Source: Escherichia phage iGC_PHA_EC001 | Length of the DNA stretch: 64,000 bases | Sequence record: OR437326.1 | Strand: one strand, 5' to 3' | Part shown: one piece after another, positions 1 to 64,000 of the stretch | Numbering within the stretch: position 1 is the stretch's first letter | Layout: each line of letters opens with the position of its first letter | Made by a program: the position numbers and the translations under genes | Notes under the pieces: model-generated | What the model was told of the DNA's origin: nothing | Seen by the model: only the letters and a program-made list of their open reading frames with translations | Database searches by the model: none

Positions 1-330
1 ACCTTCGTTATCCAACATTTCAGCACAATGGTTAAAGAACTTAATGGCAAGACTAGCATTTTTTCCAAACGGAGGATTACCGACAAAAGCAGTTACACTA
101 CCAACAGACTCAACAGATTGAGCTAAAAAATCTGCCTCAATACAATCTTCAAACTTAGGGTCAATATCAAAAGAAGTTATGTTTTTAAAACAAGAAGAGA
201 AAGCCCCTTCTCCCGCAGATGGTTCTACGTAGTTAGCTTCCTCTCCAAAAATTTCTTTGATCTTATCACATAAGAACCCCGCATAAGCGGGGTTAGTGTA
301 ATATTGATCAAGTGTGTTCAACTTGCTCAA
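1..330 (-). CDS. N6-adenine DNA methyltransferase, gamma class (M.TaqI-like), N-terminal part; gene continues beyond left window edge
   Basis: Own minus-strand translation (not in ORF track): ..LDQYYTNPAYAGF..VEPSAGEGAF..SFDIDPKF..FVGNPPFGKN; motif I (EPSAGxGxF) followed by NPPF motif IV; putative TTG start 328-330 after RBS aggagg. Confidence 0.6.
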   Translation of the reverse strand, partial: MSKLNTLDQYYTNPAYAGFLCDKIKEIFGEEANYVEPSAGEGAFSSCFKNITSFDIDPKFEDCIEADFLAQSVESVGSVTAFVGNPPFGKNASLAIKFFNHCAEMLDNEG

Positions 331-339
331 TAGTCCTCC

Positions 340-771
340 TTAGTTGTTAGCGAACTCAATAGTGAGGTCAACTTTACCATCGTCAGAAATAACCATGTTT
401 TTGGTATTTTTAAAGATGATATCTACTTTACCTTCACTTACACGACAGAATGCAACACCATCTGCAACTTTATCGATATAATATTTGTAAGAAAGAATAC
501 CCACTTTACTACGACCAGCACCTTTTGTGAAAGAAGGGTTTACATCGAAACGGAAACCTTTAGAAGAAACAACACGGTAAGAACGTCCAGTTGGAAGATG
601 TTCAATAACAGAGACATTATTCTCAACAACTTTTACAGCAAACTCTTCAGGATGATCCTCAACAATCACATGTGGGATGGCAAATGCCAACGCTTGTTTG
701 TGTTTAATAACACCAGCACCCAGAGCACCAGCAGCTTTAACTTTTGCATTCAGATCGATTGTCATACGCAT
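340..771 (-). CDS. hypothetical protein (143 aa)
   Basis: ORF-track ORF, co-oriented in tight array; no motif recognised. Confidence 0.55.
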   Translation of the reverse strand: MRMTIDLNAKVKAAGALGAGVIKHKQALAFAIPHVIVEDHPEEFAVKVVENNVSVIEHLPTGRSYRVVSSKGFRFDVNPSFTKGAGRSKVGILSYKYYIDKVADGVAFCRVSEGKVDIIFKNTKNMVISDDGKVDLTIEFANN

Positions 772-848
772 TTTTACTTCTCCTCTTGTTTGGTTGATGA
801 GACAAGTATAAGTCCCTTCCGTAAAGTTGTCAACAGGTATTTTTAATA

Positions 849-866
849 AAAGGGCCGAAGCCCTTA
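849..866 (-). terminator. terminator hairpin after primase-helicase gene
   Basis: aagggc-cgaa-gccctt followed on minus strand by ttttatt. Confidence 0.55.
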
Positions 867-2642
867 ATAGTTGCTATCCGTAGGCAAATTAGCAGGATTG
901 TTGAAATACTGCTCTTTGTCATGCAGAGTTGCAGTTCTAATGTCATAGTAAAACTGCCCTGCCGGACCAGTTTCCGAGAACTCACGGTTTTTTAGGATAA
1001 AGCAATGAGTCGTATTGCGTTCTACAGGGTCTTCAGCGGCTTTATCTCGTTCCAAAGCTAAGGTAATACCAGCACCTTTAGCCAAGAAACTACTACCCAT
1101 TGCATCGTCCTCTGTTAAGTGTTCATTGCCACCATTAGCCGATTTCTTAACGTGCGAGATGACGATAATAGTTATAGCATACTCTTTCATGATGCGCTTC
1201 AACCATGTTGCTAACTCTTCCTGGGCTTGAACATCCATACCAGAAAGCAAATCAGAATAAGGGTCGATAACAAGAATTGTTACTCCAAAATAGATGATCA
1301 TCTCCAAAACTTTTTCTTTGATAGACTCCACATCTGCTCCACGATCATCACACACATAAAAACGTGGTGATCCATCTTCTCTTTCGTAAAAATCTAGGAT
1401 TTTTTCTTTATTCTCTTCCAAGATTTGAAATTTCTCTTCCGGTGTTTTCCTGTGTAGAGGAATATGCAGGAACGAGGACAACAGGTTACGAGAATATTTC
1501 TTATAAGTTGCTTCCAAGGACAGAATACCTAGGGTATGTTCTGGGTGCGCAACAATAATATGTTTGGTGATCTCGTTCACCATCAAAGTTTTACCGATAC
1601 TGGTCTTTGCCAGGATGACTGTAATCTCTTCCTCTACTAAACCACCACCCAGCATATTTGCAGCAACACGCATAAAAGGAGGCAAGGTAATCATCTTGGA
1701 TTCCAAGCATTCTAATGCAGCTTCATACAAGACATTAGAAGCATAAACACCTGCTGGGGTGTATAGACGAGCACTCCAAAAAGCTTTTACGAAATCTTTT
1801 GCACGACCTTCTTCCAGATACTGATTGGCATCCTTAAGATCCATCTGCATACGGTAGACTTTGTTACGAGGTAGCACCTTAACAATATTTTCAAATGCCT
1901 CATTACCTGCTTTGTCATTATCCATGCAAACAATAATCTTCTTAAATTTTTCAAAGAAAGGATATTGTGCCTGAACTTGTTTATACATACTGGTTTCACC
2001 AGTTGTGCCACTAACTACTGCTGGAAGTTCATATTTGTTGTCCAAGTTTTCAGACAGCATTTGATAAGCTGCCAGAGCATCGTGTTCACCACCTGTAATT
2101 ACCACAGTATGAGAACGGTCTGCAAAACGAATTTGTCCAAAAAGATCTACATCTTTACCTACTTGACCAATAGGTTTACTGAAATCTTTAGGATGAATAC
2201 GACGCTTAAAACCAACCAATTCTTTACCGATGGTAGTTGGATATAAACAACTTTCTACTACCATCTGATCCCCTTCCTGACGGTATTCATAACGCACACC
2301 ATAGAAAGATGAAACTTTTTCTTTAATGCCTCGATAACCACGTGGGTTGGTTGATGTTTCTTGAACAATTTTACGATGAATCTGTTTATTAAATTCCGAA
2401 CCCACAATCTCCTCCTCTTCTTCTAAAACTTCACCATTTTCTCGTAACCATTCTACGCTAGGAATAGTGTATTCACACGCAAAGCACTTAGCACCTTTAT
2501 GCTCTCCATTAGAATCTAATCCATAAACCATCAGGTTATTACGAGAGCGATCCTTGCCATTTTTCATGCAGCGCGGACAACCTGTATGCCCTTCCTTGCT
2601 AAGATCAACATCAAATCCATATTTAGTTATAATGTGCGACAC
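864..2642 (-). CDS. DNA primase-helicase (zinc finger + TOPRIM + DnaB-like helicase; T7 gp4-like architecture)
   Basis: N-terminal CPRC..CFAC zinc-binding motif, TOPRIM signatures VVITGGEHDALAAYQ and IVCMDNDKAG, P-loop ILAKTSIGKT and Walker B ILVIDPYSDL. Confidence 0.85.
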   Translation of the reverse strand: MSHIITKYGFDVDLSKEGHTGCPRCMKNGKDRSRNNLMVYGLDSNGEHKGAKCFACEYTIPSVEWLRENGEVLEEEEEIVGSEFNKQIHRKIVQETSTNPRGYRGIKEKVSSFYGVRYEYRQEGDQMVVESCLYPTTIGKELVGFKRRIHPKDFSKPIGQVGKDVDLFGQIRFADRSHTVVITGGEHDALAAYQMLSENLDNKYELPAVVSGTTGETSMYKQVQAQYPFFEKFKKIIVCMDNDKAGNEAFENIVKVLPRNKVYRMQMDLKDANQYLEEGRAKDFVKAFWSARLYTPAGVYASNVLYEAALECLESKMITLPPFMRVAANMLGGGLVEEEITVILAKTSIGKTLMVNEITKHIIVAHPEHTLGILSLEATYKKYSRNLLSSFLHIPLHRKTPEEKFQILEENKEKILDFYEREDGSPRFYVCDDRGADVESIKEKVLEMIIYFGVTILVIDPYSDLLSGMDVQAQEELATWLKRIMKEYAITIIVISHVKKSANGGNEHLTEDDAMGSSFLAKGAGITLALERDKAAEDPVERNTTHCFILKNREFSETGPAGQFYYDIRTATLHDKEQYFNNPANLPTDSNY

Positions 2643-2654
2643 TTTGTTCTCCTG

Positions 2655-2933
2655 TTAAAATGGTTCGTTAGTCTCCATCATATATTCTGCTTCTAGTTCT
2701 TCCATATGCTTTCTAAATTGGAAAGCAATTTCTGCTACAGTTACATTTAAATCTTTTTCAAAAACTTCTGTAGAGCCTTCATAAAAACGAATACCGTCAA
2801 TTAAAAGCCCTCCGTGGTAATCCCAATCACTTTCACGAGAAAGCGGGTTAGGCTCTTCATAATAGTAATCCACCTCCACAACTAAGGCTTTCCCGTTACG
2901 AGTGGTGTATTCAAAATCAAAAGTGTTAATCAT
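2655..2933 (-). CDS. hypothetical protein (92 aa)
   Basis: ORF in gene array, stop/start abutting neighbours. Confidence 0.5.
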   Translation of the reverse strand: MINTFDFEYTTRNGKALVVEVDYYYEEPNPLSRESDWDYHGGLLIDGIRFYEGSTEVFEKDLNVTVAEIAFQFRKHMEELEAEYMMETNEPF

Positions 2934-3877
2934 TATAGCTCCTCAAATAAAAGTCTACGACGCTCATTCAACACATCAATGTGATAATGAGTCCTGACAT
3001 ACTTAGCTAATGCTAATCCTTTCTCCATGCAAACATCGGGAGCACTTAATAAGTATTCCGTAATATCTTTCCACTCGGAAGGTGTTTCAGCAAAGAATAA
3101 CAAATCTTTAAACTCTTGTGGATGATAATTCTCACGAGGAGAACAGATCAAAGGTAAACCCTTAGCACCTGCCTCAAGAATTTTAAGATTGCTTTTTGCA
3201 TTATTAAACACGTTATCAATCAATGGCGCAAGACTGATTTGATGACCATCGTAAGATTCCATGTAGTTGGCATATGGTCTTACACCTTCATAAACACAAG
3301 TTGGTGCTACATTTTCTCTGATCACAGACCATTCACGACTACTTAAAACTTCAGAATCCCTACGAAAACCACATATTGTAAGATCTTTACCAAAATCGGG
3401 CAAGATAGCCAAATCTTGTTTATGTGTTTCACTTCCAGCCCAGACTAATGGAGTTTTGGAGTAGCGATCACGGGTCAACACAAATTGACCTTCATCGTAA
3501 GGAAGTCCATTAGGGATTATGTGCACATTATCATTGTATTGTGAAAGTTCAACTTGCAAAGCAGGTGTCGTAGTTGTAACAAGATCGCTGTGCTCTAAAA
3601 ACCATTTTAAATGTTCACGAATACCTGATTCAAAAATACCTTCTAGCATGTGTCCTTTTGGAATAACTAAAGAGTCATCCAAATCCATAACCATTTTAAA
3701 ACCTAGGTTTTTAAGGGCTAAAAAGCCCTCTTTACCTTTTGTTGGCACCCCGTTAAAAACGAAAACGTTGTGTTTAGGTTGTGAAGAGAACTGCCTTGAG
3801 TAAGGCAGCACTACCCTATGGAAATCGCAGACACTATAATTGATTCCGTTACGATTGTCAAGAATTATTTGTCCCAT
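2933..3877 (-). CDS. putative GT-B fold glycosyltransferase (paralog 1)
   Basis: Clear paralog of 3885..4871 (shared CDYHR, VWAG, NxKSNLKILEAGAKG(L/I)P); C-terminal KILEAGAKGLPLI resembles GT1/GT4 family motif. Confidence 0.5.
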   Translation of the reverse strand: MGQIILDNRNGINYSVCDFHRVVLPYSRQFSSQPKHNVFVFNGVPTKGKEGFLALKNLGFKMVMDLDDSLVIPKGHMLEGIFESGIREHLKWFLEHSDLVTTTTPALQVELSQYNDNVHIIPNGLPYDEGQFVLTRDRYSKTPLVWAGSETHKQDLAILPDFGKDLTICGFRRDSEVLSSREWSVIRENVAPTCVYEGVRPYANYMESYDGHQISLAPLIDNVFNNAKSNLKILEAGAKGLPLICSPRENYHPQEFKDLLFFAETPSEWKDITEYLLSAPDVCMEKGLALAKYVRTHYHIDVLNERRRLLFEEL

Positions 3878-3884
3878 ACTTCAC

Positions 3885-4871
3885 CTACAAACTTTCAATA
3901 ACCTGGCGTCGCAACTCGTTTGCATCTGCCAGATTATAATGTGTTCGAACATGTTCAGCCAAGAACAAGCCACGATCTTCCCGATAGTTTGGATTGCGAA
4001 GAAGCTTAACAATTTCGTAATGCCATTCTGCTTTATTCTCTGCGTAAGCAACAGCGCGAGCATCTACAGGGTTAAAATAAGGTAATACCTTAGAACAAAC
4101 AATTGGAATACCTTTTGCTCCAGCTTCCAGGATTTTGAGATTACTTTTACAATTATTAAAATCGTTATCTACCAAAGGAGCTATAGCAATAGCATGACTT
4201 TCGTAAACACTCATGTAATTATCTAAATCTTTTACAGCGGCTTTATATTTGGCATTTGGTAAATTTCTGCGAATCTTAATCCACTCTTGTCCCGTGATGC
4301 TTTGTGATGCTTCATATCCCGCAATAGTAAGAAGTTCATCATCGAAAGTATTAGAGACTAATCGTAAATCTGGTTCGTGACTAGCACCGCCAGCCCATAC
4401 AACAGGGGTACCGGATGAACGATCATTTGACAAAGTGAATTGTCCGCTATCAAAAGGAAGTGCATTTCGGATCACAACGACATTTCTATTTAAGTGACGG
4501 ATCTTATATGCCAAATATTCTGTAGTCACAATAACCACATCAGCAAGCTTAACCATAGCTACAATAGCATGAGTGTTTGACTCGTATAGACTTGCTAAAT
4601 AATGCTCTGGATTAAGTTGGTAAAAATCATCTAAATCTACAACAACCTTAACACCTTGACGTTTCAAAGATAAAACGTATTCTGCACCTTTAGAGTGGAT
4701 ACGGTTAAACACAACAATATCTTTCTTAGGTTGAAAATTATTGTTGTTAAATGGCATAACAATACGATGATAGTCACAACCGCTATGAGGTTTTGCATCA
4801 ATTTTTAGTTTAGACCATTTTTTATTTGACATGTGCCAGTGCCTCCTCATAGGAAATTCGGATTTTCCCAT
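3885..4871 (-). CDS. putative GT-B fold glycosyltransferase (paralog 2)
   Basis: Paralog of 2933..3877; start uncertain (Met1 at 4871 or Met14 at 4832, both with upstream RBS-like sequence). Confidence 0.5.
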   Translation of the reverse strand: MGKSEFPMRRHWHMSNKKWSKLKIDAKPHSGCDYHRIVMPFNNNNFQPKKDIVVFNRIHSKGAEYVLSLKRQGVKVVVDLDDFYQLNPEHYLASLYESNTHAIVAMVKLADVVIVTTEYLAYKIRHLNRNVVVIRNALPFDSGQFTLSNDRSSGTPVVWAGGASHEPDLRLVSNTFDDELLTIAGYEASQSITGQEWIKIRRNLPNAKYKAAVKDLDNYMSVYESHAIAIAPLVDNDFNNCKSNLKILEAGAKGIPIVCSKVLPYFNPVDARAVAYAENKAEWHYEIVKLLRNPNYREDRGLFLAEHVRTHYNLADANELRRQVIESL

Positions 4872-5505
4872 TTTTAATATCCTCTAAAGATGCTTTATAT
4901 TCTTCCCAGTTAATCCCGATAGCAGCTTCTTTCTCTTCTTTTGTCAGATTAGCAAAAGGCATAGGGTTGTTTCCAAAAACATCGTCTGGGTGGATATAAG
5001 CCATGATACGAAGTGGACAAGGTGTTGCCTGAATACCATGATTCAAACCAGCAGCTTGCAAACGGTGTCCCCATTCAGCATCTTCAAAACCATAGCCGTG
5101 AGTGTAAGGACGGAAATAACCCATCTTCTCAACAACGGCACGAGAATACATTGCAAATTGACACATTGCAAGTTCCCAGAGAATAACTTCTCCTTTGCTT
5201 CCAACAACTTTATCTTTGAAATACTCCGGCATACCAAAGAAATCCCATCCTCCAGAGACAGCTTGATCTACAAAGTATGTTTCCCATCCCTCCATGACTG
5301 GGTAGCAATCGTCGTCAAAAATAAACCAATAATCATAACCTTCTTCATAAAACTGGTGCATAAGTTCATTCCTGGCATAAGCTACACCTTTACGATCTGG
5401 ATCGTTGAATACTCGAAAATCTGCACGTGGATCTGTTACAAGGTAGTCTTTAAGTGGACGGACACCTACAGTGATAACACCCACTCCAATTTTAATATTT
5501 TCCAT
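4822..5505 (-). CDS. glycosyltransferase family 2-like (GT-A fold)
   Basis: DYWFIFDDDCYP (DxD-type motif) and HGYGFEDAEWGHR motif typical of GT-A galactosyl/glucosyltransferases. Confidence 0.6.
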   Translation of the reverse strand: MENIKIGVGVITVGVRPLKDYLVTDPRADFRVFNDPDRKGVAYARNELMHQFYEEGYDYWFIFDDDCYPVMEGWETYFVDQAVSGGWDFFGMPEYFKDKVVGSKGEVILWELAMCQFAMYSRAVVEKMGYFRPYTHGYGFEDAEWGHRLQAAGLNHGIQATPCPLRIMAYIHPDDVFGNNPMPFANLTKEEKEAAIGINWEEYKASLEDIKNGKIRISYEEALAHVK

Positions 5506-5513
5506 TTTCTCTC

Positions 5514-6077
5514 CTAAATAGTTTTACTGTGATCATGACAGTGTAATAAATGATGTATAGACCGTTGAGGATTTGTTTGACCTAATCTGTAAATGTGAAA
5601 CAGATACATTCCCCGCATCAATCCTAACCTCTTTCCTTTTTCATGTAAAGTGCGAGAGAAAATTAAGTCGAATTGGATAGATTTTTCTTCGAAAGGAATT
5701 TCATTCCACAATGATTTTCTAAAAAGCAAGAAGAAACCTGCCAGAGGTGTTCCGAAAGGAACTTCTTCAACACTCACTTTATGATATTCTCTTGCAATCT
5801 TAGCATATTCTATATGGTTTAGAATATCTGGATCATCATTAATTTGGTTAGAGAAAAGCTGATAACCACTGCCTAACCTGTTACAAGTTGCACCTATTAC
5901 ATCAAAAGGCGGGTTTGACATAACAAGCTCTTCAAGCATAGATGGTTGATCAGGTAGGAGGAACATTGTATCGGTATCTCTTAAACACACCCAACTATCA
6001 TCTGGAAGAACGGCAATGGCTTCATTGATAGCCTTGCCGATATTTCCTGTCAGATAGGGAGTAATATAATAAATCAT
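5514..6077 (-). CDS. putative nucleotide-sugar glycosyltransferase (GT-A-like)
   Basis: N-terminal YYITPY..N.G..NEAI..D.W..LRDTDTMF pattern reminiscent of GT-A Rossmann-like start; weak. Confidence 0.4.
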   Translation of the reverse strand: MIYYITPYLTGNIGKAINEAIAVLPDDSWVCLRDTDTMFLLPDQPSMLEELVMSNPPFDVIGATCNRLGSGYQLFSNQINDDPDILNHIEYAKIAREYHKVSVEEVPFGTPLAGFFLLFRKSLWNEIPFEEKSIQFDLIFSRTLHEKGKRLGLMRGMYLFHIYRLGQTNPQRSIHHLLHCHDHSKTI

Positions 6078-6094
6078 TCTCCCCCTCCGTTATA

Positions 6095-6286
6095 TTAACT
6101 GTCAGCTACAATCCCACGTTTAATCATTTCTTGTTGAATCTGGATCACACGATCTCGTGCTTCCATATATTCTTTAAAAGATTCTTGGAGATGGTCACGG
6201 GCTACGTCCCGTAGTTTAATCAGTTTGTCGTTTGTCACTTCTTGAAGAGAGATCTCGCCAGTTTCATTGGTCCCAAGCGTTTTCAT
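6095..6286 (-). CDS. hypothetical protein (63 aa)
   Basis: Small ORF in array. Confidence 0.4.
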   Translation of the reverse strand: MKTLGTNETGEISLQEVTNDKLIKLRDVARDHLQESFKEYMEARDRVIQIQQEMIKRGIVADS

Positions 6287-6542
6287 TTACAACCTCCTTA
6301 ATAGCTACTGCACAGTTCTTACAAATACATTGACCTTTGTTCTTAGAAATTTCAATGTAAGGTTCATTTTCGTTTTCTCCGCGTCGTGAGTCGTATATTA
6401 CTGTATTGAAGCAGACAACGCAAATGTTTTTAATAACGACATATTTTTGCACTTTCTGTTTAGTGCGAAAATTGACTTCAATGACTTCTCCCATCAATGA
6501 ATCTCCCCTAAAATGTTGTTTTGAGACATTACTGCGGAGCAT
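6264..6542 (-). CDS. hypothetical Cys-rich protein (92 aa)
   Basis: CVVC..CICKNC spacing suggests zinc ribbon. Confidence 0.45.
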   Translation of the reverse strand: MLRSNVSKQHFRGDSLMGEVIEVNFRTKQKVQKYVVIKNICVVCFNTVIYDSRRGENENEPYIEISKNKGQCICKNCAVAIKEVVNENAWDQ

Positions 6543-6778
6543 TCTACAGCATCATGAGTCCTTGCAAAACGCTCCCACAACACAGCATCTACTTTAAGAA
6601 CCATACAAGGATAAATACTGTCGTTGATCATATCAATGCTATATTTATCTACATCCTTTTCATCTTCCATAAACAAAGTAGCGTATGCTTCTAAATGCTT
6701 ACGGGTGTAGTATACATCCTCTTCAGTAAGACCGACAACCAGGTAACTTGCTACAACAACAGTATTATCTTCTTGCAT
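6494..6778 (-). CDS. hypothetical protein (94 aa from refined start)
   Basis: ORF-track ORF 6494..6841 trimmed to Met22 (MQEDNTVV) which has RBS aaggggag and abuts the upstream stop. Confidence 0.45.
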   Translation of the reverse strand: MQEDNTVVVASYLVVGLTEEDVYYTRKHLEAYATLFMEDEKDVDKYSIDMINDSIYPCMVLKVDAVLWERFARTHDAVECSAVMSQNNILGEIH

Positions 6779-6779
6779 T

Positions 6780-7301
6780 TTAACTCCCCTTTGGTAGATA
6801 GAAACCATGCACTTTATCTCGATAAACAAGACGCATATCACGTTCCCAGTGTGTCCTTATATTCCGTTTCTTGAAGTATAGAGCACCTTTAGTAACATCT
6901 AAAACAGACCGCAATTCAGGAAAATGTTTCTCTAAATAAAGTAAACGCTCCGCTATTGCTTTTGCTTCCTGCCACTTATCTTTCTCTGTTACGTTAAAAG
7001 TTTTCGCATATGAGAATTGTCCTTTCTGGAACAAGACTCCTCTGACTGTGTTAGGGAAGTAGGTATCATTTCTTCTGTTGATTACCACATTCCCAACGGC
7101 ATTCATTCCTTTTTTACCCAGACCGCGACCTTCTGCGTAAATTGCACAAGCTAATAGAATTTTATCATTATATTGCTTTGTACATTTGTGAACTACTTTA
7201 GCGGTTTTTACGTTTGCAGCTTCGGCTTTCGCCACAACAGGTGTAAATGTAAAAGCAGTTAAGGATAGTAACGCAACTGTTACAAAGTTTTTTATCAGCA
7301 A
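6780..7301 (-). CDS. SleB/CwlJ-like cell wall hydrolase with signal peptide
   Basis: N-terminal hydrophobic leader ending AKA; LLACAIYAEGRG and GNVVINRRN match the Hydrolase_2 (SleB) family pattern; TTG start after RBS aaggagg. Confidence 0.7.
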   Translation of the reverse strand: MLIKNFVTVALLSLTAFTFTPVVAKAEAANVKTAKVVHKCTKQYNDKILLACAIYAEGRGLGKKGMNAVGNVVINRRNDTYFPNTVRGVLFQKGQFSYAKTFNVTEKDKWQEAKAIAERLLYLEKHFPELRSVLDVTKGALYFKKRNIRTHWERDMRLVYRDKVHGFYLPKGS

Positions 7302-7324
7302 ATTTTGCCTCCTTTTTAAGTTAA

Positions 7325-7362
7325 CGAATTTCTAGTATAACACGATAGAGGCTTTATTGCAA
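7325..7362 (-). promoter_or_regulatory. sigma70-like promoter for the SleB-like gene
   Basis: Minus strand ttgcaa-N17-tatact upstream of RBS aaggagg. Confidence 0.45.
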
Positions 7363-7382
7363 GAGGGGGATTTCTCCCCCTC
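7363..7382 (-). terminator. hairpin terminator after the TerD gene
   Basis: gaggggga-tttc-tccccctc hairpin just downstream of the TerD stop. Confidence 0.5.
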
Positions 7383-7400
7383 AAAATCATTTGTTAATTA

Positions 7401-8003
7401 TTATGGACATTCATACCATTCTTTTTTACCACCGAAGGCCATCACCACATCACAAATATCCAGACCAGCTTTACCTACACCATATGCTTTCAGCTTCCAT
7501 TCCCCATCTTCACGAACCAAGGAAGCCACGTGGCAGATTGTGTTGCCAGCTACTTCAGGAGCCAGGAAGTCAAAATCCAGAATTTCCACATTGCGCTCGG
7601 AGTCGAAGATTTTAAGCATACCTTCAGAAGCATGACCAAAACGTTTCAGACCTGTATCATCATCAATGGTCAGAACAAAGGCAATCTCTTGTGCATCAGG
7701 AGAGATTTTAGCCAGAGTAATATCAATCTGCTCCATGCTGCCAGTTCCATCACGAACATCGTCACCAGCGAAGGTAGAACGTTCAGGATCAAACTTGTTA
7801 GCATAGCAAACCAGATGACGTGCAGACAGCATTTCAGGATTACCAGCGGCATTGTGACGACAAACCAGTGCACTTACATCCAGATCCAGTTTAGAATCAG
7901 ATTTCCAAGAGAATTCCAGGCGCAGTTCTTTCAGAGCCGGAGCAACTTTCTTCAGGGAAATTTTTTCGCTAGAGCCTTTTTTCAGGGAAATTTTATCAGT
8001 CAT
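7401..8003 (-). CDS. TerD-domain protein (tellurite-resistance TerD family)
   Basis: Aligns along its length with E. coli TerD as recalled: DLDVSAL, FAGDDVRDGTGSMEQIDI (Ca-binding GDN..GDGDDE region), FVLTIDD, EDGEWKLKAYGVGK. Confidence 0.9.
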   Translation of the reverse strand: MTDKISLKKGSSEKISLKKVAPALKELRLEFSWKSDSKLDLDVSALVCRHNAAGNPEMLSARHLVCYANKFDPERSTFAGDDVRDGTGSMEQIDITLAKISPDAQEIAFVLTIDDDTGLKRFGHASEGMLKIFDSERNVEILDFDFLAPEVAGNTICHVASLVREDGEWKLKAYGVGKAGLDICDVVMAFGGKKEWYECP

Positions 8004-8018
8004 CTTTTGTCTCCTCTA

Positions 8019-8288
8019 TTATTTAAGTGTAATACCAGTTACAGTCAATTCTACTTCCAAAAGCTTAGATGTGTTTTGGATTGATACTAATTGTGCATGA
8101 TGGTTTAGTTCTACAGCAGAATAATCATTTTCCCCATCATCTACTTTTAAATAAACAATGATTTCACTAAGGTCTAAACCATTTTCGTCAAATGCATTTT
8201 CATAGACGAAAGTATCTCCTACATCCAAATCTTTAATGGTAAGGCATCGTTTATTTACTTTTTGCTCATCAATTTCGAAGTTTAACAC
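8019..8288 (-). CDS. hypothetical protein, small paralog family (copy preceding TerD)
   Basis: Paralog of 9310..9588 (shared DLDVG.TF.Y, GLD, V.L.VT.ITLK). Confidence 0.55.
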   Translation of the reverse strand: MLNFEIDEQKVNKRCLTIKDLDVGDTFVYENAFDENGLDLSEIIVYLKVDDGENDYSAVELNHHAQLVSIQNTSKLLEVELTVTGITLK

Positions 8289-8517
8289 TTCTTCCTCCTA
8301 ATGTTATCTCCGGTTTGTATATACGAAGAATTATAGCATTTTCATTTTCTTTGTCAACCCATTCTTCATAATCGGGCCATACATGAATCTCTACTCTACT
8401 TACAATATCTTCCATTCGCACAGTCCCAATGAAATACTCTTTGAGACTGCGCATAATGAAAGCTTCTCTCTCGCGCCAATAATTTTCTATGACTTGAGAG
8501 GCAAGCTCGTCGATCAT
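8269..8517 (-). CDS. hypothetical protein (82 aa)
   Basis: ORF in operon between vWA and TerD genes. Confidence 0.45.
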   Translation of the reverse strand: MIDELASQVIENYWREREAFIMRSLKEYFIGTVRMEDIVSRVEIHVWPDYEEWVDKENENAIILRIYKPEITLGGRSVKLRN

Positions 8518-9308
8518 TTTTTAGCACCCACTTTAACAACCCACTCTCCGAACTCTTCAGATAAGAGTTTGTCATAAAGCTCTGAATCTGTCAAGTCTAA
8601 ATCTTTAATGCCAATAAAACCAACATTATCATAAGCATTTGCCAGTTCTTTCAGGAAGCCAAACTTCTCATTACCAACGCCAACCATGAACCAATAAATA
8701 GGTTTATTCTTATTCTCTTCGATAAGACGACGAACAGCACTAGGATCACCATTCTCACCATCCGTCTGGAAGAATACAACACTAGGGGTAACGTCAGCAC
8801 CTGGTTCAGATACAGCTACAACTTTTTCACGCTCTACAGACACTGTTTCAGTTTTACCAAGCAGACGATTAAAGAAGCCTTTCTTTGGAGCCTCCTCTTG
8901 TACCACTTGTTTAGTGGTAATATATTTAGTAACAGTGCCAAAATACTCATCGTAGATATCCGCCATTACAGGGGCGTAATTTGTTCCACCTCCGATACGA
9001 ACATTACGCATACATTTACCAACATAGTCATCGTAAACATCTGCTGTTGCTGGAGTAAGCTCTTGGGAACTCGTATTGAAGGCCCACATATCAATTTGTT
9101 GATTATCGTCGAACAGCATACCAAAAGGAAGCAGTTTACCTACAAAATCACTCACTACCCCACTAGAATATAGACCATGCATACTACCAGAAATATCTAG
9201 AGCACATGCTACACGAAGAACAATCTTACCTTCATTCAGGTTCTTATTCTTTTTCAGAGAGAAAGCAAGGTTTTCTTGACGTTTTTTCAGGCTGATTTTC
9301 TCGGACAT
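8514..9308 (-). CDS. von Willebrand factor A (vWA) domain protein with TerD-like N-terminus (TerY/TerF-like)
   Basis: MIDAS motif DISGSM; N-terminal KISLKK..FSLKK repeats like the TerD N-terminus. Confidence 0.7.
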   Translation of the reverse strand: MSEKISLKKRQENLAFSLKKNKNLNEGKIVLRVACALDISGSMHGLYSSGVVSDFVGKLLPFGMLFDDNQQIDMWAFNTSSQELTPATADVYDDYVGKCMRNVRIGGGTNYAPVMADIYDEYFGTVTKYITTKQVVQEEAPKKGFFNRLLGKTETVSVEREKVVAVSEPGADVTPSVVFFQTDGENGDPSAVRRLIEENKNKPIYWFMVGVGNEKFGFLKELANAYDNVGFIGIKDLDLTDSELYDKLLSEEFGEWVVKVGAKK

Positions 9309-9309
9309 A

Positions 9310-9588
9310 TTATTTCTCCTTTTTAAGTGTAATATTGGTAACTTCTAAATCTACTTCCACCATATTTGTATCTGGTGGGATGCAATGAGTATAGCCTCGT
9401 TGTGCTAGTGATCCATTAATACAAATCGCACTGTTTGTGGAATTTTTAATGAACACCAAGTTACGGTAGGTATCCAACCCTGCGTCTTCATAGGCATCAT
9501 AATACATGAATGTTGCCCCTACGTCAAGATCTTCGAAAGCAATAGGTAAATCTTGACTTTTTTCTTCTTGAATATTGAATCTAAACAC
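9310..9588 (-). CDS. hypothetical protein, small paralog family (copy preceding vWA gene)
   Basis: ORF-track ORF 9310..9654 trimmed to in-frame GTG with RBS gaggagg; paralog of 8019..8288. Confidence 0.5.
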   Translation of the reverse strand: MFRFNIQEEKSQDLPIAFEDLDVGATFMYYDAYEDAGLDTYRNLVFIKNSTNSAICINGSLAQRGYTHCIPPDTNMVEVDLEVTNITLKKEK

Positions 9589-10144
9589 GCATACCTCCTC
9601 TACCAATTTTGAAGCCCAAATCGTAAGCTTCCTTAGTGATCTTTTGTAACTCACTTATAGGAAGTGTTACAAGAGGATCATCTTCTTCAATTTCCATCTT
9701 GTCATCTTCTGTTTCAATGAGAGTATTATGCACTTTGTGATAAGGGTTGTCAACACGTTTAAACTTATTCTTTTCTGTGCTGAAAAAACAATCTGGATCT
9801 TCTTCACCATCACCCCAACCTTGGTTAGGATCTCCGTCAGATTGTTCTGTAGGGATTTCACCTGTAAAGTACTCTTCCAGCACCATAGCGATACCGTCCC
9901 TTGGATTTGAGGAATGCATCAAATCACAAACCTTACTCCAATCCATAGCCCATTCAAATCGTTCACGAACGCCGTTTTCATCCTCCTTTCCAGAGAAAAC
10001 ACAACCATAACTATCATAGTTGCCATACATCTCTTCAATAACAACACCGTCCTTCAAAAGAAAAAGATAACAAGGTGATCCGTCGAAAGAAGTAGAAAGG
10101 GCAGCTTTGCCCGATTCTTTGCACAAAAAGCTAAAACAACCCAT
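9581..10144 (-). CDS. hypothetical protein (187 aa), acidic
   Basis: ORF in operon. Confidence 0.5.
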   Translation of the reverse strand: MGCFSFLCKESGKAALSTSFDGSPCYLFLLKDGVVIEEMYGNYDSYGCVFSGKEDENGVRERFEWAMDWSKVCDLMHSSNPRDGIAMVLEEYFTGEIPTEQSDGDPNQGWGDGEEDPDCFFSTEKNKFKRVDNPYHKVHNTLIETEDDKMEIEEDDPLVTLPISELQKITKEAYDLGFKIGRGGMRV

Positions 10145-10347
10145 TACAAACCCTCCTTCAGATTATCAAGAGCTATAGTGGTTTCACAAGAGTCTCCATA
10201 AGTTTTATGATGTTCCAGAAAAGCTTCGGGTCCACCCCAGTCATTATCTTGCGTATTCCAGCCATCAATAAAAGCATCTTCAATGATTGTGATCAGTTCT
10301 TGTCGGGTTAACTGGATAATATTAGGATCGTTATCGTAGTTAAACAT
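10144..10347 (-). CDS. hypothetical protein (67 aa)
   Basis: ORF in operon, start overlaps upstream stop. Confidence 0.45.
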   Translation of the reverse strand: MFNYDNDPNIIQLTRQELITIIEDAFIDGWNTQDNDWGGPEAFLEHHKTYGDSCETTIALDNLKEGL

Positions 10348-10513
10348 CTTCTTCCTCCTCTAAAATATGGAACCCGTAATTACAATAATCCTGAAAGGTT
10401 TCGTGCGCAAGATCTTCTATATCCTCTTGAGACATATCATCTTCAATTTCGATATCCACAACCTCATTGCATCCACACCAAGCAGTTTCAATATTCACTC
10501 GTAATATTTTCAT
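10340..10513 (-). CDS. hypothetical small protein (57 aa)
   Basis: Own translation MKILRVNIETAWCGCNEVVD..; TAATG coupling to upstream gene and ATG overlap with downstream gene. Confidence 0.4.
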   Translation of the reverse strand: MKILRVNIETAWCGCNEVVDIEIEDDMSQEDIEDLAHETFQDYCNYGFHILEEEEDV

Positions 10514-10713
10514 TACTCCTCCTCCTCCTCATTGAAGTCAATATCTGCAATGAGTTCGAATTTACGGAAGTTACGACAACCTTCATAAATATAACAATCA
10601 CGACAAACTGCTAGAACACTTGGGGGATATATACCTCCCATCGGTGCGAATCGTTTTTCGTCATCATAACGGACACCAATGTCTTCATCAATTATATAGA
10701 TACGGATTCTCAT
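10513..10713 (-). CDS. hypothetical protein (66 aa)
   Basis: ORF in operon. Confidence 0.45.
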   Translation of the reverse strand: MRIRIYIIDEDIGVRYDDEKRFAPMGGIYPPSVLAVCRDCYIYEGCRNFRKFELIADIDFNEEEEE

Positions 10714-11822
10714 TTACCAAGCCCTCGTTTCACAGCAGCTACCATCCCGTCTTCCAGAGATTGAACTTCATTAATATAATCAACACGAGCAGCACGGGCT
10801 TCCGTATTGATGCGGTTAGTTTCTTCCAACATCTTAACCAAGTTTTCCTGATCGTGACGCAGAGTTTCAATATCCAACACTTGACGGTTAGCCAGTGCTG
10901 CTGCTTCGATCTGATTCTGTGTGGCAAGATCGCTACCCAGTTTAATTGCTAGGTTAAATTCATCAAGAACGTTATTCTGCGTCTCTGCTGCTTTCATTTG
11001 ACGTAAGCTCTCGATATACATTGAGAAGTTAGCAGAGTAAGCAGGAATAACATTATTTACTATGTTACGCGCAGATCGCATTAAGCTTGCAGAAACTTTT
11101 TGCATACCTTGTACACGCGGTCCCATTTGGACACACAGTAGGCGCAATGCTTTTAAATCTGCAATACGAATCTCCAGAAGATCCAAAGTATCTCGGATCA
11201 CTTGTCGCTGTTCTACTGCATCTTCTGGAAGAGCAGCCAAAGCTTGTTCTTCTTTTTCATAGGTTGCTGTTAGAAGCTGCATATCTCGGTTCAAACTTGC
11301 AGCATATTGTCCAATAGCTTGATGTAGCTTTTCAAGATATACCAAGGAATCTTCTTCTTTGCGAATATCCATTTGAAGGTTCTTTACCAACTCTTCAATA
11401 CGGTTATTAACATTATCAAACTCCCCAAACAGGTCTTCTTTCATACCCATAACTTTTTTAATGAGTTTAGTAATACCCTTGCTTTGTTTAATAGAGTTTG
11501 GATCAAGTTGTTTTGCCTGTTTAATCAAAGCTGTGAGTCGTTCACTCATCTGATCGCCTTGATTACTACGTTGATGTTTTAATACCTCGGCATTCAAGGA
11601 GCGCAAGGTTGTTCCTGCCTCTGCCCCAATCTCTTCGATCTCTTGTCGGGTCATAGAAGGCAAAACTGGAACTTCTTGCGGTGCCGCTGGTGCATAAACA
11701 GGACTGGCATCTAACACGCTTGGAGCGAATACAGATTTACTTGCATCTGTTGTTGCAGCAAATACGCTCATTTCAGGCTTCTTCTGACCACCAGTAGCTG
11801 CTTTTAAAAATGGACTTGTCAT
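10710..11822 (-). CDS. TelA-like toxic anion resistance family protein
   Basis: About 370 aa coiled-coil protein; N-terminal region (..KHQRSNQGDQMSERLTALIKQAKQLDPN) matches my recollection of the TelA N-terminal signature (D.GE....LT.L....K...P); size and architecture fit the TelA/KlaA family. Confidence 0.6.
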   Translation of the reverse strand: MTSPFLKAATGGQKKPEMSVFAATTDASKSVFAPSVLDASPVYAPAAPQEVPVLPSMTRQEIEEIGAEAGTTLRSLNAEVLKHQRSNQGDQMSERLTALIKQAKQLDPNSIKQSKGITKLIKKVMGMKEDLFGEFDNVNNRIEELVKNLQMDIRKEEDSLVYLEKLHQAIGQYAASLNRDMQLLTATYEKEEQALAALPEDAVEQRQVIRDTLDLLEIRIADLKALRLLCVQMGPRVQGMQKVSASLMRSARNIVNNVIPAYSANFSMYIESLRQMKAAETQNNVLDEFNLAIKLGSDLATQNQIEAAALANRQVLDIETLRHDQENLVKMLEETNRINTEARAARVDYINEVQSLEDGMVAAVKRGLGK

Positions 11823-12409
11823 TCTTCATTCTCCTCTTCTGCATCTCTTATATATGGTGAAACACCGTACTCTTTAGCTACTTTAACCCAATCGTCCCAT
11901 TTATACAACCATAATTTTCCTTCGGTCCCTTCTTTATCTGATTTCAACCACATATTAGGTTGCTTACCTGGGTACATGCGATTAGGTTTACGATTATAAC
12001 CTCTAACACATCTTGTCGCAAACCTATCTACCAGAACAAGAACATATTTATACTCGTGGTTCAACGGCTCTTTGGAAGTGGCTTTAGGATTAGCCCCTAA
12101 TTCTGCTGCCAGTTTTTGCCAATGAGCACCGTGCCTACTAAACTTACCCATACAACCATCAATAGCATGAGCAATTTCGTGCTTCATTGTATCCACGATC
12201 ATATCTCTTGTGGAGTTCTTATGCAAGTGCCAATTTACAACAACAATTTTATCTCGGTAGTTGCACCAACCGAAAGAGTTATTCACTTTGTTTCTAACAC
12301 AAGCTTTATATCCTGCTTCACGTAACATGTTGTAGTAAACAGGAAAATCTTCTTTTATTTCCTGCATCACTTCCCACCACAAGAGTTGCAAGTCTCTCTC
12401 GGTATGCAT
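11819..12409 (-). CDS. SprT-like zinc metalloprotease domain protein
   Basis: HEIAHAIDG (HExxH) within a SprT-like context (TMKHEIAHA..G..SRHGAHW). Confidence 0.6.
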   Translation of the reverse strand: MHTERDLQLLWWEVMQEIKEDFPVYYNMLREAGYKACVRNKVNNSFGWCNYRDKIVVVNWHLHKNSTRDMIVDTMKHEIAHAIDGCMGKFSRHGAHWQKLAAELGANPKATSKEPLNHEYKYVLVLVDRFATRCVRGYNRKPNRMYPGKQPNMWLKSDKEGTEGKLWLYKWDDWVKVAKEYGVSPYIRDAEEENEE

Positions 12410-12412
12410 AAC

Positions 12413-13006
12413 TTACACCTTAAAAGCGAAATGCGTGGTCGTGGCTTCAAAATCAGGGCCAGATAAACTTGCACTGAAATCTGAAATATTTGTAATTAAA
12501 AAGCTTTTATGCATACCTAACACAGCCACGCTTTCAATATCTTCTACTAACATTTCAATCATGTTAGAAACATGGCTGAACGTATAGTTTTGTTTTTTGA
12601 TGGTGTAGAAAGAAAGACTCCCACCTGCTGTATAAGATACCTCTTCAAAATCTTTAATCGTATATTGTGTGCCATCAGTAAAGAAAATGGTAGCTTTATT
12701 AGTAGCACGTTTCTTGTTTTTTGGTCCTTTTTTACGTTTACTGCGAGTAGGCAAACCGTTTGGAAATACTGTAGCTACAAATTCTTCAGGAGAAACCTCC
12801 TTACCGAAATCATAACCGTAAGAAACAGCGTCTATAAACTCGTCGTCTTCATTTTTAAAATAATGGAAATAGGGCCAATTTGAGAGATTATCGAGCATCT
12901 TATGCTCATCCACAGCAGAGAACGTATCCCTCAAAGCGCGTGTGATTTGCAAAGCATTAGGCAAACTTTTAACACCTGTAATGGAAGTACGAATAGAAAT
13001 TGTCAT
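12413..13006 (-). CDS. hypothetical protein (197 aa)
   Basis: ORF in operon. Confidence 0.5.
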   Translation of the reverse strand: MTISIRTSITGVKSLPNALQITRALRDTFSAVDEHKMLDNLSNWPYFHYFKNEDDEFIDAVSYGYDFGKEVSPEEFVATVFPNGLPTRSKRKKGPKNKKRATNKATIFFTDGTQYTIKDFEEVSYTAGGSLSFYTIKKQNYTFSHVSNMIEMLVEDIESVAVLGMHKSFLITNISDFSASLSGPDFEATTTHFAFKV

Positions 13007-13020
13007 TGTTTTTCTCCTTA

Positions 13021-13458
13021 TTAACGTCGCTTGCTACGAGATGAACTCTTTTTACTTAAAGGGCTATTGTAAGATTTGCGAGTTGTATAGCTACTATTTG
13101 TTTTAAAAGTTTGTCTCGGCTTTTCATAAGTTTTTATCTCTTGTTTAGGCTTACCATAAAAATTAGTTTTCGGTTTAGGTGTATTATAATGCTTATTAAT
13201 AATCGTTCTGTTATCGTTATAATCCCCACTGTTACGATTACTACCACCACTCATCATATGCCCTAACAACATACCTGTAGCAAACTCACCAACACCGCTA
13301 CTACTAGAACCGCCACCATTGTTGATAATAGTTGTATCTCCGTCAGATCCTTGTTGAGCGTATTGTTGAGGAGGTTGTTGGTATTGTGCAGGATTTGTTT
13401 CATCCTCGCAAGCTGTTAAAAAGATACAACCAATTAAAATCAGGGCTAGTTTTTTCAT
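13021..13458 (-). CDS. putative lipoprotein, Gly/Ser-rich with basic C-terminus
   Basis: ORF-track ORF trimmed to Met26: MKKLALILIGCIFLTAC = signal peptide plus lipobox (LTAC); RBS gaggaaag upstream. Confidence 0.55.
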   Translation of the reverse strand: MKKLALILIGCIFLTACEDETNPAQYQQPPQQYAQQGSDGDTTIINNGGGSSSSGVGEFATGMLLGHMMSGGSNRNSGDYNDNRTIINKHYNTPKPKTNFYGKPKQEIKTYEKPRQTFKTNSSYTTRKSYNSPLSKKSSSRSKRR

Positions 13459-13645
13459 ATTTGCTTTCCTCATTTTGACTATTAATACATCTGTGTTTGA
13501 AATCTCCAGAGAAGCAATAAAGTTGCTCTCCATCTCGGTATAAACTCACTTTACTGCCGTTGATTACGCTTGTCAATACAAAAATTACAACAAACAACCC
13601 TATTGCAAAACAAATATTTTCAAACACAATCAACAAGTATTTCAT
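13400..13645 (-). CDS. possible small membrane protein (overlaps lipoprotein gene start)
   Basis: Hydrophobic N-terminus; overlap makes it doubtful. Confidence 0.25.
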   Translation of the reverse strand: MKYLLIVFENICFAIGLFVVIFVLTSVINGSKVSLYRDGEQLYCFSGDFKHRCINSQNEESKYEKTSPDFNWLYLFNSLRG

Positions 13646-13992
13646 TTTAAAAATACCTCATCATCAGTTTCATTATCCCAGAAGAACAAATCCCAACCAT
13701 TCGGATCATTCCATTTGGCTGCTGGAGAAGTCCATATTTGTTCGATATCAATATTCAAAACTTCACCGTTTCGTTTTGAAACAGCTTTAGTTAATTCCCA
13801 ACGAGATACAGGCTCTACTTCCCCTGAACCACTCCCACAACAAGCTACCACGTTAGGAGGCAAATTAATTGGATCTTTGGTCACGATCATAACGCTTACC
13901 CCAGGGTAAACTTTTGAAAGATAATCTAAAACGTAATCCACATCACCAGATAAATCCCAAACAAGTTCTTGAATTTCATCAAAATTATTCAT
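13642..13992 (-). CDS. hypothetical protein (116 aa)
   Basis: ORF-track ORF. Confidence 0.5.
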   Translation of the reverse strand: MNNFDEIQELVWDLSGDVDYVLDYLSKVYPGVSVMIVTKDPINLPPNVVACCGSGSGEVEPVSRWELTKAVSKRNGEVLNIDIEQIWTSPAAKWNDPNGWDLFFWDNETDDEVFLK

Positions 13993-14008
13993 AAGTCTCT
14001 CCTATAAA

Positions 14009-14026
14009 ATAGCCTCCCGAAGGAGG
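14009..14026 (-). terminator. hairpin terminator after the TerC gene
   Basis: agcctcc-cgaa-ggaggct hairpin, T-rich on minus strand. Confidence 0.5.
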
Positions 14027-14034
14027 CTCATCTA

Positions 14035-15009
14035 TTAAACAGCAGCTTCTTCTTTTTCAGGGAAGATAAAGCTTGCAATAACACCAAGAGCTAATGTGCC
14101 TAGAACAATCATCAGACTTACGTTAGGGGAAATATCATGCGGGAGGAATGACCACTTGGCATGAAGTGTTTCACCGAACGGGTGATACATAAGTTTAGCA
14201 CCGACAAATACCAGAACCACAGCAACAGCTTTCTCTAAGTGAACCAGATATTTCACAGCCACACTTAACACAAAGAAAAGTGCACGTAAACCAAGAACAG
14301 CCATCAGCATTGCAGAATAAACTAGCAGAGGTTCTTGTGTCACACCGATCACAGCCGGAACTGAATCAAAAGAGAAGACAATATCTGTAAGCTCAATAAC
14401 AAACACACAAAGAAGAGCAGGAGTTGCATATTTAATACCATTCTTAATGGTGATGAACTTTTCACCATCCAGTGCATTGTGCACAGGCAGAACTTTACCT
14501 ACTAAACGAACAGCCCAATGCTTAGAGTAATCAATATCCTCTTCTTCGTCACCACCTTTGATGATAGCCACGGCAGACCAAGCTACAATCAAACCGAACA
14601 ACACTTGGACCGACCAATGAAGGTTAAACAAAGCGGTCCCTGCTGCAACAAAAATACCTCGGAAGACAATGGCTCCTGCAATTCCCCAAAGTAAAATCTT
14701 ATGTTGGAGATGTGTGCTCTTAATTCCAAAGCTTGCAAAAATTGCCATGAACACCATCAGGTTATCTACAGAAAGACTCTTTTCCAACACATAGCCACTT
14801 AGGAAAAGCGCGGCAAACTCTTTACCATGTTCTACCCAAATGAATGCGTAATATCCTAAAGCTAAAGCAATCCAAAAAACAGACCAAAGCAAAGCAGATT
14901 TAATTCCAATTTCTTTATTCTCTTTATGACCAAAGAAATCAATACCAATAGACAATGCTAAAATACCAACTAAAACAACTACATCAATAATGGGGAAACC
15001 GAGTTGCAT
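14035..15009 (-). CDS. TerC-family integral membrane protein
   Basis: Multi-pass hydrophobic protein with the family signature EKSLSVDN. Confidence 0.8.
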   Translation of the reverse strand: MQLGFPIIDVVVLVGILALSIGIDFFGHKENKEIGIKSALLWSVFWIALALGYYAFIWVEHGKEFAALFLSGYVLEKSLSVDNLMVFMAIFASFGIKSTHLQHKILLWGIAGAIVFRGIFVAAGTALFNLHWSVQVLFGLIVAWSAVAIIKGGDEEEDIDYSKHWAVRLVGKVLPVHNALDGEKFITIKNGIKYATPALLCVFVIELTDIVFSFDSVPAVIGVTQEPLLVYSAMLMAVLGLRALFFVLSVAVKYLVHLEKAVAVVLVFVGAKLMYHPFGETLHAKWSFLPHDISPNVSLMIVLGTLALGVIASFIFPEKEEAAV

Positions 15010-15026
15010 TCTTTTCTCCTCTCTTT

Positions 15027-15085
15027 GCGGGGAACTATTCCCCGCTTCATGTGATATATCTTACTCTTTTTAAGAACTATGTCAA
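15027..15085 (-). promoter_or_regulatory. early-type promoter plus 5-prime stem-loop cassette (minus-strand copy) driving TerC gene
   Basis: Minus strand: ttgaca-N16-taagat, then gcggggaatagttccccgc hairpin, RBS agagaggag, ATG; same architecture as the 18 plus-strand cassettes. Confidence 0.6.
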
Positions 15086-15088
15086 CAC

Positions 15089-15310
15089 TTATTTTGTTGA
15101 ATGAGAGGAAAAGATTCCTCGTAATACAGCCAGAATAAACGAAACACAAACCACGGTCCAGAAGGTTACTGGGACAGTGATATCTGCATGACCCATAACT
15201 TCAGCAACATAGTTGTAAGCCAGCAACAGTAACCAAGCTGGAATCAAACTAAGCATAAAAGCAATAACAAAAAAGCTTACCACTGCAACAATACCTGCAA
15301 AAACACCCAT
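15089..15310 (-). CDS. small hydrophobic membrane protein (73 aa)
   Basis: Two predicted TM helices. Confidence 0.45.
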   Translation of the reverse strand: MGVFAGIVAVVSFFVIAFMLSLIPAWLLLLAYNYVAEVMGHADITVPVTFWTVVCVSFILAVLRGIFSSHSTK

Positions 15311-15322
15311 ACTAATCTCCTC

Positions 15323-15796
15323 TTAAAGTTTATAAATAGTCACATCGTGACCTGTTTTTACTAAAGTTTCTTCAATCATCACTTGGATGATAGCCCAATT
15401 ACCTCCAGCATATCCAGCGCCAATCATAGGTAAGCCGATCTTACATTTTTGGTCACGGAGAAGCAAATCATTAGCCATAGCTATTAGTGCATCATAAAGT
15501 GCATCATAGTCCAACTGACGACCTTTAGCATTGTATCCGTAACGGTATTGCCCGTATAGATTATATACCAAAGGGTCTGATTGTTCGTCTGGCACCCCTA
15601 AACTAAAACAACCTAGTTTACTTTGATCACCAGCCATTGTGTCTAAGTCTGCTGCATATGCGTAAGGAAATGCTCGTTTGATTTGTGGGGCAATACCTGC
15701 CCCCATATTACACATACAATTGCAACAATGAGCAATAACAGTTACTTCACCTGCTTTAGCGGCATCAATAAGATTACCTGTTTTAATTTTAAGCAT
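15323..15796 (-). CDS. macro domain (ADP-ribose binding/processing) protein
   Basis: Trimmed to Met36 with RBS aaggag; VIAHCCNCMCNMGAGIA and IGLPMIGAGYAGG resemble macro-domain motifs. Confidence 0.55.
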   Translation of the reverse strand: MLKIKTGNLIDAAKAGEVTVIAHCCNCMCNMGAGIAPQIKRAFPYAYAADLDTMAGDQSKLGCFSLGVPDEQSDPLVYNLYGQYRYGYNAKGRQLDYDALYDALIAMANDLLLRDQKCKIGLPMIGAGYAGGNWAIIQVMIEETLVKTGHDVTIYKL

Positions 15797-15809
15797 TTTT
15801 AGCTCCTTA

Positions 15810-16637
15810 TTACAGAATGTGTTGTTTTGTGTAACGATCCAAGAATTCAAAGTTTTCAGCATACTTTGAAATTCGGTTGTAACCTTCTCCCAAGCATCCA
15901 AAGAAAAGTTGCTCTACATAGTAATGTGGCAATTGGCTAAGAATGATTTTGAAGTCTTCATGATTTTGGCCCATAAGATACTTAATAGGACGAACAAGAC
16001 ACTGTGCATCACGTTCTTCATTAATCATTTTAACAAACGCTTCTGGTGTATTAATGTAGTTAAAATTCAGTTTAGCTTCGGTATCTGCTTGATTACCTTC
16101 GTATTTTGCAAAATACAGGAAGTAAACATCATTTTTAACTTGATTTTCATCAAGGATCTCAATCAGTTTGTCTTCATGCGTTCCAGTGATATTTACATCA
16201 TCAATGAATACAAGCTTCTTATCACCCCAGAATTCTTTGTTGCAGTAGAATGTATCCCCATCAATAAGTTTCTTACGACTAGCTTTATCCAAGAAACCAT
16301 AATCGTTGATATAGCTAACTTTACGATGAATAATGTCCAGTTCTGCTGAACGACCTTGATCATATTGTGATTGCAACATATTAAAGTAATTAATAAAATG
16401 ATCTGTCATCATTGTTGCAGCATTATGCACATGGTTATAAGGAGAAGGAATGATAACAAATTGTTCCCCAATATGTTTCATTGCCACTTGAGCAAAAAAC
16501 TGAAGTGCCAATTCTTTACCCATACGACGCGCAGCTTGGTTACTACCAAATTTCAATTTTGAATAATCTTGGATATCAAAAGTAGCAGTTTCCAGGTCAT
16601 CAAATTTATTTGCAAAAATTTGAGTTTGATTACGCAT
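15810..16637 (-). CDS. phosphoribosyltransferase (type I PRTase fold) domain protein
   Basis: PRPP-binding motif KKLVFIDDVNITGTH. Confidence 0.6.
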   Translation of the reverse strand: MRNQTQIFANKFDDLETATFDIQDYSKLKFGSNQAARRMGKELALQFFAQVAMKHIGEQFVIIPSPYNHVHNAATMMTDHFINYFNMLQSQYDQGRSAELDIIHRKVSYINDYGFLDKASRKKLIDGDTFYCNKEFWGDKKLVFIDDVNITGTHEDKLIEILDENQVKNDVYFLYFAKYEGNQADTEAKLNFNYINTPEAFVKMINEERDAQCLVRPIKYLMGQNHEDFKIILSQLPHYYVEQLFFGCLGEGYNRISKYAENFEFLDRYTKQHIL

Positions 16638-17286
16638 TTACAATTTCTCCTCTTTTAAGTTTCTCTAGTAAGTCGTTAGGGTTCTTAATATGACAGAAGT
16701 TAAATCCTAAGTCAACACATTTTCCATCATATTCTTCACTATCGCCTACGTGCAACACTTCGTGCCCTAACAGAGGGATCGGAGAATACGTGAGCGTGCG
16801 AGCAAAGAATCGCGGATCTGGTTTACAAAGTAAAGCTTCATCCGAGAAATGGGTGAACTCAAAACAATTCCAACTATCAAACTTACAAGCACGACGCAGG
16901 ATATCCCCTGATATGAAGTTGGTATTGCTCTTAATACTCAAATCATAACGCCCCGAAAGATACAGCAAGTACATCGGCAGATCCACGGCTACGTGTGGTG
17001 GAAACTTAAGGAACCACTGTTCACACTCGAAACGAAGCTTTGCAGACTTCCAAGGCGTTATCCCAAGTTCAGAACCAAGTCTTTCCCAGGCATATGCTGC
17101 ACACTCGGCTTTGCCTTGAAGTGCTGCATTATCCAGTTCCTTTTTGATCTTTTTATAAGCTGCTCTTGCTTCCACTTCCGTAATATCTCCATATTTTGCG
17201 ATAGTCCAGGCTCGCATGTCTGCATAATTGGAGTTTGCTGTGATCAGTGTGTTCCATACATCAAAAGAGATATGTTTAATAGTCAT
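16630..17286 (-). CDS. HAD-superfamily hydrolase (subfamily IA-like)
   Basis: Motif I FDVWNTL, motif III-like KPDPRFF, motif IV HVGDS. Confidence 0.6.
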   Translation of the reverse strand: MTIKHISFDVWNTLITANSNYADMRAWTIAKYGDITEVEARAAYKKIKKELDNAALQGKAECAAYAWERLGSELGITPWKSAKLRFECEQWFLKFPPHVAVDLPMYLLYLSGRYDLSIKSNTNFISGDILRRACKFDSWNCFEFTHFSDEALLCKPDPRFFARTLTYSPIPLLGHEVLHVGDSEEYDGKCVDLGFNFCHIKNPNDLLEKLKRGEIVNA

Positions 17287-17287
17287 A

Positions 17288-17893
17288 TTAAGCCCACCAT
17301 GCGTCTAAGTTAAGATTACTGTCCACTACCACTTGTTCTATGTGGTAGCCTTTTATCTGTATCCCACTGTTCAAGAGCATATCATACGCTTCATTGAAAC
17401 GCAACTTATCTTCTGCGGAATATAAGCGAGCATTATAAAATCGGTAATCAACTTCTTCAGCATTAGAAGAAATACGGAAGAAGTTTGTTTCTACTTCGGG
17501 ATCACTTGCTGAAGTCTTAATGTGAACTTCTCCGTAATTTTCTTTACTTAGATCCATGAAAAGAACACAGGCAACATGTTTAAACATTCGTTCCAGTTTG
17601 TAACGAACAACATTGAAACCTGCATTCTCAAGTTTTTCTACACACTGCAACATTAAAGTAGTGTCGAGATCGCTTTGATACTTTGTTAACATACGATCAC
17701 GTTGAGACTTTGTATCCCGATGTAAATCAATTGTTGTGCATTTGGCACCAATAATCTTAGCTGCTTTCATCAACTCTTCAGAACTAACGTTAGATAAAGT
17801 AAGATGAAAATGGGCTTTCCACACTTTTTTAGCAGGGACACCAAAAGATTTATCCCCACTATTCGGCATGTTGACTACTACACTATGTTGCAT
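17288..17893 (-). CDS. hypothetical protein (201 aa)
   Basis: One HxTx motif (HLTL) reminiscent of 2H phosphoesterases but the second motif is not evident; unassigned. Confidence 0.45.
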   Translation of the reverse strand: MQHSVVVNMPNSGDKSFGVPAKKVWKAHFHLTLSNVSSEELMKAAKIIGAKCTTIDLHRDTKSQRDRMLTKYQSDLDTTLMLQCVEKLENAGFNVVRYKLERMFKHVACVLFMDLSKENYGEVHIKTSASDPEVETNFFRISSNAEEVDYRFYNARLYSAEDKLRFNEAYDMLLNSGIQIKGYHIEQVVVDSNLNLDAWWA

Positions 17894-17908
17894 TACTTAT
17901 CTCCTCAC

Positions 17909-18133
17909 TTAAAATGGAAGTCTTTGAAGTTCATCTCCTCCGATATCAAGTAATTTAGCAACATCTCGATCAGAAAGCAACTCTTTTCTTTGTAAAATAT
18001 CCACAAGGGTTGCAAGAATGTCCTTAACGTCCCGATCACTGTTCTTCAAAAGTTCTCCTGCCGTCCCTACTCTATCTCCTACAGCAAAATATGTAACCAT
18101 GAAACCTCCTAAGTTAATCTGATTGCCAACCAC
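17909..18133 (-). CDS. hypothetical protein (74 aa)
   Basis: ORF between HAD cluster and nrdG. Confidence 0.4.
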   Translation of the reverse strand: MVGNQINLGGFMVTYFAVGDRVGTAGELLKNSDRDVKDILATLVDILQRKELLSDRDVAKLLDIGGDELQRLPF

Positions 18134-18584
18134 TTGCCGTTTTGGTCCATAATCTTTGATTATCTGACCCTCTGAAAGGTTTTGTAGTTGGATTGTTTAT
18201 TTCATACTTTCCGTCTACAATAATGTCAACAAGATTTTTAATATACAAAGGCACTTCCTCAAAAGTATATCCTGTATACACCATTATATCTTTGCTTGAC
18301 CCATAAACGTCTCTAACCTTTTCTATAAGGTTTTTAACATTGTAAATATTCTGCGGATCTAATGGCTCTCCTCCTAAAATTGTTAAACCTTTTACAAACG
18401 GTCTTGACAAATCTTTTAAAACTTGCTCTACATTTTCGTGAGTGAACGGTTTCCCATAAGAATAAGACCAGGCTTTTTGGTTAAAACAGCCACGACAACC
18501 GTGGCTACAACCACTAACCCAGAGGGAGCACCTAACTCCCTCACCATTAATAAGATCTACAGGTTCATATCCTGCAAAATTCAA
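18114..18584 (-). CDS. nrdG: anaerobic ribonucleotide reductase activating protein (radical SAM)
   Basis: CSHGCRGC cluster (CxxxCxxC), 156 aa, similar to T4 NrdG as recalled; directly downstream of nrdD. Confidence 0.85.
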   Translation of the reverse strand: MNFAGYEPVDLINGEGVRCSLWVSGCSHGCRGCFNQKAWSYSYGKPFTHENVEQVLKDLSRPFVKGLTILGGEPLDPQNIYNVKNLIEKVRDVYGSSKDIMVYTGYTFEEVPLYIKNLVDIIVDGKYEINNPTTKPFRGSDNQRLWTKTASGWQSD

Positions 18585-20395
18585 AAATGTTTCTCCCTTT
18601 GCAAAACTTCCTGCATTTTACCTTTGTTGTAAGGGCGTGAATTAGGGGCAGAAAGATACCCTGACACACGTCTAACTACAGAAATAGTTTCTTCTTCATG
18701 GTTGCCACAATCAGGACACTCAAACCCTTTAGCCGTTGCCTTAAATTCTCCATGAAAACCACACTTAAAGCATTGATCCACGGGCTGATTAATACCAAAA
18801 TAGTGAATATGTTCATAAGCGTAGTCTACTAAAGTCTCCAAAGCTTCTAAGTTATTCTTTAAGTTTGGTGTTTCGACATAACTTATGTTACCACCATTAC
18901 TAATCTGTGCAAAACCTGCTTCATAATCCCATTTTTCAAAAGGATTTGTTACCAACCACACAGGTTGATGAAAAGAGTTAGTAAGATAGTCTCTTTCTAC
19001 CAAACCTGGGTATTTTTCATTTAAAGCTGTTGCAAACTTATAGCACAAAGATTCTGCTGGAGTTCCATAGAGACTAAACGCCAAATTAGATCGTTCTTTA
19101 AACACAGCACACACATCTTTCATATGTTGCAGAATGCTTTTACCAAGTTCCTTTTTATCTTTTTCTTCTGGATAAAGGATTTCCAAAGCTTCGGCAAGAC
19201 CTACATAACCAATACTAATAGAAGCATAACCACCTTCAAACAAAACACCAATTTCATCATTGGCATTTAAACGCGCTAAAGCCCCTTCCATGAAAAGAAT
19301 AGGGTTTTCAGATGCTTTGGTATGTCTGATACGGTTTACACGTAGCATGTGAGCATCGTAGGCTATCTCCATATGTTTATTAAGAAGATCGGTGAAAGAT
19401 TCTCCTTTACTTCTCGCTTCCGCAGCGATCAGAGGTAAGTTGATAGAAACTACTCCAAGGTTGAATCGTCCATCGTATTTTTCTCCTTGTTCGGTGGCAT
19501 AGTACGACAAAAAGGAACGACAACCCATACTCGTAACAGTACCATCTGCTGATCCCGTAACTTCTTTGTTCAAAGGAACAGAAATAAAATCTGGATAAAT
19601 ACGATCAGCACAACATGCCAAAGCTTGTTGCTTAAGGTCATAGTTAGGATCACTAGGTTTCATGTTAACACCTTCTTGTAAAAAGAAAATAACTTTAGGG
19701 AATACAGGCGTTACATGATCTTTGCCTAGACCGTTACTATGCACTTTAAGATAGTTAGCTGTAATCATTCTGCCAAAAACAGAGGTATCCAGACCCATAC
19801 TGATTGTAATAAAAGGAGATTGTCCATTAACACTCATTAAAGTATTAACCTGATACAAGAGAGTTTGCATAGCATCATATACATCTTGTTCGGTCATTTC
19901 CAGGGCTTCTTTCCTTGCATAACAACCGTAGCGACGTTTGGTTATCTCCATGTTTTTAAGGAAACTAGCTTCAACATAAGGACTAAGACCTTTATCAATG
20001 TGCGCACACGTCTGACCTCCATACTGACTGGAGGCAACAGCTTGGATGATTTGAGTTAGCACTGTGGTAGCTACTCCAATAGATTTTGGTTTTTCTATCT
20101 GTGCGGCTCCGATCTTAAAACCATTCTCTAACATATCTTGATAATTAACAAGACAACAGTTTGTAAGAGGAGAGAGTAGATAATCCAAGTCGTGAATATG
20201 TCCAAAACCTTCTGTATGCCACTCTGACAAGTTTTTTGGCAGTATCTGTGTCATTGCCATATGTTTGCTTAAAATCCCCGCCAAGAGATCCCTATGCGTG
20301 TTAACGAGGTGGGAAGGTTTGTTTGCATTCTCTCTAGTGTATGTTTCTGAAGTGCGATCTAAAAAAGAAAAAACATCTTGGTACAAATCTTTCAT
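18581..20395 (-). CDS. nrdD: anaerobic ribonucleoside-triphosphate reductase (T4-type, about 604 aa)
   Basis: Strong resemblance to T4 NrdD as recalled (NCCLV..MLENGFK.G.AQIE.PKSIGVAT; C-terminal Cys cluster and glycyl-radical motif RRVSGYL). Confidence 0.9.
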   Translation of the reverse strand: MKDLYQDVFSFLDRTSETYTRENANKPSHLVNTHRDLLAGILSKHMAMTQILPKNLSEWHTEGFGHIHDLDYLLSPLTNCCLVNYQDMLENGFKIGAAQIEKPKSIGVATTVLTQIIQAVASSQYGGQTCAHIDKGLSPYVEASFLKNMEITKRRYGCYARKEALEMTEQDVYDAMQTLLYQVNTLMSVNGQSPFITISMGLDTSVFGRMITANYLKVHSNGLGKDHVTPVFPKVIFFLQEGVNMKPSDPNYDLKQQALACCADRIYPDFISVPLNKEVTGSADGTVTSMGCRSFLSYYATEQGEKYDGRFNLGVVSINLPLIAAEARSKGESFTDLLNKHMEIAYDAHMLRVNRIRHTKASENPILFMEGALARLNANDEIGVLFEGGYASISIGYVGLAEALEILYPEEKDKKELGKSILQHMKDVCAVFKERSNLAFSLYGTPAESLCYKFATALNEKYPGLVERDYLTNSFHQPVWLVTNPFEKWDYEAGFAQISNGGNISYVETPNLKNNLEALETLVDYAYEHIHYFGINQPVDQCFKCGFHGEFKATAKGFECPDCGNHEEETISVVRRVSGYLSAPNSRPYNKGKMQEVLQREKHF

Positions 20396-20495
20396 TATTA
20401 ATCCTTATTTTGTGAGTAGAACTATTATTCTACCTCTTCCAACCGAAAAAAGCTTTGAGGAAAATCAAAAAAGGCGCAAAGTGCGCCTTTAAGTT

Positions 20496-21914
20496 TTATT
20501 GTTTGGAGAGGAATTGTCTTCCCATGATCTTACCGTTCTTTACAGCGGTCCCATCGTGTCCATTATAATCCCAAGTTCCATCAATGTTACGCAAGAAGCT
20601 ATCACGAACAGTGTAGGCTTTACCGTTCTCTACTTTACTTTCTTCAACAATAATCGCCATAACAAGCTTATTTTCAATTTCGGTAGTAACCGATTCTTTA
20701 ATACCCTCTGTAACTTCACGATCATATTGGATATAAACTCGCTCCTCGGTCACTTGCACGTCTACCACATTTTTAAATGTGTATGTCTGCTGTGTAGTGT
20801 AAAGGACACGAACAACACTCTTCTTACCTACTGGCGGCTTCTTACGAGGCTTACGGTAACGTGGTTTAGGGTTGTTAGTTGGAAGCCAACCAACAATATC
20901 CCGCTCATATCCAACATGACCCCAAGTGAAATGCGTAGCCGATCCACTATCCGTAGTTCCGTCACGAAAGAGAACTTCTACGTGACCACCACAAGGGCGG
21001 TGTCCACCATTATTATAGTTGTATTTTGCCGTGCGCGGGAGAATGAAGTATTCTTTAATCGCCCACTCTTCCAGATTGTCGATATTCCAAGTGAATACTG
21101 TTCCCTTAGCAACATCTGTTTGACCATTGTTGAAGCGAACCTGCACGAAATCTTCTGAAGGCATAACACCTGTGTTCGGCAGATATTCAAATGCAGTATC
21201 TTCCGCTACAAACTGTTCTTCCTCTTGCTCCTCAATACTTGGCACAGGCGCAGCTTCATCGTATTTCGCAGCAAACATATTTTTAAATTCTTGGGCCGTG
21301 ACTTGTACAAGGCCGCGATCACCAGTAGCAGCAGAGTGTGGGCGTGGTAAATCCCCAACTTCAATATGCATTGCATCTAAACCTGCTTGACGATCAAAGA
21401 AGATAACCTTGCGGAATTGTTTATCTTTATATTGTGGCAGTTCATACATACTTGGGTCGATTGTCTTCAAACGTTCAGCATCTTCTGGCTTCCAGAAGCT
21501 TTTACCTGTTGCAAATCTAAAGTCTACCAGTAGTTTAACAACATCTCCTAATGATAAACTATCTGCATCTACGAAAACGTCTTCGATTCCCAATAACCCT
21601 GATTTCTTAAGAATCAGATCTAACATGTAACCTCCTGTGGTTTGTTCTGCGTCTGGATAACGATCAACACTGGTGCTGGTTACACCGTTTATTTCACCAG
21701 TGGAGGCATTGTAGGAAATATATGGGAAGGTCATATCGTTCATTGCAAAATCACCTGAACAGGTTGGATCATCTTCTCCCTCCCAGCCATACACCTTCAC
21801 AATACCTTCACACAATTTGTCATACACACCAGCGCGACGTGCTGCTTCAGCAACTTCCTGTTTACGGGCAAATTTATTAATCATGATTCCTCCTGTTAAT
21901 TGCCATAGATGCAC
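20496..21914 (-). CDS. hypothetical protein (472 aa)
   Basis: Long ORF; start may be Met11 (MINKFARKQ); no confident motif. Confidence 0.55.
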   Translation of the reverse strand: MHLWQLTGGIMINKFARKQEVAEAARRAGVYDKLCEGIVKVYGWEGEDDPTCSGDFAMNDMTFPYISYNASTGEINGVTSTSVDRYPDAEQTTGGYMLDLILKKSGLLGIEDVFVDADSLSLGDVVKLLVDFRFATGKSFWKPEDAERLKTIDPSMYELPQYKDKQFRKVIFFDRQAGLDAMHIEVGDLPRPHSAATGDRGLVQVTAQEFKNMFAAKYDEAAPVPSIEEQEEEQFVAEDTAFEYLPNTGVMPSEDFVQVRFNNGQTDVAKGTVFTWNIDNLEEWAIKEYFILPRTAKYNYNNGGHRPCGGHVEVLFRDGTTDSGSATHFTWGHVGYERDIVGWLPTNNPKPRYRKPRKKPPVGKKSVVRVLYTTQQTYTFKNVVDVQVTEERVYIQYDREVTEGIKESVTTEIENKLVMAIIVEESKVENGKAYTVRDSFLRNIDGTWDYNGHDGTAVKNGKIMGRQFLSKQ

Positions 21915-22434
21915 GAGGTTCGGCTATGGCTGTTGCATAAATATATGGATGACCTTGTGGGGACAATCTTGTTCCGAATGACCCTAATTCTAAACCATTC
22001 ATGTCTTCCACGTCAAGCCCTATTTCTGTTTCTACAATTCTTGTTTGGACTTTGTAGTAGGTCCAGAAGAAGTATCGCATTTCTTCGGCATACTCTTTCA
22101 CTTCACCAAAGCTGGGATAGAACTCAATCAACTCCAGCTTCAAGAAGATGTTGAAGTGAGAATCATCCAACACTTCCTCTGTGCGGTAACATGGTGTCAG
22201 GGCCATGTAGGGATGACCAGCGATAAACTCGTAGCCATCCTTTTCCATTTGCAAGAATGATTGCTCGGCACTGGCAACATAAAACTTCCCATTAGGATGC
22301 CCCAAAGGAGCATCTTCTTTGCCAGGTGGCAGTGTGAATGCCAAAATATCTGCATCCACTAAATAAGGAACATCTAACATTTCAGCAAAGCGTCCATAAC
22401 TCTGGATGGCTTCGGCAATCACACCTGTGTTCAT
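21877..22434 (-). CDS. hypothetical protein (185 aa)
   Basis: ORF-track ORF. Confidence 0.5.
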   Translation of the reverse strand: MNTGVIAEAIQSYGRFAEMLDVPYLVDADILAFTLPPGKEDAPLGHPNGKFYVASAEQSFLQMEKDGYEFIAGHPYMALTPCYRTEEVLDDSHFNIFLKLELIEFYPSFGEVKEYAEEMRYFFWTYYKVQTRIVETEIGLDVEDMNGLELGSFGTRLSPQGHPYIYATAIAEPRASMAINRRNHD

Positions 22435-22682
22435 GACCTTCCTCCTGTGCGAAACGCACGTTTAGTAATGCTGGACATAATGATTAAATCTTGTAAAGTC
22501 ATATCTGGGAACTGTTGTTCTAAAACTCCCTCAACAGCACCTATAATATCTGATAATTCAACAAGTTGCATTATTTTGCAATCCTGTTCAACAGCATCAA
22601 AAAGTTCTTCTACTTCCTCTTTAATCTTTTCTATGCTGCCATAAGGTTGTTTCTTAATGTCTGTTATGTGATACCCCGCCAT
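22431..22682 (-). CDS. possible MazG-like nucleotide pyrophosphohydrolase domain protein (83 aa)
   Basis: EKIKEEVEELFDAVE..ELSDIIGAVEGVL resembles the EExxE..D helical motif of MazG/HisE-like enzymes; weak. Confidence 0.4.
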   Translation of the reverse strand: MAGYHITDIKKQPYGSIEKIKEEVEELFDAVEQDCKIMQLVELSDIIGAVEGVLEQQFPDMTLQDLIIMSSITKRAFRTGGRS

Positions 22683-24275
22683 TTAACGATCCTCTCTGAT
22701 TTGATTAATCTTACGAGCAAGGGCAGCTATAAGCTTATCTTCTTCGGATACAGGAGCCGTGCTCTTACCTAAACGATGCATGTCTAGAATCTCTTGAACA
22801 GTCCGGTTCCATTGTAGACATTTAATACAACGTGTATGTGCAACATACAGAAGGTTTCGTTCTGATTCTTCAAGACCTACCCACTCACCCTTCTTATCAT
22901 AATTAGAAGGAAAGTCATTTGCAACAATAACCTGATCCCACTCCAAACCTTTTGATTTGTGGGCTGTAGTTAAAGTAACTTTAGCCGTTGGAGAGTTACG
23001 GTGCATACGTAAAGTATATGCAATATTATTAGCTTTACCAGAAACAACAATGTTTAAAAGTCGTTTTGCATCAGGATCTGATTCTGCACACTCTACAAAT
23101 TCTTCCCAAGAAGTGTAAGGGAGAACTGTCTCATGCTTAACTTTGTCCAAATCACCTCTACGTAAAGCATTAACACTATCAACCATAGAAATGAAATCTT
23201 TGGTATCTACGTTAATAATAATCTCTTCTCCGTTAGCGATTCGGTCCATAGCTTCGAGCAACAGAGTCAAATTCTTACGGAAAATAATGGTGTAAGGTTT
23301 ACTATAATCTACCACATCAGAATGAAAACTTCCAGTGACAGTATCATAACCTTTGCCTACCAGCGGATGCTTCAGAGGTGAACGATCAGAAAGGATCGCA
23401 TTAGCAATTTCCGCAACTTTAGGACCAAAGCGAAAACAAGCTGTCAGAGGCAACTCAACCCCATATGTAGCCGTTTGCTTCATCATGTTCTGGCTTCCAC
23501 GGAACTGATAAATACTCTGAAATTCATCACCCACAACAACAATACGTTTAGCCGATTTAGCATTGCGAAGGATAGACAGGAATGCAGGGTTAACATCCTG
23601 GAATTCATCTCCGAAAATAATATCATATCCTAAGTCTTCTTTGCTCAATTCAAATAGTTTCACATAGGTGTCATGAGTCATAATTGTTTCTGATTTAGGA
23701 TCAATACGCTCACGCCAAAGTTGCTTCGCATATTTAACAACTTCGTTAATAAGTTTTTGTTCGTTGATGTTTTTACGTTTTAGGTCTGACATGTGCACTT
23801 TAGGAAAATGTTTATGTCCAATATGTTCATCGTCAGAAAACTCATATTTAGCTAAAGTTTGTTTTACCATTAACCCGATCATTGCACGAGTCAGTAGCAC
23901 TTTACCATTCTTATCGATCAAGTTCTGAATCTTGAATTTCTTGGCAATCTCACTACCAGTTCCAGCTACGTTAACATATTGACCTTCTGGACGAGATAAT
24001 TTGTGTCGAAGGTTTTGTGGAAGACGCTGGTAACAGATTGAATGTAGCGTTCGGCACATAACGTTAGGCGGCATTTTACGCCGAGCTTCCTCTGCCATAC
24101 TTTTGTTAAACGCCAAGTATAGAATACTATCATTTGTGCCATTAGCCAACATATACAGTGTTGACGTTTTACCTGATCCAGATTTAGCTTGAATTGTAAC
24201 GAAACGATTTTCTTTATACCCGCTTTCAATAGCGTATTGTTCCTCGGTAGGTGTAAAACTCAATTGTGTAGACAC
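22683..24275 (-). CDS. SF1 DNA helicase (Dda/RecD/UvrD-like)
   Basis: Walker A AKSGSGKTST, IIFGDEFQD, VVVGDEFQSIYQFRG, LTTAHKSKGLEWDQVIV. Confidence 0.75.
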   Translation of the reverse strand: MSTQLSFTPTEEQYAIESGYKENRFVTIQAKSGSGKTSTLYMLANGTNDSILYLAFNKSMAEEARRKMPPNVMCRTLHSICYQRLPQNLRHKLSRPEGQYVNVAGTGSEIAKKFKIQNLIDKNGKVLLTRAMIGLMVKQTLAKYEFSDDEHIGHKHFPKVHMSDLKRKNINEQKLINEVVKYAKQLWRERIDPKSETIMTHDTYVKLFELSKEDLGYDIIFGDEFQDVNPAFLSILRNAKSAKRIVVVGDEFQSIYQFRGSQNMMKQTATYGVELPLTACFRFGPKVAEIANAILSDRSPLKHPLVGKGYDTVTGSFHSDVVDYSKPYTIIFRKNLTLLLEAMDRIANGEEIIINVDTKDFISMVDSVNALRRGDLDKVKHETVLPYTSWEEFVECAESDPDAKRLLNIVVSGKANNIAYTLRMHRNSPTAKVTLTTAHKSKGLEWDQVIVANDFPSNYDKKGEWVGLEESERNLLYVAHTRCIKCLQWNRTVQEILDMHRLGKSTAPVSEEDKLIAALARKINQIREDR

Positions 24276-24289
24276 GTATTTCTCCTCTC

Positions 24290-24805
24290 TTAATAAAAAC
24301 TCTTGACAATCCTCATCATTTCCTTAGCTCTGCTGGCATAAGGTTCTTTTAGATTAGGTGGCAAATGTGCATTAATGTACCCCATTTGTTTTTCCCATGT
24401 CCACTTATCTTTAAATCTTGGCATGGTGTCTCCTGCTAAACTGTTTTCTTTTCGTGTTTGAATAATCCAATTACATGGAAAATGCACACCACCTTTACGG
24501 AAAGGAATATAATGTCCCAATGTGAATGCCTTATTGTTCTTTAAACGTCCAGCTAAATTAAGATTAACAATAAGACTACGAAACACGTAGTATTGATAAA
24601 GATTGTCAACAGTATATACAGAGTAGTATGCTCTAAGTGCATTATCTCGACTAAGATTACCAACATCCAAACTACACCAGTTTAAATTACTTGGATCGTA
24701 GTTGTGATTATCAATCCATTCTTCTCTTTCCTCAAATTCTGCATTAACAGCAGACTGCCCTGCTGTAGATACAAAAAGAGAATTTGCATCAAAGAACATA
24801 CTCAC
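24290..24805 (-). CDS. hypothetical protein (171 aa)
   Basis: ORF-track ORF. Confidence 0.5.
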   Translation of the reverse strand: MSMFFDANSLFVSTAGQSAVNAEFEEREEWIDNHNYDPSNLNWCSLDVGNLSRDNALRAYYSVYTVDNLYQYYVFRSLIVNLNLAGRLKNNKAFTLGHYIPFRKGGVHFPCNWIIQTRKENSLAGDTMPRFKDKWTWEKQMGYINAHLPPNLKEPYASRAKEMMRIVKSFY

Positions 24806-24812
24806 TCCCCCT

Positions 24813-25166
24813 TTAGTTTACATCGTTTAGAGCATTACCAATCTTTAAGATAATAACATCATTAAGAGCTTCTTCTCCATTAAGGCCAGAGAAAGCAGGA
24901 GTAACGAAAGTTACCATATAATAATGGTCTTCTTGTAGAATTGCGATAACGCCGTCTAGTTTAACATCTCCTGTGAAACGAAAAACTTTCAACTTTTGTT
25001 CTAAAGGAAGATCTCCTTCAACATTTAAAACCATATCTCCGACACCAAACTTTTCTGCCCCGATGTAGATGTAAGCTTGGTCCTCTTTTTTATGATAATA
25101 CAATGTTGCTTGTTTGTCTTGTAGTGTTGTGATACCAAACACATCTACATCAATAATATTTTTCAA
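24813..25166 (-). CDS. hypothetical protein (117 aa)
   Basis: ORF-track ORF. Confidence 0.5.
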   Translation of the reverse strand: MKNIIDVDVFGITTLQDKQATLYYHKKEDQAYIYIGAEKFGVGDMVLNVEGDLPLEQKLKVFRFTGDVKLDGVIAILQEDHYYMVTFVTPAFSGLNGEEALNDVIILKIGNALNDVN

Positions 25167-25178
25167 AAAATTCTCCTC

Positions 25179-25721
25179 TTATTTTGTGTTGACCTTATTT
25201 CGCATTAACCTGTGGGATACAGAGTTGCGAGATCTGTTTAGAACCTTACCAATCCCTGCATGACTATACCCTTCACTATTTAACTTTTCAAGAATCTGGT
25301 CTTCTTCCTCTGTCCAGTAGCGGCGTTTAGCTTGTCTATCATCCACACCATACATGATAGGTTGCTTTACATCCATCACTTTTAGCAATCTGACAGCCTC
25401 TTCCGCTTTCTCTTTTTTGAAACGGAGATAAGGGATTAAATTCTCAAGCAATCTTATCACACTTTCTCTGCTGCTAACATTGATATTATACATCAAATTA
25501 TCATATTTTTCAGCCCAAGCTACGCGCGATGTGAAAGAGACAGTATATCCATAACTTTCCAACTCTTTAGCCAAATCGGTCATTTCTTCTGCCGATCTCT
25601 CGTGTTGTGTAAGGTTTACTGTGTAGGAGTCTGAAGTCTCCCTGTTTCTGCTTATAATAGATCCATCACAATCTATGCAACCTGCGTAGTAAGCATAAAA
25701 CAGTTGTTCTTTTATGTCCAC
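25179..25721 (-). CDS. LAGLIDADG-like homing-endonuclease-type protein with C-terminal Myb/HTH-like DNA-binding region
   Basis: N-terminal FYAYYAGCIDCDGSIIS matches LAGLIDADG motif (LAGFVDGDGSI); C-terminal WTEEEDQILEKL..G..IGKVLNRSRNSVSHRL resembles Myb/SANT-type HTH. Confidence 0.5.
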   Translation of the reverse strand: MDIKEQLFYAYYAGCIDCDGSIISRNRETSDSYTVNLTQHERSAEEMTDLAKELESYGYTVSFTSRVAWAEKYDNLMYNINVSSRESVIRLLENLIPYLRFKKEKAEEAVRLLKVMDVKQPIMYGVDDRQAKRRYWTEEEDQILEKLNSEGYSHAGIGKVLNRSRNSVSHRLMRNKVNTK

Positions 25722-25725
25722 AATA

Positions 25726-26088
25726 TTAACCTAAACACATACGTGCGATCAGACCATGGATGAGCTTATCTGCTTCTTCACGATCATAGTCGGTATCTTC
25801 TATACCACCATCTTCGTCACGATAAACTTTACCTTCCAGGTACCCAGCATCGATCAAACCAATAATCAAATCGAACTGCCAGCAAGAGTTACCGAAAGGG
25901 CGTTTTCCACTGAAGCTATCTTCTTCTTCCCAAAGCGTAGAGAGCAGTCGTCTGAAATATTCACGCACAGTAACAGTGCCAAGATCATCGTCTTCAAAAA
26001 CAACATCTAAAGCATCTGGTTCAGCTTTCTCTACAACAGGCACATAACGTTGACCATTAATAACAACATCTACGATTGTTTCTCTCAT
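25726..26088 (-). CDS. hypothetical protein (120 aa)
   Basis: ORF-track ORF. Confidence 0.5.
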   Translation of the reverse strand: MRETIVDVVINGQRYVPVVEKAEPDALDVVFEDDDLGTVTVREYFRRLLSTLWEEEDSFSGKRPFGNSCWQFDLIIGLIDAGYLEGKVYRDEDGGIEDTDYDREEADKLIHGLIARMCLG

Positions 26089-26447
26089 TTTTCCTCCTTT
26101 TTGTATTCAATGAACATATCTGCATAGTAAGCTTTACGTTCTTCAAATTTAGCAGGGTTTACCACAATGAACAACACCTTTCTGTTGTCTTGTGGTTCTT
26201 TGACTGTAATATATAAATCTTTTGTGCAATAGAAACCTGTGGCTTTGTAAGCGTCACCCCAATTATCCACTCCACGATCTATACGATCAAACTTGCAGTT
26301 ATACTTTTTATCATCCACTTGGTAGACAGCCTCCCCACCATACCAAGTGAAGAATTGGCTACCTTCCACCCCAATCTTGAAACCATCACGGGCGGCTGTA
26401 GCATTGGTGGCAATCATCAACATCATGACACAAGGTAGCCTTTTCAT
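26085..26447 (-). CDS. secreted protein with signal peptide (120 aa)
   Basis: MKRLPCVMMLMIATNATAA leader. Confidence 0.5.
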   Translation of the reverse strand: MKRLPCVMMLMIATNATAARDGFKIGVEGSQFFTWYGGEAVYQVDDKKYNCKFDRIDRGVDNWGDAYKATGFYCTKDLYITVKEPQDNRKVLFIVVNPAKFEERKAYYADMFIEYKKEEK

Positions 26448-26753
26448 TTAGAATTCCTCTTCAGTCTTCTGTCGGTTTTTGAAGAATACTACGTCATATA
26501 CCTCTCCGTAACCATCATTTACACAGAACATAATAAAACGATCATCTTCTGCTGTTGGTGCGCGATGTTCAAGTTCAAAACTTTCAATAAAACCGCGTGA
26601 ATTTACGTAGTAGATTTCATCCTCGCCAGAGAACATCCAATCCCTGTCTATCAGATAGAAAGCTAAACTCACAGGCGACAACTCATCCTTCACAGAATCA
26701 TTGTACAGCATGTGGGCTGCAACTGCCAAGCTTAAAGTCGGGTTATACAACAT
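26448..26753 (-). CDS. hypothetical protein, tandem paralog a
   Basis: Paralog of 26753..27061 (E.E.R.P..EDD/E.FIM(F/Y).VN.G.GE...VVF.K). Confidence 0.5.
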   Translation of the reverse strand: MLYNPTLSLAVAAHMLYNDSVKDELSPVSLAFYLIDRDWMFSGEDEIYYVNSRGFIESFELEHRAPTAEDDRFIMFCVNDGYGEVYDVVFFKNRQKTEEEF

Positions 26754-27061
26754 TACACCTCCTCGTCAGACTCATCTGCTTTAGAGAATACAACATTAAA
26801 CGTTTCACCGCAACCATTATTTACGAAATACATGATAAAGTTTTCATCTTCGTCTACAGGGCCACGGTATTCCAGTTCGTAGCTATACAGAGAACTATCG
26901 CTTGTGGCTCCCTGCGGATACCAGAAATAGATCTCATCGAAAGATTTAACCCACTTCAAACCTGTACGATCCTCAAACACTAATGAGGAAGGATTGTCAG
27001 CATCTTTGACAGCTTCTTCATAATCTTGGTGGAACTTGACTGCTGTTGATAATGTGCTCAT
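26753..27061 (-). CDS. hypothetical protein, tandem paralog b
   Basis: ORF-track ORF trimmed to Met14 with RBS gaggagg. Confidence 0.5.
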   Translation of the reverse strand: MSTLSTAVKFHQDYEEAVKDADNPSSLVFEDRTGLKWVKSFDEIYFWYPQGATSDSSLYSYELEYRGPVDEDENFIMYFVNNGCGETFNVVFSKADESDEEV

Positions 27062-27234
27062 TATGCCTCCTCGTAATGTTTGCAAACAACGTGTCTCCAC
27101 GTCTTCTTATAATGTTCTCGCTTCGTCATAGCTTCTTGATAAGAGGGAATACGCTGTAACAGAAGTCTCCATTCACAATCTACGCCCATACGTCCGTACA
27201 AAGCATAACGAACATTGTTTTTCTTGTCTTGCAT
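27061..27234 (-). CDS. hypothetical small protein (57 aa)
   Basis: Own translation MQDKKNNVRYALYGRMGVDCEW..; RBS ggaggg; TAATG coupling to downstream gene. Confidence 0.35.
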   Translation of the reverse strand: MQDKKNNVRYALYGRMGVDCEWRLLLQRIPSYQEAMTKREHYKKTWRHVVCKHYEEA

Positions 27235-27253
27235 ACTCCCTCCGATCAGTTAA

Positions 27254-27451
27254 TTAAACTTTTCCCCAAGTACCAAAAGCACAGGAAGGGTAGATTCCAA
27301 CTTGAGGGTTTCCGTTATCATCTTTGAAAGTAAAACTGTTATTGTCTTTATCAAGAACTGTAGAATAAATCTTACCAACAGTAACGCAGTTGGAAGCTTG
27401 ACCCAGTTCAGTGAGAGTAAGACATTTCATTTTCTGTTTCTTTGTAGCCAT
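27254..27451 (-). CDS. hypothetical protein (65 aa)
   Basis: ORF-track ORF. Confidence 0.4.
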   Translation of the reverse strand: MATKKQKMKCLTLTELGQASNCVTVGKIYSTVLDKDNNSFTFKDDNGNPQVGIYPSCAFGTWGKV

Positions 27452-27533
27452 TTATAAAATCTCCTTAGTAAGTGAATCTTTATTCTACACAAAGAGCTTT
27501 GCACATGTCAAGTAACTCTTTGTCAGATTAGTC

Positions 27534-27803
27534 TTAATGATTAGTGATGTTGATGACAATCTTAGTTTCAACCTTAGCCCAACAGTAATCTGCTTCATTA
27601 AAACGACTAGTCACAATGTATTCTCCTGCACGAGAACCTGTTAAGCACACTGCACCTGTATCTGTAGCTAAGTAGTAGTCCCGTTCTTGTTCACTTACTT
27701 CTGAATCGTAGTAGTAGAAAACAGACATAGGTTCAATTTCAGATAAACGGTATAACTTTGGAACAGGGGATTTCTCGATAAACTCAACAGAAGTTTTACT
27801 CAT
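27534..27803 (-). CDS. hypothetical protein (89 aa)
   Basis: ORF-track ORF. Confidence 0.45.
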   Translation of the reverse strand: MSKTSVEFIEKSPVPKLYRLSEIEPMSVFYYYDSEVSEQERDYYLATDTGAVCLTGSRAGEYIVTSRFNEADYCWAKVETKIVINITNH

Positions 27804-28036
27804 TTGTTTTCTCCTAGATCTAAACTAATTAAGAAGTCACGAAGGATGATCATTTGTTCTGTAGACAATGATAATACACCTTCTCCATAAATATCACCAG
27901 ACCATTCGGTAGTTAGATCTAGTGTACCAGTACCAGGAAACCAATCAATAGTGATCTGATTACCATTAGAGTCAGGTAGTATTTCACTGACTAACATAAC
28001 ACACTCTCCTATTATTGTTCTTGATCTTACGATCAT
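27800..28036 (-). CDS. hypothetical protein (78 aa)
   Basis: ORF-track ORF. Confidence 0.45.
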   Translation of the reverse strand: MIVRSRTIIGECVMLVSEILPDSNGNQITIDWFPGTGTLDLTTEWSGDIYGEGVLSLSTEQMIILRDFLISLDLGENK

Positions 28037-28111
28037 CTACCGATAAGAACAAGTACTTAAATCTCTGTTCTTCGAACATCTAACGATAGAGATTAATCTA
28101 TTACATAATCT

Positions 28112-28172
28112 ATACTCGCTATCGCTCGACCCTTCGGGGTTAGGGTAGCATATTTTTTGAAAAAAGTCAACA
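28112..28172. repeat. about 60-bp repeated intergenic element, copy 1
   Basis: ctatactcgctatcgctcg..ttagggtagcatattttttgaaaaaagtcaa; second copy at 60237..60293 differs only in a short central segment. Confidence 0.6.
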
Positions 28173-28523
28173 CTTATTTTTGGTAAGTAGATAAATCAAT
28201 TGTTCACCTGCTTCTGGTGCATATAGTGCTTTAGTATCGAAGTCAAAGAAGTGAGTGACTCCTGTTACTTTGGATGCATGAATAGATGATCGTGCAAGCT
28301 TAAGCAGATTATCCATTTCCGCAATCTTTGCACGAAATACTGCACGTGTAGCGTCAAAAGCTGCATGTGGCATGTATTTACGATTTAGACTACTACGTTT
28401 AAATTTACGATAGTCTGCAATGATCCTGTTACGTTCTTTGTTCAAGTGCTTTACCAGTGCAGTATATACATGTGGTTCTTTGTTAGCCATTGTTAATCTC
28501 CTCTTCATATGTTGGTAGTGCAT
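28167..28523 (-). CDS. hypothetical protein (118 aa)
   Basis: ORF-track ORF. Confidence 0.5.
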   Translation of the reverse strand: MHYQHMKRRLTMANKEPHVYTALVKHLNKERNRIIADYRKFKRSSLNRKYMPHAAFDATRAVFRAKIAEMDNLLKLARSSIHASKVTGVTHFFDFDTKALYAPEAGEQLIYLLTKNKC

Positions 28524-28695
28524 GGTATGCGATCACAGGTGCCAAGTCAAAATAAAAATGACCATTGATAACAGCTATCGTGCCATTGCGTGTTTTGTTA
28601 ACTTCACAGAATCCCTTCTTGCCGTTTGCCATGATTACAAGCCACTCTCCGATAGGAACATCCTCGGTACCAGATACTTTAATCCATCCAATCAC
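28483..28695 (-). CDS. hypothetical protein (70 aa)
   Basis: ORF-track ORF; overlaps neighbour. Confidence 0.4.
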   Translation of the reverse strand: MIGWIKVSGTEDVPIGEWLVIMANGKKGFCEVNKTRNGTIAVINGHFYFDLAPVIAYHALPTYEEEINNG

Positions 28696-28952
28696 TTTAC
28701 TTCCCCTTTGTAATCGGACACTATACCAGGTCTTACTTTTGCCTTAAGATGTTTCAACTCTGCCATAGGAGTTGCCACTTGTATAAGGTTAATAATTTCA
28801 ACCTCGTAGATAGTATACTCATAACCCGCATACTTCCCGATGGAATGCAGGTATTTGATAGCATGTTCAGGTGAATCTGCTTCAACATACCCCAAATCTT
28901 TTGTAGTGCGGCCTTCACAGTCGCCTTCTGTAGTTACGTGATAAAGTGTCAT
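28692..28952 (-). CDS. hypothetical protein (86 aa)
   Basis: ORF-track ORF. Confidence 0.45.
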   Translation of the reverse strand: MTLYHVTTEGDCEGRTTKDLGYVEADSPEHAIKYLHSIGKYAGYEYTIYEVEIINLIQVATPMAELKHLKAKVRPGIVSDYKGEVK

Positions 28953-29098
28953 AAAACCTCCTCATAGTAAGGTAAAGCCTTGATCAATTGTTCTGAAGCA
29001 CCATTCTCTATCCATGTAGCCCCGTTGTCAAGAGAAACATACCCTTTCTTATCGATAAATTTACGAAGACAACCAGTGAACTTGTTTTTGTAGATCAT
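28949..29098 (-). CDS. hypothetical small protein (49 aa)
   Basis: Own translation MIYKNKFTGCLRKFIDKKGYVSLDNGATWIENGASEQLIKALPYYEEVL; ATGA overlaps at both ends. Confidence 0.35.
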   Translation of the reverse strand: MIYKNKFTGCLRKFIDKKGYVSLDNGATWIENGASEQLIKALPYYEEVL

Positions 29099-29538
29099 TT
29101 CTTCTTTCCTTTCTTTAATTTGTTGTGACCTTTACCCTTATAAAGCTTGTGATTACGAGCAGACGGGTTATTTTGGTTCTCCAGTCGGCTAACAGGTGTA
29201 TTCCAAAGGTTTCCTGCTACAAAAGATGCTGCCACAAGTTCTTCCAGGTATACAAAATCCAAAGCAGGTATCTTTGTTTCCCTAACCTCGCGTTCTACAT
29301 TAGACAACACGCCTTCTTCCTTACTGTCTTCTTTTTCAATTACAGACCAACCCTCTTCCTGCCAAGCTTCCCCTCTGAACCAAGTTTCCATGTTATAACC
29401 TTGTTCGTCGAGAATAACACCATCTCGCATCTCAAACCATTCGCCACCACAAAAATGGCGGTGCTCAACACGTCTACCTTCCTTCATTGCTTCTTTAGCT
29501 TCGGGCCAAGTCAGTTTGATGTTTTGGATGTTTTGCAT
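29095..29538 (-). CDS. hypothetical protein (147 aa), first gene of leftward block
   Basis: ORF-track ORF; Lys-rich C-terminus. Confidence 0.5.
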   Translation of the reverse strand: MQNIQNIKLTWPEAKEAMKEGRRVEHRHFCGGEWFEMRDGVILDEQGYNMETWFRGEAWQEEGWSVIEKEDSKEEGVLSNVEREVRETKIPALDFVYLEELVAASFVAGNLWNTPVSRLENQNNPSARNHKLYKGKGHNKLKKGKKK

Positions 29539-29652
29539 TTGTTTTCTCCTTTTGTTTGGTAGTAGTTGATCTTAACAAGATTAAAAAGTATGTCAATACT
29601 TGATCTGAAATTATTTTCAGGTATCATATATGAACATTAACAAGAGAGGTAG
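29539..29652. promoter_or_regulatory. divergent (strand-switch) control region
   Basis: Only gap between leftward and rightward gene blocks; AT-rich with ttgatc/ttaaca and tatcat hexamers on both strands. Confidence 0.4.
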
Positions 29653-29946
29653 ATGATGAACATTACTTTAGCAACTAAGAATATTTCTGAAACAATTAAC
29701 GGTTTTGGTGTGATTGTAGCCTTGCACGGTAACAATGAGAAATGGTTGGCTTCTTTTGAAGAGGATCGTCAGCACAACATCATTTTAGATGCTCCTATAA
29801 AAGTTATGCATATTGTTGGTGAAAGCAAAGTGCTCACTTCCTCCCGTTCAAAGGAACAAATTACAAACGAATTAGTAAAACTGCTTGACAATGTTCTTAA
29901 CATGTTTGATAATGCACCCATCGACACAAAACGTGTCTTAATGTGA
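29653..29946 (+). CDS. hypothetical protein (97 aa)
   Basis: ORF with RBS agaggtag. Confidence 0.5.
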   Translation: MMNITLATKNISETINGFGVIVALHGNNEKWLASFEEDRQHNIILDAPIKVMHIVGESKVLTSSRSKEQITNELVKLLDNVLNMFDNAPIDTKRVLM

Positions 29947-29958
29947 AAGGAGAACAAA

Positions 29959-30246
29959 ATGTACTATTCACAAGACGAAGTAGCAAACATTAAACTGGCA
30001 GTGGGAGATCTTATTGTGTCACCTAACTACTATTGGGATAACAGAGATTTGGTTGAAGTAGTAACCTATGTTGGAGTTGAAGGTATTGTGCTCTACACAC
30101 TAGGTGGAGGTGTTGTTGGGGAAATGGAACGTTATACGACAACGAAGAAACTGGTAAGCTCTTATCACATGTTTTTACACCAAGGTTCGGAAGAGTATAC
30201 AGCTTTCTTGTTGAAATTAGATGCAGATCGGGAGAAGGCACGATGA
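29959..30246 (+). CDS. hypothetical protein (95 aa)
   Basis: RBS aaggagaac. Confidence 0.5.
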   Translation: MYYSQDEVANIKLAVGDLIVSPNYYWDNRDLVEVVTYVGVEGIVLYTLGGGVVGEMERYTTTKKLVSSYHMFLHQGSEEYTAFLLKLDADREKAR

Positions 30247-30599
30247 AAATTGTACACGATGAAATTCAAATAGAAGAAAGTGACCTGATGGATTTGGATG
30301 CAGTTTTGGGGAAGGTAATCTATGCAGGAATTAAAGCCTTCCGTGAGAAGGCAAACAATAGCACGTTTGTCATGATCCCCACTAAACTGATGCGTGTTTT
30401 GTATCCAAATAGAAGTGCGCCGTATACAGATGAAGAAGAGGAGACAGGTAGAAGAGAGTGGTTAAATATTTTAGAAAAGATGGAGAATGCTTTTATTGAT
30501 AGTGGTAATCCAGAAATCGTGTATGCTGAAGATCAAAGGAAGGCACGATTAGAGGGCCGTCTTTTATTCGCTAGTTATTTTGATAATCTTTGGAGCTAA
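30243..30599 (+). CDS. hypothetical protein (118 aa)
   Basis: ORF-track ORF. Confidence 0.5.
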   Translation: MKIVHDEIQIEESDLMDLDAVLGKVIYAGIKAFREKANNSTFVMIPTKLMRVLYPNRSAPYTDEEEETGRREWLNILEKMENAFIDSGNPEIVYAEDQRKARLEGRLLFASYFDNLWS

Positions 30600-30601
30600 A
30601 T

Positions 30602-30778
30602 ATGTCTGAATTCTTCACAATGGCTTTCTTAGGGATCTATCTGATTATTAGTGCTGTTGGCTTAATCATGTCTCTAATAGAGGAAATGGGAATTAAGTGG
30701 AATTGTGTATTCGGTATAGCTCTTATGCTCACTCCGGTTTGGATCTACATCTGCAAAGCAGTTGAACTAATTGGTTAA
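30602..30778 (+). CDS. small membrane protein
   Basis: Trimmed to MSEFF; two hydrophobic segments. Confidence 0.45.
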   Translation: MSEFFTMAFLGIYLIISAVGLIMSLIEEMGIKWNCVFGIALMLTPVWIYICKAVELIG

Positions 30779-30789
30779 TATGGGGTAAT

Positions 30790-31041
30790 ATGATTCAGTT
30801 CCAAAAAGGTCAAAAGATGACGGTATACGACGCAAAAGATATGGAATTTGCACTTGAACTTCTCGAAGATGCAGGTTTTGTGTGGATCAACGGCGGAGAG
30901 AAGCCTACGGCTTGGCTTCCACATGAAAAAGTAGTCAACCACACCTTTCCTGACAGTATCAACTGGCATTCTGATGGTAAGATTTGCCGTGGAAGTTACC
31001 CAACAGGTGTCGAGTGGACCATTAAATTAGGAGGGCTTTAA
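30790..31041 (+). CDS. hypothetical protein (83 aa)
   Basis: ORF-track ORF. Confidence 0.45.
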   Translation: MIQFQKGQKMTVYDAKDMEFALELLEDAGFVWINGGEKPTAWLPHEKVVNHTFPDSINWHSDGKICRGSYPTGVEWTIKLGGL

Positions 31042-31042
31042 T

Positions 31043-31381
31043 ATGTTTAGTAAAGAGATGAGAGACGTAATTGCCACTCTGGTAGTTGATCATGGTGTTG
31101 AAGTTGAGCGTCACGTTTGGAAAGATGAGCCTCCTTTCTTTGATTTGGCATCACGGGCTAAAAGTCACATGTATCTCCTTGAAGATGATAAGGATTTTAT
31201 TCTGCGTATGCGTTATGATCGAGAGTTTAGAATTCCTCTTGACACAGATCCTGATGATGTAGTATTGTGGTTGGCAGAGCATTTCGCATTTAACGCTCTA
31301 CATGGAAGAAGTTTTGGTAATGAACGTTGGGATACCATTTGTCGTAAACATAATATTGAACCAGAATACGGGAGTATGTAA
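31043..31381 (+). CDS. hypothetical protein (112 aa)
   Basis: ORF-track ORF. Confidence 0.5.
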   Translation: MFSKEMRDVIATLVVDHGVEVERHVWKDEPPFFDLASRAKSHMYLLEDDKDFILRMRYDREFRIPLDTDPDDVVLWLAEHFAFNALHGRSFGNERWDTICRKHNIEPEYGSM

Positions 31382-31632
31382 TGTTAAGCGTTAAGCCTAA
31401 GATGATCAGTGAAGACCAGAAAGATTTCATTTACAAGTGTGGACGAATCTGGAGAGAGTATACCAAGGGTAACGAGGTCGTGGTGGTTACTGAACACCAG
31501 ATTGAAATCTCTGATCTTTTCGGTGATTATTTGCAAGTGATCAAATTAGGCATTGACAGAGGTTTGGTGCAGGTGTTAACATTATCCCAAGTTGAAGCAG
31601 AACACTTAGACAAAATCATTGTCGAGTTCTAA
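31381..31632 (+). CDS. hypothetical protein (83 aa)
   Basis: ORF-track ORF. Confidence 0.45.
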   Translation: MLSVKPKMISEDQKDFIYKCGRIWREYTKGNEVVVVTEHQIEISDLFGDYLQVIKLGIDRGLVQVLTLSQVEAEHLDKIIVEF

Positions 31633-31645
31633 GAGGAGAAAGAAT

Positions 31646-31810
31646 ATGATCTCTTTAGAATCAATAGCTTTTAAGAAAGGGTATACCGCAGGGTTCAAGT
31701 TTGGTATGTTTAATAAAGTAAATCCATACTGTCCAATGACACACAAAAAGGAATTCGAAGAATGGGAAGATGGATTTTCTAAAGGCTACCAGGCAAAGGG
31801 TTGGTTGTAA
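31646..31810 (+). CDS. hypothetical small protein (54 aa)
   Basis: Trimmed to Met10 with RBS aggagaaag. Confidence 0.4.
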   Translation: MISLESIAFKKGYTAGFKFGMFNKVNPYCPMTHKKEFEEWEDGFSKGYQAKGWL

Positions 31811-31819
31811 GGAGAGAAT

Positions 31820-31984
31820 ATGATTTTAAACTTCATCATCAACTTGTGTTTGACATTGGGACTACTCTGTGCAATAGTATCCCCTCTGGTTGGTGAATAT
31901 TGTTCTGAACTGGCGATGTTTATAGTTCTTGGTGCAGCTATTGCTAATATGTTTGTCGCTGCGATTTGTATGTTGTGGGAATAG
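31820..31984 (+). CDS. small membrane protein (54 aa)
   Basis: Own translation MILNFIINLCLTLGLLCAIVSPLVGEYCSELAMFIVLGAAIANMFVAAICMLWE; RBS aaggagag. Confidence 0.4.
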   Translation: MILNFIINLCLTLGLLCAIVSPLVGEYCSELAMFIVLGAAIANMFVAAICMLWE

Positions 31985-31995
31985 GAGGGAAGTTT

Positions 31996-32325
31996 ATGAA
32001 AAAATTAATCTTAGCCACATTGCTGGCTACCGTAAGCTTCACCACTTACGCTCAAAAATTTGTAGCAGTTAAAACGGATATTGGTAAAGATGTTGTGATC
32101 ACAGGCAACAAATTTTACTATACCCCTGGAAATGGTGTTCTAGAAGAGTGCCAAGATGTTGAGGCATATACAGGAAAAGAAGATAACACGGAACGTCCTT
32201 TTTATTCGATTATAGCTACTTGCAAAAATGAAATAGTAGCTATTAAACAATACAAAGATGCCCCTGGAGGAGAGTACTTATTAATCAAGAATATTAAGAG
32301 TGAAAAACTACAAAGTTTACAGTAA
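31996..32325 (+). CDS. secreted protein with signal peptide
   Basis: Trimmed to MKKLILATLLATVSFTTYA (signal peptide), RBS aggaggg. Confidence 0.5.
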   Translation: MKKLILATLLATVSFTTYAQKFVAVKTDIGKDVVITGNKFYYTPGNGVLEECQDVEAYTGKEDNTERPFYSIIATCKNEIVAIKQYKDAPGGEYLLIKNIKSEKLQSLQ

Positions 32326-32350
32326 TTATTTTAAAAGGAGAAACGTTCTA

Positions 32351-33490
32351 ATGAAATACACTATTTTTGGAGATGTGGCTGTTGTAAATAAGGAATATGG
32401 TGTTGAAGCTAATAAACTTCCTGCTGGAGTTTGGGTTGTCAACTGCGATCCGCACGGTAACTACTCTTTAGTGCGTGGCGAAAGTTTCTCTCTTCCGAAC
32501 ACTCTTTATGGGGAAACTAAAGACCGCGCCGCACATGTTATTAAAACATTTGCTCGTCGTAGTAAAGAAGGTAAAAATACTGGGGTGTTACTGACAGGAA
32601 CAAAGGGCAGTGGTAAGACGATGTTAGCTAAACTGATTAGCATGTCCCTAATGTCCACAGAAGGTTTAGGTATTCCAACCATTTTGGTGACACAGCCTTA
32701 CACAGATGCTGGATTCTTAGAATTTATGAGTAAAATTACAGATCGTGCTGTTGTTTTATTTGACGAGTTTGATAAAGTGTACGCTAAGAAAGAAGATCAG
32801 GAAGCACTGTTGACCTTGTTGGATGGAACAGGAAGTGGAAATAAACTTTACATCCTCACTAAAAATAGTGGCTATATCTCGGAATATTTTGTAAACCGTC
32901 CTAGTCGTATCTACTACAGTTTCAATTACGATAAACTGTCTAGTGAAACTATGTTAGATTACTTGGATAAGAACTTGGTAAATAAAAAGCACGTAGATAA
33001 CTTCCAACGTTTATGGGATGTTAGCACAGAGTTGTCTTTCGATGTTATTCAAGGCATTGTAGAAGAATTGAATTTCTATCCAAAAATGACTTTTAAAGAA
33101 TGTCTTGAAATGATGGGTATTTCTTTAGGGAACGATGCTAAATGGAATGTGGCTTCTATCGTAGCTAATGGCAAAACCTTGAAGGTGAATTGGATCAATA
33201 ACTGGCACGACTTCACCCCTACTAAGTTTTTGTCGGGTGCTTGTTCCCTGAACATCTATCTACAAAGTTTGAAAGATGATGAAGTGGAAGCAATAGAAAC
33301 CAACAGTTATGTTATCCTGGATGAAGATGGTGATCCACATATTGATCTATGTGCAACGGCGGATGGTCTAACTTGCGATCTGATTGAAGGTGGTAAGATT
33401 CTTGTGATGAGCACTACACCAGGAAACACTCTGCGAGTGGTGCTGGAGCCTGTAACACAACGTTCCACCACACTTGGTAGCGTGTTCTAA
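32351..33490 (+). CDS. P-loop ATPase (AAA-like)
   Basis: Walker A GTKGSGKT, Walker B VVLFDEFD; trimmed to MKYTIFG with RBS aaaggag. Confidence 0.6.
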   Translation: MKYTIFGDVAVVNKEYGVEANKLPAGVWVVNCDPHGNYSLVRGESFSLPNTLYGETKDRAAHVIKTFARRSKEGKNTGVLLTGTKGSGKTMLAKLISMSLMSTEGLGIPTILVTQPYTDAGFLEFMSKITDRAVVLFDEFDKVYAKKEDQEALLTLLDGTGSGNKLYILTKNSGYISEYFVNRPSRIYYSFNYDKLSSETMLDYLDKNLVNKKHVDNFQRLWDVSTELSFDVIQGIVEELNFYPKMTFKECLEMMGISLGNDAKWNVASIVANGKTLKVNWINNWHDFTPTKFLSGACSLNIYLQSLKDDEVEAIETNSYVILDEDGDPHIDLCATADGLTCDLIEGGKILVMSTTPGNTLRVVLEPVTQRSTTLGSVF

Positions 33491-33494
33491 TAAA

Positions 33495-33519
33495 GATGCC
33501 CCGCAAGGGGCATTTCTTA
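33495..33519 (+). terminator. rho-independent terminator
   Basis: gatgccccgcaaggggcat hairpin followed by ttcttat. Confidence 0.55.
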
Positions 33520-33531
33520 TAGGATGAAATC

Positions 33532-34740
33532 ATGAGTAAAGCTAAAAGTTGGGAAGAATATAAAGCAGAATGCGAGATCATAGCTCTCTCTAAAGGATAT
33601 AAAATTTTAGGCCATAAAGAATGGAAAGGGTGTGAGACTAAACTCCTGATAGAATGTCCTGTGCACGGTGTATGGGATACTTGTAAAATATCTAACTTTA
33701 AAAGTGGGAAGTCTTGCCCTTCTTGTGGTGAATTAACAAAAAGGGAGAAGAGAACGAAGAGCAGAGAGGACCAAGAGAAAGAGTGTGAAGAAGAAGCGTT
33801 AAAAAGAGGTTGGCGCTTCTTGGGTATCTATGGAGAATGGCTGAAAGCTAAAAAGACACGAGTAATCTTACGTTGTGATAGGGGTCACGAGTTTAACACA
33901 TCTACCATAGACAACTTTAAGAATAATAAACAAGGTTGTCCAGTTTGTCGTTTAGAGGATATAGGTAAACACAATAAGCTTTCAGACGATCAGCACATAC
34001 AAGATTTCATGAGTACGGGTGTGTTTCCCGAAGGCACTACCTTCACTAATACAGGGGAAAAAGCTGGGAGGAGCGAAATACTTTGGAGTGTATTTTGCCC
34101 TATCTGTGCTATAGATGAGTTTTCCAAAGCTGGGGTAGGAACGGGATATTTTATCGGTAGAGGTAGTTCATTAAAACAGGGTATGCGCCCTTGTCGTTGT
34201 TCTGCCAGTTACAAATATTCTGAAGAAGAGATGACATTTAGAGCAAAAAGTGACGTAGAACGTAGAGGGTACGTGTGGTTGGGGTGGATCGGGAAAGCTT
34301 CTATACTTGGGGATTTTGAATATGGTTGCAAGGATCATGGGAAACATGTGTGTAGTGCTAACAATTGGTTAAATAAGGGGTGTGGTTGCCCTGGTTGTGC
34401 AGGTATGAATCAACAACAAGCCTACATTAATTATATTTACGATGAGCAAGATATTATCTGTGCACTGAAGTTTGGTATTGCTAATAATAGTAATCGCCGT
34501 ATCAAAGAACAAAATAGTCGTAATGTGTTTACTATGAAACAGAGCCAAGTGTGGCACTTCCCTACTGTGAAGCAATGCAAAGATGCAGAAAAGCGTTGTA
34601 AGCGTGTCCTTCACACGGAAGCAGTGAGCAAATATTCTATGCCAGATGGCTACACAGAGACAGTGGAGTTATCTTGCATGGCATCAATACAAAATATTTA
34701 TAAACTTTATGGTGGAACATTACAGGAGGAAACATGTTAG
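33532..34740 (+). CDS. Cys-rich protein with four tandem zinc-ribbon-like modules and a C-terminal GIY-YIG/T5orf172-like region
   Basis: Repeated about 60-aa module ..G(Y/W)..LG...W......L.C..GH.......NFK..K..CP.C; C-terminus YINYIYDEQD..ALKFGIANN. Confidence 0.45.
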   Translation: MSKAKSWEEYKAECEIIALSKGYKILGHKEWKGCETKLLIECPVHGVWDTCKISNFKSGKSCPSCGELTKREKRTKSREDQEKECEEEALKRGWRFLGIYGEWLKAKKTRVILRCDRGHEFNTSTIDNFKNNKQGCPVCRLEDIGKHNKLSDDQHIQDFMSTGVFPEGTTFTNTGEKAGRSEILWSVFCPICAIDEFSKAGVGTGYFIGRGSSLKQGMRPCRCSASYKYSEEEMTFRAKSDVERRGYVWLGWIGKASILGDFEYGCKDHGKHVCSANNWLNKGCGCPGCAGMNQQQAYINYIYDEQDIICALKFGIANNSNRRIKEQNSRNVFTMKQSQVWHFPTVKQCKDAEKRCKRVLHTEAVSKYSMPDGYTETVELSCMASIQNIYKLYGGTLQEETC

Positions 34741-35099
34741 TTGACGTTCAAATTATGCGCAACGAAAGAATGGACTTCTTTGAAGCAGTAGAGAAACATC
34801 TGATCAGATGGGACTATGAATTTGTTCCTGCTGGATGTGGACCAGTAGAGCATTTAGCGGAAGACGACGATGTATACATGATCATTCGTCAAGTGTACCA
34901 GACAGACCAGTGTGAAGAAACTCCCGAACTAATTTTGTTTGAGTGCAAAGATCTTGCAAAATATTTTGACTATGGCGGAAAAGAGGGTCATAATCTCTCC
35001 AGATACAATAAACGTCTACTTATCTTAGACTACATGCGGAACAACAAACACAAACTCATCGACGCAGACGCAGTTTATGGCTACTGGTGGATGGACTAA
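34734..35099 (+). CDS. hypothetical protein (121 aa)
   Basis: ORF-track ORF. Confidence 0.5.
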   Translation: MLVDVQIMRNERMDFFEAVEKHLIRWDYEFVPAGCGPVEHLAEDDDVYMIIRQVYQTDQCEETPELILFECKDLAKYFDYGGKEGHNLSRYNKRLLILDYMRNNKHKLIDADAVYGYWWMD

Positions 35100-35112
35100 C
35101 AAAGGAGAAACT

Positions 35113-35292
35113 ATGGCACGTTTAGCAGATCATGAAATCTTTAAACCTATTCTGAACCACTATGATGAACTTAAAGCAGTGTTGGATTGTTATAAAGAGG
35201 ATGAAGAACGCTTGGAAGTCAATCTTAAGATAGTTCTGATGAAAGCTTTTCAAGACGGGCAAGCTAAAGTCTTAGAAGGTATGAAAAAATGA
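35113..35292 (+). CDS. hypothetical protein (59 aa)
   Basis: Trimmed to MARLADHEIF with RBS aaaggag. Confidence 0.4.
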   Translation: MARLADHEIFKPILNHYDELKAVLDCYKEDEERLEVNLKIVLMKAFQDGQAKVLEGMKK

Positions 35293-35831
35293 GAATAACT
35301 GACGAATATGTATTCTTCTTTTCACATAAAGATGTTTTTAGTAATTGGTATATTGCACCCTTTACAGAAACCGAACCAGGTTACAATCAGACATTTAATT
35401 GTGTCGAACAATACATGATGTGGCGTAAAGCTTTGCTTTTTAATGACCACAACACTGCACAGGCTATTCTGACTCATAGTTTGATACGGAAAGATGAGAA
35501 GATCCAAGCTTATTACAAACGTATGGGTAGGGCAGTGTCGGATTTTGATAACAATATGTGGGAAGAGAACCGTGAGCGTATTGTTATGCGAGGTTTATGC
35601 TTGAAATATGTACAGAATCCAGATTTGTATGCAGACTTACACCTTTACCAATACAAAACGTTTGTTGAAGCAAGCCCCTACGATAAGGTTTACGGAATTG
35701 GAATGGGGATGTATGAACCAGGGGTGCTAAACCCTGCCACCTGGAAAGGACAGAATCTTTTAGGCAAATATCATAATAAACTGATCGAAATACTTTTCCC
35801 AGACAAAATACCGCAAAGACGATATTTGTGA
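35289..35831 (+). CDS. NADAR-domain protein (YbiA/DUF1768-like N-glycosidase family)
   Basis: FSNWYIAPF, EQYMMWRKALLF, MGRAVSDFD..W, LKYVQNPDL, VEASPYDKVYGIGMG match the YbiA/NADAR family pattern as recalled. Confidence 0.7.
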   Translation: MRITDEYVFFFSHKDVFSNWYIAPFTETEPGYNQTFNCVEQYMMWRKALLFNDHNTAQAILTHSLIRKDEKIQAYYKRMGRAVSDFDNNMWEENRERIVMRGLCLKYVQNPDLYADLHLYQYKTFVEASPYDKVYGIGMGMYEPGVLNPATWKGQNLLGKYHNKLIEILFPDKIPQRRYL

Positions 35832-35886
35832 TATTTTAACTTTTTTCATTTTTAGAACAAAGGTGTCACTTTGTAGCACAGAAATA

Positions 35887-35925
35887 AGGCTCCTACAGCA
35901 CCGTAGAGAGCCTGTTATTTTGTCC
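35887..35925 (+). terminator. rho-independent terminator after NADAR gene
   Basis: ggctcctac-agcacc-gtagagagcc hairpin followed by tgttattttg. Confidence 0.5.
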
Positions 35926-36071
35926 TATACAAACCCTTGTCTTTTTCAGTTTGCATCACTAGGATTCGATCTGAGTGGGTTCCTGAAGGTCTGCCAATAA
36001 GATTAAAGGTTATCTCAAACTCCCATTACCTATTATCTCAAAAATCCCTCAAATTATTTAAACTTTTTAAG

Positions 36072-36260
36072 AATTTACAAAAGTGAAAGTTGAAAACCAA
36101 AATTTAAAGTTTAGGAAAATTATCTTAAAATGTCAGATACAAAACAAAACTCAAAAGTCAAGGAAAATTTTAAAAATTTTGCGCGCCCACAGTATTTAAA
36201 GTTTTTTTGCTTTTACAAAAATGAAAGTACAAAAGCAAAATTTAAAGTTTACAAAAATTT
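36072..36260. repeat. two imperfect direct repeats (about 45 bp) in AT-rich noncoding DNA
   Basis: ttacaaaagtgaaagttgaaaaccaaaatttaaagtttaggaaaatt (about 36072-36121) and ttacaaaaatgaaagtacaaaagcaaaatttaaagtttacaaaaatt (about 36211-36260). Confidence 0.55.
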
Positions 36261-36298
36261 ATGCAGATGGGAATGAGAAGAGTTCTCATATGGAAATG

Positions 36299-36322
36299 CA
36301 AATGATAATGATTCGCATTTAG
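36299..36322. promoter_or_regulatory. Fur-box-like palindromic motif, copy L1
   Basis: aatgataatgattcgcatttag; compare E. coli Fur box consensus gataatgataatcattatc. Confidence 0.35.
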
Positions 36323-36357
36323 GTTTATAAATGAGATTGATTCTTATTTGATAAGGT

Positions 36358-36388
36358 AAATGATAATCATTCTCATTTAGAGAATGAC
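36358..36388. promoter_or_regulatory. Fur-box-like palindromic motif, copy L2
   Basis: aaatgataatcattctcatttagagaatgac; near-perfect dyad. Confidence 0.4.
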
Positions 36389-36636
36389 GCGCAGGGGCGG
36401 TGTTTGTCTCGCGCTCCCGTGTCCCCTCGCCATGTAATAAGAATAACAGATCCAGCCAGGAAAGCAAGCGATTATTTTATCTTTACATTTCTTTACAAAT
36501 ATATAGCGCCCAGCCTACCGGCGATCAACCTTCCAACCAGTGCCCCTGGTATGTTAGCCCCGCCTTTACGCCGTGGGGTGGCGCTTCCTCTTCTGTATGT
36601 AAAACAGTATAAGCCCGATCCCTGGGCTTGTCAAGA

Positions 36637-36903
36637 TTATTTTTTGTTTTCTTGCCAGGTCAGGACACCTAGCCAAAAATGAATATCACCTTTTCCCCAA
36701 TGTGGTATATTGCTTTCTTTCCCACCTTCACGCGCCCAGGTAAAACCGCCCGTGTAACTTTGTAATTGATAACTATCCTCGACCTTATAATCTGATAGGT
36801 TGAGAACGGTTTCAACCTTTAAGCCCGTTGCGCTTGCTACCTGGTGCACCGTGCCGCCTTGCCAGCCCAATGAGTGCATAAGATGTAATGTAGTATTTGT
36901 CAT
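36637..36903 (-). CDS. hypothetical protein (88 aa) on opposite strand within GC-rich island
   Basis: Only sizeable ORF in the GC-rich segment 36390-37000; codon composition unlike flanking genes. Confidence 0.35.
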   Translation of the reverse strand: MTNTTLHLMHSLGWQGGTVHQVASATGLKVETVLNLSDYKVEDSYQLQSYTGGFTWAREGGKESNIPHWGKGDIHFWLGVLTWQENKK

Positions 36904-37012
36904 GGTGTCGCCCTTTCTTTGTTGTGCGCCCTGGTTGGCGCGGTAGAAAGATGATAGCCCTTTCCTTTATATATAGCAAGCAAAAAGAAAATAAAAAAGA
37001 TTGAAAAAGTGG

Positions 37013-37070
37013 TTGACGTTCGCCAGGTGGCGGCATAATATTTACCACGTAGCGCGGCAATGGTGCCGCT
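37013..37070 (+). promoter_or_regulatory. early promoter plus 5-prime stem-loop cassette 1
   Basis: ttgacg-N17-cataat then gcggcaatggtgccgc hairpin; RBS; ATG 37091. Confidence 0.6.
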
Positions 37071-37090
37071 CACTATTTGGAGTTAAGATC

Positions 37091-37288
37091 ATGGCAACAT
37101 TGCACATTGTGGCGAAAGCTGGACAAATCAACGTAATAGTAAACGGTTTTACTGAGTTCAGTCATCCCCAGGATGATCATGAAACGGTTTTATCTTTCAT
37201 TGATTCCCTGTTAGAAATGGGAGTCATTACAGAAGACCAGCACGCTACAAAATGCAAGCGCGTTAATCAAATTGCAGGGATAGAATAA
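37091..37288 (+). CDS. hypothetical protein (65 aa)
   Basis: Trimmed to MATLHIV downstream of cassette 1. Confidence 0.5.
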   Translation: MATLHIVAKAGQINVIVNGFTEFSHPQDDHETVLSFIDSLLEMGVITEDQHATKCKRVNQIAGIE

Positions 37289-37294
37289 AAAGTA

Positions 37295-37353
37295 TTGACA
37301 ACAAACAACAACCTGATAAGATGTATCACATAGGGCGGGAAGTGGTTTCCCGC
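37295..37353 (+). promoter_or_regulatory. early promoter plus 5-prime stem-loop cassette 2
   Basis: ttgaca..ctgataagatgtatcacata gggcgggaagtggtttcccgc; ATG 37379. Confidence 0.6.
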
Positions 37354-37378
37354 TCGTAACAGAAGAGAGATTATCATC

Positions 37379-37651
37379 ATGGCATCATATAGCGCAACAA
37401 TGATCGTAGCTGGCACAACTGGTAAACCTATGAGCGGTGTCGGATCTTTCGCTAATATCAATATTGACGGGCGTTTATCCCTGGACGCAGCGATTGCCAT
37501 TGCACGGGAAACATTTAAGAAAGAATGTAATTTCAACAAGCAAGATTATCTCGGTTTCGCTATTGAAAAAACCGCGCGCTTTGTTGATTATAAAAGCCCG
37601 AAAATGGTTGATACTACACTAAAAGCGCAAGATGTAGCGTTTTTGCTTTAA
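37379..37651 (+). CDS. hypothetical protein (90 aa)
   Basis: Follows cassette 2 with RBS agagagatt. Confidence 0.55.
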   Translation: MASYSATMIVAGTTGKPMSGVGSFANINIDGRLSLDAAIAIARETFKKECNFNKQDYLGFAIEKTARFVDYKSPKMVDTTLKAQDVAFLL

Positions 37652-37654
37652 GGC

Positions 37655-37710
37655 TTGACATTAACGAATAATTTGTTAATATGTTACATAAAGCGGGAAT
37701 AGTTCCCGCT
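37655..37710 (+). promoter_or_regulatory. early promoter plus 5-prime stem-loop cassette 3
   Basis: ttgaca-N17-taatat, gcgggaatagttcccgc; ATG 37728. Confidence 0.6.
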
Positions 37711-37727
37711 ATTTGTAAGGTGGTAGA

Positions 37728-37985
37728 ATGTTTTACATCAAATTAAAAGGTCACGTGATCGCGTTCAAAGATAACGCTTTTTACAGATTAGCAAAATATG
37801 CGTTAATACATCCCCACTATGTTTATATAAGGGGGCGTGACGAAATAAATATCTTTGATCAAACAACATGCGAAAACATCGAGATCCGCAAGGTTGGCGT
37901 ACGTGATTATCGTACATCTTTCTACCCTTGCAAGGATTCAGCAAGTCTTTTTAAGGTATGTCAATTGTTGAAAAAAGGTGGTTAA
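37728..37985 (+). CDS. hypothetical protein (85 aa)
   Basis: Follows cassette 3. Confidence 0.55.
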   Translation: MFYIKLKGHVIAFKDNAFYRLAKYALIHPHYVYIRGRDEINIFDQTTCENIEIRKVGVRDYRTSFYPCKDSASLFKVCQLLKKGG

Positions 37986-37986
37986 T

Positions 37987-38544
37987 ATGGGCCGCGAATA
38001 TGTGATCCAGTCTTGGGTAAAACATGAAGCAGATGATCCGCGCATCATTCCCGATCATCTTATCGATGAATCCACGGGATATAGCGGTGAGCAAATAGGT
38101 AACAGATTAGCACGTAGTAACGGCAACATAAAAGCGCGTTATGTGCGCCCTGGCTGGCTGGCAAATGGTAACGCTGATTTATCCAGTGCGGAAGATGCGA
38201 GCGACGGCGCGAAAGATAATCCTTTGTACAAAATTGATCCGGCTTTTCGTGTCCTGGATGAATACCCCAGCAAGATAGCGGCGCTTGATGAAGCATTGGA
38301 AAGTAAGCGCATCTCCTGGACCGCTTACAACATGGCAAAAAACGTACTTGATGGTAAATTGATTCAAGCTGAAAGAAAATTAGCCAAAATTGCAGCCATA
38401 GCCCAGGAGGAAGACGAGGAGACAACGGAAGAGGAAGAGTACGAAGAGATCCCGCCGTTGTTGTGTGTTGATGCTTTTCCTGATTATCAGCCGACAGAGG
38501 AAGAAAAAAGGATCGCACTAGAAAACTTTGAAAATAGTCTTTGA
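37987..38544 (+). CDS. hypothetical protein with acidic C-terminus
   Basis: Trimmed to MGREYVIQ (RBS aaaggtgg). Confidence 0.5.
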   Translation: MGREYVIQSWVKHEADDPRIIPDHLIDESTGYSGEQIGNRLARSNGNIKARYVRPGWLANGNADLSSAEDASDGAKDNPLYKIDPAFRVLDEYPSKIAALDEALESKRISWTAYNMAKNVLDGKLIQAERKLAKIAAIAQEEDEETTEEEEYEEIPPLLCVDAFPDYQPTEEEKRIALENFENSL

Positions 38545-38599
38545 CATATCGCCGCCACTGGCATAATATTTACCACGTAGGGCGGCAATGGTGCCGCTC
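38541..38599 (+). promoter_or_regulatory. early promoter plus 5-prime stem-loop cassette 4
   Basis: ttgaca-N17-cataat, gggcggcaatggtgccgctc. Confidence 0.6.
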
Positions 38600-38626
38600 A
38601 TAGTGAAATTATGCAAGAGGTTTACA

Positions 38627-38722
38627 ATGATTGATAAAGAAAATAGCTTGACGGTTGGAACGATTAACGCTATCATTCTTGCCGTTCCATTTTGGATTGT
38701 ATTAGCGGCTATTATTTTCTAA
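38627..38722 (+). CDS. small membrane peptide (31 aa)
   Basis: Own translation MIDKENSLTVGTINAIILAVPFWIVLAAIIF after cassette 4. Confidence 0.35.
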   Translation: MIDKENSLTVGTINAIILAVPFWIVLAAIIF

Positions 38723-38731
38723 AAAATATTC

Positions 38732-38792
38732 TTGACAACGTTTTTTAATCTGATAAGATGTATCACATAGGGCGGCGGAATACTTCCCCGCC
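38732..38792 (+). promoter_or_regulatory. early promoter plus 5-prime stem-loop cassette 5
   Basis: ttgaca..ctgataagatgtatcacata gggcggcggaatacttccccgcc; ATG 38814. Confidence 0.6.
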
Positions 38793-38813
38793 AAAACAAA
38801 AAAGGGTAACACA

Positions 38814-39176
38814 ATGAGCAAGCAAATCAATACTATCATGTTTAATCTGGTATCTTTCCGCGATGATATGAAAAATTTACCACGTGAAACGGTTGATATT
38901 CATGTTTCAGCTTATCGCGCCCTTATTGATATGTTACCGCTAAAACGTGATCAACATGCCGCTAATATGATGCTTAATGCTATGCTTAAAAAGATGATTC
39001 AAACGGATCTTACTCTGGCGTATGAGTATCAAGGGCGCTTATATGCTACTTACAACAAAGCGGTACCTGGTCTGGGAAGTACCGAAGAGTTGCACGGCTT
39101 AAACCTGGATCAAAACACTTGGGATAGTATGCGCCGCGTTATGGTATGGGCCGAAAGCGGTAAAATTTACGAATAA
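38814..39176 (+). CDS. hypothetical protein (120 aa)
   Basis: Follows cassette 5. Confidence 0.55.
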   Translation: MSKQINTIMFNLVSFRDDMKNLPRETVDIHVSAYRALIDMLPLKRDQHAANMMLNAMLKKMIQTDLTLAYEYQGRLYATYNKAVPGLGSTEELHGLNLDQNTWDSMRRVMVWAESGKIYE

Positions 39177-39182
39177 AAACGG

Positions 39183-39240
39183 TTGACACTGTTTAAAATT
39201 CTGGTATAGTTTATCACGTAGGGCGGCAATGGTGCCGCCA
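39183..39240 (+). promoter_or_regulatory. early promoter plus 5-prime stem-loop cassette 6
   Basis: ttgaca-N17-tatagt, gggcggcaatggtgccgcc. Confidence 0.6.
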
Positions 39241-39259
39241 ATAATGAAAGGTTAACATC

Positions 39260-39439
39260 ATGGCTATCATTGCAAAAACTGAGATTATAGGTTTAGATCC
39301 GATCCTCCTGGCTTATGAGGAAACTTTAAAAATGTATGTAGTGACCTATGGTGATTATGTGCGTGAATACGAATACATTGATCTTGCTTTCGAATGTTAC
39401 ATTCGCCAGGTCAATAAAGCCTATAACGATTATCGTTAA
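39260..39439 (+). CDS. hypothetical protein (59 aa)
   Basis: Own translation MAIIAKTEIIGLDPILLAYEETLKMYVV.. after cassette 6. Confidence 0.5.
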   Translation: MAIIAKTEIIGLDPILLAYEETLKMYVVTYGDYVREYEYIDLAFECYIRQVNKAYNDYR

Positions 39440-39450
39440 AAGTTTTAGTC

Positions 39451-39487
39451 TTATACTATTGACAATGAGTGATAGTATAAGCATAAT
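39451..39487 (+). promoter_or_regulatory. sigma70-like promoter with flanking 9-bp inverted repeat (operator-like), no stem-loop
   Basis: TTATACTAT-ttgacaatgagtg-ATAGTATAA then cataat; upstream of gene 39535. Confidence 0.45.
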
Positions 39488-39534
39488 AACTTTTATCGGG
39501 AATACTCCTAACTAATCAAAAGAGATTAAAGACT

Positions 39535-39900
39535 ATGGCTAAAAATATCAATGTTTCTGCTTATGCTACCCTGGCTAACACTGCTAAAATTGAACTATCC
39601 AGCATTGAAGCGGTACATATTAGCGCCCGTCGCTGGTTTCAAAAGTCTTATGGTAATACTTATTTCTCTTTGATGGTTGACGTTGAGATCGGCGGTAAAC
39701 TGATCGAAGTGGTTAACGTTCCGTTTCAATATGGCTATGGGGATCATTTTGATACCGTCGCCCTAGAAGAGTTTAGCAAGGTTATCAACCTGGAAGGTAA
39801 AGAGTTTTCAAATTATGCCTACCTTTCCCGTTTTTGCCGTGACAATGGGATCACTGTATACAGTCATGCGAGCGATGTAAAACGTAAAAAAGATTTATAA
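39535..39900 (+). CDS. hypothetical protein (121 aa)
   Basis: ORF-track ORF, RBS aaagag. Confidence 0.55.
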   Translation: MAKNINVSAYATLANTAKIELSSIEAVHISARRWFQKSYGNTYFSLMVDVEIGGKLIEVVNVPFQYGYGDHFDTVALEEFSKVINLEGKEFSNYAYLSRFCRDNGITVYSHASDVKRKKDL

Positions 39901-39905
39901 AAAGC

Positions 39906-39965
39906 ATTGACAGCACGAATAAAAAGAGTAAACTGTATTACATAGAGAGCGGGAACACTTCCCGC
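39906..39965 (+). promoter_or_regulatory. early promoter plus 5-prime stem-loop cassette 7
   Basis: ttgaca..gtaaactgtattacata, gcgggaacacttcccgc; ATG 39990. Confidence 0.6.
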
Positions 39966-39989
39966 CTCACTGAAAAAGAGAGAAAAATC

Positions 39990-40229
39990 ATGGCTAAATC
40001 TAAAATGTACAACGGTCACAAAAACAAAACTCATTGGAATGTAAGCCTTTGGATTAATAACGATGAATCGTTATACCGGTTGGCCCAAGATTTTATTAAC
40101 GCTAATGCTAATCGTAATGATGCGGCGCGGGATATGATGCTTTTTCTGGAACAAACTGGACAAGATAAAACGCCAGACGGTTTCAAATATAGCACTACTG
40201 CGATCCGTGCCGCGATGGTTGGAATGTAA
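39990..40229 (+). CDS. hypothetical protein (79 aa)
   Basis: Follows cassette 7. Confidence 0.55.
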   Translation: MAKSKMYNGHKNKTHWNVSLWINNDESLYRLAQDFINANANRNDAARDMMLFLEQTGQDKTPDGFKYSTTAIRAAMVGM

Positions 40230-40238
40230 TAAAAACAG

Positions 40239-40298
40239 TTGACAACGTTTAAAATTAGTGTAAGATGTATCACATAGGGCGGGAAGTGGTTTCCCGCC
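40239..40298 (+). promoter_or_regulatory. early promoter plus 5-prime stem-loop cassette 8
   Basis: ttgaca..gtaagatgtatcacata gggcgggaagtggtttcccgcc; ATG 40320. Confidence 0.6.
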
Positions 40299-40319
40299 AA
40301 AACAGAGAGATTAAAGATT

Positions 40320-40547
40320 ATGGCTATCAATATTGTTCGCGTATCCGGCACCGTTGGCACTTCCCAGGTTATTGCAGTTGTAACAAACAAAAAGATTAAT
40401 GATGTATGTGAGATCTTGAATAAGTGGGCTATTGCTAATTTTGGGGAATATGCAAGCGTCGAGTACATCGAATCCTACCAGGTGCCAACCATCAGCCTAA
40501 CCGATCTCAACGTTGATCGCCTGTTATGCCTGGATGAATTGATCTGA
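40320..40547 (+). CDS. hypothetical protein (75 aa)
   Basis: Follows cassette 8. Confidence 0.55.
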   Translation: MAINIVRVSGTVGTSQVIAVVTNKKINDVCEILNKWAIANFGEYASVEYIESYQVPTISLTDLNVDRLLCLDELI

Positions 40548-40556
40548 AAAAGATTG

Positions 40557-40614
40557 TTGACACCGGAAAGAAAAAGAGTAAACTGTATTACGTAGGGCGG
40601 CAATGGTGCCGCTC
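40557..40614 (+). promoter_or_regulatory. early promoter plus 5-prime stem-loop cassette 9
   Basis: ttgaca..gtaaactgtattacgta gggcggcaatggtgccgctc; ATG 40638. Confidence 0.6.
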
Positions 40615-40637
40615 ACAACAAAAGAGAGATTATTACG

Positions 40638-40850
40638 ATGGCTAATATCCGCACACTGTTAAAAAATGCAAGTCAAGTTTTATTTTCTGATCACGATCAT
40701 TTTAATAAAGATATTACAGGCGTGAAGAATATCAAAGATGTAAAAAGTGTTATGGGTATATATTGCAATGTTAAACGTGTTGGAACTTTCGGTGATAAAG
40801 TATTGTACCAATCAGGGGATTACAATTTTACTTTGACAATTATTTCATAA
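40638..40850 (+). CDS. hypothetical protein (70 aa)
   Basis: Follows cassette 9. Confidence 0.55.
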   Translation: MANIRTLLKNASQVLFSDHDHFNKDITGVKNIKDVKSVMGIYCNVKRVGTFGDKVLYQSGDYNFTLTIIS

Positions 40851-40856
40851 AACCGC

Positions 40857-40918
40857 TTGCAATCTTAATAAAATAAAGTAAACTGTATTACATCAAGGCG
40901 GCGGAATGGTCCACCGCC
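40857..40918 (+). promoter_or_regulatory. early promoter plus 5-prime stem-loop cassette 10
   Basis: ttgcaa..gtaaactgtattacatca ggcggcggaatggtccaccgcc; ATG 40943. Confidence 0.55.
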
Positions 40919-40942
40919 TAACAAAGAGAAGAGGAAAATATC

Positions 40943-41164
40943 ATGATCACTTTCGCTATTGTCGCCGTTGTCGCTGGTCAGGTTTACGTAAACGATACAT
41001 TCACCACAGAAGACAAGGCCGCAGGAGACATAACCGCCGTTTACAACGAGTGCAAGGCAGTAGAAAGGATGTTAGCGCCTTGTATGTTAATGAGTGAACG
41101 CCAGGACGGGATAACAGTGTTTACTAACATTGAAACAGGGTACCAAATGGTAGTAACAAAATAA
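40943..41164 (+). CDS. hypothetical protein (73 aa)
   Basis: Follows cassette 10. Confidence 0.55.
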   Translation: MITFAIVAVVAGQVYVNDTFTTEDKAAGDITAVYNECKAVERMLAPCMLMSERQDGITVFTNIETGYQMVVTK

Positions 41165-41167
41165 AGC

Positions 41168-41224
41168 TTGACACGGATTTAATTTTCAGTAAACTGTTAC
41201 ACGTAGGGCGGGAATAGTTCCCGC
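41168..41224 (+). promoter_or_regulatory. early promoter plus 5-prime stem-loop cassette 11
   Basis: ttgaca..gtaaactgttacacgta gggcgggaatagttcccgc; ATG 41243. Confidence 0.6.
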
Positions 41225-41242
41225 TAAAAAGAGAGAAAGACC

Positions 41243-41596
41243 ATGAAAGCACAAAATGCAATTAAAGAGTACATCCTTGCCGCTATCGATTTTAATGATT
41301 ACGGTATTACAACCGAAAAAGAGAAGATCGCGGAATTGATGCGCCGTTTTAATTCCGAGTACTGGTACCCTGATAATCAATCACGTTTTAATTATAGTAT
41401 TGTTAAAGCACTTGCATCATGGTTACAAGGCTTGCCATCAGATATTAACATAGCTTTCGAATATTGGGAAATTGATCGTTTGTTAACATCCTGGGGATAC
41501 ATTAAAGAGAATAGCAGCGATGATAAAATCCAACGAGAAAGGGAAAATTATTGGCTTTATATTGCAGGCGTGATCCTTGCTTGCTCTTATGAATGA
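41243..41596 (+). CDS. hypothetical protein (117 aa)
   Basis: Follows cassette 11. Confidence 0.55.
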   Translation: MKAQNAIKEYILAAIDFNDYGITTEKEKIAELMRRFNSEYWYPDNQSRFNYSIVKALASWLQGLPSDINIAFEYWEIDRLLTSWGYIKENSSDDKIQRERENYWLYIAGVILACSYE

Positions 41597-41602
41597 TAAA
41601 CC

Positions 41603-41657
41603 TTGACAATTTTACAAAACAGTTTAAATTAATAATATAGCGGCAATGGTGCCGCTC
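41603..41657 (+). promoter_or_regulatory. early promoter plus 5-prime stem-loop cassette 12
   Basis: ttgaca-N17-taatat, gcggcaatggtgccgctc; ATG 41676. Confidence 0.55.
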
Positions 41658-41675
41658 ATATAAAGAGGAAACAAA

Positions 41676-41822
41676 ATGAATACATCTAATCGCGCAGAAA
41701 AAATTCAATCTTCCAAGATCCGCAAGGCCTGGAACGAGGAAGTGATCCGCAAAGGCGACAAGCGTAATAAAACAAAGCGCGGGAAGAGTGACAAATATAA
41801 TTGGATGGATTTAGAGGATTAA
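41676..41822 (+). CDS. small basic protein (48 aa)
   Basis: Own translation MNTSNRAEKIQSSKIRKAWNEEVIRKGDKRNKTKRGKSDKYNWMDLED after cassette 12. Confidence 0.45.
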   Translation: MNTSNRAEKIQSSKIRKAWNEEVIRKGDKRNKTKRGKSDKYNWMDLED

Positions 41823-41829
41823 CATAACA

Positions 41830-41858
41830 AGGGCGCACCAAGCGCCCTTTCTTTTTAC
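41830..41858 (+). terminator. rho-independent terminator (repeated hairpin family, copy 1)
   Basis: agggcgcaccaagcgccct followed by ttctttttac. Confidence 0.65.
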
Positions 41859-41877
41859 ATGTAGAGGATAAACAAAA

Positions 41878-42063
41878 ATGACTTTAAACGAGCTTAAAAC
41901 AGCCTACAACGCAACATTAAAAATAGCCGTGCGTTACCGTGACGAATACGGTTTTATTGCGCAGGGCGTTATCCTGGGCTTTTCTGACGATGGTTTGATC
42001 TATGTTGATGCACATCACAACAAGGTTAAACCGGAAAACGTTATCAGTATAAAATATCTTTAA
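41878..42063 (+). CDS. hypothetical protein (61 aa)
   Basis: ORF-track ORF, RBS agaggataa. Confidence 0.45.
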   Translation: MTLNELKTAYNATLKIAVRYRDEYGFIAQGVILGFSDDGLIYVDAHHNKVKPENVISIKYL

Positions 42064-42068
42064 AAGTG

Positions 42069-42128
42069 GTTGACACCATAACCGGACCTGTTAAACTGTA
42101 TTACATCAGGCGGGGAATAGTTCCCACC
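42069..42128 (+). promoter_or_regulatory. early promoter plus 5-prime stem-loop cassette 13
   Basis: ttgaca..gttaaactgtattacatca ggcggggaatagttcccacc; ATG 42148. Confidence 0.55.
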
Positions 42129-42147
42129 ATACAAAAAGGTAAATATT

Positions 42148-42354
42148 ATGATCACCGCAAAACAAGAAAAAATCATTATCGACGTTGCAGCCGTAGCCGC
42201 TATTGCTATTATCGGTACCTACTATGACACCGCGCGTCCTTCCTCCTTGCATGAGATCGCCGCCGTTGCATCAGTTGGCGTACTGTTTTACGTTGGTAAA
42301 CGCTATTTATCACCAATGATTAACAAGCTGACACCGTGGAAAAATAAAGGTTGA
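42148..42354 (+). CDS. small membrane protein (68 aa)
   Basis: Hydrophobic segment AAVAAIAIIGTYY; follows cassette 13. Confidence 0.5.
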   Translation: MITAKQEKIIIDVAAVAAIAIIGTYYDTARPSSLHEIAAVASVGVLFYVGKRYLSPMINKLTPWKNKG

Positions 42355-42405
42355 TCCTGTTTTATATTGTGTTATAGTTATCGTGTAGGGCGGCAATGGT
42401 GCCGC
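42351..42405 (+). promoter_or_regulatory. early promoter plus 5-prime stem-loop cassette 14
   Basis: ttgatc..ttatagttatcgtgta gggcggcaatggtgccgc; ATG 42426. Confidence 0.5.
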
Positions 42406-42425
42406 GCCCCTTTGAGGATGCAATC

Positions 42426-42710
42426 ATGAGTAAAGCTAACACCGTGCTAATGTTTTCCCTGATTAATGATCCCGCTTACTTGTCCAACATGACGCAGGAG
42501 GGTAACACATTAACGGCAACATTCACCAATAAGCTTGACCGAGTGATCATCATCTCACTGAAAACAGTTAGTAAAGGCTTTTACTCGTTAGCTTATCATT
42601 GGATCACTGATACCGATGAGACAAGCCAGGACTATAGCGCCCCTTTCCCTGAATCAATGGCACGGGAGATCATCGCCGCCGTTGTAAATGATGGTTTGTT
42701 TACTGGATAA
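42426..42710 (+). CDS. hypothetical protein (94 aa)
   Basis: Trimmed to MSKANTVLMF after cassette 14. Confidence 0.5.
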   Translation: MSKANTVLMFSLINDPAYLSNMTQEGNTLTATFTNKLDRVIIISLKTVSKGFYSLAYHWITDTDETSQDYSAPFPESMAREIIAAVVNDGLFTG

Positions 42711-42728
42711 AATAATTCAGAAAAAGGC

Positions 42729-42785
42729 TTGCAATCATTTTGGGATAATGTATATTTAATGCATAGGGCGGCGGGAATAGTTCCC
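42729..42785 (+). promoter_or_regulatory. early promoter plus 5-prime stem-loop cassette 15
   Basis: ttgcaa-N17-tatatt..gcata gggcggcgggaatagttccc; ATG 42809. Confidence 0.5.
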
Positions 42786-42808
42786 AAAGCAAACGAGAGG
42801 ATTACACG

Positions 42809-42928
42809 ATGAGCAAGTACACAGTAGAATACACGGTAGAGAATCCGGCAGTATCCGAAGGTAAAAAGATGACATTTGCCATCAGTATAATCGCTTTCGT
42901 TGTCACTATCTTATCAATCATCTTATAA
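42809..42928 (+). CDS. small membrane peptide (39 aa)
   Basis: Own translation MSKYTVEYTVENPAVSEGKKMTFAISIIAFVVTILSIIL. Confidence 0.4.
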   Translation: MSKYTVEYTVENPAVSEGKKMTFAISIIAFVVTILSIIL

Positions 42929-42938
42929 GGTGCACACC

Positions 42939-43100
42939 ATGAAAACAACAGATATTATCAAAGAGATCGCCCTTGCCGCTGACGTTGAGATCGAGGAAGT
43001 GATCGCGCTCAATCTTACAGAAAACGATCTGCGCAACTATGAAGCGGAAAGCGTGAAAGCAAGTGGCGCGGTCCTGGCATATAATCCGGCTAACAAATAG
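42939..43100 (+). CDS. hypothetical protein (53 aa)
   Basis: Trimmed to MKTTDIIKEIA. Confidence 0.4.
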   Translation: MKTTDIIKEIALAADVEIEEVIALNLTENDLRNYEAESVKASGAVLAYNPANK

Positions 43101-43101
43101 T

Positions 43102-43159
43102 TTGACAAGCTGAATCAACCTGATAAGATGTATCACATAGGGGCGACAAGCGCCCCGCC
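43102..43159 (+). promoter_or_regulatory. early promoter plus 5-prime stem-loop cassette 16
   Basis: ttgaca..ctgataagatgtatcacata ggggcgacaagcgccccgcc; ATG 43181. Confidence 0.6.
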
Positions 43160-43180
43160 TAACAGAAGAGAGAAAAAATC

Positions 43181-43459
43181 ATGACCATCGTTAAATTAAC
43201 AACCGAAGAAATGAAAACAATGTTAACCACTAATTTACAAAATTGGAAAATTGGTGTTGACGTTGAAACAGTGTGCAAGTTGAACGACAAACTAACACCG
43301 GACGACATTGAAACGATCATCCGTGCAGATTTCTATGATGCTTTATACGATGATTCCACAGTCCTTGAAACGATGTTGGATAACGCTTGGATCAATCCCG
43401 ATTTGGCGGCTTATGGTCATCTTGCCTTTGAAGCCATCCATAATGTTTATAATCGTTAA
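43181..43459 (+). CDS. hypothetical protein (92 aa)
   Basis: Follows cassette 16. Confidence 0.55.
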   Translation: MTIVKLTTEEMKTMLTTNLQNWKIGVDVETVCKLNDKLTPDDIETIIRADFYDALYDDSTVLETMLDNAWINPDLAAYGHLAFEAIHNVYNR

Positions 43460-43469
43460 GGGGGATAAC

Positions 43470-43580
43470 ATGAATCCGAAAGATATGCAAGCATGGAAAG
43501 GGTACGACGATCTAAGCGCCTTGCGCAATAAGTCAAGCCGTAACCTTAGACGGTTGGAAGCAAAGAAAAAGAAAAAATAG
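43470..43580 (+). CDS. small basic protein (36 aa)
   Basis: MNPKDMQAWKGYDDLSALRNKSSRNLRRLEAKKKKK with RBS aagggggat. Confidence 0.4.
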   Translation: MNPKDMQAWKGYDDLSALRNKSSRNLRRLEAKKKKK

Positions 43581-43581
43581 T

Positions 43582-43640
43582 TTGACAAGTCCGCCTAGTC
43601 TGATAATATGTATCTTGTAGGGCGGCAATGGTGCCGCTCA
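43582..43640 (+). promoter_or_regulatory. early promoter plus 5-prime stem-loop cassette 17
   Basis: ttgaca..ctgataatatgtatcttgta gggcggcaatggtgccgctc; ATG 43659. Confidence 0.6.
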
Positions 43641-43658
43641 CAAGAAGAGAGAAAAATC

Positions 43659-43943
43659 ATGAAAATAACAAAAAGCCTAACTAATTATGCAGCACGTCGC
43701 GGATTATGTTTAACCGTTGAAAACTTAGGGAAAGAAGACTTTTTGTGTTTTTGGGAGCTTGAAAATGATTGCGAGTGGATGTTTTCTTATTCTATCTGCG
43801 AAGATCAAAACGGTTGTTTGTTAACCTGGCGCGGTAATATCTATTTACCGGAAGAAATCAAAGAGGAACTACCAGGCACGATCATGACTGAGAAACAGCT
43901 TAAGGAAGTGATCAATTTTGTAGGGCAAAACATTAAAAAATAA
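43659..43943 (+). CDS. hypothetical protein (94 aa)
   Basis: Trimmed to MKITKSLTNY after cassette 17. Confidence 0.55.
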   Translation: MKITKSLTNYAARRGLCLTVENLGKEDFLCFWELENDCEWMFSYSICEDQNGCLLTWRGNIYLPEEIKEELPGTIMTEKQLKEVINFVGQNIKK

Positions 43944-43947
43944 TAAT

Positions 43948-44011
43948 TTGACAGTAGGCAAACAACGTAGTAAAGTTTATTACATAGAGCGGCGGAATGG
44001 TCCACCGCTCA
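43948..44011 (+). promoter_or_regulatory. early promoter plus 5-prime stem-loop cassette 18
   Basis: ttgaca..gtaaagtttattacata gagcggcggaatggtccaccgctc; cassette ATG at 44031 opens only an 11-codon frame. Confidence 0.55.
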
Positions 44012-44050
44012 CAACAGAAGAGAAACAAATCATGATCCCGACTATGTTTT

Positions 44051-44362
44051 ATGTATCGCGCAAAGGTTAATCTCGTTGGTTATCTGACAGATGAAACTAT
44101 CCGTAAAAATTGGCGTAATGCTGATTTACTGGCTTGCTTATTGATTAATAGTGTCGCTGATGCTTTCCAGTGTGAAACAGCCGAGAGCCTGGAGGCAAAC
44201 TTGTTCGACAATATGGATCAAGCCATTGAAACCTATATTCAATCAAATTTAGATAGCTGGAACAGTAAAACATGGCCTGACAGCTTACGCGATACAACTG
44301 ATCAACTGATCCGCCTTGCCCTGATGGTTGAACGCGATAACGTTTACAACCGCACAAAGTAA
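44051..44362 (+). CDS. hypothetical protein (103 aa); start ambiguous (possible frameshift relative to cassette ATG at 44031)
   Basis: ORF-track ORF; the RBS-positioned ATG at 44031 is in another frame. Confidence 0.45.
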   Translation: MYRAKVNLVGYLTDETIRKNWRNADLLACLLINSVADAFQCETAESLEANLFDNMDQAIETYIQSNLDSWNSKTWPDSLRDTTDQLIRLALMVERDNVYNRTK

Positions 44363-44371
44363 GATTGTACA

Positions 44372-44395
44372 AGGGGCGCACTAAGCGCCCTTTAA
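44372..44395 (+). terminator. terminator hairpin (repeated family, copy 2)
   Basis: aggggcgcactaagcgccctt then tt. Confidence 0.55.
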
Positions 44396-44421
44396 CGTAA
44401 AGAAATGTAAATAATGCGCTA

Positions 44422-44457
44422 TCCCCTATTGACAGGGGATCGGCGTTATATTATATT
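44422..44457 (+). promoter_or_regulatory. sigma70-like promoter with palindrome over -35
   Basis: tcccctaTTGACAgggga-..-tatatt; precedes gene 44503. Confidence 0.45.
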
Positions 44458-44502
44458 TAACTCACTGGCAGCAAACAACGAAACGAAACAAAGGACAACA
44501 CC

Positions 44503-44922
44503 ATGAACATTAAATCAAATAATCCAGCTTACTCCTTCGATAACGCTTTTTGTCACGGTAGCGCCGCCAAAGGCTTCGAAATCGATGGTAAATTGGTTAT
44601 CGTGAACGTTGACGGGGAAGAGGTTGCAGTGTATCCGGTAAACGATGTTAAAAGCCGTTTACAATGCCGCATGGATGTTACCGCATATCAGCTTGATCCG
44701 GTCCGTGTAGTTGCCCTGGTATTAGAGGAAGAGATCAAAGCAATGCATCATAGCAATAAGTTTATTGGTGACGCGCAGGACAATATGAACGTTTGCCGCC
44801 ATAAAGTTAATGAAGCCTTGAAAGAATGCGGTTTTAAGGATCTGATGATCAAACGTGATGAAAAATTCCGCTTTCGTAATGACCTGGCAAACCGGATCTA
44901 CTCAATCTATGAAGCGTTATAA
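44503..44922 (+). CDS. hypothetical protein (139 aa)
   Basis: ORF-track ORF. Confidence 0.55.
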   Translation: MNIKSNNPAYSFDNAFCHGSAAKGFEIDGKLVIVNVDGEEVAVYPVNDVKSRLQCRMDVTAYQLDPVRVVALVLEEEIKAMHHSNKFIGDAQDNMNVCRHKVNEALKECGFKDLMIKRDEKFRFRNDLANRIYSIYEAL

Positions 44923-44935
44923 TTGACAACAAAAC

Positions 44936-44965
44936 AAGGGGCGCACTAAGCGCCCTTTCTTTTTG
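44936..44965 (+). terminator. rho-independent terminator (repeated family, copy 3)
   Basis: aaggggcgcactaagcgccctt followed by tctttttg. Confidence 0.65.
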
Positions 44966-45926
44966 CCTGAATAATGTTGATAGATTCCGCCTATGGAAAA
45001 CAGACACAGAACAAAACTGAATAAATAGCGGTATCAAGCTAATCAACCATTAAACGAATAACCATACCTCCCAGGGTAACAGGCTGTTAGAGAGCCATTT
45101 ATAGCGGTTAAAATCGATCAACAACCAACAACAAACCATCAAAAACACCCTTTTACCTCCTTTCTAGTGCAATGATAACCATTATCATCTATCCATGTTT
45201 ATCTATGCAATATAAGTGCATAACTATAATGTTGATAATAGTTCGCAACAACTAACTAACCAACAACCTAAAACAATAAGCAAACTAATCATAATCAAAG
45301 GAATAATAGCAAGATGATTGATAACGACAAACAATCAAACCATGATGAATACTAAGCAAGATAACGATAACACGACAAAACAACCAACTAACGAACAATA
45401 ACAAACGAAACCATTAAAATAATAACTATTAGCAAAATAGTGCCTGAATGAAATCATTACAAAACGAATCATTCCCAGGATCATCATTAGCACGCTATGC
45501 CGGACACATAGCGAGCTAATAATAAGCCAACTACACCCCAACAATCATAACCATCGGTGATGGTTATTTCTTGTTACTGCGTAGCTTGCAATAATTGCAA
45601 GCGTAATGACGCTTACACTTATTGCGCTGGCTTATTATTAGCATTATATGTAATTACCAAGATCATAACATTAGCGCAATAACAATAATCATTGTAGTAA
45701 TTACAAGATGAAATCATTAGCAAGATGAATAATTGCACGTAGCAACATGAGCGAATAGCGACAGGTTGCATAGTGTGCACATAGTGTATAAACATACAGG
45801 AAAATAAAGGCTAATCTTTTGGGGGCGAATACTATCGCGTAGCGATATGTTGAGCATCTTCTCTTAAACGTAAATAAAATCAGAAAATTCTTGATTTATT
45901 TTAGTTTTTATGTTAATAAACGTTTA

Positions 45927-45948
45927 AATAATAATCATTCTCATATAA
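45927..45948. promoter_or_regulatory. Fur-box-like palindromic motif, copy R1
   Basis: aataataatcattctcatataa. Confidence 0.3.
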
Positions 45949-46105
45949 ATAATAGTCTGCTTGTCATGAGCGGGATCAGTTGACAATGTTCCGTCATATG
46001 ATGAGGTTGCCAAACCATTGATAAATAAGTGTTTGTGTGATTTATAATCAAGTGGCCCACCTTGTCGCTACGTTGGCATGAGCCTTGCATAAGTCATTGA
46101 ATACG

Positions 46106-46127
46106 AATGATAATTATTCTCATTCGC
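46106..46127. promoter_or_regulatory. Fur-box-like palindromic motif, copy R2
   Basis: aatgataattattctcattcgc. Confidence 0.35.
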
Positions 46128-46466
46128 ATGATATTTGGGAATTGTCGCTGCGTGGACCTGACGGCCCGAAAATTCGCGTTAAGCACTTCTTACGTATGCG
46201 CCATGATTTTTTGCCATATGATATTGATTCTATTAGATATTCTTGCCATGATTGCCATGAAACAGGGTGTGTCGAAATAATCTCTCCCCGTAGATATTTT
46301 GGGTTACTTTTTATACAAGAGTGGGGTGTCAAAAATAATCGGTATATATGGGATAATTGATAGGAATCCCCTATGATAATTCTATTGTAATTCCCTAAGA
46401 TCGATCGTATGATGTTGGTGATTGATGATTGCCATGAAAGATGGCTAACGATGAGAGGAGATTATC

Positions 46467-46871
46467 ATGCAAGAGAGTAAAAATGTTCCGTTGAGTAGTG
46501 CAGAATTGATTCGATTCTACAAAGCATGGATGGCTGATCACTTCAGCATGGATCGCACGAAGAATGGTCTGTGCACTTGTCTTGTAAATTTCCTAGCCTC
46601 AACACTACAACCTGAAAACCCGACAGAGGATCAATGGATAACCTACTTAAAGATACGTAATAAGATTGTAAGAGAGATGAAATCTCAATTTCTTTGTGCT
46701 AACCTGTCTTATGTCTTTCCATTTAATATGGGCTTCCAAGATTATGAAAATGAAGTCAAACACAAAAGGTGTCATGAAAACCAACTACGTGTGCAATGGG
46801 TTAAGGACAGAATTGAAGATTGTTTGAATAATTATGAGGATGTGTTATGCGAACAAAACAAATCTCGTTAA
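46467..46871 (+). CDS. paralog family A member 1 (FY..W..../GLC/CHxN/WVKD signature)
   Basis: LIRFYKAWMADHF..NGLCTCL..PFN..CHENQLRVQWVKDRIEDC. Confidence 0.6.
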   Translation: MQESKNVPLSSAELIRFYKAWMADHFSMDRTKNGLCTCLVNFLASTLQPENPTEDQWITYLKIRNKIVREMKSQFLCANLSYVFPFNMGFQDYENEVKHKRCHENQLRVQWVKDRIEDCLNNYEDVLCEQNKSR

Positions 46872-47212
46872 GTAGTACAATGTTGTTGATGTTTTATAAA
46901 AGGTGGTTGGAAGGAGATACTTCCCTTAATCGCACAGAGCACGGGTTGTGTTTATGTATTAATCATTTTGTGCGAAGTCATTATGCAAAGGATGTGCATA
47001 GTCCCAGATGGTATGATGACATGGCGAACAGCTTGGTATATGAAATGCGCAAGCAATTTGAAGAAGCTGGTCTTTGTGCTATTAATCCATTTAACAAAGA
47101 ATATGCAGATTACTTCTTTGAAGTTGAGAACAAAATGTGTCATCTGAATCCGCTTCGCATTCAGTGGGTGAAAGATCGCATTGAAGATGCAAATAATGCT
47201 TGCATTGAATAA
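46847..47212 (+). CDS. paralog family A member 2
   Basis: MFYKRWLEGD..HGLCLCI..NPFN..CHLNPLRIQWVKDRIED. Confidence 0.6.
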   Translation: MRTKQISLSSTMLLMFYKRWLEGDTSLNRTEHGLCLCINHFVRSHYAKDVHSPRWYDDMANSLVYEMRKQFEEAGLCAINPFNKEYADYFFEVENKMCHLNPLRIQWVKDRIEDANNACIE

Positions 47213-47262
47213 AGATGTTTGTATAATGGATGACATAACAGATAGCCAATGAGGAGATTGAA

Positions 47263-47472
47263 ATGTCAAATATGAAAACTGTATCCTTGTATTTAGCTAA
47301 CACGGATCGTGTGCACACCCTTGCTAATGCAAGTCGTGTACTCGTGCAGTTCCGAAACTTTGCACCGTCCGTTGTGACAGGCAGTGAAACGTGTGTTATC
47401 GATTTCATTAACGAATACTTCCGAGGGAATCCGGTTAGTCGTTACTTTATTAAGGGTCTGAAGGATGCATAA
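47263..47472 (+). CDS. hypothetical protein (69 aa)
   Basis: ORF-track ORF, RBS gaggag. Confidence 0.5.
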   Translation: MSNMKTVSLYLANTDRVHTLANASRVLVQFRNFAPSVVTGSETCVIDFINEYFRGNPVSRYFIKGLKDA

Positions 47473-47473
47473 T

Positions 47474-47695
47474 ATGAAACGCATGAAAATTCGTATTGAG
47501 AATGATGGTGGTTATAAAGGATTGGCACATGCAAAATTTCCACTTGTGCTGGAAGCTACTGTGGAATACAGTGGGCTTGCGCATGTGCGATTCTCGAAGA
47601 TGATGGAAGTGCAGGAATGGTTTTGGGACGAGATAGATGCACGAGAAGGGGAAGATTATGTTTTCTTTCCTCATGAATATAACATTATCTATTAA
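47474..47695 (+). CDS. hypothetical protein, paralog pair B (copy 1)
   Basis: Trimmed to MKRMKIRIEN; paralog of 51415..51636 (MKIR(I/V)..FP/IPFV(L/V)EA..W..E...DYVFF..E.N). Confidence 0.5.
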   Translation: MKRMKIRIENDGGYKGLAHAKFPLVLEATVEYSGLAHVRFSKMMEVQEWFWDEIDAREGEDYVFFPHEYNIIY

Positions 47696-47707
47696 AGGTT
47701 GTGTGCA

Positions 47708-47947
47708 ATGATCACACCACAACAGAATGAAGCAGCAATGGATCTTCTTGATAGTTTGTATTTCGATAATTGGTACTCTGAATGTGAATGGATGAATATG
47801 CAAACTCTGAAAGAGAAGACAGAAGCGTTGATTACAGTAGATCAATTTCTTGCAGAGACGGAAAGAATGAATTATGATATGGCATCTCGCGCACGACGCG
47901 TTTCCATTTTCAATAAAATGTTAGCATTATGGGGAGGTAGAAAATGA
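47708..47947 (+). CDS. hypothetical protein (79 aa)
   Basis: Trimmed to MITPQQNE. Confidence 0.45.
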   Translation: MITPQQNEAAMDLLDSLYFDNWYSECEWMNMQTLKEKTEALITVDQFLAETERMNYDMASRARRVSIFNKMLALWGGRK

Positions 47948-48405
47948 GACAATTCACTATACTGGCAGCTTATGTGCAATGTGTTCACGATTATGTTAGT
48001 GCTCATACAGGTTTGCTGGAAGTTAATAGTAAAATTGAAGGCAATATGGGTACTGTCTGTGTGCAACATACTTTATCCAATGTGCCGTTTAAAGTGTTCA
48101 CTGTTGTAGCTGCCGATTACAATCGTGTAGATGTGCGTTTCTTGGATCATAATTTTCGTAACGCACTAGATAATATCGAAGATTATCTTCCCGTGAAACC
48201 TTTGTCATTTCCACCGAGTCGTGCAAATAATGTAGTGACAAACCTTAATGAAAGGAATGTGGCTATGCATAAAAAAGTCCGTCAACTGAAAACACTGATG
48301 GAAATGCAAGAAGAGATTGAAAAAGAACTGAAAGAAGATTTTGGTATGCTTCCAAAAGACGCTTTGAAATGGTATGATGAACTAGGAGGAGAAAGTTATG
48401 AATAA
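47944..48405 (+). CDS. hypothetical protein (153 aa)
   Basis: ORF-track ORF. Confidence 0.5.
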   Translation: MRQFTILAAYVQCVHDYVSAHTGLLEVNSKIEGNMGTVCVQHTLSNVPFKVFTVVAADYNRVDVRFLDHNFRNALDNIEDYLPVKPLSFPPSRANNVVTNLNERNVAMHKKVRQLKTLMEMQEEIEKELKEDFGMLPKDALKWYDELGGESYE

Positions 48406-48592
48406 AGGAACTACTGTATATTTAGTAACAAAGAATACCCCAGGCTGGAGCCAATGCAGCACTGTCCCTTACAAGATCTGTGCAACATTAGAACTAGCAC
48501 AACGTGCAGAAGCAGAAGTGGATGCCATGCAATACAGCTATGGTGAGATCATTCCTTTTACTCTTGAACAAGAAGGAGCACATCATGTTTAA
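48398..48592 (+). CDS. hypothetical protein (64 aa), related to C-terminal half of MFK family
   Basis: TTVYLVTKN..CSTVPYKICATLELAQRAEAE resembles C-terminal module of 48585..49040 and 49046..49504. Confidence 0.45.
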   Translation: MNKGTTVYLVTKNTPGWSQCSTVPYKICATLELAQRAEAEVDAMQYSYGEIIPFTLEQEGAHHV

Positions 48593-49040
48593 AGTAGGGT
48601 TTACTTATAAATTCAAAAGCGTTGCTGACCAAGGAGATATGGCAACACATGGCAAAGCAAATATTGCTGTTTGCCAAGCGATTGGAAACGAAGTTTTCAA
48701 AGTTATGAATACAGATGATAAGTATGGGCATGTTCTTGAGTTTTATATCAATGGTACCCTCTATACAGCAGGTGTTACCCCAGGGTTTAATTCGTATACT
48801 TATTTGATTGATAACGAAGAATTTAAATATTTTGAAGAAGTAAAGGAGGAAACAATGGGTAAAGCAGAACCACAGTGGCACGTTGTGATCGTAGAATCAG
48901 AGTGTGTAGATGTTTGTTCTAGTTTTGAAAAAGCTTCTGAAGTCGCTACAAAAGCTAAGAAGGCTTATCCGTCTTCGACGGTTGAGATTTACGCTCGTGT
49001 TGCAGTAGCAAACACCACAACCACTATTGATAAGGAGTAA
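48585..49040 (+). CDS. MFK-family protein (tandem paralog 1 of 3)
   Basis: Trimmed to MFKVGFTYKF (RBS agaaggag). Confidence 0.55.
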   Translation: MFKVGFTYKFKSVADQGDMATHGKANIAVCQAIGNEVFKVMNTDDKYGHVLEFYINGTLYTAGVTPGFNSYTYLIDNEEFKYFEEVKEETMGKAEPQWHVVIVESECVDVCSSFEKASEVATKAKKAYPSSTVEIYARVAVANTTTTIDKE

Positions 49041-49045
49041 AGCCA

Positions 49046-49504
49046 ATGTTCAAAGAAGGTCATGTCTACCGTTTCCAGGATGAAGATTATATGCGACTAT
49101 ATTCTACCTTTGATAACAGTATTGCTGCTATCATTGGAGAGAATTTTTTCGAGGTGTTGAGCACTGATGCAAATGGTAATATCTTGTCAATGGTTGTAAT
49201 AGGTATGAGAGACGGTATTATCACTGCTGGTGACGGGGATCGTTACATAATCAATTCTGCTCATATAGATTATTTTGTTGACGGTGGTATTCGCGGTGGT
49301 CGTGGAAAACCCCAAGAAGAACCTGTTGATACAACAAAAGAAGAGTGGTATGTTGTAATGACTGATGACACCTGTATTTCTGGATTTGAAAGTTATGAAG
49401 AAGCTTTGAAAGAAGCAGCAGAGCATAAAATGGCTAATCCTACAGAAGAGGTTGAAGTTTATAAACGTTTGGTTGTTGCTACCATCGGCGTATCTTTTGT
49501 TTAA
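49046..49504 (+). CDS. MFK-family protein (tandem paralog 2 of 3)
   Basis: MFKEGHVYRF..; C-terminal EWYVVMTDDTCISGFESYEEALKEA matches paralog 1. Confidence 0.55.
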   Translation: MFKEGHVYRFQDEDYMRLYSTFDNSIAAIIGENFFEVLSTDANGNILSMVVIGMRDGIITAGDGDRYIINSAHIDYFVDGGIRGGRGKPQEEPVDTTKEEWYVVMTDDTCISGFESYEEALKEAAEHKMANPTEEVEVYKRLVVATIGVSFV

Positions 49505-49516
49505 AAGGGGAATGTT

Positions 49517-49954
49517 ATGTTTAAAGTTAATGCTGTTTACTGTTTCAAAACTAAAGCTGCCCGTGAAGCTTTCTCTATGATCTCTGATGAAAATTTCAAA
49601 ATGGCAGCTTTGATTGAAGGGTCTTGTTTCCGCGTCGAAGATGTTAGTGAATCAGGCTCTGTTTGCTCATTGACTTTATTGGACAGCGGGGATATTATTG
49701 AAGCTGGACAGTATCCGTTCAGAAGTTGGGGGATGTTGTTAGCTCGCGGAGAGCGTAACTTTTTTATGTGCGTGTCTGCGGGGGAAGTTGTGAAAGAAAC
49801 TAAGGATGTTTCTGTTTACAATTCTGAATTTATAAGTTATAGTGAGTATCAACATCTGGAAGGCATTGTTGGTCACTTGTTATCTCTGATTGACATTGAA
49901 TGTGACCTGCCTGAATCATTGAAAGAAGAGTTGAAAGCATTAGATCTGTTATAA
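49517..49954 (+). CDS. MFK-family protein (tandem paralog 3 of 3)
   Basis: MFKVNAVYCF.. N-terminal signature. Confidence 0.5.
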   Translation: MFKVNAVYCFKTKAAREAFSMISDENFKMAALIEGSCFRVEDVSESGSVCSLTLLDSGDIIEAGQYPFRSWGMLLARGERNFFMCVSAGEVVKETKDVSVYNSEFISYSEYQHLEGIVGHLLSLIDIECDLPESLKEELKALDLL

Positions 49955-49981
49955 TGTTTCGCACAACGAAAGGAGAATAAG

Positions 49982-50281
49982 ATGAATCTGACCGAACAGT
50001 TACGCCGTATTGCAAAAGAAGCTTCCTTCAACTTCCCTGTTGAAGAAGTGATCGAGACATGCTTTGCTGAAGCACGAGCGGGAAACTCTTCAAGAAATTT
50101 CACGCCATCTGATTTTGGTCTGAATAATTCTCCCACCCACCCAGAGCAGATCTACAATCAGGTGAAGTGGATGGATGAAGCAGTAGCAATTCTTCGTGAG
50201 CGTGGGCTTATTGTTTATAAAGAAATGGATCTGAACGGGGCATACGAGTGGATCACTATTGATTGGTCCGAGGTGAAATGA
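49982..50281 (+). CDS. hypothetical protein (99 aa)
   Basis: ORF-track ORF. Confidence 0.5.
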   Translation: MNLTEQLRRIAKEASFNFPVEEVIETCFAEARAGNSSRNFTPSDFGLNNSPTHPEQIYNQVKWMDEAVAILRERGLIVYKEMDLNGAYEWITIDWSEVK

Positions 50282-50514
50282 TGAAAGGTAACAAGATGAA
50301 AGTTAATCAAGTGCCTAGCGCATACACTTTGTGGCTTGCGCGAGCGTTACACCAGACGATCAAAGACCCTAAGAAGCCAATGAAGAGTGGGAAGAAGTTT
50401 ATGTCTAAGGGCAAAACAACTTTTGGCTTCACTCGTATGTCTGTTAAGATGAAAAGGTTGGGGTACAAGCCAAACTACGCTCGTTACCCTTCCGAATACA
50501 ACTGGTTTGACTAA
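50278..50514 (+). CDS. hypothetical basic protein (78 aa)
   Basis: ATGA-coupled start; K-rich. Confidence 0.45.
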   Translation: MMKGNKMKVNQVPSAYTLWLARALHQTIKDPKKPMKSGKKFMSKGKTTFGFTRMSVKMKRLGYKPNYARYPSEYNWFD

Positions 50515-50527
50515 AAGGAGAAAGACT

Positions 50528-50704
50528 ATGGCTACTTTTCAACAACTGAAAGATGTTTCACGTTTAGTAAGAAAAATCCGAGAAGCAGACGCTGCTGTGC
50601 GGAATGCATTAACGCCAGCAGAGCGTGAAGATCTTGAAGAGGAGGTGAAAACAGCCGAGAATGCTTTTGCTGTGTATCTTTCAACACTGTATACAGGAGG
50701 TTAA
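50528..50704 (+). CDS. hypothetical protein (58 aa)
   Basis: Trimmed to MATFQQLKD with RBS aaaggagaaag. Confidence 0.45.
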   Translation: MATFQQLKDVSRLVRKIREADAAVRNALTPAEREDLEEEVKTAENAFAVYLSTLYTGG

Positions 50705-51019
50705 ATGTCAGAAGAACTTAAAGAATTTTATCAGGCATATCATAACTGGCTGTTAGCTGGTGCTCCAGATAATAATCCTTTCTGGCATGATAAAGGATTA
50801 TGTAGTTGCCTCTACCTTTGGACTGGAGGTTATGATGATCTAAATTATGAAATGCAAATGCAATTCCGTGAGGCAGGATTGTCTGAAGAATACCCGTTTG
50901 ATGAAGGAGACTGGTTTAAATATGATTTTGCACAAAGAAACGGGCTATTGCATTTGAATGCTGCCCGTATAAAATGGGTAAAAGACCATGCTACACAGGA
51001 GGATGTGCAATGCCAATAG
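50705..51019 (+). CDS. paralog family A member 3
   Basis: EFYQAYHNWLLAGAPDNNPF..KGLCSCL..YPFDEG..LHLNAARIKWVKDH. Confidence 0.6.
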   Translation: MSEELKEFYQAYHNWLLAGAPDNNPFWHDKGLCSCLYLWTGGYDDLNYEMQMQFREAGLSEEYPFDEGDWFKYDFAQRNGLLHLNAARIKWVKDHATQEDVQCQ

Positions 51020-51210
51020 TGTTTAGTTTCTTAGTAATTGTTATGATTGTTCTTTTCGCGGCATGGCTTTGGGATTTTGACCCAGGAGCAGCGCAGCAAA
51101 GAGCTACAGACTGGAAAGAACAATGTATTGTGCTCAAACATGAACGAAATGCGGAGAAATTTCTTGACCTAGAGTGTGATCGCCTTGTAAGATACAAGCA
51201 AGATAAATAA
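51010..51210 (+). CDS. small membrane protein (66 aa)
   Basis: Trimmed to MPIVFSFLVIVMIVLFAAWLW (TM helix), RBS aggagg. Confidence 0.45.
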   Translation: MPIVFSFLVIVMIVLFAAWLWDFDPGAAQQRATDWKEQCIVLKHERNAEKFLDLECDRLVRYKQDK

Positions 51211-51212
51211 CC

Positions 51213-51413
51213 TTGAGGTGCAAAATGGTAATTGAGATTAAACTTGAATATGCTGGGGCTGTTGCCCTGATCGCACAAATGTTGGGAGCAAAGATTGAAG
51301 AAGTGTGTATCAATGCCTGGAGTGTAGAGATTAATGTTCCTATGGATAACATTGCTAATCGCTTGCTGGTAGCAGAGTGTGAACGCACCAACATAATCTA
51401 CAAAGGAGCATAA
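51213..51413 (+). CDS. hypothetical protein (66 aa)
   Basis: ORF-track ORF. Confidence 0.45.
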   Translation: MRCKMVIEIKLEYAGAVALIAQMLGAKIEEVCINAWSVEINVPMDNIANRLLVAECERTNIIYKGA

Positions 51414-51414
51414 T

Positions 51415-51636
51415 ATGAAAATTAGAGTTTGTGATGTATTGGGTTATGTTGGTTTTGAGAATGTTCAGATTCCTTTTGTTGTTGAAGCACATCTTGTTAG
51501 CGATGACATGACAACATTCTTTGTTACGATAGAAGAAATGTCCAAAGTTGAGGGATGGGAGTGGTTTGAAGAAGATGTTTGGGAAGGTTGTGATTACGTA
51601 TTTTTCTCTGATGAAGTGAATGTTCTTTCGGAGTAG
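51415..51636 (+). CDS. hypothetical protein, paralog pair B (copy 2)
   Basis: Paralog of 47474..47695. Confidence 0.5.
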   Translation: MKIRVCDVLGYVGFENVQIPFVVEAHLVSDDMTTFFVTIEEMSKVEGWEWFEEDVWEGCDYVFFSDEVNVLSE

Positions 51637-51638
51637 GT

Positions 51639-51845
51639 ATGTCTCGTTTTACAAAAGCAGTGTCCATATGTAAGAAACAGTATGAAAGTGATTACGGAAT
51701 ATTTAATATTCCAGTGGATCATACGAAGTATTGTTCATGTGGTGGCAGAATGAAGAAAACAGTGATTTATGCGGATAGTGGAGACGAACTTGTTCCGGTT
51801 ATGGTTTGCAAAGCTTGTCATTCTGTTAAAACATTAAAAGCGTAA
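51639..51845 (+). CDS. hypothetical Cys-rich protein (68 aa)
   Basis: C..C....CSCGG..and CKACH pairs suggest zinc ribbon. Confidence 0.45.
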   Translation: MSRFTKAVSICKKQYESDYGIFNIPVDHTKYCSCGGRMKKTVIYADSGDELVPVMVCKACHSVKTLKA

Positions 51846-51849
51846 GGAG

Positions 51850-51915
51850 TCGGGACACCCGACGATTGGAGCTAAAAATTTTGCGTACAACCCTTTCCGC
51901 CCAACAGGGGCGCGT
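51850..51915 (+). other. structured GC-rich leader/terminator region
   Basis: gtcgggacacccgac hairpin and cgcccaacaggggcg hairpin between genes. Confidence 0.3.
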
Positions 51916-51940
51916 CGGGTAAATAAAGAGGAGAGTTTAT

Positions 51941-52339
51941 ATGAAAAAGATCATCGTAGGTTTCTTGTTACTCATTGCATCACTTGGAACAGCAAATGCG
52001 TCTCAAGTTTATGAGTGTGTGTCAGATGTGGTTGTTAAAAATCTGAAAGGTGAAGTGATTTCTGGTCCTAAGAAAATGGCTTCTGTTGTCATTAATAAAG
52101 ATAACTCCTTTATCCTTAAAAATTCAGGTGGTGCTTTGATGAGTGGCATTCTGCAATACACAGGAGAAAAAAGTAAAGATGGTAGTGCTATGTATGGTTC
52201 ACAACAATTTATTGGCACTACTGAAGTTGTGATGATGCGCACAGAGTATCGAGACACTTTGGCTTGGTTTGCATTTCTAAAAAATGATAAAACAATAACG
52301 AATGTTCTTACTCTAGAAGCTGATTGTACGCAACGATAA
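51941..52339 (+). CDS. secreted protein with signal peptide (132 aa)
   Basis: MKKIIVGFLLLIASLGTANA leader. Confidence 0.55.
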   Translation: MKKIIVGFLLLIASLGTANASQVYECVSDVVVKNLKGEVISGPKKMASVVINKDNSFILKNSGGALMSGILQYTGEKSKDGSAMYGSQQFIGTTEVVMMRTEYRDTLAWFAFLKNDKTITNVLTLEADCTQR

Positions 52340-52348
52340 GGGGGATTT

Positions 52349-52804
52349 ATGACTAAAATGAGACATTACGCTGTAAACTGCAACGATGCTTGGTGTTTGT
52401 GTCCTGATGATCCGACAGAAGGCACATTTGTAAGATATGAGGATTATAAAGAGTTATCGGATGCTGTGATCGCATTGTTAACTGATATCCGTTCACGTTA
52501 TCCAGGACAAGATTTCACTTGCCCTCACATCAAACTTCTTGCCCTTCTGGTAGAAGGGGAGGAACAAGTGGAAGATGGCTTCAAGCGTGTAGAGTATCAA
52601 GGTGAAACTTTAGAGGTTCCTGAATTTGTTAATTATATTGCAACAGATTCGAATGGCGAGCGTTATGGTTACAGTCATAAACCGGAGATTCCAGATTTCG
52701 CTTATGCGTGGCGTATTCCTTATCAAGTTTTTAATGCTGCGGATTACTGGTATTTAGGAGAAGGAGATAGCCGTAATTGGCGTGACTCCTTGGCTCAGGT
52801 TTAA
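52349..52804 (+). CDS. hypothetical protein (151 aa)
   Basis: ORF-track ORF. Confidence 0.5.
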   Translation: MTKMRHYAVNCNDAWCLCPDDPTEGTFVRYEDYKELSDAVIALLTDIRSRYPGQDFTCPHIKLLALLVEGEEQVEDGFKRVEYQGETLEVPEFVNYIATDSNGERYGYSHKPEIPDFAYAWRIPYQVFNAADYWYLGEGDSRNWRDSLAQV

Positions 52805-52808
52805 TACT

Positions 52809-53072
52809 ATGAAAGAAACATTACCAGCAGCCTACCGTCTGAATGATGAACGTATTTGGGAGTGGACCGACGTTTCTTGTTTTTACCCTGAAATAGTTCA
52901 ATATTGGCGAGCGAAAGGGTGTGTTGTAGTTATCAACCCTTGTGGACCAGTAGATGAAGATTGCTTGTATCTCGATGGAAAGTGGCACAGTTATTGTCGC
53001 TGGCCTTTTGAGTGGATGTGTAAAGAAGATCTACCAGAGAGTTGGGAGTATCCAAAAGCAAATAGGAGATAA
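52809..53072 (+). CDS. hypothetical protein (87 aa)
   Basis: Trimmed to MKETLPAAY; start uncertain. Confidence 0.4.
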   Translation: MKETLPAAYRLNDERIWEWTDVSCFYPEIVQYWRAKGCVVVINPCGPVDEDCLYLDGKWHSYCRWPFEWMCKEDLPESWEYPKANRR

Positions 53073-53073
53073 T

Positions 53074-53436
53074 ATGTCTAAAGATTTTGTTGAAGTATTT
53101 GTCAAAGATGAAGAAACTGGTTTAGGCACGGGTTTCATTTGTGAAGAAACTTTTAAGCGTGAACAAGAAAAAGCTATTCTTATGCACCGCTATGATCATG
53201 CACTAGAACAATGGAAAAATGCAGAACAAAAATGCAAAAACCTTTACGCAGAAAATAGAAAACTACAAGATCAAATGGAGTTGTTAGCTATCAGTTTACG
53301 ATCTCTCATTTTGGCTGTAGAAGATGGCTTTAAAAATCCAGATGGTTTTCCTGTGAGCGATATTGAACATGATTTGTATCTTGCTCGTGGTGCTTACTTC
53401 TATGTTAAACAGAAGTGTGTAGAAGGAGAGAAGTGA
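53074..53436 (+). CDS. hypothetical coiled-coil protein (120 aa)
   Basis: Trimmed to MSKDFVEVF with RBS aggagat. Confidence 0.5.
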   Translation: MSKDFVEVFVKDEETGLGTGFICEETFKREQEKAILMHRYDHALEQWKNAEQKCKNLYAENRKLQDQMELLAISLRSLILAVEDGFKNPDGFPVSDIEHDLYLARGAYFYVKQKCVEGEK

Positions 53437-53633
53437 TGGAAGAAAAACTGGAACGTATTATCGAGTTAGCCATGTCTATTGGCTACGACGATTGTTTTCT
53501 CCAAACTATTGGAGAAACACAGAACGATTACGACTCTTGGGTGAAAGAGTTGGAAGAACTCAAAACTTCCTTGATTGCTGACTTTGCTGAAGCAGAGGAT
53601 AAAGCAGATCGTTACAACCATCTGTGTCGATAA
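53436..53633 (+). CDS. hypothetical protein (65 aa)
   Basis: Trimmed to MEEKLERIIEL, RBS gaaggagag. Confidence 0.45.
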   Translation: MEEKLERIIELAMSIGYDDCFLQTIGETQNDYDSWVKELEELKTSLIADFAEAEDKADRYNHLCR

Positions 53634-53636
53634 GCC

Positions 53637-53666
53637 TTGACATTTATTTTATGTATGGTGTACATT
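53637..53666 (+). promoter_or_regulatory. sigma70-like promoter
   Basis: ttgaca-N18-tacatt upstream of gene 53692. Confidence 0.4.
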
Positions 53667-53691
53667 ATCAACGTGAGCAAGGTGGTGTAAT

Positions 53692-53964
53692 ATGAATAAA
53701 GATCGGTTTCTTTCTTTAGTCGCGGAAGCGCCTTTTGATGTTCTTGGGGTGAGATTATGGAAAGACAGAAACTATGGGTTAGATGTTCAAACATACTCTC
53801 TTTGGTTGGTTGGGGAGCACAGCTTAGATGAAAGCTTGTGCATGGGTAGGGATTCTCGTTCCCTCTGTTTAAAGTTCAGAAGCTTAGAACGCGCAAACAA
53901 AGAGCAAGAAAAACTAACGAGGTGGCTAAATGAAAACAAGCGCAAGGTTGATGGAGTTTTATAA
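53692..53964 (+). CDS. hypothetical protein (90 aa)
   Basis: ORF-track ORF. Confidence 0.5.
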   Translation: MNKDRFLSLVAEAPFDVLGVRLWKDRNYGLDVQTYSLWLVGEHSLDESLCMGRDSRSLCLKFRSLERANKEQEKLTRWLNENKRKVDGVL

Positions 53965-54256
53965 AATTTATCTAGCATGGATTGATGTTGGTGCTCCTGA
54001 TGGTAAACCTTTTCGGCGGGATTGCGGTTTGTGTGCCAACTTATTCGACTATGTGCACGCGGATGGCTACAATCCCCTTATAACAACCTTGTCAGATGAA
54101 ATGCACGCACAGTTTTACCACAAAGGGTTGAGTCAAGAATTACCCTTCAATGAGAACTACGATGCATATGTCTTAGAATCAGATGCAGAGGTATGTCACC
54201 TGAATGTGGACAGGATTAATTGGGTAAGAGATTGTATTGCAGAGGAGGATGAATAA
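53930..54256 (+). CDS. paralog family A member 4
   Basis: EFYKIYLAWIDVGAPDGKPF..CGLCANL..LPFNEN..CHLNVDRINWVRD. Confidence 0.6.
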   Translation: MKTSARLMEFYKIYLAWIDVGAPDGKPFRRDCGLCANLFDYVHADGYNPLITTLSDEMHAQFYHKGLSQELPFNENYDAYVLESDAEVCHLNVDRINWVRDCIAEEDE

Positions 54257-54426
54257 TGTCGGATTATAACTGGTATGAACTTGAGGCTGTTTGTCAGTTT
54301 TATGACTCAATAGTTCTGCGTGATCCAATCTGTCAAGAATTGAGTCGCCGTGCAAGTGCATTGGCAATCCGTGTTAAAATAAACGGTTGGAACGCAGATT
54401 TGGAAAAGAGTTGGAATTTCTCTTAG
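54256..54426 (+). CDS. hypothetical small protein (56 aa)
   Basis: Own translation MSDYNWYELEAVCQFYDSIVLRDPICQELSRR..; TAATG coupling. Confidence 0.4.
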   Translation: MSDYNWYELEAVCQFYDSIVLRDPICQELSRRASALAIRVKINGWNADLEKSWNFS

Positions 54427-54478
54427 AAAACACGCGGGTCTTCCGCAAAGTGTTCCCTGAATGGTTTGAGATGGAAGA

Positions 54479-54697
54479 ATGATCATGTGGATTGTGCGTC
54501 TTAAGTATGATGGCAAGTTTCCGTGGGAGAAAGATGTTTGTGCTTGTGATTCGGCAGCACATGCCAAAGCAGCGGGTCAGGCAGTAGTTGACATGTATAA
54601 CAACACTTCCGTTGATCCAGAAATGGCAGGTGTTACAATGAGCATGTTCACTTACTATTCTTTTGAGGTTTACTATCATGAAGGAGAGTGGAAATGA
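54479..54697 (+). CDS. hypothetical protein (72 aa)
   Basis: ORF-track ORF. Confidence 0.45.
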   Translation: MIMWIVRLKYDGKFPWEKDVCACDSAAHAKAAGQAVVDMYNNTSVDPEMAGVTMSMFTYYSFEVYYHEGEWK

Positions 54698-55014
54698 GCG
54701 AAGAACTATTAACATTTTACCGCACGTATTTGGCATGGTTGGAAGCTGGTGCTCCTGAAGGCGAACCGTTCACCCGTTGCACAGGTTTGTGCTCGAACCT
54801 CTATGATTTTTACGATATGGGTGAAAGCGAACGATACGAACCCGTACTGGATGAAATGCATGAACAGTTCTACCACAAAGATTTGGTTATGGTGTTGCCT
54901 TTCAACAGTAATTTTGGAAAGTACACCTTAGAAGCGGAAAAAAGCCGTTGTCATTTGAATGTGGATCGTGTGAACTGGGTAAAAGAACGTGTAGCAGAAG
55001 AAATAAATAGTTGA
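54694..55014 (+). CDS. paralog family A member 5
   Basis: Trimmed to MSEELLTFYRTYLAWLEAGAPEGEPF..TGLCSNL..LPFNSN..CHLNVDRVNWVKE. Confidence 0.6.
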   Translation: MSEELLTFYRTYLAWLEAGAPEGEPFTRCTGLCSNLYDFYDMGESERYEPVLDEMHEQFYHKDLVMVLPFNSNFGKYTLEAEKSRCHLNVDRVNWVKERVAEEINS

Positions 55015-55039
55015 CAGAAGGATCTGTCTTTGTCATAAT
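55011..55039 (+). promoter_or_regulatory. sigma70-like promoter with palindrome over -35
   Basis: ttGACAGAaggaTCTGTCtttgt cataat. Confidence 0.45.
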
Positions 55040-55068
55040 CATCTCATCGAAACAAAGAGGAGAAAATC

Positions 55069-55482
55069 ATGAAAAAGTTTATTTGCACCCGTTCCACTAA
55101 CAGTGATATCCTTGTAGGTAAGGTTATCAAAGGAGAACTCTTCCATGCAAACGGTAAGAAATATATTCTGCTGAAAGATTCTTTCAACGGGGAATATCCG
55201 CGCTGCACTTTCTTCAATTACAACACTCCATTTGCTTTAGAAGGAGATGCTTGGGACTGGGCTGAACTCAATCCTTGTTGTGAAGAAGAAGAATCTATGT
55301 TCTCAGGTTTAAACGTTTACCGTGTAGATTACACCATGTGCGGAGCGGAACATTCTGTTCGCGTAGAAGCCGAATCCAAGCTACAAGCACCTTTCAAGGC
55401 GGGATTGACTTTGGGTCATTGTTTGGCAAACATTGAAGATGTTGTGATCCAAAGAGTTGTTTTAGAGAAAGAGGCTATTTGA
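55069..55482 (+). CDS. hypothetical protein (137 aa)
   Basis: ORF-track ORF, RBS aagaggag. Confidence 0.55.
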   Translation: MKKFICTRSTNSDILVGKVIKGELFHANGKKYILLKDSFNGEYPRCTFFNYNTPFALEGDAWDWAELNPCCEEEESMFSGLNVYRVDYTMCGAEHSVRVEAESKLQAPFKAGLTLGHCLANIEDVVIQRVVLEKEAI

Positions 55483-55507
55483 CAGAAAACGGTGCAATAT
55501 TTAAAAT
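55479..55507 (+). promoter_or_regulatory. sigma70-like promoter
   Basis: ttgaca-N17-taaaat. Confidence 0.45.
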
Positions 55508-55535
55508 ATAAAGATTAACCACAAAAGGAGAGAAA

Positions 55536-55835
55536 ATGCAAGTTGAAGACCTGATCCAGATTCTGAATAAAGCCAAAGAGAAGGGTGCTATCAAAGACTG
55601 GAAACGTGAAACGAGTGAAGACCTATCTCACTGTTGCCGAGAATTTTACATCGAAGGTATTGCTGACGATCATTATATTATCGAATGGTATATCAACTTA
55701 ATGACTCTTAAGCACGGTTCGTTTGAGATTTGGTTTGATGACATTGATGTAAATGGTTTTCATCCTGGCTATAAAATCGCTATGCAGTTGTCTTATCGTA
55801 GAGAAGTTGTAGCACATTTGGGTTTACATAACTAA
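55536..55835 (+). CDS. hypothetical protein (99 aa)
   Basis: ORF-track ORF, RBS aaaggagag. Confidence 0.55.
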   Translation: MQVEDLIQILNKAKEKGAIKDWKRETSEDLSHCCREFYIEGIADDHYIIEWYINLMTLKHGSFEIWFDDIDVNGFHPGYKIAMQLSYRREVVAHLGLHN

Positions 55836-55845
55836 GGAGAAAAGA

Positions 55846-56169
55846 ATGGAAGCAGTTGTTAACGAAGCTATTATGAACTTATCCTTCTTGTTAGCTGGTT
55901 TAGGAGGTGTTCTCATAGGTTTGGCTCTTATCTGGTGTATTCGTCGATTAATCGGGTACCGACAAAAAGGTGTTTCATGTTTTGTATCTTACAATTTTAC
56001 AACTGCTTACAGCAATGAAGTTGGATCTGGTAATGCTCAAGCATTTTTACCAACATATCCTCCTACGGTGGAGGATATTCGAAACTTGGAAGTAGAACTT
56101 ATGGGACTAGGTGATAACTATACATCTCTAGTTATTCAAAATATTTTTCGACTAAAACAGGAGGCGTGA
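55846..56169 (+). CDS. membrane protein (107 aa)
   Basis: TM helix LSFLLAGLGGVLIGLALIWCI. Confidence 0.5.
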   Translation: MEAVVNEAIMNLSFLLAGLGGVLIGLALIWCIRRLIGYRQKGVSCFVSYNFTTAYSNEVGSGNAQAFLPTYPPTVEDIRNLEVELMGLGDNYTSLVIQNIFRLKQEA

Positions 56170-56382
56170 ATGAAGGTACATTACCCTCATCCCTTTGATC
56201 CTAAAAACAAAGCCGTAATTCTTCGTCAGTGGCAACGGATTTGTCGTACTAAATGTCCAATCAATAGCCCACACAATGTAGACAAGGACTATCTTGGGAC
56301 ATTTGTTGAATACACTTACATAGACAAAAACAAGCGTAAACAACATGTCGAGGAATACTGCTTAAGAGTAGAATGGCTGTAA
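56170..56382 (+). CDS. hypothetical protein (70 aa)
   Basis: ORF-track ORF. Confidence 0.45.
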   Translation: MKVHYPHPFDPKNKAVILRQWQRICRTKCPINSPHNVDKDYLGTFVEYTYIDKNKRKQHVEEYCLRVEWL

Positions 56383-56394
56383 ATAATAAATACC

Positions 56395-56423
56395 TTGACA
56401 AGTGTTTATTCGTTTTGTAAAGT
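56395..56423 (+). promoter_or_regulatory. sigma70-like promoter
   Basis: ttgaca-N17-taaagt upstream of recombinase gene. Confidence 0.4.
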
Positions 56424-56452
56424 GAGAATACAGCAATAGTTTAGGAGTGGTT

Positions 56453-57124
56453 ATGAAAAAGTTTGTTGTTTACAGTCGTCTTTCTAAACAGAAAAAAGGT
56501 GAGGCACAATATGGTATGGAGAGCCAAGAGAATGATATCCGTTACTTCTTAGACTCTGTGCCTGATGCGGAAGTTATTGGTCAATTTTCTGAATACTATT
56601 CGGGTAAGGGCGATTGGAAGCAACGTAAGGAACTGGTTAAAGCGGTTGAAATGTGTAAAGCTACCGGAGCAACTTTATTGGTAGCTAAAGTTGACCGCTT
56701 GGGTCGTAACAACGCCTCCGTAGCAACTCTTCTAGAAATGATCGATGTTAAGATAGCCATCATGCCAGACGCAGATAAAATGGTTATACAGCTTCTGTCT
56801 GTTCTGGCTGAACAAGAAGTTAGAGGTATTGCTGATCGTATTAAAAAGGGTCTTGCTGTAGCAAAAAGCAAAGGTGTTTTATTAGGCAGTGCTAATCCTA
56901 AAACTGCCGCTGCACGTAGAAAAGGAAAAATGGAATACAACTCTGTTAAAGCAGACGCTTTTGCAGAGACATTCCGTGAACGCTTGGAGATCCTTAGAGA
57001 TTTAAATACACCTTACAAAACTATTGCTGAAAAATTCAATAGTAAGAAAATAGCAACAGCACGTGGTGGTAAATGGGATGCTAAAACTGTTTCTCGTTTG
57101 TGTGCCAGACTGAACATTAAATAG
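56453..57124 (+). CDS. serine recombinase (resolvase/invertase family)
   Basis: Trimmed to MKKFVVYSRLSKQ; catalytic-domain motifs YSRLS..Q....GMESQ and TLLVAKVDRLGRN; C-terminal HTH-like region. Confidence 0.75.
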   Translation: MKKFVVYSRLSKQKKGEAQYGMESQENDIRYFLDSVPDAEVIGQFSEYYSGKGDWKQRKELVKAVEMCKATGATLLVAKVDRLGRNNASVATLLEMIDVKIAIMPDADKMVIQLLSVLAEQEVRGIADRIKKGLAVAKSKGVLLGSANPKTAAARRKGKMEYNSVKADAFAETFRERLEILRDLNTPYKTIAEKFNSKKIATARGGKWDAKTVSRLCARLNIK

Positions 57125-57132
57125 GAGAGGAT

Positions 57133-57555
57133 ATGAAACAAGAAAATGAATCTGTAGATCACTTAATCATGCTGTCAGCCCTTTTTGCCGGATGGGACGT
57201 ATTTTTTGAAAATTTGTTCAATTCTGCTACAGATGGTTCCGATTTTATGCGCCAGTTTAAACGACGAACTGTTGAGGACTATGCTTTCTATTCAGGTCTG
57301 ATTGAAAAAGGTTACGAAGATACAAATACAACACTCACCATTAAAGTTTTAGATGTGATGTTTAGTGTTATAGATGCTATCGACGAAAGTCTTCCGATCC
57401 TAGACAATTGTAATACGAAAGCCTATGTTTACAAAATAGCTCGTGCTTATGTGTCTGCAAACAGTTGTCTTCTTTCCACCCAGATTGCCGTGAACAATCT
57501 TGCCAACTTGTTCGATGAAGGAGAAACTTTTTATGACAATCGATTTGAAGTGTAA
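57133..57555 (+). CDS. hypothetical protein (140 aa)
   Basis: ORF-track ORF. Confidence 0.5.
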   Translation: MKQENESVDHLIMLSALFAGWDVFFENLFNSATDGSDFMRQFKRRTVEDYAFYSGLIEKGYEDTNTTLTIKVLDVMFSVIDAIDESLPILDNCNTKAYVYKIARAYVSANSCLLSTQIAVNNLANLFDEGETFYDNRFEV

Positions 57556-57898
57556 GAGGATTCTTTTAGATTTCTATAATAATTGGTTAGAACACCTCCG
57601 TCTCTTTCCAAGAGAAAGTGGTTACGCTGATGTTGGCTTATGCCGAGGTCTACGTATGTATATAAGTGATGAATTTCGGGCTGAGCATTCTTTAGCATAT
57701 TCTGTTTATGGTATGCAATTAGCCAGTTTTGAAAACGCTGGCTTAGATACAACTTTCCCATTTAACACAGCAAAATCTTTTGAGCAAGAGTGTAAGGAAA
57801 AACGTTGCATGTTTAATGAAAAACGTGTACAGTGGGTTAAGGATCAAGTTAAACAACTGGAACAAGAGTTGGATTTCTTCTATGATGAGGCAGAATAA
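57533..57898 (+). CDS. paralog family A member 6
   Basis: Trimmed to MTIDLKCKRILLDFYNNWL..VGLCRGL..FPFN..CMFNEKRVQWVKDQ. Confidence 0.55.
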   Translation: MTIDLKCKRILLDFYNNWLEHLRLFPRESGYADVGLCRGLRMYISDEFRAEHSLAYSVYGMQLASFENAGLDTTFPFNTAKSFEQECKEKRCMFNEKRVQWVKDQVKQLEQELDFFYDEAE

Positions 57899-58170
57899 TG
57901 GATAGACAAACCTTAAAAACAATGGCAGATGCCACTAATTCCCCATACTTTGAAAAAGTAAGTAAATTGGTAGCTCAAGCCGCAGAGGAAGGATATTATA
58001 ACATAAACATCCACAACCCAAGTCTTATACTAGAAATGCCAGGTGATAAGAAGATACAAGAGAGTATCTGTGAAGGTATTGTTAGTTACTGGCGCGAGCG
58101 TGGGTGTGGTGCAAACATGGCTTTAGACAGTGCAAACGTTGTAAGATATATAAATATTTCTTGGGGGTGA
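57898..58170 (+). CDS. hypothetical protein (90 aa)
   Basis: ORF-track ORF. Confidence 0.5.
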   Translation: MDRQTLKTMADATNSPYFEKVSKLVAQAAEEGYYNINIHNPSLILEMPGDKKIQESICEGIVSYWRERGCGANMALDSANVVRYINISWG

Positions 58171-58211
58171 TTTTATGATTCAATGCACTCATATCCAAAT
58201 TACTTGGAGAG

Positions 58212-58787
58212 ATGAACTTTACCATTTGGGGGCAATTTACTGTAGGGGAAACATACCCTATCATTAAACATAATCCTAACATCGCAAACTTTGACAGGAT
58301 GGTTCTTGTTGAGGACGATCTGGGTCAAACTTATTCTTTAGATCTAAAATATCCGTTTTCTTACGGCTACGATTGGATCGTTACTTTTGAAGACGTGGAG
58401 GAAAATAAAACAATGAACGAAAAAAATTCTTGGTATTATCGTTGTGAACTGCCGCCAGTAGGTGAAAAGGTTATCTTTGTTCCTGATTTGGAAAGATATT
58501 CTTGGGAAAGTTCTTATTCTGTTCCTAAAGAAGGCACCGAAGTTGAAGTTATTGCACATCGCACAACTTCGCATGGTAACGATGTAGCAGTTGTTTTCTG
58601 GGATGATGAAGGCGCTGCTTGTGCAGGTGGCTTTGTTGCAGGTAATTTTGAACCCCTGCCAGATCCTTTGAAGGAGGCAATTTTAGGCGTAGCTTCTTTT
58701 GGACTCTCTTACACATCTGCACAAGAGATCGTGGAAGGTATTTTAAACGGTACCGTTCCAAACGAAATTTTTAAACAGATTAAATAA
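58212..58787 (+). CDS. hypothetical protein (191 aa); start uncertain
   Basis: ORF-track ORF; well-placed RBS precedes an out-of-frame ATG at about 58175. Confidence 0.5.
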   Translation: MNFTIWGQFTVGETYPIIKHNPNIANFDRMVLVEDDLGQTYSLDLKYPFSYGYDWIVTFEDVEENKTMNEKNSWYYRCELPPVGEKVIFVPDLERYSWESSYSVPKEGTEVEVIAHRTTSHGNDVAVVFWDDEGAACAGGFVAGNFEPLPDPLKEAILGVASFGLSYTSAQEIVEGILNGTVPNEIFKQIK

Positions 58788-58793
58788 TAGTTG

Positions 58794-58815
58794 CACCCCG
58801 TTCTGCGGGGTGTTA
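58794..58815 (+). terminator. terminator hairpin
   Basis: caccccg-ttct-gcggggtg then ttattg. Confidence 0.5.
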
Positions 58816-58838
58816 TTGTATATGTAAAGGAGGCGCTA

Positions 58839-59177
58839 ATGTATTACACTGAAGACTACATACTGTATAACTTTTTTAAAGGTTGGTTGAAATGGGCGGA
58901 ACAAGCTCCTGTCGGAGATTGTGTTTTTCCTTGGGATTCTCGTCAAGGTTTGTGTCGTTGTTTGGAAGATTGGCTTATAACCACAAACTACAATTCAGAA
59001 ACTAAGAAATCTACATCAAACAGATTAAAAATGTTATTTGAAGAAGATGGTTTAGATCCAATTTATCCTTTCGGTGAGGAAAGTTTCCACAATGGTCTTT
59101 TCCTTGGCACTCAACATTATGATAAAGATCGCGTAGATTGGGTAAAAGAAAAGGTAGCACAGTATGAATGGGGTTAA
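58839..59177 (+). CDS. paralog family A member 7
   Basis: Trimmed to MYYTEDYILYNFFKGWLKWAE..QGLCRCL..YPFGEE..DKDRVDWVKE, RBS aaaggagg. Confidence 0.55.
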   Translation: MYYTEDYILYNFFKGWLKWAEQAPVGDCVFPWDSRQGLCRCLEDWLITTNYNSETKKSTSNRLKMLFEEDGLDPIYPFGEESFHNGLFLGTQHYDKDRVDWVKEKVAQYEWG

Positions 59178-59367
59178 GAATTATCACCGCTGGTTAGAAA
59201 GCTATCTTAAGAAATGTGAACTTGGCGTTCCAGGTTATACTTACGACACGGACGAGATCCTTGATGAAATGGAAGTTTGGTTTAAAGAGCCTCGTGAACT
59301 ATTGGAAAACATTCTAATGGCTTGGGATGGTACGGCACAAAGCATTGAAGGAGGTAGAAATGAGTAA
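59164..59367 (+). CDS. hypothetical protein (67 aa)
   Basis: ORF-track ORF. Confidence 0.45.
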   Translation: MNGVKNYHRWLESYLKKCELGVPGYTYDTDEILDEMEVWFKEPRELLENILMAWDGTAQSIEGGRNE

Positions 59368-59494
59368 GAAATTGTTTAATATTCGTGAGAACCGTGATGG
59401 ATCGTTCTCTGTAGTCAATGAGTTTAACGTTTCGGTTGGGACTTTTATTACTAAACGTCAAGCAGAACAAGTAAGAGATACTTTAAACAAGTAA
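59360..59494 (+). CDS. hypothetical small protein (44 aa)
   Basis: Own translation MSKKLFNIRENRDGSFSVVNEFNVSVGTFITKRQAEQVRDTLNK; strong RBS gaaggaggt. Confidence 0.45.
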   Translation: MSKKLFNIRENRDGSFSVVNEFNVSVGTFITKRQAEQVRDTLNK

Positions 59495-59511
59495 ATTTTT
59501 AAGGGGGACTT

Positions 59512-59931
59512 ATGTTAGGTAAGATCAAAGCCTTTTTCAAACGTATCATCGAAGGAAGTCCAACAGAAGGTGCATTAGGAAGATCTCTAACAGGAGAACC
59601 ACTTGCCATAATTTCTATCAGTCGGCATGGGGGGTATTCCATTCGACAAACACCTTTAGGTATAAAAGGTAGTATGCTTTCTTGGACAATATCTCAAGTT
59701 GGTGATAACAGACTTGCAGCTATAGCATTGCTTCGTGGGGAGTATGACTATTGTTTATCAGCATCTTGTAAAAAGCACCTCATAGAGCACATTAAAGACA
59801 GAGTAGAAAGAGAAGGCGGATACTTCTTCGAAACTAAGAGAAACGAACAAGGAACTCTTGACTTCACTAAGGTTTACTGGGACAATCATACTCGTCAAAC
59901 TGTTGAACAACTTCTGGAGGAAAGATGTTAA
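59512..59931 (+). CDS. hypothetical protein (139 aa)
   Basis: ORF-track ORF, RBS aagggggac. Confidence 0.55.
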   Translation: MLGKIKAFFKRIIEGSPTEGALGRSLTGEPLAIISISRHGGYSIRQTPLGIKGSMLSWTISQVGDNRLAAIALLRGEYDYCLSASCKKHLIEHIKDRVEREGGYFFETKRNEQGTLDFTKVYWDNHTRQTVEQLLEERC

Positions 59932-60134
59932 AAGCTTTTGCTATATACTCTACTGTAGGATTCTTTTATTGGATTATAGTTATTGTCGGATGTTGGTTAG
60001 GTTCTTCTGTTGTGATGGGAGAATGGTTAACATACAATGTATTTGAATGGGATGTAGTTTGTAGATCATTACTTGTTATATGGACTGCTATTGTTTGTTG
60101 GATAACTGTTAGTCTAACATTAGATCTATATTGA
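59925..60134 (+). CDS. small membrane protein (69 aa)
   Basis: Two hydrophobic segments. Confidence 0.45.
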   Translation: MLKAFAIYSTVGFFYWIIVIVGCWLGSSVVMGEWLTYNVFEWDVVCRSLLVIWTAIVCWITVSLTLDLY

Positions 60135-60236
60135 TTAATAGATGGTAGATAGATGATCATAGTTTATCTACCTTCACTTACGTTTCATACCTCACTATCG
60201 TGAGTAACATGAAACATTATTATATAGAAATCTACT

Positions 60237-60293
60237 ACTCGCTATCGCTCGTAAACATATGTTTAGGGTACCATATTTTTTTGAAAAAGTCAA
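60237..60293. repeat. about 60-bp repeated intergenic element, copy 2
   Basis: ctactactcgctatcgctcg..tttagggtaccatatttttttgaaaaagtcaa; see copy 1 at 28112..28172. Confidence 0.6.
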
Positions 60294-60303
60294 TGCTGAC
60301 TCA

Positions 60304-60390
60304 CCTATCAATTATCCGTTTAAGATAAGTCTTACCTATCAATCTAACTCTTAACTAGTATTGCACCTATAGTAAGACTATTCCTATAGT
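60304..60390. repeat. short direct repeats (iteron-like) in intergenic region
   Basis: cctatcaat twice and cctatagt twice within about 90 bp. Confidence 0.35.
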
Positions 60391-60427
60391 TATTAACCCT
60401 CTTCTTCTGTAGAATGTAATTAGATCC

Positions 60428-60456
60428 TTGACAAACTCACAAAGCTTGTGTTACAT
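60428..60456 (+). promoter_or_regulatory. sigma70-like promoter
   Basis: ttgaca-N17-ttacat upstream of gene 60495. Confidence 0.45.
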
Positions 60457-60494
60457 TGTGTCTCACAGGTGAATAATACCGAACAGGAGGAAGA

Positions 60495-60710
60495 ATGAGT
60501 TCCAATTTTCTATACAAAGCAAAAGATTCACGAGATGGAGAGAACCATTGGTGGTTGATCACAGCAGATGGTGTTATCATCCTACCGTGGGACGGAGAGA
60601 CGAAAGTTCAAATACTAGAGAAAGTAAAAGGTGTTAGTTTTAATGTTAGTCATGACATAACAACTTTCAAAGCTTTTGCTATGAATCCTAGTCTTGTTGC
60701 TGAATGGTAA
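60495..60710 (+). CDS. hypothetical protein (71 aa)
   Basis: RBS aggagg; C-terminal VAEW shared with next gene. Confidence 0.5.
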   Translation: MSSNFLYKAKDSRDGENHWWLITADGVIILPWDGETKVQILEKVKGVSFNVSHDITTFKAFAMNPSLVAEW

Positions 60711-60723
60711 TCCAGGAGAAAAT

Positions 60724-60942
60724 ATGACTAAAATGTATGCAGCCGTTGATAAGCTGGATGGGTCTGATTCTGTTTTTATTTTGAATAAAATGGGTGTCTT
60801 AGTTTATGCCCGAACTTCTCAAAACATAGAACACCAAGTGGAAGCAGCACAAATTTTAGAGCAAATAACCCCTCCATACCTATACTCAAATGTTGAGCGT
60901 TTTAACGATGCACTTGGTTTGACGTTAATAGCGGAATGGTAA
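60724..60942 (+). CDS. hypothetical protein (72 aa)
   Basis: Trimmed to MTKMYAAV; C-terminal IAEW. Confidence 0.5.
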   Translation: MTKMYAAVDKLDGSDSVFILNKMGVLVYARTSQNIEHQVEAAQILEQITPPYLYSNVERFNDALGLTLIAEW

Positions 60943-60944
60943 TA

Positions 60945-61142
60945 ATGGCGAAAATGTTGGAAATTGATAATGTCGTAACAATCACTACGTCCATGCCTTG
61001 TCCTCCTATGCCTTGTCCCTATTGTGGTGGTGCAGGATATGTTATGGCGGATGTAGGTCAAATTTACGAGTGTAACCCGTGCAAAACCACAGGTTATATC
61101 CAAATAGAATCAGAGGAGAAACACTATGAGCCAAAACGCTAA
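60945..61142 (+). CDS. hypothetical Cys-rich protein (65 aa)
   Basis: CPPMPCPYCGG..CNPCK suggests zinc ribbon. Confidence 0.45.
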   Translation: MAKMLEIDNVVTITTSMPCPPMPCPYCGGAGYVMADVGQIYECNPCKTTGYIQIESEEKHYEPKR

Positions 61143-61575
61143 AGAAAAAGAAGTAATCACGGTAATCCGTCAGATGGAAGGTGCCGAAAACAATGCTTTT
61201 GTTACTAAGATTCTTCTTAATATCTTTGAAGATGTTATTTTAAACAATCCTGGTCATAAAGATTATCAGTATGATGTTATGATGGGTGCTTTGCTTGAAA
61301 TTAACAAAAACACTTTTGCTGAATATGAGCAACACATGCTTTTACCAGAGGAAGATCAGGATTATTTGTTATCTGGTGCTTTAAGTGCACAAGAAAATTT
61401 CTACCACGTTCTTAATATGGCTTATGCAGATGAACTTGCTGTTTCCCTTGAAGAGCGGATTCAAATGGTTCGTGACGTAATGAATGAACAAATCCAAGAA
61501 GTTGAAGATCTGGTAGCAGAGCCTTTAGCAGAAATTCGTGCAGCTATTGAAAAACAAAAAGGAACTCAATCATGA
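61126..61575 (+). CDS. hypothetical protein (149 aa)
   Basis: ORF-track ORF. Confidence 0.5.
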   Translation: MSQNAKEKEVITVIRQMEGAENNAFVTKILLNIFEDVILNNPGHKDYQYDVMMGALLEINKNTFAEYEQHMLLPEEDQDYLLSGALSAQENFYHVLNMAYADELAVSLEERIQMVRDVMNEQIQEVEDLVAEPLAEIRAAIEKQKGTQS

Positions 61576-61739
61576 TGCAAGTAGGTGATGTGGTTTGTCT
61601 TAAAGGTGCAAACAAACAAATGACAGTAATAGAAAGTTATGGTGAATCTTGTAAAGTAACTTGGTTCGATGAAAACGGGGAATTGCAACACGCCATACTC
61701 GATCAAAAAGCTTTGAGGAAGGTTGAAGAAAAAGAATGA
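61572..61739 (+). CDS. small protein (55 aa), YodC/DUF2158-like
   Basis: Own translation MMQVGDVVCLKGANKQMTVIESYGE.. resembles the small GD.V.LKSGGP.MTV family; ATGA coupling both ends. Confidence 0.45.
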   Translation: MMQVGDVVCLKGANKQMTVIESYGESCKVTWFDENGELQHAILDQKALRKVEEKE

Positions 61740-61999
61740 GCCATCCGTCAATATTTTTCTGTTTTGTAGATCTTGAAAACGAGTCTTTAATCGTTGATAG
61801 TGAGGGTTACTTCACTTATTGGGAATCCGAGCACGAAACTATAAGTGTAGTGAAAGAAATTATGCAAACCAATCCAAACCTACCAGCGCATAAGTACGGT
61901 ATTGCAAAAGTGTTTGTTACTAAAACAGAGTACACAAAAGAGCGAAGCACTTTGTACCATAATATTGAAGTGATTCACTATTTCAAAGATGTTATTTAG
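61736..61999 (+). CDS. hypothetical protein (87 aa)
   Basis: ORF-track ORF. Confidence 0.5.
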   Translation: MSHPSIFFCFVDLENESLIVDSEGYFTYWESEHETISVVKEIMQTNPNLPAHKYGIAKVFVTKTEYTKERSTLYHNIEVIHYFKDVI

Positions 62000-62007
62000 G
62001 AGGTTAT

Positions 62008-62616
62008 ATGGAAGAGAAGATTTGGGATGGTAAAGATCCTTTAGAAGTTGGACACGTAGCGCGTGTCAAAAAATCTACTACAGGTCCTGGTTTTTCTGGT
62101 TTGTATCATATACCAGAAGAAGGTCAGCACGTTACAATTTTGGCTCGTGACAAACAAAACGGAGCAACGCCTGTGTGGATTGTTCGTTGGTATGACAAAG
62201 ATCTTAACATTTGCTTGTCACCTATTATGGCTCATTTGCTGGAAGCCCCTTGCTCTGAAGAAGCTCTAATTTTTGTTTCGGCTTTTCAGAAAGCCACAGG
62301 TTTAACATTAGATGCAAAAGATGTGCAAAAAGCATTTGACATTATTCAGGAAGACAACGATACTACATCTAACGACGAACTGGTTGAAGTTACAATCTTA
62401 TCTTCAGCAGATATCCGAGAGATTGATAATTGTGATTTTCCAATCACATTTAAAATGTCGCAGAAAGACATACAGTCATCTGGAAGTTGTTTTGGTATAC
62501 CTCGTTGGTTTTTTGATTCTATCAAAAATTCTACTACAGAGGGATCAGACTATGATCAAGATGACATGCTTTGGTTCTTAAAAAACCGAGAGATTGTTCT
62601 CTCACCACTTAAATAA
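62008..62616 (+). CDS. hypothetical protein (202 aa)
   Basis: RBS ttaggaggtt. Confidence 0.55.
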   Translation: MEEKIWDGKDPLEVGHVARVKKSTTGPGFSGLYHIPEEGQHVTILARDKQNGATPVWIVRWYDKDLNICLSPIMAHLLEAPCSEEALIFVSAFQKATGLTLDAKDVQKAFDIIQEDNDTTSNDELVEVTILSSADIREIDNCDFPITFKMSQKDIQSSGSCFGIPRWFFDSIKNSTTEGSDYDQDDMLWFLKNREIVLSPLK

Positions 62617-62625
62617 GGAGAAATA

Positions 62626-62727
62626 ATGGTTTCATTTATCGTAGGTGTAGTTGTAGGCTATCTTATTAACAAATATCAAGACGTTATCACGGCAAAAGTA
62701 AAAGACATTTTAGACTCATCTAAATAA
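62626..62727 (+). CDS. small membrane peptide (33 aa)
   Basis: Own translation MVSFIVGVVVGYLINKYQDVITAKVKDILDSSK; RBS aaggagaa. Confidence 0.4.
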   Translation: MVSFIVGVVVGYLINKYQDVITAKVKDILDSSK

Positions 62728-62739
62728 TCTATCAAAGCT

Positions 62740-62765
62740 GCATCTTCAATAGGTGCAGCCTTTTA
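62740..62765 (+). terminator. possible terminator hairpin
   Basis: gctgca-tcttcaatagg-tgcagc then ctttt. Confidence 0.35.
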
Positions 62766-62779
62766 AAAGGAGATATGGC

Positions 62780-62953
62780 ATGACTAAACGCACTGATTTT
62801 AAATGTATGCATTGTGGGAAATCTTTTGGGGATCATCAAGCTCGCACATTCAACTGTCCACGTAAAGGTCGCGGAAATTTTAAAGGTTTTAATCCCGCAC
62901 ATGTTTATTCTCCAGATTACGATAAGCCAGAAGAAGAAAAATTTGTTATTTAA
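62780..62953 (+). CDS. small zinc-ribbon-like protein (57 aa)
   Basis: Trimmed to MTKRTDFKCMHCGK..FNCPRKG; RBS aaaggagat. Confidence 0.45.
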   Translation: MTKRTDFKCMHCGKSFGDHQARTFNCPRKGRGNFKGFNPAHVYSPDYDKPEEEKFVI

Positions 62954-62965
62954 TAAGGAGGTCAT

Positions 62966-63247
62966 ATGGAACTCGTTCAAGAATTGTATAATGCTTTAGG
63001 AGCAAAAGGAAAAGATTGGCCCGAACATGCGCTTATTGCTATAAGAGACTCCGATGGTGAGATTAAGTTTTCAAGTGTAAGTAAAGAGCACATCGTAGAA
63101 ACAAAACTGGGTATTTACATGCGTGGAACTTATTGCTTATTCAACACCAGAATGGTAGAAGCTCCTGTTATTGAAGATGGAACAAAAGATTGCCCCACAA
63201 TCGTAACAAAAGCTGAATATGAGAAGTTTTTCTACGCTAAGGCTTGA
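62966..63247 (+). CDS. hypothetical protein (93 aa)
   Basis: RBS ataaggaggt. Confidence 0.55.
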   Translation: MELVQELYNALGAKGKDWPEHALIAIRDSDGEIKFSSVSKEHIVETKLGIYMRGTYCLFNTRMVEAPVIEDGTKDCPTIVTKAEYEKFFYAKA

Positions 63248-63290
63248 CACAGAAACAATACTATAGGATAGTGATCCTATCGTAGCAATA

Positions 63291-63313
63291 GAACCCGCTT
63301 CGGCGGGTTTTTC
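63291..63313 (+). terminator. terminator-like hairpin flanked by direct repeat gtagcaatag
   Basis: aacccgc-ttcg-gcgggtt followed by tttc; preceded by ttgaca and palindrome taggatagtgatccta. Confidence 0.5.
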
Positions 63314-63337
63314 ATATCTGTAGCAATAGGAGGTCGT

Positions 63338-63568
63338 GTGTTAAATAAAATCGAAGAAGGTTGTATGGCATTTTTGGTAGATAACCCGTTTCTCTTTATG
63401 GTTAAGGTCCATGTAGGAGAGTATTTAGGTTATGACGAATGGGATTGTATTATCAATAGTGAAATGCACCACTACCAACCAACAATACTTAAGACGGATC
63501 AAATGGCGCGTATTACAGTAGAGGATGAATTGATCATTGAGTTATACGAGAGAGCACTACACAAGTAA
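63338..63568 (+). CDS. hypothetical protein (76 aa), GTG start
   Basis: RBS aggagg 4 nt upstream of GTG. Confidence 0.45.
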   Translation: MLNKIEEGCMAFLVDNPFLFMVKVHVGEYLGYDEWDCIINSEMHHYQPTILKTDQMARITVEDELIIELYERALHK

Positions 63569-63610
63569 GCTAGAACCCACCTAAATCGAACAGAGACGCT
63601 CTAAAATAGA

Positions 63611-63640
63611 AAAGGCACCCACTTGGGTGCCTTTGTTTTA
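63611..63640. terminator. bidirectional rho-independent terminator between convergent genes
   Basis: aaaa-ggcaccc-actt-gggtgcc-tttgtttta. Confidence 0.7.
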
Positions 63641-63910
63641 TTCTTCGTTAGATTGCGTTTCAGACGCGTTAAATTCGGTTTCAGTACAACTTGCTAGGTA
63701 ACTTATATTTTGCATCACTACAACTACAGGTGTTTGAAGTTTATCTTCTAGCCCAGCAGCCACTTGAGCCAAAGCATTATCAATATTCGATTTCCTAACA
63801 CCTGTTCCATGTCCTGTTGCCAAGTAAAGATTACCTTCCCCTTTTTGTGTAGCATTGGCAAAGTAGTAAACGTAATGTGCAAGGTAGTAATCACGGATTT
63901 CTTCAGTCAT
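63638..63910 (-). CDS. hypothetical protein (90 aa)
   Basis: ORF-track ORF with RBS aggaga; convergent to rightward block. Confidence 0.5.
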   Translation of the reverse strand: MTEEIRDYYLAHYVYYFANATQKGEGNLYLATGHGTGVRKSNIDNALAQVAAGLEDKLQTPVVVVMQNISYLASCTETEFNASETQSNEE

Positions 63911-63928
63911 TTTATTCTCCTAATAAGA

Positions 63929-63946
63929 AAGGGGCCGAAGCCCCTT
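63929..63946 (-). other. hairpin between two leftward genes
   Basis: aaggggc-cgaa-gcccctt; same cgaa-loop hairpin type as at 849-866. Confidence 0.35.
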
Positions 63947-63953
63947 GAGTGGT

Positions 63954-64000
63954 TTATTTGTTTAAGTGGTCTTCGACCATTTTAATAAAACCTTCATTGC
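63954..64000 (-). CDS. C-terminal end of a leftward gene that starts beyond the right window edge
   Basis: In-frame open sequence ending with TAA at 63954-63956 (..AMKVLLKWSKTT). Confidence 0.3.
   Translation of the reverse strand, partial: NEGFIKMVEDHLNK

Follow-up and report, generated by a model that had tools for sequence, protein, structure and literature searches.

A probable concatemer junction with a direct terminal repeat, a conserved five-helix element and Fur-like boxes in a Phapecoctavirus genome

Introduction

The locus described here resembles the concatemer junctions of phages T7 and T3, in which a short exact repeat (160-230 bp) with fixed ends is flanked by non-coding, repeat-rich DNA. 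In these phages, promoters for the host polymerase lie within a few hundred bp of the left end, while cis-acting signals and hairpin-forming DNA are found on the right-end side of the junction. Junctions of this type, with a short direct terminal repeat, are said to have been described by Dunn and Studier in 1983, Chung and Hinkle in 1990, and Zhang and Studier in 2004.

Terminal repeats are also known from the phages considered here. According to a 2025 paper, Stephanstirmvirinae genomes end in direct terminal repeats (DTRs), and in Phapecoctavirus such a repeat is already published, that of vB_EcoM_Schickermooser being given as 328 bp (Korf et al. 2019, PMC6563267). For the phi92-like phage BME3, PhageTerm placed a DTR of 342 bp (PMC12210895). 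Both papers report the length of the repeat only and contain no cut-site words, hairpin, structured element, iterons or Fur-like boxes. In the literature searched, we found no description of a five-helix element with flanking ATTAGCR iterons or of Fur-box-like operators in such phages, and nothing relevant on Fur control of virulent phages or on the transcriptomics of Stephanstirmvirinae. In phage rV5, a large ORF-free "non-coding" box has been noted in an otherwise densely packed genome (PMC3606486). Sites for a host regulator near the ends of a lytic genome have a precedent in the virulent Bacillus phages phi29 and Nf, where Spo0A boxes at early promoters near the genome ends were proven experimentally (PMC2731898).

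Many Phapecoctavirus genomes have been opened arbitrarily, or have this locus filled with six to nine spurious small CDS. Knowing the repeat and the words at its boundaries would permit correct linearisation and provide a simple sequence rule by which the ends could be located in other members of the subfamily. Therapy and biocontrol make use of these broad-host-range phages, whose packaging signals and first promoters are needed for genome rebooting, the design of transducing particles and the safe insertion of payloads.

Results and Discussion

Genomic Context and Overall Reading

The window (the whole 64,000-nt stretch of record OR437326.1 that was analysed) comes from a Phapecoctavirus, a phAPEC8-like myovirus with a genome of about 150 kb, and 75 phage records, nearly all of them Phapecoctavirus, matched it at 80-98%. 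The region of interest, 44966-46466, lies between a phrog_12277 gene and the first early gene, an arrangement shared with Schickermooser, Mt1B1_P17 and BME3, and an ORF-free gap occupies the syntenic position in Justusliebigvirus, Tr1 and KP13-26. Conservation was 91-98% over 45003-45652, whereas the upstream gene reached 88-92% and the downstream gene 23-65%. We consider it likely, and hold this view with good confidence, that the region is a collapsed concatemer junction with chromosome ends, a DTR, packaging signals, inward promoters and Fur-like operators (Table 1). Because the assembly begins at another point of the genome, it joins the two chromosome ends and shows the terminal repeat only once, and it is the fused ends with a single repeat copy that would make this stretch a concatemer junction. 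An earlier note had offered three roles for it: origin, packaging site or regulatory hub. The packaging site, or terminus, is supported by homology to relatives whose physical ends are determined or deposited. The hub is plausible in that conserved predicted promoters carry Fur-like candidate operators.

Table 1. Features at the putative junction and at the related box array (a slash marks a cut; positions are those of the window).
Feature	Position	Strand	Remark
Four-box array	near 36.3 kb		spaced exactly 29 bp
Bidirectional intrinsic terminator	44936-44965	both	closes + strand operon at genome right arm
Right-end non-coding DNA, ~890 bp	44966-45852
Conserved leftward module	44966-45255	-	predicted promoter, boxes C1/C2, conserved blocks down to terminator
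G-depleted A/C-rich tract	45100-45430	+	CAACAA, AACCAT and GATAACGA words
Fur-like box C1	45171-45189		flanks leftward promoter
Predicted leftward promoter	-35 TTATCA 45238-45233; -10 TATATT 45214-45209	-	promoter scan
Degenerate box C2	about 45226-45244		flanks leftward promoter
ATTAGCR iterons, n=5, same orientation	45428, 45486, 45637, 45670, 45716 (45428-45722)	+	flank five-helix element
Conserved five-helix element	45493-45642
Helix H1	45493-45499 with 45507-45513
Helix P1	45515-45529 with 45628-45642
Helix H2	45547-45555 with 45559-45567
Helix H3	45585-45591 with 45595-45601
Helix P4	45602-45607 with 45621-45626
Hypervariable spacer	45653-45852		ends in GC-rich hairpin
GC-rich hairpin TATCGC-gta-GCGATA	45833-45847		5 nt before left cut
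Left cut, predicted	45852/45853		tgttg/AGCATCTTCTCTTAAACG
DTR equivalent, 328/329 bp	45853-46181	+	homologous terminal redundancies in relatives; expected at both virion DNA ends
Predicted rightward (inward) promoter inside DTR	-35 TTGATT 45891-45896; -10 TTAATA 45913-45918	+	read from sequence
Fur-like box D	45927-45945	+	at predicted transcription start of DTR promoter (module 45891-45945)
Fur-like box E	46106-46124		~60-75 bp inside right DTR boundary
Right cut, predicted	right edge of 45853-46181		AAAATTCGCGTTA/agcacttctt
Left-end leader, ~285 bp	46182-46466	+	before first early gene, which starts at 46467
GCCATGA repeats in leader	46200, 46245, 46254, 46431
Predicted leader promoter TTGTAA-17-TATGAT	46385-46413	+
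5'-UTR hairpin GCCAT-gaaag-ATGGC	about 46431-46445		ribosome-binding site also in leader

Like the T7/T3 junctions, the locus combines a repeat with fixed ends, repeat-rich flanks, left-end promoters (predicted here) and hairpin DNA on the right-end side. It differs from them in belonging to a 150-kb myovirus without a T7-type RNA polymerase, in having a 329-bp repeat, in the single octamer GTTRAGCA that marks both boundaries, and in the operator-like boxes inside the repeat. Schickermooser, Mt1B1_P17 and BME3 have homologous sequence with the same boundaries and synteny as 45853-46181, whereas in the window the repeat is single and interior, the assembly being collapsed or permuted. More distantly, the Vequintavirinae phage Av-05 has a 1.9-kb ORF-free stretch that shares the terminator, conserved blocks and a module with a pair of Fur boxes at about 80% DNA identity, but it lacks the boundary words GTTG/AGC and CGCGTTA/AGCAC and the five-helix core. 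A pattern scan of IMG/VR returned only three loci, and one of metagenomes returned 16, about half of them chance matches.

Composition and Coding Status

All of the sequence elements listed in the earlier note were found where it had placed them. The strong terminator that it had set at the left edge is a stem-loop at 44936-44958, with a 9-bp stem (6 GC pairs) and the tail CTTTTTGCC on the + strand; the minus-strand mirror is weaker. The same terminator is annotated in phAPEC8 and Schickermooser and is conserved as far as Av-05. The region is AT-rich, with a GC content of 0.34 over 45001-46000 versus ~0.39 elsewhere. Two perfect palindromes, aaccatcggtgatggtt (45549-45565) and gcttgcaataattgcaagc (45584-45602), both sit within a 24-nt long-range inverted repeat (45506-45529 with 45628-45651). 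Among the repeated words, ATGAAATCATTA occurs at 45448 and 45708 and ATGATTGCCATGAAA at 46248 and 46425; relative to the rest of the window, GCCATGA (four copies) was enriched 48-fold, ATTAGCA (four copies) 26-fold and AACCAT (eight copies) 11-fold. The caacaa/aacca-rich tracts correspond to 45100-45430, where the + strand is 47% A, 21% C, 9% G and 23% T. Across Phapecoctavirus-like genomes this tract is 96-98% identical, above the neighbouring genes, and in Justusliebigvirus it is replaced by a different tract that appears G-poor by eye in the alignment. Generic sigma-70 promoter-like matches were not above chance (11 found, 8.9 ± 3.1 expected).

The absence of a credible ORF from 44966-46466, also a claim of the earlier note, held up when relatives were compared. 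The longest internal ORFs encode 91, 70, 69, 58, 57, 49 and 32 aa, and all seven contain premature stops or frameshifts across eight relatives and show no third-codon-position excess, so that the ORFs dismissed in that note are indeed not genes. Both flanking genes, used as a control, were intact in all relatives and showed the excess. Searches of the internal ORFs against Pfam and PHROG gave no significant matches. The ORF at 46085-46360 owes its existence solely to one additional T within a T-run of the OR437326.1 isolate. Two candidate genes were considered and rejected, both with no significant Pfam or PHROG match: a 32-aa ORF with an AAGGAGG Shine-Dalgarno sequence, which has stops in six of the eight relatives, and the 91-aa ORF with a CHDCHETGC motif, which has stops or frameshifts in relatives. 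A tRNA/tmRNA scan of the 64-kb window found none, and Rfam searches gave no match below E = 0.9 over 44000-47500 on both strands and nothing in the second ORF-free region.

Chromosome Ends

The DTR and both of its boundaries were established from homologous sequence in three phages whose ends have been determined or deposited, and the termini of the OR437326.1 isolate itself are predicted from relatives 92-98% identical to it. The Schickermooser record, a linear deposit, contains an exact 329-bp terminal redundancy, with its position 1 corresponding to 45853 and its last base to 46181. Mt1B1_P17, deposited in GenBank as a linear record, has an exact redundancy of 328 bp that corresponds to 45853-46180, and repeat identity to both of these Phapecoctavirus records is ~97%. 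The left and right DTR boundaries of BME3 are homologous to the 45853 and 46181 edges; in that record the annotated "DTR-L" coordinates are off by 73 bp and a 788-bp block is duplicated, and the true terminal redundancy was used here.

Every Stephanstirmvirinae locus examined (>20 distinct sequences) retains the words at the boundaries, and the repeats are 321-353 bp long. The left word reads ..TGTTG/AGCMnnTTCTCTTAAA and the right word GAAAAT(T)CGCGTTA/AGCAC, so that GTTR/AGCA is common to both, as GTTG/AGCA on the left and GTTA/AGCA on the right. Four further copies of GTTRAGCA occur elsewhere in the 64-kb window, and the octamer therefore cannot be the whole signal. Additional GTTG/AGCA pseudo-sites lie 24-80 bp upstream of the left cut in DE16, muut, Tr1, KP13-26 and L031. 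We propose that the terminase would recognise the junction during packaging and cut or nick at the two words, and that duplication of the 329 bp between the cuts would leave a copy at both ends of every virion DNA in the T7-type style. No terminase gene is encoded within the 64-kb window. The likeliest signals for recognition and processing would be the ATTAGCR iterons, the five-helix element and the GC hairpin before the cut.

Promoters and Candidate Operators

After injection, host RNA polymerase would be expected to start at inward-facing promoters near both ends, rightward at about 45891-45918 in the repeat and at 46385-46413 before the first gene, and leftward at 45238-45209. For the leftward promoter, the pattern TTATCA-16/18-(TAAAAT, CATAAT, TATAAG or TATATT) was seen by eye in four of five lineages (the window, Av-05, KP13-26 and Tr1), and in muut the -10 is poor. 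The module to which it belongs was detected by nhmmer at 24 loci, including Av-05, and contains no conserved ORF. A conserved RNA structure in this module was looked for and rejected, RNAalifold giving the terminator hairpin only. In the repeat, muut and Eryne keep both the TTGATT -35 and the placing of a box ~10 nt behind the -10, whereas the -35 of Tr1 is TTGCTT and KP13-26 combines a poor -10 with a displaced, weak box. The TTGTAA -35 of the leader, a TGYCATGAAA word and the ribosome-binding site GAGAGGAG are conserved across genera, and the first gene matches phrog_2510.

The Fur-like motifs named in the earlier note proved strongly over-represented. With a criterion of ≤3 mismatches to a palindromic 19-mer (the classical Fur consensus being GATAATGATAATCATTATC), five sites (9 strand matches) were found in the 64 kb against 0.11 expected, and all five fall within the two largest ORF-free stretches. 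The boxes match the Fur consensus at 14-15 of 19 positions here and at up to 17 in relatives. Box D reaches 17/19 in Justusliebigvirus, the box being kept while its flanks diverge. Box E was found in most lineages, with 17/19 and overlapping matches 6 bp apart in the phiWec phages; Tr1 and KP13-26 have no match of at least 14/19 at that position. The boxes occupy corresponding positions across lineages whose hosts are E. coli, Klebsiella and Citrobacter, and C1, C2 and D overlap consensus-predicted promoters that recur from lineage to lineage. Those at 45171, 45927 and 46106 overlap or follow two of the predicted starts, that of the leftward promoter and that of the promoter inside the repeat. 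Most likely, host Fur or a phage protein of similar specificity would bind them as operators and so gate early transcription.

Whether host Fur is the protein concerned is a matter on which the evidence divides. The boxes may instead be operators of a phage-encoded dimeric regulator, or a fortuitous likeness in AT-rich DNA, with host Fur uninvolved; we regard this as a real possibility, although on balance a somewhat doubtful one. About half of the half-sites read TGAGAA and the others the Fur-type TGATAA, the best palindrome (36272, ATGAGAA-gag-TTCTCAT) shares no more than 12 of 19 positions with the Fur consensus, and in the 36.3-kb array the boxes follow one another at exactly 29 bp, whereas Fur clusters typically overlap. 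The TGAGAA half-sites and the array spacing thus suggest that the cognate protein may not be Fur. Against this stand the level of agreement with the Fur consensus, especially in relatives, and the retention of the boxes in phages of three host genera. E. coli, Klebsiella and Citrobacter share the Fur box, and hexamers of the form GAGAAT are found in recognised Fur operators, iucA among them. The overlapping matches 6 bp apart also follow the pattern of genuine Fur clusters in E. coli (PMC2189734). Compared with the operators described there, a 19-bp box with overlapping GATAAT-type hexamers, the phage boxes are alike in their 14-17/19 match, their palindromic form, their 6-bp-offset overlaps and their location over predicted promoter cores and starts. 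They differ in lying at a phage chromosome end rather than at iron-uptake genes, in the frequency of GAGAAT-type half-sites and in the one array at 29 bp.

The full reading with host Fur is tentative, and we judge it unlikely as a whole. It would have genuine host Fur operators on inward promoters at both ends, two of them inside the repeat, together with the array at 36.3 kb, forming an iron-sensing switch, while the adjoining five-helix element would act in cis to direct cutting and duplication of the repeat. The arrangement would be carried by virulent Stephanstirmvirinae myoviruses and, for one module, by Vequintavirinae, an extension to which we give the same low credence. If true, Fur-Fe(II) would hold back early transcription, and possibly also genome entry or replication, until iron became limiting, which would give a lytic phage a go/no-go iron switch comparable to the control of phi29 by Spo0A. 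Functional boxes would tie early phage development to the iron status of the host, a link that matters in the gut and in infected tissue. The likeness to phi29 and Nf lies in sites for a host global regulator near the ends of a lytic phage, which would let host physiology gate the lytic cycle; those phages, in contrast, have protein-primed linear genomes and Spo0A reports sporulation, whereas Fur (iron) is predicted from sequence here.

A Structured Element and Iterons Upstream of the Left Cut

The five-helix element was assessed by covariation in an alignment of 18 distinct sequences from at least five lineages. In this alignment, 96.1% of cells were paired and 12 of the 44 pairs changed on both sides (64 cells). 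The covariation score of 0.220 was reached by none of 500 shuffles (0.075) and compared with 0.014-0.038 when partners were slid. Folding z-scores were -8.0 (DNA, + strand), -6.7 (RNA, + strand) and -9.35 (RNA, minus strand). Non-Watson-Crick cells in the five helices comprised four U-G on the + strand and five A-C (equal to G-U on the minus strand), and G-U intermediates were almost absent; this even split and the scarcity of G-U fit a DNA-level or two-strand constraint better. ATTAGC, the core of the flanking iterons, was enriched 13-fold, and in KP13-26 and Tr1 several copies of a longer form, TATTATTAGC, lie a short way downstream of the element. Helix H2 was also considered as an intrinsic terminator and rejected, its T-tail not being kept across lineages. 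Identity falls to 0.58-0.79 in the spacer. A hairpin before the cut, with a 4-8 bp stem of differing sequence, was present in 11 of 21 distinct sequences, 4-14 nt upstream (mostly 5-10), and absent in Justusliebigvirus. As a covarying unit, the five-helix element offers a defined, mutable target for studying concatemer processing in short-terminal-repeat myoviruses.

The same features raise the question of replication. The locus could be, or also hold, an origin, with an initiator docking on the ATTAGCR iterons, strand opening at the five-helix element or in the AT-rich, G-depleted tract, and a primer or activating transcript made from the leftward promoter, though we think this improbable. 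Such an origin would suit five same-orientation iterons around a covarying structured element, an AT-rich and strand-asymmetric tract at 45100-45430 with a conserved predicted promoter adjoining it, and non-coding DNA that has changed less than the genes on either side. Phage ends can also house an origin together with packaging signals, as with the secondary origins of T7. However, no DnaA boxes were found in the region, none of the features listed is origin-specific, and the C-poor composition of the leftward transcript is not kept in all lineages. The GC-skew analysis proposed in the earlier note gave no sign of an origin here: in the 64-kb window there was no inflection at 45-46 kb, only a local dip from the A/C-rich tract, and the cumulative minimum was at ~30 kb, where transcription switches strand. 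Skew was set aside as an origin indicator, as it follows transcription direction only, and in rV5 no origin could be defined with it either (PMC3606486). The idea of an R-loop or primer from the G-rich, C-poor leftward transcript was likewise rejected, this composition not being kept in the L025 and L032 loci.

Alternatively, the conserved parts could be non-coding RNA genes, namely a structured RNA formed by the five helices and a Fur-repressed small RNA of ~265 nt (45202 to 44937, minus strand) analogous to RyhB. This also seems unlikely to us. The covariation and folding z-scores of the element are strong, and the leftward module, with its conserved predicted promoter, two operator-like boxes and terminator, is recognisable as DNA even in another subfamily. 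Yet neither part matches an Rfam family, the five-helix element is not bracketed by a conserved promoter or terminator and its non-Watson-Crick pattern fits constraint on DNA or on both strands better, while the leftward module folds into the terminator hairpin alone and loses its minus-strand U-tail in several lineages.

We return to a terminal repeat at a concatemer junction. A headful (pac) or cohesive-end (cos) site, or a set of unrecognised small protein genes, in its place is very improbable: the ETEC-TG, PsgM04F and Eryne records do annotate six to nine tiny CDS at the locus and many records are deposited circularly permuted, but exact redundancies of 328-342 bp with fixed, conserved boundaries recur in three independently sequenced relatives, and every ORF is broken in relatives and has no family match. 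Several further GenBank records end exactly at the positions equivalent to 45852/45853 or 46180/46181.

Probable Terminal Repeat and Chromosome Ends

The ORF-free stretch at 44966–46466 had been put forward in an earlier note as a candidate origin, packaging site or regulatory hub. We regard it as very likely the direct terminal repeat (DTR)/terminus region of the phage, a reading which bears out the packaging option, as the determined or deposited ends of relatives place the DTR boundaries here. In a megablast search, segment 44900–46500 matched 75 phage records (47 at 95–99% identity), nearly all Phapecoctavirus (phAPEC8-like myoviruses of ~150 kb, subfamily Stephanstirmvirinae). A more sensitive search added Justusliebigvirus (phi92-like) and unclassified Klebsiella and Citrobacter relatives, with patches at ~70–78%, and a syntenic ORF-free gap of 1.5–2.0 kb was present throughout the Stephanstirmvirinae loci compared. 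Strikingly many database records start or stop within the homologous region.

Schickermooser (phAPEC8-like) was described with "a terminal repeat of 328 bp" (Korf et al., PMC6563267), BME3 (phi92-like) has a 342-bp DTR determined with PhageTerm (PMC12210895), and a 2025 paper states that DTRs end Stephanstirmvirinae genomes. That Phapecoctavirus genomes carry this repeat, and how long it is, has already been published, and the central identification is not new. Comparison of both ends of the Schickermooser record showed that its first 329 bases equal its last 329. Aligned to the window, base 1 falls at 45853 and the final base at 46181, and the two repeat sequences are ~97% identical. The independently produced Mt1B1_P17 record has an exact 328-bp redundancy mapping to 45853–46180; the extent is ambiguous by one base since an A both opens the repeat and directly follows it. 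In BME3, the boundaries of the true terminal redundancy are homologous to those of the window, with intervening DNA only ~70% similar. The right boundary is also the end of the BI-EHEC and WPEC1/4/6 records, and the left boundary that of 3A1_SA_NWU and 10C3_SA_NWU. Since these redundancies map to the same interval, the window appears to hold a collapsed concatemer junction. Separately, the BME3 record (PP239276) has Ns and a duplicated 788-bp block close to its end, and its annotated 'DTR-L' lies 73 bp off the actual 342-bp redundancy, which suggests an artefact of assembly or editing in the deposited entry.

Features of the junction and related sites in the window (slash, cut position)
Feature	Position	Strand	Description
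Right-end unique DNA	44966–45852		Part of concatemer junction
Leftward module	44966–45255	−	Predicted promoter, Fur-like boxes, conserved blocks, then bidirectional terminator
Leftward-module promoter	45238–45209	−	TTATCA-18-TATATT, consensus prediction
G-depleted tract	45100–45430		A 47%, G 9%
Five-helix element	45493–45642		Flanked by five same-orientation ATTAGCR iterons
Left boundary	cut before 45853		...ATGTTG/AGCATCTTCTCTTAAACG
Terminal repeat (DTR)	45853–46181		Placed by homology to relatives' ends
Predicted DTR promoter	45891–45896, 45913–45918	+	TTGATT, 16 nt, TTAATA; consensus prediction
Box D (Fur-like)	45927–45945		At predicted start of DTR promoter
Box E (Fur-like)	46106–46124		~60–75 bp before right boundary in most lineages
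Right boundary	cut after 46180/46181		...GAAAATTCGCGTTA/AGCACTTCTT
Left-end leader	46182–46466		Part of concatemer junction; GCCATGA repeats, predicted promoter, small 5'-UTR hairpin, ribosome-binding site
Predicted conserved leader promoter	46385–46413	+	TTGTAA-17-TATGAT
Four Fur-like palindromic boxes	36272, 36301, 36330, 36359		Exact 29-bp spacing
Hairpin word GGGCGGCAATGGTGCCG	37052, 38580, 39221, 40595, 41638, 42388, 43620	+	

Non-Coding Status and Constraint

Protein coding in 44966–46466 can be excluded on comparative grounds, in agreement with the earlier reading that no credible ORF spans it. All seven internal ORFs tested carried premature stops and/or frameshifting indels among eight relatives, and none showed a third-position substitution excess. 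The flanking genes were intact in all relatives (93/72/145 and 385/324/525 substitutions at codon positions 1/2/3) and matched phrog_12277 and phrog_2510, while Pfam and PHROG searches of the internal ORFs gave no significant match. Carefully annotated records (phAPEC8, Schickermooser, ZCKP1, DE16) have no CDS in the homologous 1.5 kb; pipeline-annotated records place 6–9 tiny CDS there. The 91-aa ORF at 46085–46360 owes its existence to a single additional T: the T-run at ~46204–46210 is one base longer in this isolate than in six close relatives (phAPEC8, ETEC-TG, ZCKP1, DE16, AV126 and a metagenomic contig), either as a true polymorphism or through a homopolymer sequencing error.

The other features recorded earlier were also recovered: the terminator (44936–44958), both perfect palindromes (45549–45565 and 45584–45602), the duplicated words and the low GC content, with word counts unusually repetitive vs. 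the other 62 kb of the window. Across nine Phapecoctavirus-like genomes, some only ~80% identical overall, 45003–45652 was 91–98% conserved vs. 88–92% for the upstream gene and 23–65% for the downstream gene. By this measure, the non-coding DNA of the right end is strongly constrained. Within the region, conservation was lowest in the 200 bp preceding the left cut (identity 0.58–0.79).

Cut-Site Words and the Five-Helix Element

The word GTTR/AGCA is common to both boundaries, and the extended boundary words were kept in every Stephanstirmvirinae locus examined (>20 distinct sequences, five metagenomic lineages among them), with repeat lengths of 321–353 bp. GTTRAGCA occurs four further times in the window and, therefore, the octamer alone is not sufficient. 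Several phages have one or two additional GTTG/AGCA pseudo-sites 24–80 bp upstream of the left cut. Of 21 distinct sequences, 11 have a GC-rich hairpin 4–14 nt (mostly 5–10) upstream of this cut, with a stem that varies by lineage (TATCGC, CCGCC, ACCGC, ACCCT, GCCTT, AACCTT); among these sequences, it was absent in Justusliebigvirus.

Further upstream, five helices, namely H1, P1 (a 15-bp long-range helix), H2, H3 and P4, are supported by 18 distinct aligned sequences that represent at least five lineages. In total, 96.1% of cells were paired, and both sides had changed in 12 of 44 pairs (64 cells). The covariation score was 0.220 vs. 0.075 ± 0.008 for shuffled alignments (0 of 500 shuffles reached 0.220) and fell to 0.014–0.038 when partners were slid. 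Folding z was −6.7 to −9.35 vs. shuffled sequence, as DNA or RNA of either strand, and no Rfam family matched. The element could possibly act as RNA. However, both partners of a pair nearly always changed together, G-U intermediates were very rare, and the non-Watson-Crick cells were evenly split between four U-G tolerable on the + strand and five A-C (G-U) on the − strand. The element is not bracketed by a conserved promoter or terminator, the H3 stem (GCTTGCAA...TTGCAAGC) is almost invariant with a variable loop, and the outer 10 bp of P1 form an iteron, TATTATTAGC, repeated further downstream in phages KP13-26 and Tr1. A DNA-level cis element for packaging or replication, e.g., a cruciform or a single-stranded intermediate bearing protein sites, is therefore the favoured reading of this pattern.

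Predicted Promoters and Fur-Like Boxes

The orientations of the predicted promoters at each end imply that they face inward from both ends of the linear chromosome; the first gene starts at 46467, with its ribosome-binding site in the leader. In the relatives muut and Eryne, the TTGATT −35 of the DTR promoter and a box ~10 nt after the −10 were retained while the intervening sequence diverged. Tr1 has TTGCTT as its −35, and KP13-26 has a poor −10 and a displaced, weak box D. Neither had a box of at least 14/19 at the box E position.

In the leftward module, the predicted −35 lies inside a degenerate Fur-like box and the predicted transcript start ~12 nt before box C1 (45171–45189). The module was recognisable with nhmmer in 24 loci, with no ORF conserved among relatives and no conserved RNA fold except the terminator. 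These loci include Av-05 (NC_025830) of a different subfamily, Vequintavirinae, whose 1.9-kb ORF-free stretch at 2471–4389 shares the terminator, conserved blocks and Fur-box pair with 44930–45255 at ~80% DNA identity. This was the sole DNA-level Av-05 match in the 1.6-kb query; the included end of the upstream gene was unmatched, and the Stephanstirmvirinae boundary words and five-helix core were absent from Av-05. Justusliebigvirus genomes (muut, inny, BME3) partly duplicate the 180 nt of the module nearest the terminator, with the additional copy ~1150 bp upstream of the main one (nhmmer E ~1e-8). Near-identical terminator hairpins recur in the window at ~41821–41856 and 44369–44393.

The Fur-like motifs seen earlier correspond to a 19-nt palindrome at five sites in the window vs. 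0.11 expected. Host Fur has about an even chance of being the factor. The boxes match the classical consensus GATAATGATAATCATTATC at 14–15/19 here and 17/19 in phiWec phages, Justusliebigvirus and one further locus (L031), the matches overlap at a 6-bp offset as in genuine E. coli Fur clusters (PMC2189734), and positions correspond in phages infecting E. coli, Klebsiella and Citrobacter. A phage-encoded or other factor is somewhat less probable; these same observations speak against it, but TGAGAA stands in place of TGATAA in about half of the half-sites, the four boxes of a second ORF-free region are spaced exactly 29 bp, and the most perfect palindrome of that array scores only 12/19 to the Fur consensus. 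That nothing binds the boxes is unlikely. Spo0A boxes in phi29 and Nf are a precedent for host-regulator boxes gating lytic phage (PMC2731898), and the literature searched held no report of Fur control in Stephanstirmvirinae or other virulent coliphages.

The second ORF-free stretch (~800 bp, 35832–36636) houses the four-box array and a 72-nt direct repeat (36050–36121 and 36188–36259) with A-rich AAAATTTAAAGTTTA words; it matched no Rfam family and no tRNA, and may be another control region using the same DNA-binding factor. The window also encodes a primase/helicase, an NrdD-like anaerobic ribonucleotide reductase, a further ribonucleotide reductase, a helicase, an ATPase and an HNH-type endonuclease (864–2642, 18581–21914, 22683–24275, 32300–34740). 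Because ribonucleotide reductases depend on iron cofactors, a link to Fur could make physiological sense.

Proposed Function of the Junction

Alongside the repeat position and boundaries (placed by homology), non-coding status, conservation and covariation established here from sequence comparison, we propose a model of junction processing and early promoters patterned on T7-type phages. Replication would yield concatemers with one repeat copy per junction; the terminase would recognise right-end signals, including the iterons, five-helix element and hairpin, and cut or nick both GTTR/AGCA sites, and the repeat would be duplicated so that each packaged genome carries a copy at both ends. Upon infection, host RNA polymerase would fire from the inward predicted promoters, modulated through the operator-like boxes by Fur or a phage factor. 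The window contains no terminase or tRNA gene. Origin function, the other option raised earlier, may coexist with the terminus; the features supporting it are all non-specific, and both a DnaA-box search and a GC-skew check were negative for the region. The coding strand switches at ~30 kb.

In the papers searched, we did not find descriptions of the cut-site word common to both boundaries, the covarying pre-cut hairpin, the five-helix element with iterons, or the conserved Fur-like putative operators inside and beside the repeat, with one module reaching Vequintavirinae. These provide concrete, testable hypotheses.

Outside the junction, GGGCGGCAATGGTGCCG occurs seven times on the + strand vs. 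0.04 expected by chance. Each phAPEC8 copy examined follows closely on a −10-like TAATAT and precedes a ribosome-binding site. The phAPEC8 annotation calls these copies PHIRE 'promoters'; conserved 5'-UTR stem-loops of early transcripts seem the better description.

Follow-up and report, generated by a model that had tools for sequence, protein, structure and literature searches.

What are the seven small, related genes that lie close together in the genome of Escherichia phage iGC_PHA_EC001, and does their divergence reflect a contest with the host? The window analysed here, a stretch of 64,000 nucleotides (sequence record OR437326.1), belongs to a Phapecoctavirus, an E. coli myovirus of roughly 150 kb. 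The first-pass annotation had described a diverged family of seven paralogous ORFs in it, and ORF translation gave seven homologous genes on the + strand between 46467 and 59177, with products of 104-134 aa, which are termed m1 to m7:

46467..46871, + strand: m1, 134 aa, opens the variable tandem "head" locus; phrog_2510 E = 6e-21
46847..47212, + strand: m2, 121 aa, follows m1 in the head locus, with 43% identity to it
50705..51019, + strand: m3, 104 aa, shortest canonical copy; phrog_2510 E = 7e-29
53930..54256, + strand: m4, 108 aa, canonical and nearest to the family consensus; phrog_2510 E = 2e-31
54694..55014, + strand: m5, 106 aa, canonical; 51% identity to m4
57533..57898, + strand: m6, 121 aa, degenerate; phrog_2510 E = 3e-26
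58839..59177, + strand: m7, 112 aa, degenerate; phrog_2510 E = 6e-27

All seven starts were confirmed, in that a Shine-Dalgarno-like motif is found 5-10 nt 5' of every ATG and the starts agree with the gene calls in relatives; m1, which carries a long H2-H3 insert, has the RBS gagaggag and overlaps m2 by 25 nt. Pairwise BLASTP comparisons gave E-values of 2e-5 to 1e-40, and the BLASTP, HMM and phrog_2510 E-values together rule out a chance origin of the shared motifs. An all-versus-all BLASTP of the 148 ORFs in the window identified m1-m7 as the sole large paralog set, the remaining sets being pairs, which agrees with the earlier remark that seven copies within 13 kb are unusual. When the proposed HMM was built from the seven copies and run against all six reading frames of the 64 kb window, no eighth copy emerged (next match E = 0.41), and many homologues were found in phages beyond it. 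No further copies were found in the remaining roughly 100 kb, as judged on the close relative DE16.

The family is already catalogued, as phrog_2510 and as pVOG VOG7392, and is listed there without function, name or structure. All seven proteins match the phrog_2510 profile (E = 6.4e-21 to 1.9e-31) at about positions 4-113; as the profile has 219 positions and only these are matched, it may have been assembled in part from two-domain fusions. In the related phage anhysbys, genes 108, 109, 122, 133, 136, 143 and 146 are tagged VOG7392 and are positional orthologues of m1-m7; m3-m7 share 94-99% identity with their counterparts there, the head alleles about 50%. An exhaustive HMMER search returned 2,069 clusters at 50% identity with E<=1e-3 (1,137 with E<=1e-10); a word-indexed protein search, even with a 128-sequence query, retrieved close relatives only. 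Among the 257 deposited phages that carry the family, host genera include Escherichia, Klebsiella, Rhizobium, Achromobacter, Erwinia, Burkholderia, Delftia and Ralstonia, and the domain is specific to phages and widespread in those of Proteobacteria. The first-pass annotation had allowed that the family might prove to be a well-characterised domain, and m1-m7 map to none in Pfam, NCBIfam, PADLOC or the PDB: no Pfam match exceeded threshold (best 13-18 bits versus cut-offs of 25-29), and NCBIfam and PADLOC gave zero matches. The distant homologues also have no Pfam domains, save one fusion to DUF551, the only foreign fusion partner found and itself of no known function. No literature was found on phrog_2510, VOG7392 or the function of N4 gp3, nor on the paralogs in the rV5, phi92 or phAPEC8 papers; CRISPRi-ART fitness calls for PTXU04 (see below) were the sole relevant data. 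The family is large and phage-specific (>2,000 clusters at 50% identity), absent from Pfam and without a solved relative, and by position its genes would be among the first to be expressed in virulent phages of very different kinds, from the classical model phage N4 to therapeutic-type coliphages.

An alignment of 143 diverse sequences confirmed the motifs FY..(Y/W)..W, GLC, PF(N/D/G) and H.N..R..WV that had been read from the seven copies; the cysteine of the reported "CH" pair was not conserved. G33-L34-C35, P72-F73 and W98 are invariant (143/143) and R95 is found in 142 of 143, whereas the polar residues E57, Q61, N74, E83, H90 and N92 are conserved at 73-92% (E57 87%, Q61 92%, H90 81%, N92 91%). 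C89, the cysteine of "CH", reaches 49% family-wide; of the seven copies in the window five have it, and the position is taken by Leu in m3 and by Gln in m7. By the residue table, m6 is without E57, Q61 and H90 (Met replaces His at position 90), while m7 is without E57, Q61, N74 and E83 and has Asp for N92. One of the top-150 homologues, P0161, reads GLK in place of GLC.

These residues do not favour the small Cys/His metal-binding fold that was first suggested. A zinc site could draw on the invariant C35 together with H90 and C89, and E57 and E83 could complete it. However, only one cysteine is invariant, m3, m6 and m7 are each without one proposed ligand, and the three to four conserved Cys/His ligands of such a site are not found. 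Moreover, the AlphaFold (AF2) model of m4 is a regular five-helix bundle predicted without metal (pLDDT 95, pTM 0.86), and neither a likeness to zinc-binding folds nor a Pfam zinc-finger match was obtained, so that we regard zinc binding as highly improbable.

The same invariant positions raise the question of catalysis. The m4 model places C35 after a Gly, where helix 2 begins, and a Cys after Gly at a helix start is a common setting of reactive cysteines. The family might thus represent a small enzyme of new fold, in which C35 would be the nucleophile, helped by H90, N92, E57, Q61 and R95, and whose target for modification would be a macromolecule or metabolite of the host or the phage, with the variable surfaces of the paralogs setting substrate specificity. 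The near-invariance of these positions argues for such an enzyme, as does the persistence of the invariant and polar signature in every head-locus allele and in both halves of the natural fusions, where the rest varies. On the other hand, m6 and m7 are under purifying selection (see below) in spite of having lost several signature residues, P0161 has lost the cysteine itself, no fold likeness to any enzyme was found, and a Cys-His enzyme of 100 aa without β-structure would be small; on balance, catalysis is possible but unlikely. An assignment to the HEPN RNases (R-x(4-6)-H motif) was rejected, as R and H stand in the opposite order and the fold does not match.

Comparison of the predicted m4 fold with PDB structures revealed no solved relative, and no likeness in fold or sequence was found to the solved Acb2, Tad1/2, Gad1, Ocr, ArdA or Acr families. 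This bears on whether the proteins could be oligomeric small-molecule sponges in the manner of Tad1, Tad2 or Acb2, sequestering the nucleotides of host immune signalling, or some other metabolite, in a conserved pocket of W98, R95, N92, Q61 and aromatic residues. The domain occurs naturally as 2x and 3x fusions, and a 2x fusion was modelled with a pTM of 0.80, which hints at a dimer and would be compatible with such oligomerisation; the proteins are likewise small, early, dispensable and phage-specific, and their conserved Trp, Arg, Asn, Gln and aromatic residues could line a pocket. Known sponges are normally single-copy, however, whereas this family has six to nine diverged copies across the genus, and m6 and m7 are without several of the putative pocket residues. 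Together with the structural mismatch, this makes a sponge very unlikely.

In N4-like and T7-like genomes among the 257 phages, the family usually lies in the opening 1-4 kb, and it also occurs in rV5/phi92-like phages, siphoviruses and a phage-plasmid. In N4, RHEph08, PTXU04, Bas79 and the phage-plasmid no informative neighbours were found, the genes being set in blocks of small hypothetical genes. Within the window, the following signals accompany the family:

53637..53666, + strand: σ70-type promoter-like site, TTGACA-N18-TACATT, upstream of m4/m5
55479, 56395 (5' of the invertase, m6 and m7) and 60428: similar σ70-type promoter-like sites
55013-55028: hairpin 3' of m5, with a promoter-like site at 55011-55039
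58793-58813: terminator-like hairpin 5' of m7, annotated as a terminator in ASO2A

Altogether, 29 σ70-type promoter-like sites were counted in the window versus 4.4 expected. Coliphage N4 gp3 belongs to the same family (broad HMM E = 1.5e-21; tblastn 32% identity, E = 4e-5) and is placed in the vRNAP-transcribed early operon, where gp2 and RNAPII flank it (PMC4496689). N4 has one copy where iGC_PHA_EC001 has seven, and its early genes are read by the injected virion RNAP, whereas m1-m7 stand in a context of σ70-type promoters. In a CRISPRi-ART screen, three homologues of PTXU04 were scored "Not Fit", that is, dispensable on knockdown (PMC11879866, supplementary file 16). This score in a laboratory host is also expected from redundancy among paralogs.

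Because of the early-region location, the enrichment of σ70 promoters and the dispensability of the homologues, an accessory role in host interaction appears the most plausible. We propose, with a probability of about 0.45, that m1-m7 are small, non-essential early accessory proteins that bind host factors stoichiometrically. All seven genes encode diverged versions of a single soluble domain, predicted to be all-helical and about 100 aa long; host RNAP would transcribe the early block that contains them, and the early-made products would act in the host cytoplasm, where the binding of host factors would lead to host takeover or counter-defence. Homo- or heterodimers are probable, as is a separate target specificity for each paralog. 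The aromatic and polar residues of the conserved core (FY..Y..W, G-L-C, E..Q, P-F-N, H.N..R..W) may hold together the fold or a common site, leaving the H1-H2 loop, the H2-H3 insert and H4 free to vary. Early expression, protein-binding activity, dimerisation and host factors as targets are what we infer here. Small helical phage inhibitors and sponges of solved structure, namely T4 AsiA, Acb2, Tad2, the Ocr/ArdA-type DNA mimics and colicin-immunity-like bundles, are early proteins of ~100 aa, often acidic or oligomeric and dispensable on permissive hosts, and by analogy m1-m7 resemble them in size, early context and dispensability.

Some observations weigh against binders of host factors. Binding partners of any member are neither known nor predicted, and the invariant G-L-C, P-F and W98 with the conserved polar pattern seem, as sequence patterns, more typical of a catalytic or ligand site than of a binding scaffold. 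A bolder proposal, which we consider quite unlikely, would take the novel fold and its conserved site (Cys35, Arg95 and Trp98 with Glu57, Gln61, His90 and Asn92) as marks of a new class of phage early effector. Its members would be either small Cys-dependent enzymes or adaptors that dock one conserved host machine via the invariant site, the hypervariable surfaces of the adaptors recruiting different host (defence) proteins. If so, the six to nine paralogs and the shuffling head cassette would form a built-in specificity repertoire across >2,000 clusters.

The host-factor-binding role also has to be set against the rate at which the copies change. The first-pass annotation had likened them to rapidly evolving host-interaction or anti-defence genes; this held only at m1/m2 and failed for m3-m7, which show 93-100% identity across nine relatives, comparable to the neighbouring genes, with the exception of ZCKP1, where the best m4 match has only 50% identity and m4 is thus apparently absent. 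The identities are 98-99% for m3 in the nine relatives and 95-100% for m5 in relatives. The suggested dN/dS comparison was run as pN/pS on m3, m4, m6 and m7, m5 being left out as it offered no full-length ungapped pairs, and gave 0.03, 0.19, 0.12 and 0.07, respectively, or 0.03-0.19 against 0.02-0.26 in the neighbours. These four genes are under ordinary purifying selection, and per-gene identity together with pN/pS contradicts fast evolution of all copies. The lack of fast evolution in the measured stable copies is a further point against the binding of host factors.

Hypervariability is limited to the tandem m1/m2 locus. Among near-identical genomes this locus holds one, two or three tandem copies, with the family copy number across the genus ranging from six to nine, and its alleles fall into at least six classes near 50% identity (median 48%), with mosaics such as P0017. 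In seven of nine relatives m1 has about 50% identity to the allele at the same locus, with flanks 97-100% identical, and the m2 allele is replaced in seven of nine as well. The replaced middle of the locus is bounded by two DNA anchors:

46200..46590, + strand: 5' anchor, the upstream region and roughly the first 40 codons; blastn identity 90-97% in all relatives
47137..47500, + strand: 3' anchor, roughly the last 25 codons of m2 and downstream sequence; blastn identity 76-95% in relatives

A C-terminal tail ending in WVKDRIEDANNACIE is common to the head-locus allele classes, and the ORF-free gap 5' of m1 gave nothing convincing when searched for an RNA element or repeats. A turnover specific to the family was considered for the divergent relative phiWec188 and rejected, as mosaicism there extends to the entire early block; since all of the block turns over at this larger distance, the arms-race signal is confined to one locus.

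The segregation of head allele classes among otherwise near-identical phages is also expected of determinants of incompatibility between phages, so the family could serve competition between co-infecting phages (superinfection exclusion or immunity) or, in view of the strong purifying selection and the stable retention of m3-m7 in close relatives, a phage-internal role as regulators or chaperones of early processes. The PTXU04 homologues are nevertheless dispensable for plaque formation, and the family occurs in phages of entirely different replication and transcription strategies, which makes a shared phage-internal partner unlikely; taken together, a role of either kind is distinctly unlikely.

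For accessory proteins that bind host factors, m1/m2 would form a tandem cassette, its copy number varying and its alleles being swapped by recombination at the conserved end sequences and motifs. The arms-race-like variation of this locus, like the early location and the dispensability in PTXU04, speaks indirectly for an anti-defence or takeover function, and the range of six to nine copies in the genus fits an accessory character. If the family is a counter-defence or takeover module, it would help to explain host-range differences between near-identical therapeutic phages and would offer a new anti-defence fold; if it is only a redundant scaffold, it would count as one more ordinary case of dark matter in the early regions of phages. 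A single genome with seven diverged copies, of which five are canonical and two have lost the polar signature, provides an experimental handle, and a second is given by a tandem locus whose alleles are ~50% apart between phages otherwise 97-100% identical. Copy-number-variable tandem viral genes for host range or antagonists, such as poxvirus K3L, are known as "gene accordions". The head locus is like them in having one, two or three tandem copies in near-identical genomes and diverged, recombining alleles, whereas gene accordions are recent identical amplifications and the m1-m7 copies are old and diverged, at about 35-55% identity.

The seven paralogs lie in the genome of an E. coli myovirus of ~150 kb, a Phapecoctavirus (Stephanstirmvirinae) of the phAPEC8 group; by megablast, phages dw-ec, ASO2A and DE16 share 96-98% identity with the window. 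The paralogs, m1 to m7, are the following genes:

46467-46871 (+), m1, first gene of the tandem head locus
46847-47212 (+), m2, second gene of the head locus
50705-51019 (+), m3
53930-54256 (+), m4
54694-55014 (+), m5
57533-57898 (+), m6
58839-59177 (+), m7

All seven ORFs were present with the ATG starts proposed in the first-pass annotation; each start is preceded at 5-10 nt by a Shine-Dalgarno-like motif, and same-length genes are annotated in relatives. The encoded proteins (104-134 aa) are alignable over their full length with pairwise identities of 23-51% and between-copy BLASTP E-values of 2e-5 to 1e-40. When the whole window was translated in six frames, an HMM built from the seven copies recovered these and no others (next E = 0.41), and an all-vs-all BLASTP of 148 window ORFs revealed the family as the sole large paralog set, the other families being three pairs. 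The paralog family is therefore real, and its homology exceeds chance by far. No further copy was found in the rest of the genome, as scanned in the close relative DE16, and the family is thus confined to the 13 kb block. The initial observation was therefore confirmed, and its interpretation was partly supported.

All seven copies match phrog_2510, a family of unknown function (E 6e-21 to 2e-31), with weaker matches to phrog_6418 and phrog_27059, and their seven positional orthologues in phage anhysbys are all tagged pVOG VOG7392. The family, and implicitly the sevenfold paralogy, is thus already in catalogues, under entries with neither name nor function, and we found no paper discussing it. 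It is an uncharacterised family, not an unknown type of system. Searches of Pfam, NCBIfam, PADLOC and the PDB sequence profiles returned no match, so that the family does not map to a well-characterised domain; nor did comparisons place it in the structurally solved anti-defence families, a zinc-binding fold or the HEPN-type nucleases. We searched 1.84 billion representative proteins exhaustively with HMMER and obtained 2,069 clusters at E ≤ 1e-3, of which 1,137 reach E ≤ 1e-10; among the clusters are natural two- and three-copy fusions, a DUF551 fusion and forms with N-terminal transmembrane segments (as in the distant homologues P0047 and P0146). The family is present in 257 deposited phage records, with hosts including Escherichia, Klebsiella, Salmonella, Erwinia, Rhizobium, Achromobacter, Burkholderia, Delftia and Ralstonia; the only plasmid record carrying it has a gene content that looks like that of a phage-plasmid. 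PTXU04 carries three tandem copies, and the T7-like Rhizobium phage RHEph08 a single-domain gene adjoining a two-domain fusion. In addition, a clear member (HMM E 5e-32) lies at 3893-4294 (+) of Escherichia phage Bas79 (PQ850629.1) and is absent from its annotation, where an overlapping opposite-strand ORF (Bas79_0090) is probably a mis-call.

The structure of m4, predicted by AlphaFold2 from a 20-sequence alignment, is a confident five-helix bundle (pLDDT 95, pTM 0.86; helices 5-19, 34-42, 50-64, 77-85 and 93-107). Foldseek against 350,542 PDB chains gave a best E of 2.6 at TM 0.28, indicative of a fold without a solved relative, and against predicted viral structures it matched only uncharacterised phage proteins (TM up to 0.87). 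A natural two-domain fusion was modelled with pLDDT 94 and pTM 0.80; the model implies defined packing between the domains, which suggests that single-domain members may pair as dimers. In line with this reading, the m1 and m2 genes share 25 nt, and m4 and m5, which lie near each other, are mutual closest paralogs. A small-molecule or nucleotide sponge would fit the size, timing and oligomer hints of the family; the proteins show no similarity to solved sponges, and we consider this explanation quite improbable.

Conservation was counted in an alignment of 143 diverse family members (m4 numbering):

Invariant (143 of 143): G33, C35, P72, F73, W98
Near-invariant: L34 (141 of 143), R95 (142 of 143)
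81-99% conserved: S4, L7, F10, Y11, W17, L38, E57, Q61, F62, L67, Y80, H90, N92, V99
60-76% conserved: Y14, G21, A22, F28, R30, N37, M58, A65, G66, N74, E83

The first-pass annotation had also suggested a metal-binding fold from conserved Cys and His positions. C89, the Cys of the proposed CH motif, is conserved in 49% of members, and the polar signature E57, Q61, H90, N92 and R95, kept in m1-m5, is eroded in m6 (lacking E57, Q61 and H90) and m7 (lacking E57, Q61, N74 and E83, with N92 replaced by D). This pattern leaves a canonical Cys/His zinc site unsupported, and with only one Cys invariant a zinc-binding fold is highly improbable. The strict Cys/Arg/Trp invariance and the conserved polar residues are compatible with a genuine ligand-binding or active site. 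A small Cys-dependent enzyme with a new fold would account for the same invariant residues and polar network, but m6 and m7 lack several of them and are nevertheless under purifying selection, and we regard an enzyme as unlikely. With a pI of 4.6-4.7, four copies are acidic, and m1 and m2 lie close to neutrality; these values argue against DNA binding.

The suggestion that the family is rapidly evolving held for the head locus and failed for the other copies. Compared with nine relatives, m3-m7 show 93-100% protein identity, the same as neighbouring genes; the exception is m4 in ZCKP1, where the best match is only 50% identical and m4 is thus apparently absent. Pooled pN/pS values, from phylogenetically non-independent pairs, were 0.03 for m3, 0.19 for m4, 0.12 for m6 and 0.07 for m7 (neighbours, 0.02-0.26; m5 had no full-length ungapped pairs), and these four copies are old paralogs under ordinary purifying selection. 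At the head locus, the protein is ~50% identical in seven of nine relatives, between flanking genes that are 97-100% identical. A single copy occupies the locus in DE16, ASO2A, PNJ1809-36, Ro121lw and SF1-1; the window phage, ZCKP1, ETEC-TG and anhysbys have two copies, and dw-ec has three. Similarity at the DNA level persists over 46200-46590 (upstream sequence and ~40 codons) and over 47137-47500 (last ~25 codons and downstream sequence), and the middle is replaced in relatives. The 31 alleles fall into at least six classes (pairwise identity median 48%, minimum 34%), and every allele keeps the family-wide invariant residues. The P0017 allele is a mosaic: its N-terminal half comes from one class and its C-terminal half from a second, with the junction at the conserved AGLDYN-PFN motif. 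In several alleles the same body is paired with different C-terminal tails. By this signature the head locus is a recombining, copy-number-variable cassette. Copy-number-variable antagonist gene arrays are known from other viruses, and the head locus resembles them. A phage-internal or phage-versus-phage role would fit both the stable retention and the segregating head alleles; since the family occurs in phages with unrelated life cycles, such a role seems distinctly unlikely.

Turnover is also evident elsewhere in the genus. The divergent Phapecoctavirus phiWec188 (LC739537.1) carries nine family copies at 4848-20911, of which only the m4 (82%) and m5 (98%) orthologues correspond to window copies. 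Its non-family early-block genes are equally mosaic relative to the window, indicating that turnover belongs to the whole early block rather than to the family specifically. The block contains a second tandem pair:

48504-49040 and 49046-49504 (+), tandem paralog pair (E 1e-14)

In four relatives, alleles of 27-45% identity replace the first gene of this pair, and the ORFs at 47263-47695 and 52349-52804 are likewise variable among otherwise near-identical phages.

The family region (46.4-59.2 kb) is part of a long plus-strand block of small genes starting at ~29.6 kb, where the sign of the GC skew reverses and coding moves to the other strand; the minus-strand left arm encodes replication and nucleotide-metabolism functions (primase-helicase, NrdD, a UvrD-type helicase) together with TelA and TerC. 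Consensus σ70 promoters (TTGACA-N16-18-TAnnnT) occur 29 times in the window against 4.4 ± 2.4 expected (0 of 100 shuffles reached 29), including 17 plus-strand sites between 31 and 44.5 kb and four sites inside the family block. Such density is the usual mark of an early region transcribed by host RNA polymerase, and the block is probably expressed early. The 17 sites form a dense array at 31239-44457 (+), about one per small gene, many ending in TAAGAT or TAAACT. In N4-like and T7/phiKMV-like genomes the family gene lies in the early region, no further than 1-4 kb into the sequence. One member is gp3 of coliphage N4 (E 1.5e-21); it stands between gp2 and the RNAPII genes in an operon that the injected virion RNA polymerase transcribes (PMC4496689).

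PTXU04 was screened transcriptome-wide by CRISPRi-ART, and its three tandem members, PTXU04_00085, 00086 and 00087, were all classed 'Not Fit' and annotated 'unknown' by the authors' HHpred analysis (PMC11879866, supplementary files 8 and 16); their printed sequences contain the FY..Y..W, GLC, PF and R..WVK motifs. Knockdown of any single copy left PTXU04 unimpaired on the laboratory host, which would fit an accessory function useful under some conditions, or redundancy among the paralogs. We propose, with a probability of roughly 0.45, that m1-m7 are early, non-essential, soluble helical binders of host factors, serving host takeover or counter-defence. In function they resemble a broad, known class of small accessory proteins that virulent phages make early. 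Dimers would probably be the active form, different paralogs would be tuned to different host targets, and the head locus would serve as a rapidly re-assorting specificity cassette. The family combines a very wide distribution, a confidently predicted fold without a solved relative, a strict invariant signature and a ready natural allele series. It is a sizeable, tractable piece of phage early-gene dark matter, for which N4 gp3 offers a model-phage entry point.

Several other features of the window were recorded:

2933-3877 and 3885-4871 (-), two tandem glycosyltransferase-like paralogs (E 7e-75 to each other)
10710-11822 and 14035-15009 (-), two genes of the tellurite-resistance type (TelA-like and TerC-like) in a virulent phage, with a TerD family protein annotated nearby in DE16
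32300-33490 and 33532-34740 (+), AAA/STAND-like ATPase, then a protein with three CapR-homology domains (Pfam PF21817, E 1e-22)
44900-46460, ORF-free gap of ~1.5 kb directly 5' of m1
50974-51210 (+), small ORF for a predicted membrane-spanning peptide, overlapping the 3' end of m3
56453-57124 (+), serine recombinase/invertase of this virulent myovirus, between family copies (Pfam Resolvase, E 5e-18)

The ATPase and CapR-homology pair stands at the start of the early block. The peptide ORF at the end of m3, like the transmembrane segments of P0047 and P0146, may hint at a membrane connection of the family. No Rfam family matched the gap, and its direct and inverted repeats are only weak. The deposited sequences of several relatives, among them DE16, dw-ec and Ro121lw, have been linearised there or close by, and the gap could mark a genome terminus or hold a regulatory region. 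Some phage records that name Campylobacter, Acinetobacter, Pseudomonas or Klebsiella as host (for example MG065650.1 'Campylobacter phage B15' and OP562383.1 'Acinetobacter phage vB_AbaM_ABPW7') are ~96-97% identical to this coliphage block, and at least part of these host labels are doubtful. The invertase is the most constrained gene of the early block, its protein being 100% identical in nine of nine relatives despite 62 synonymous differences (pN = 0).
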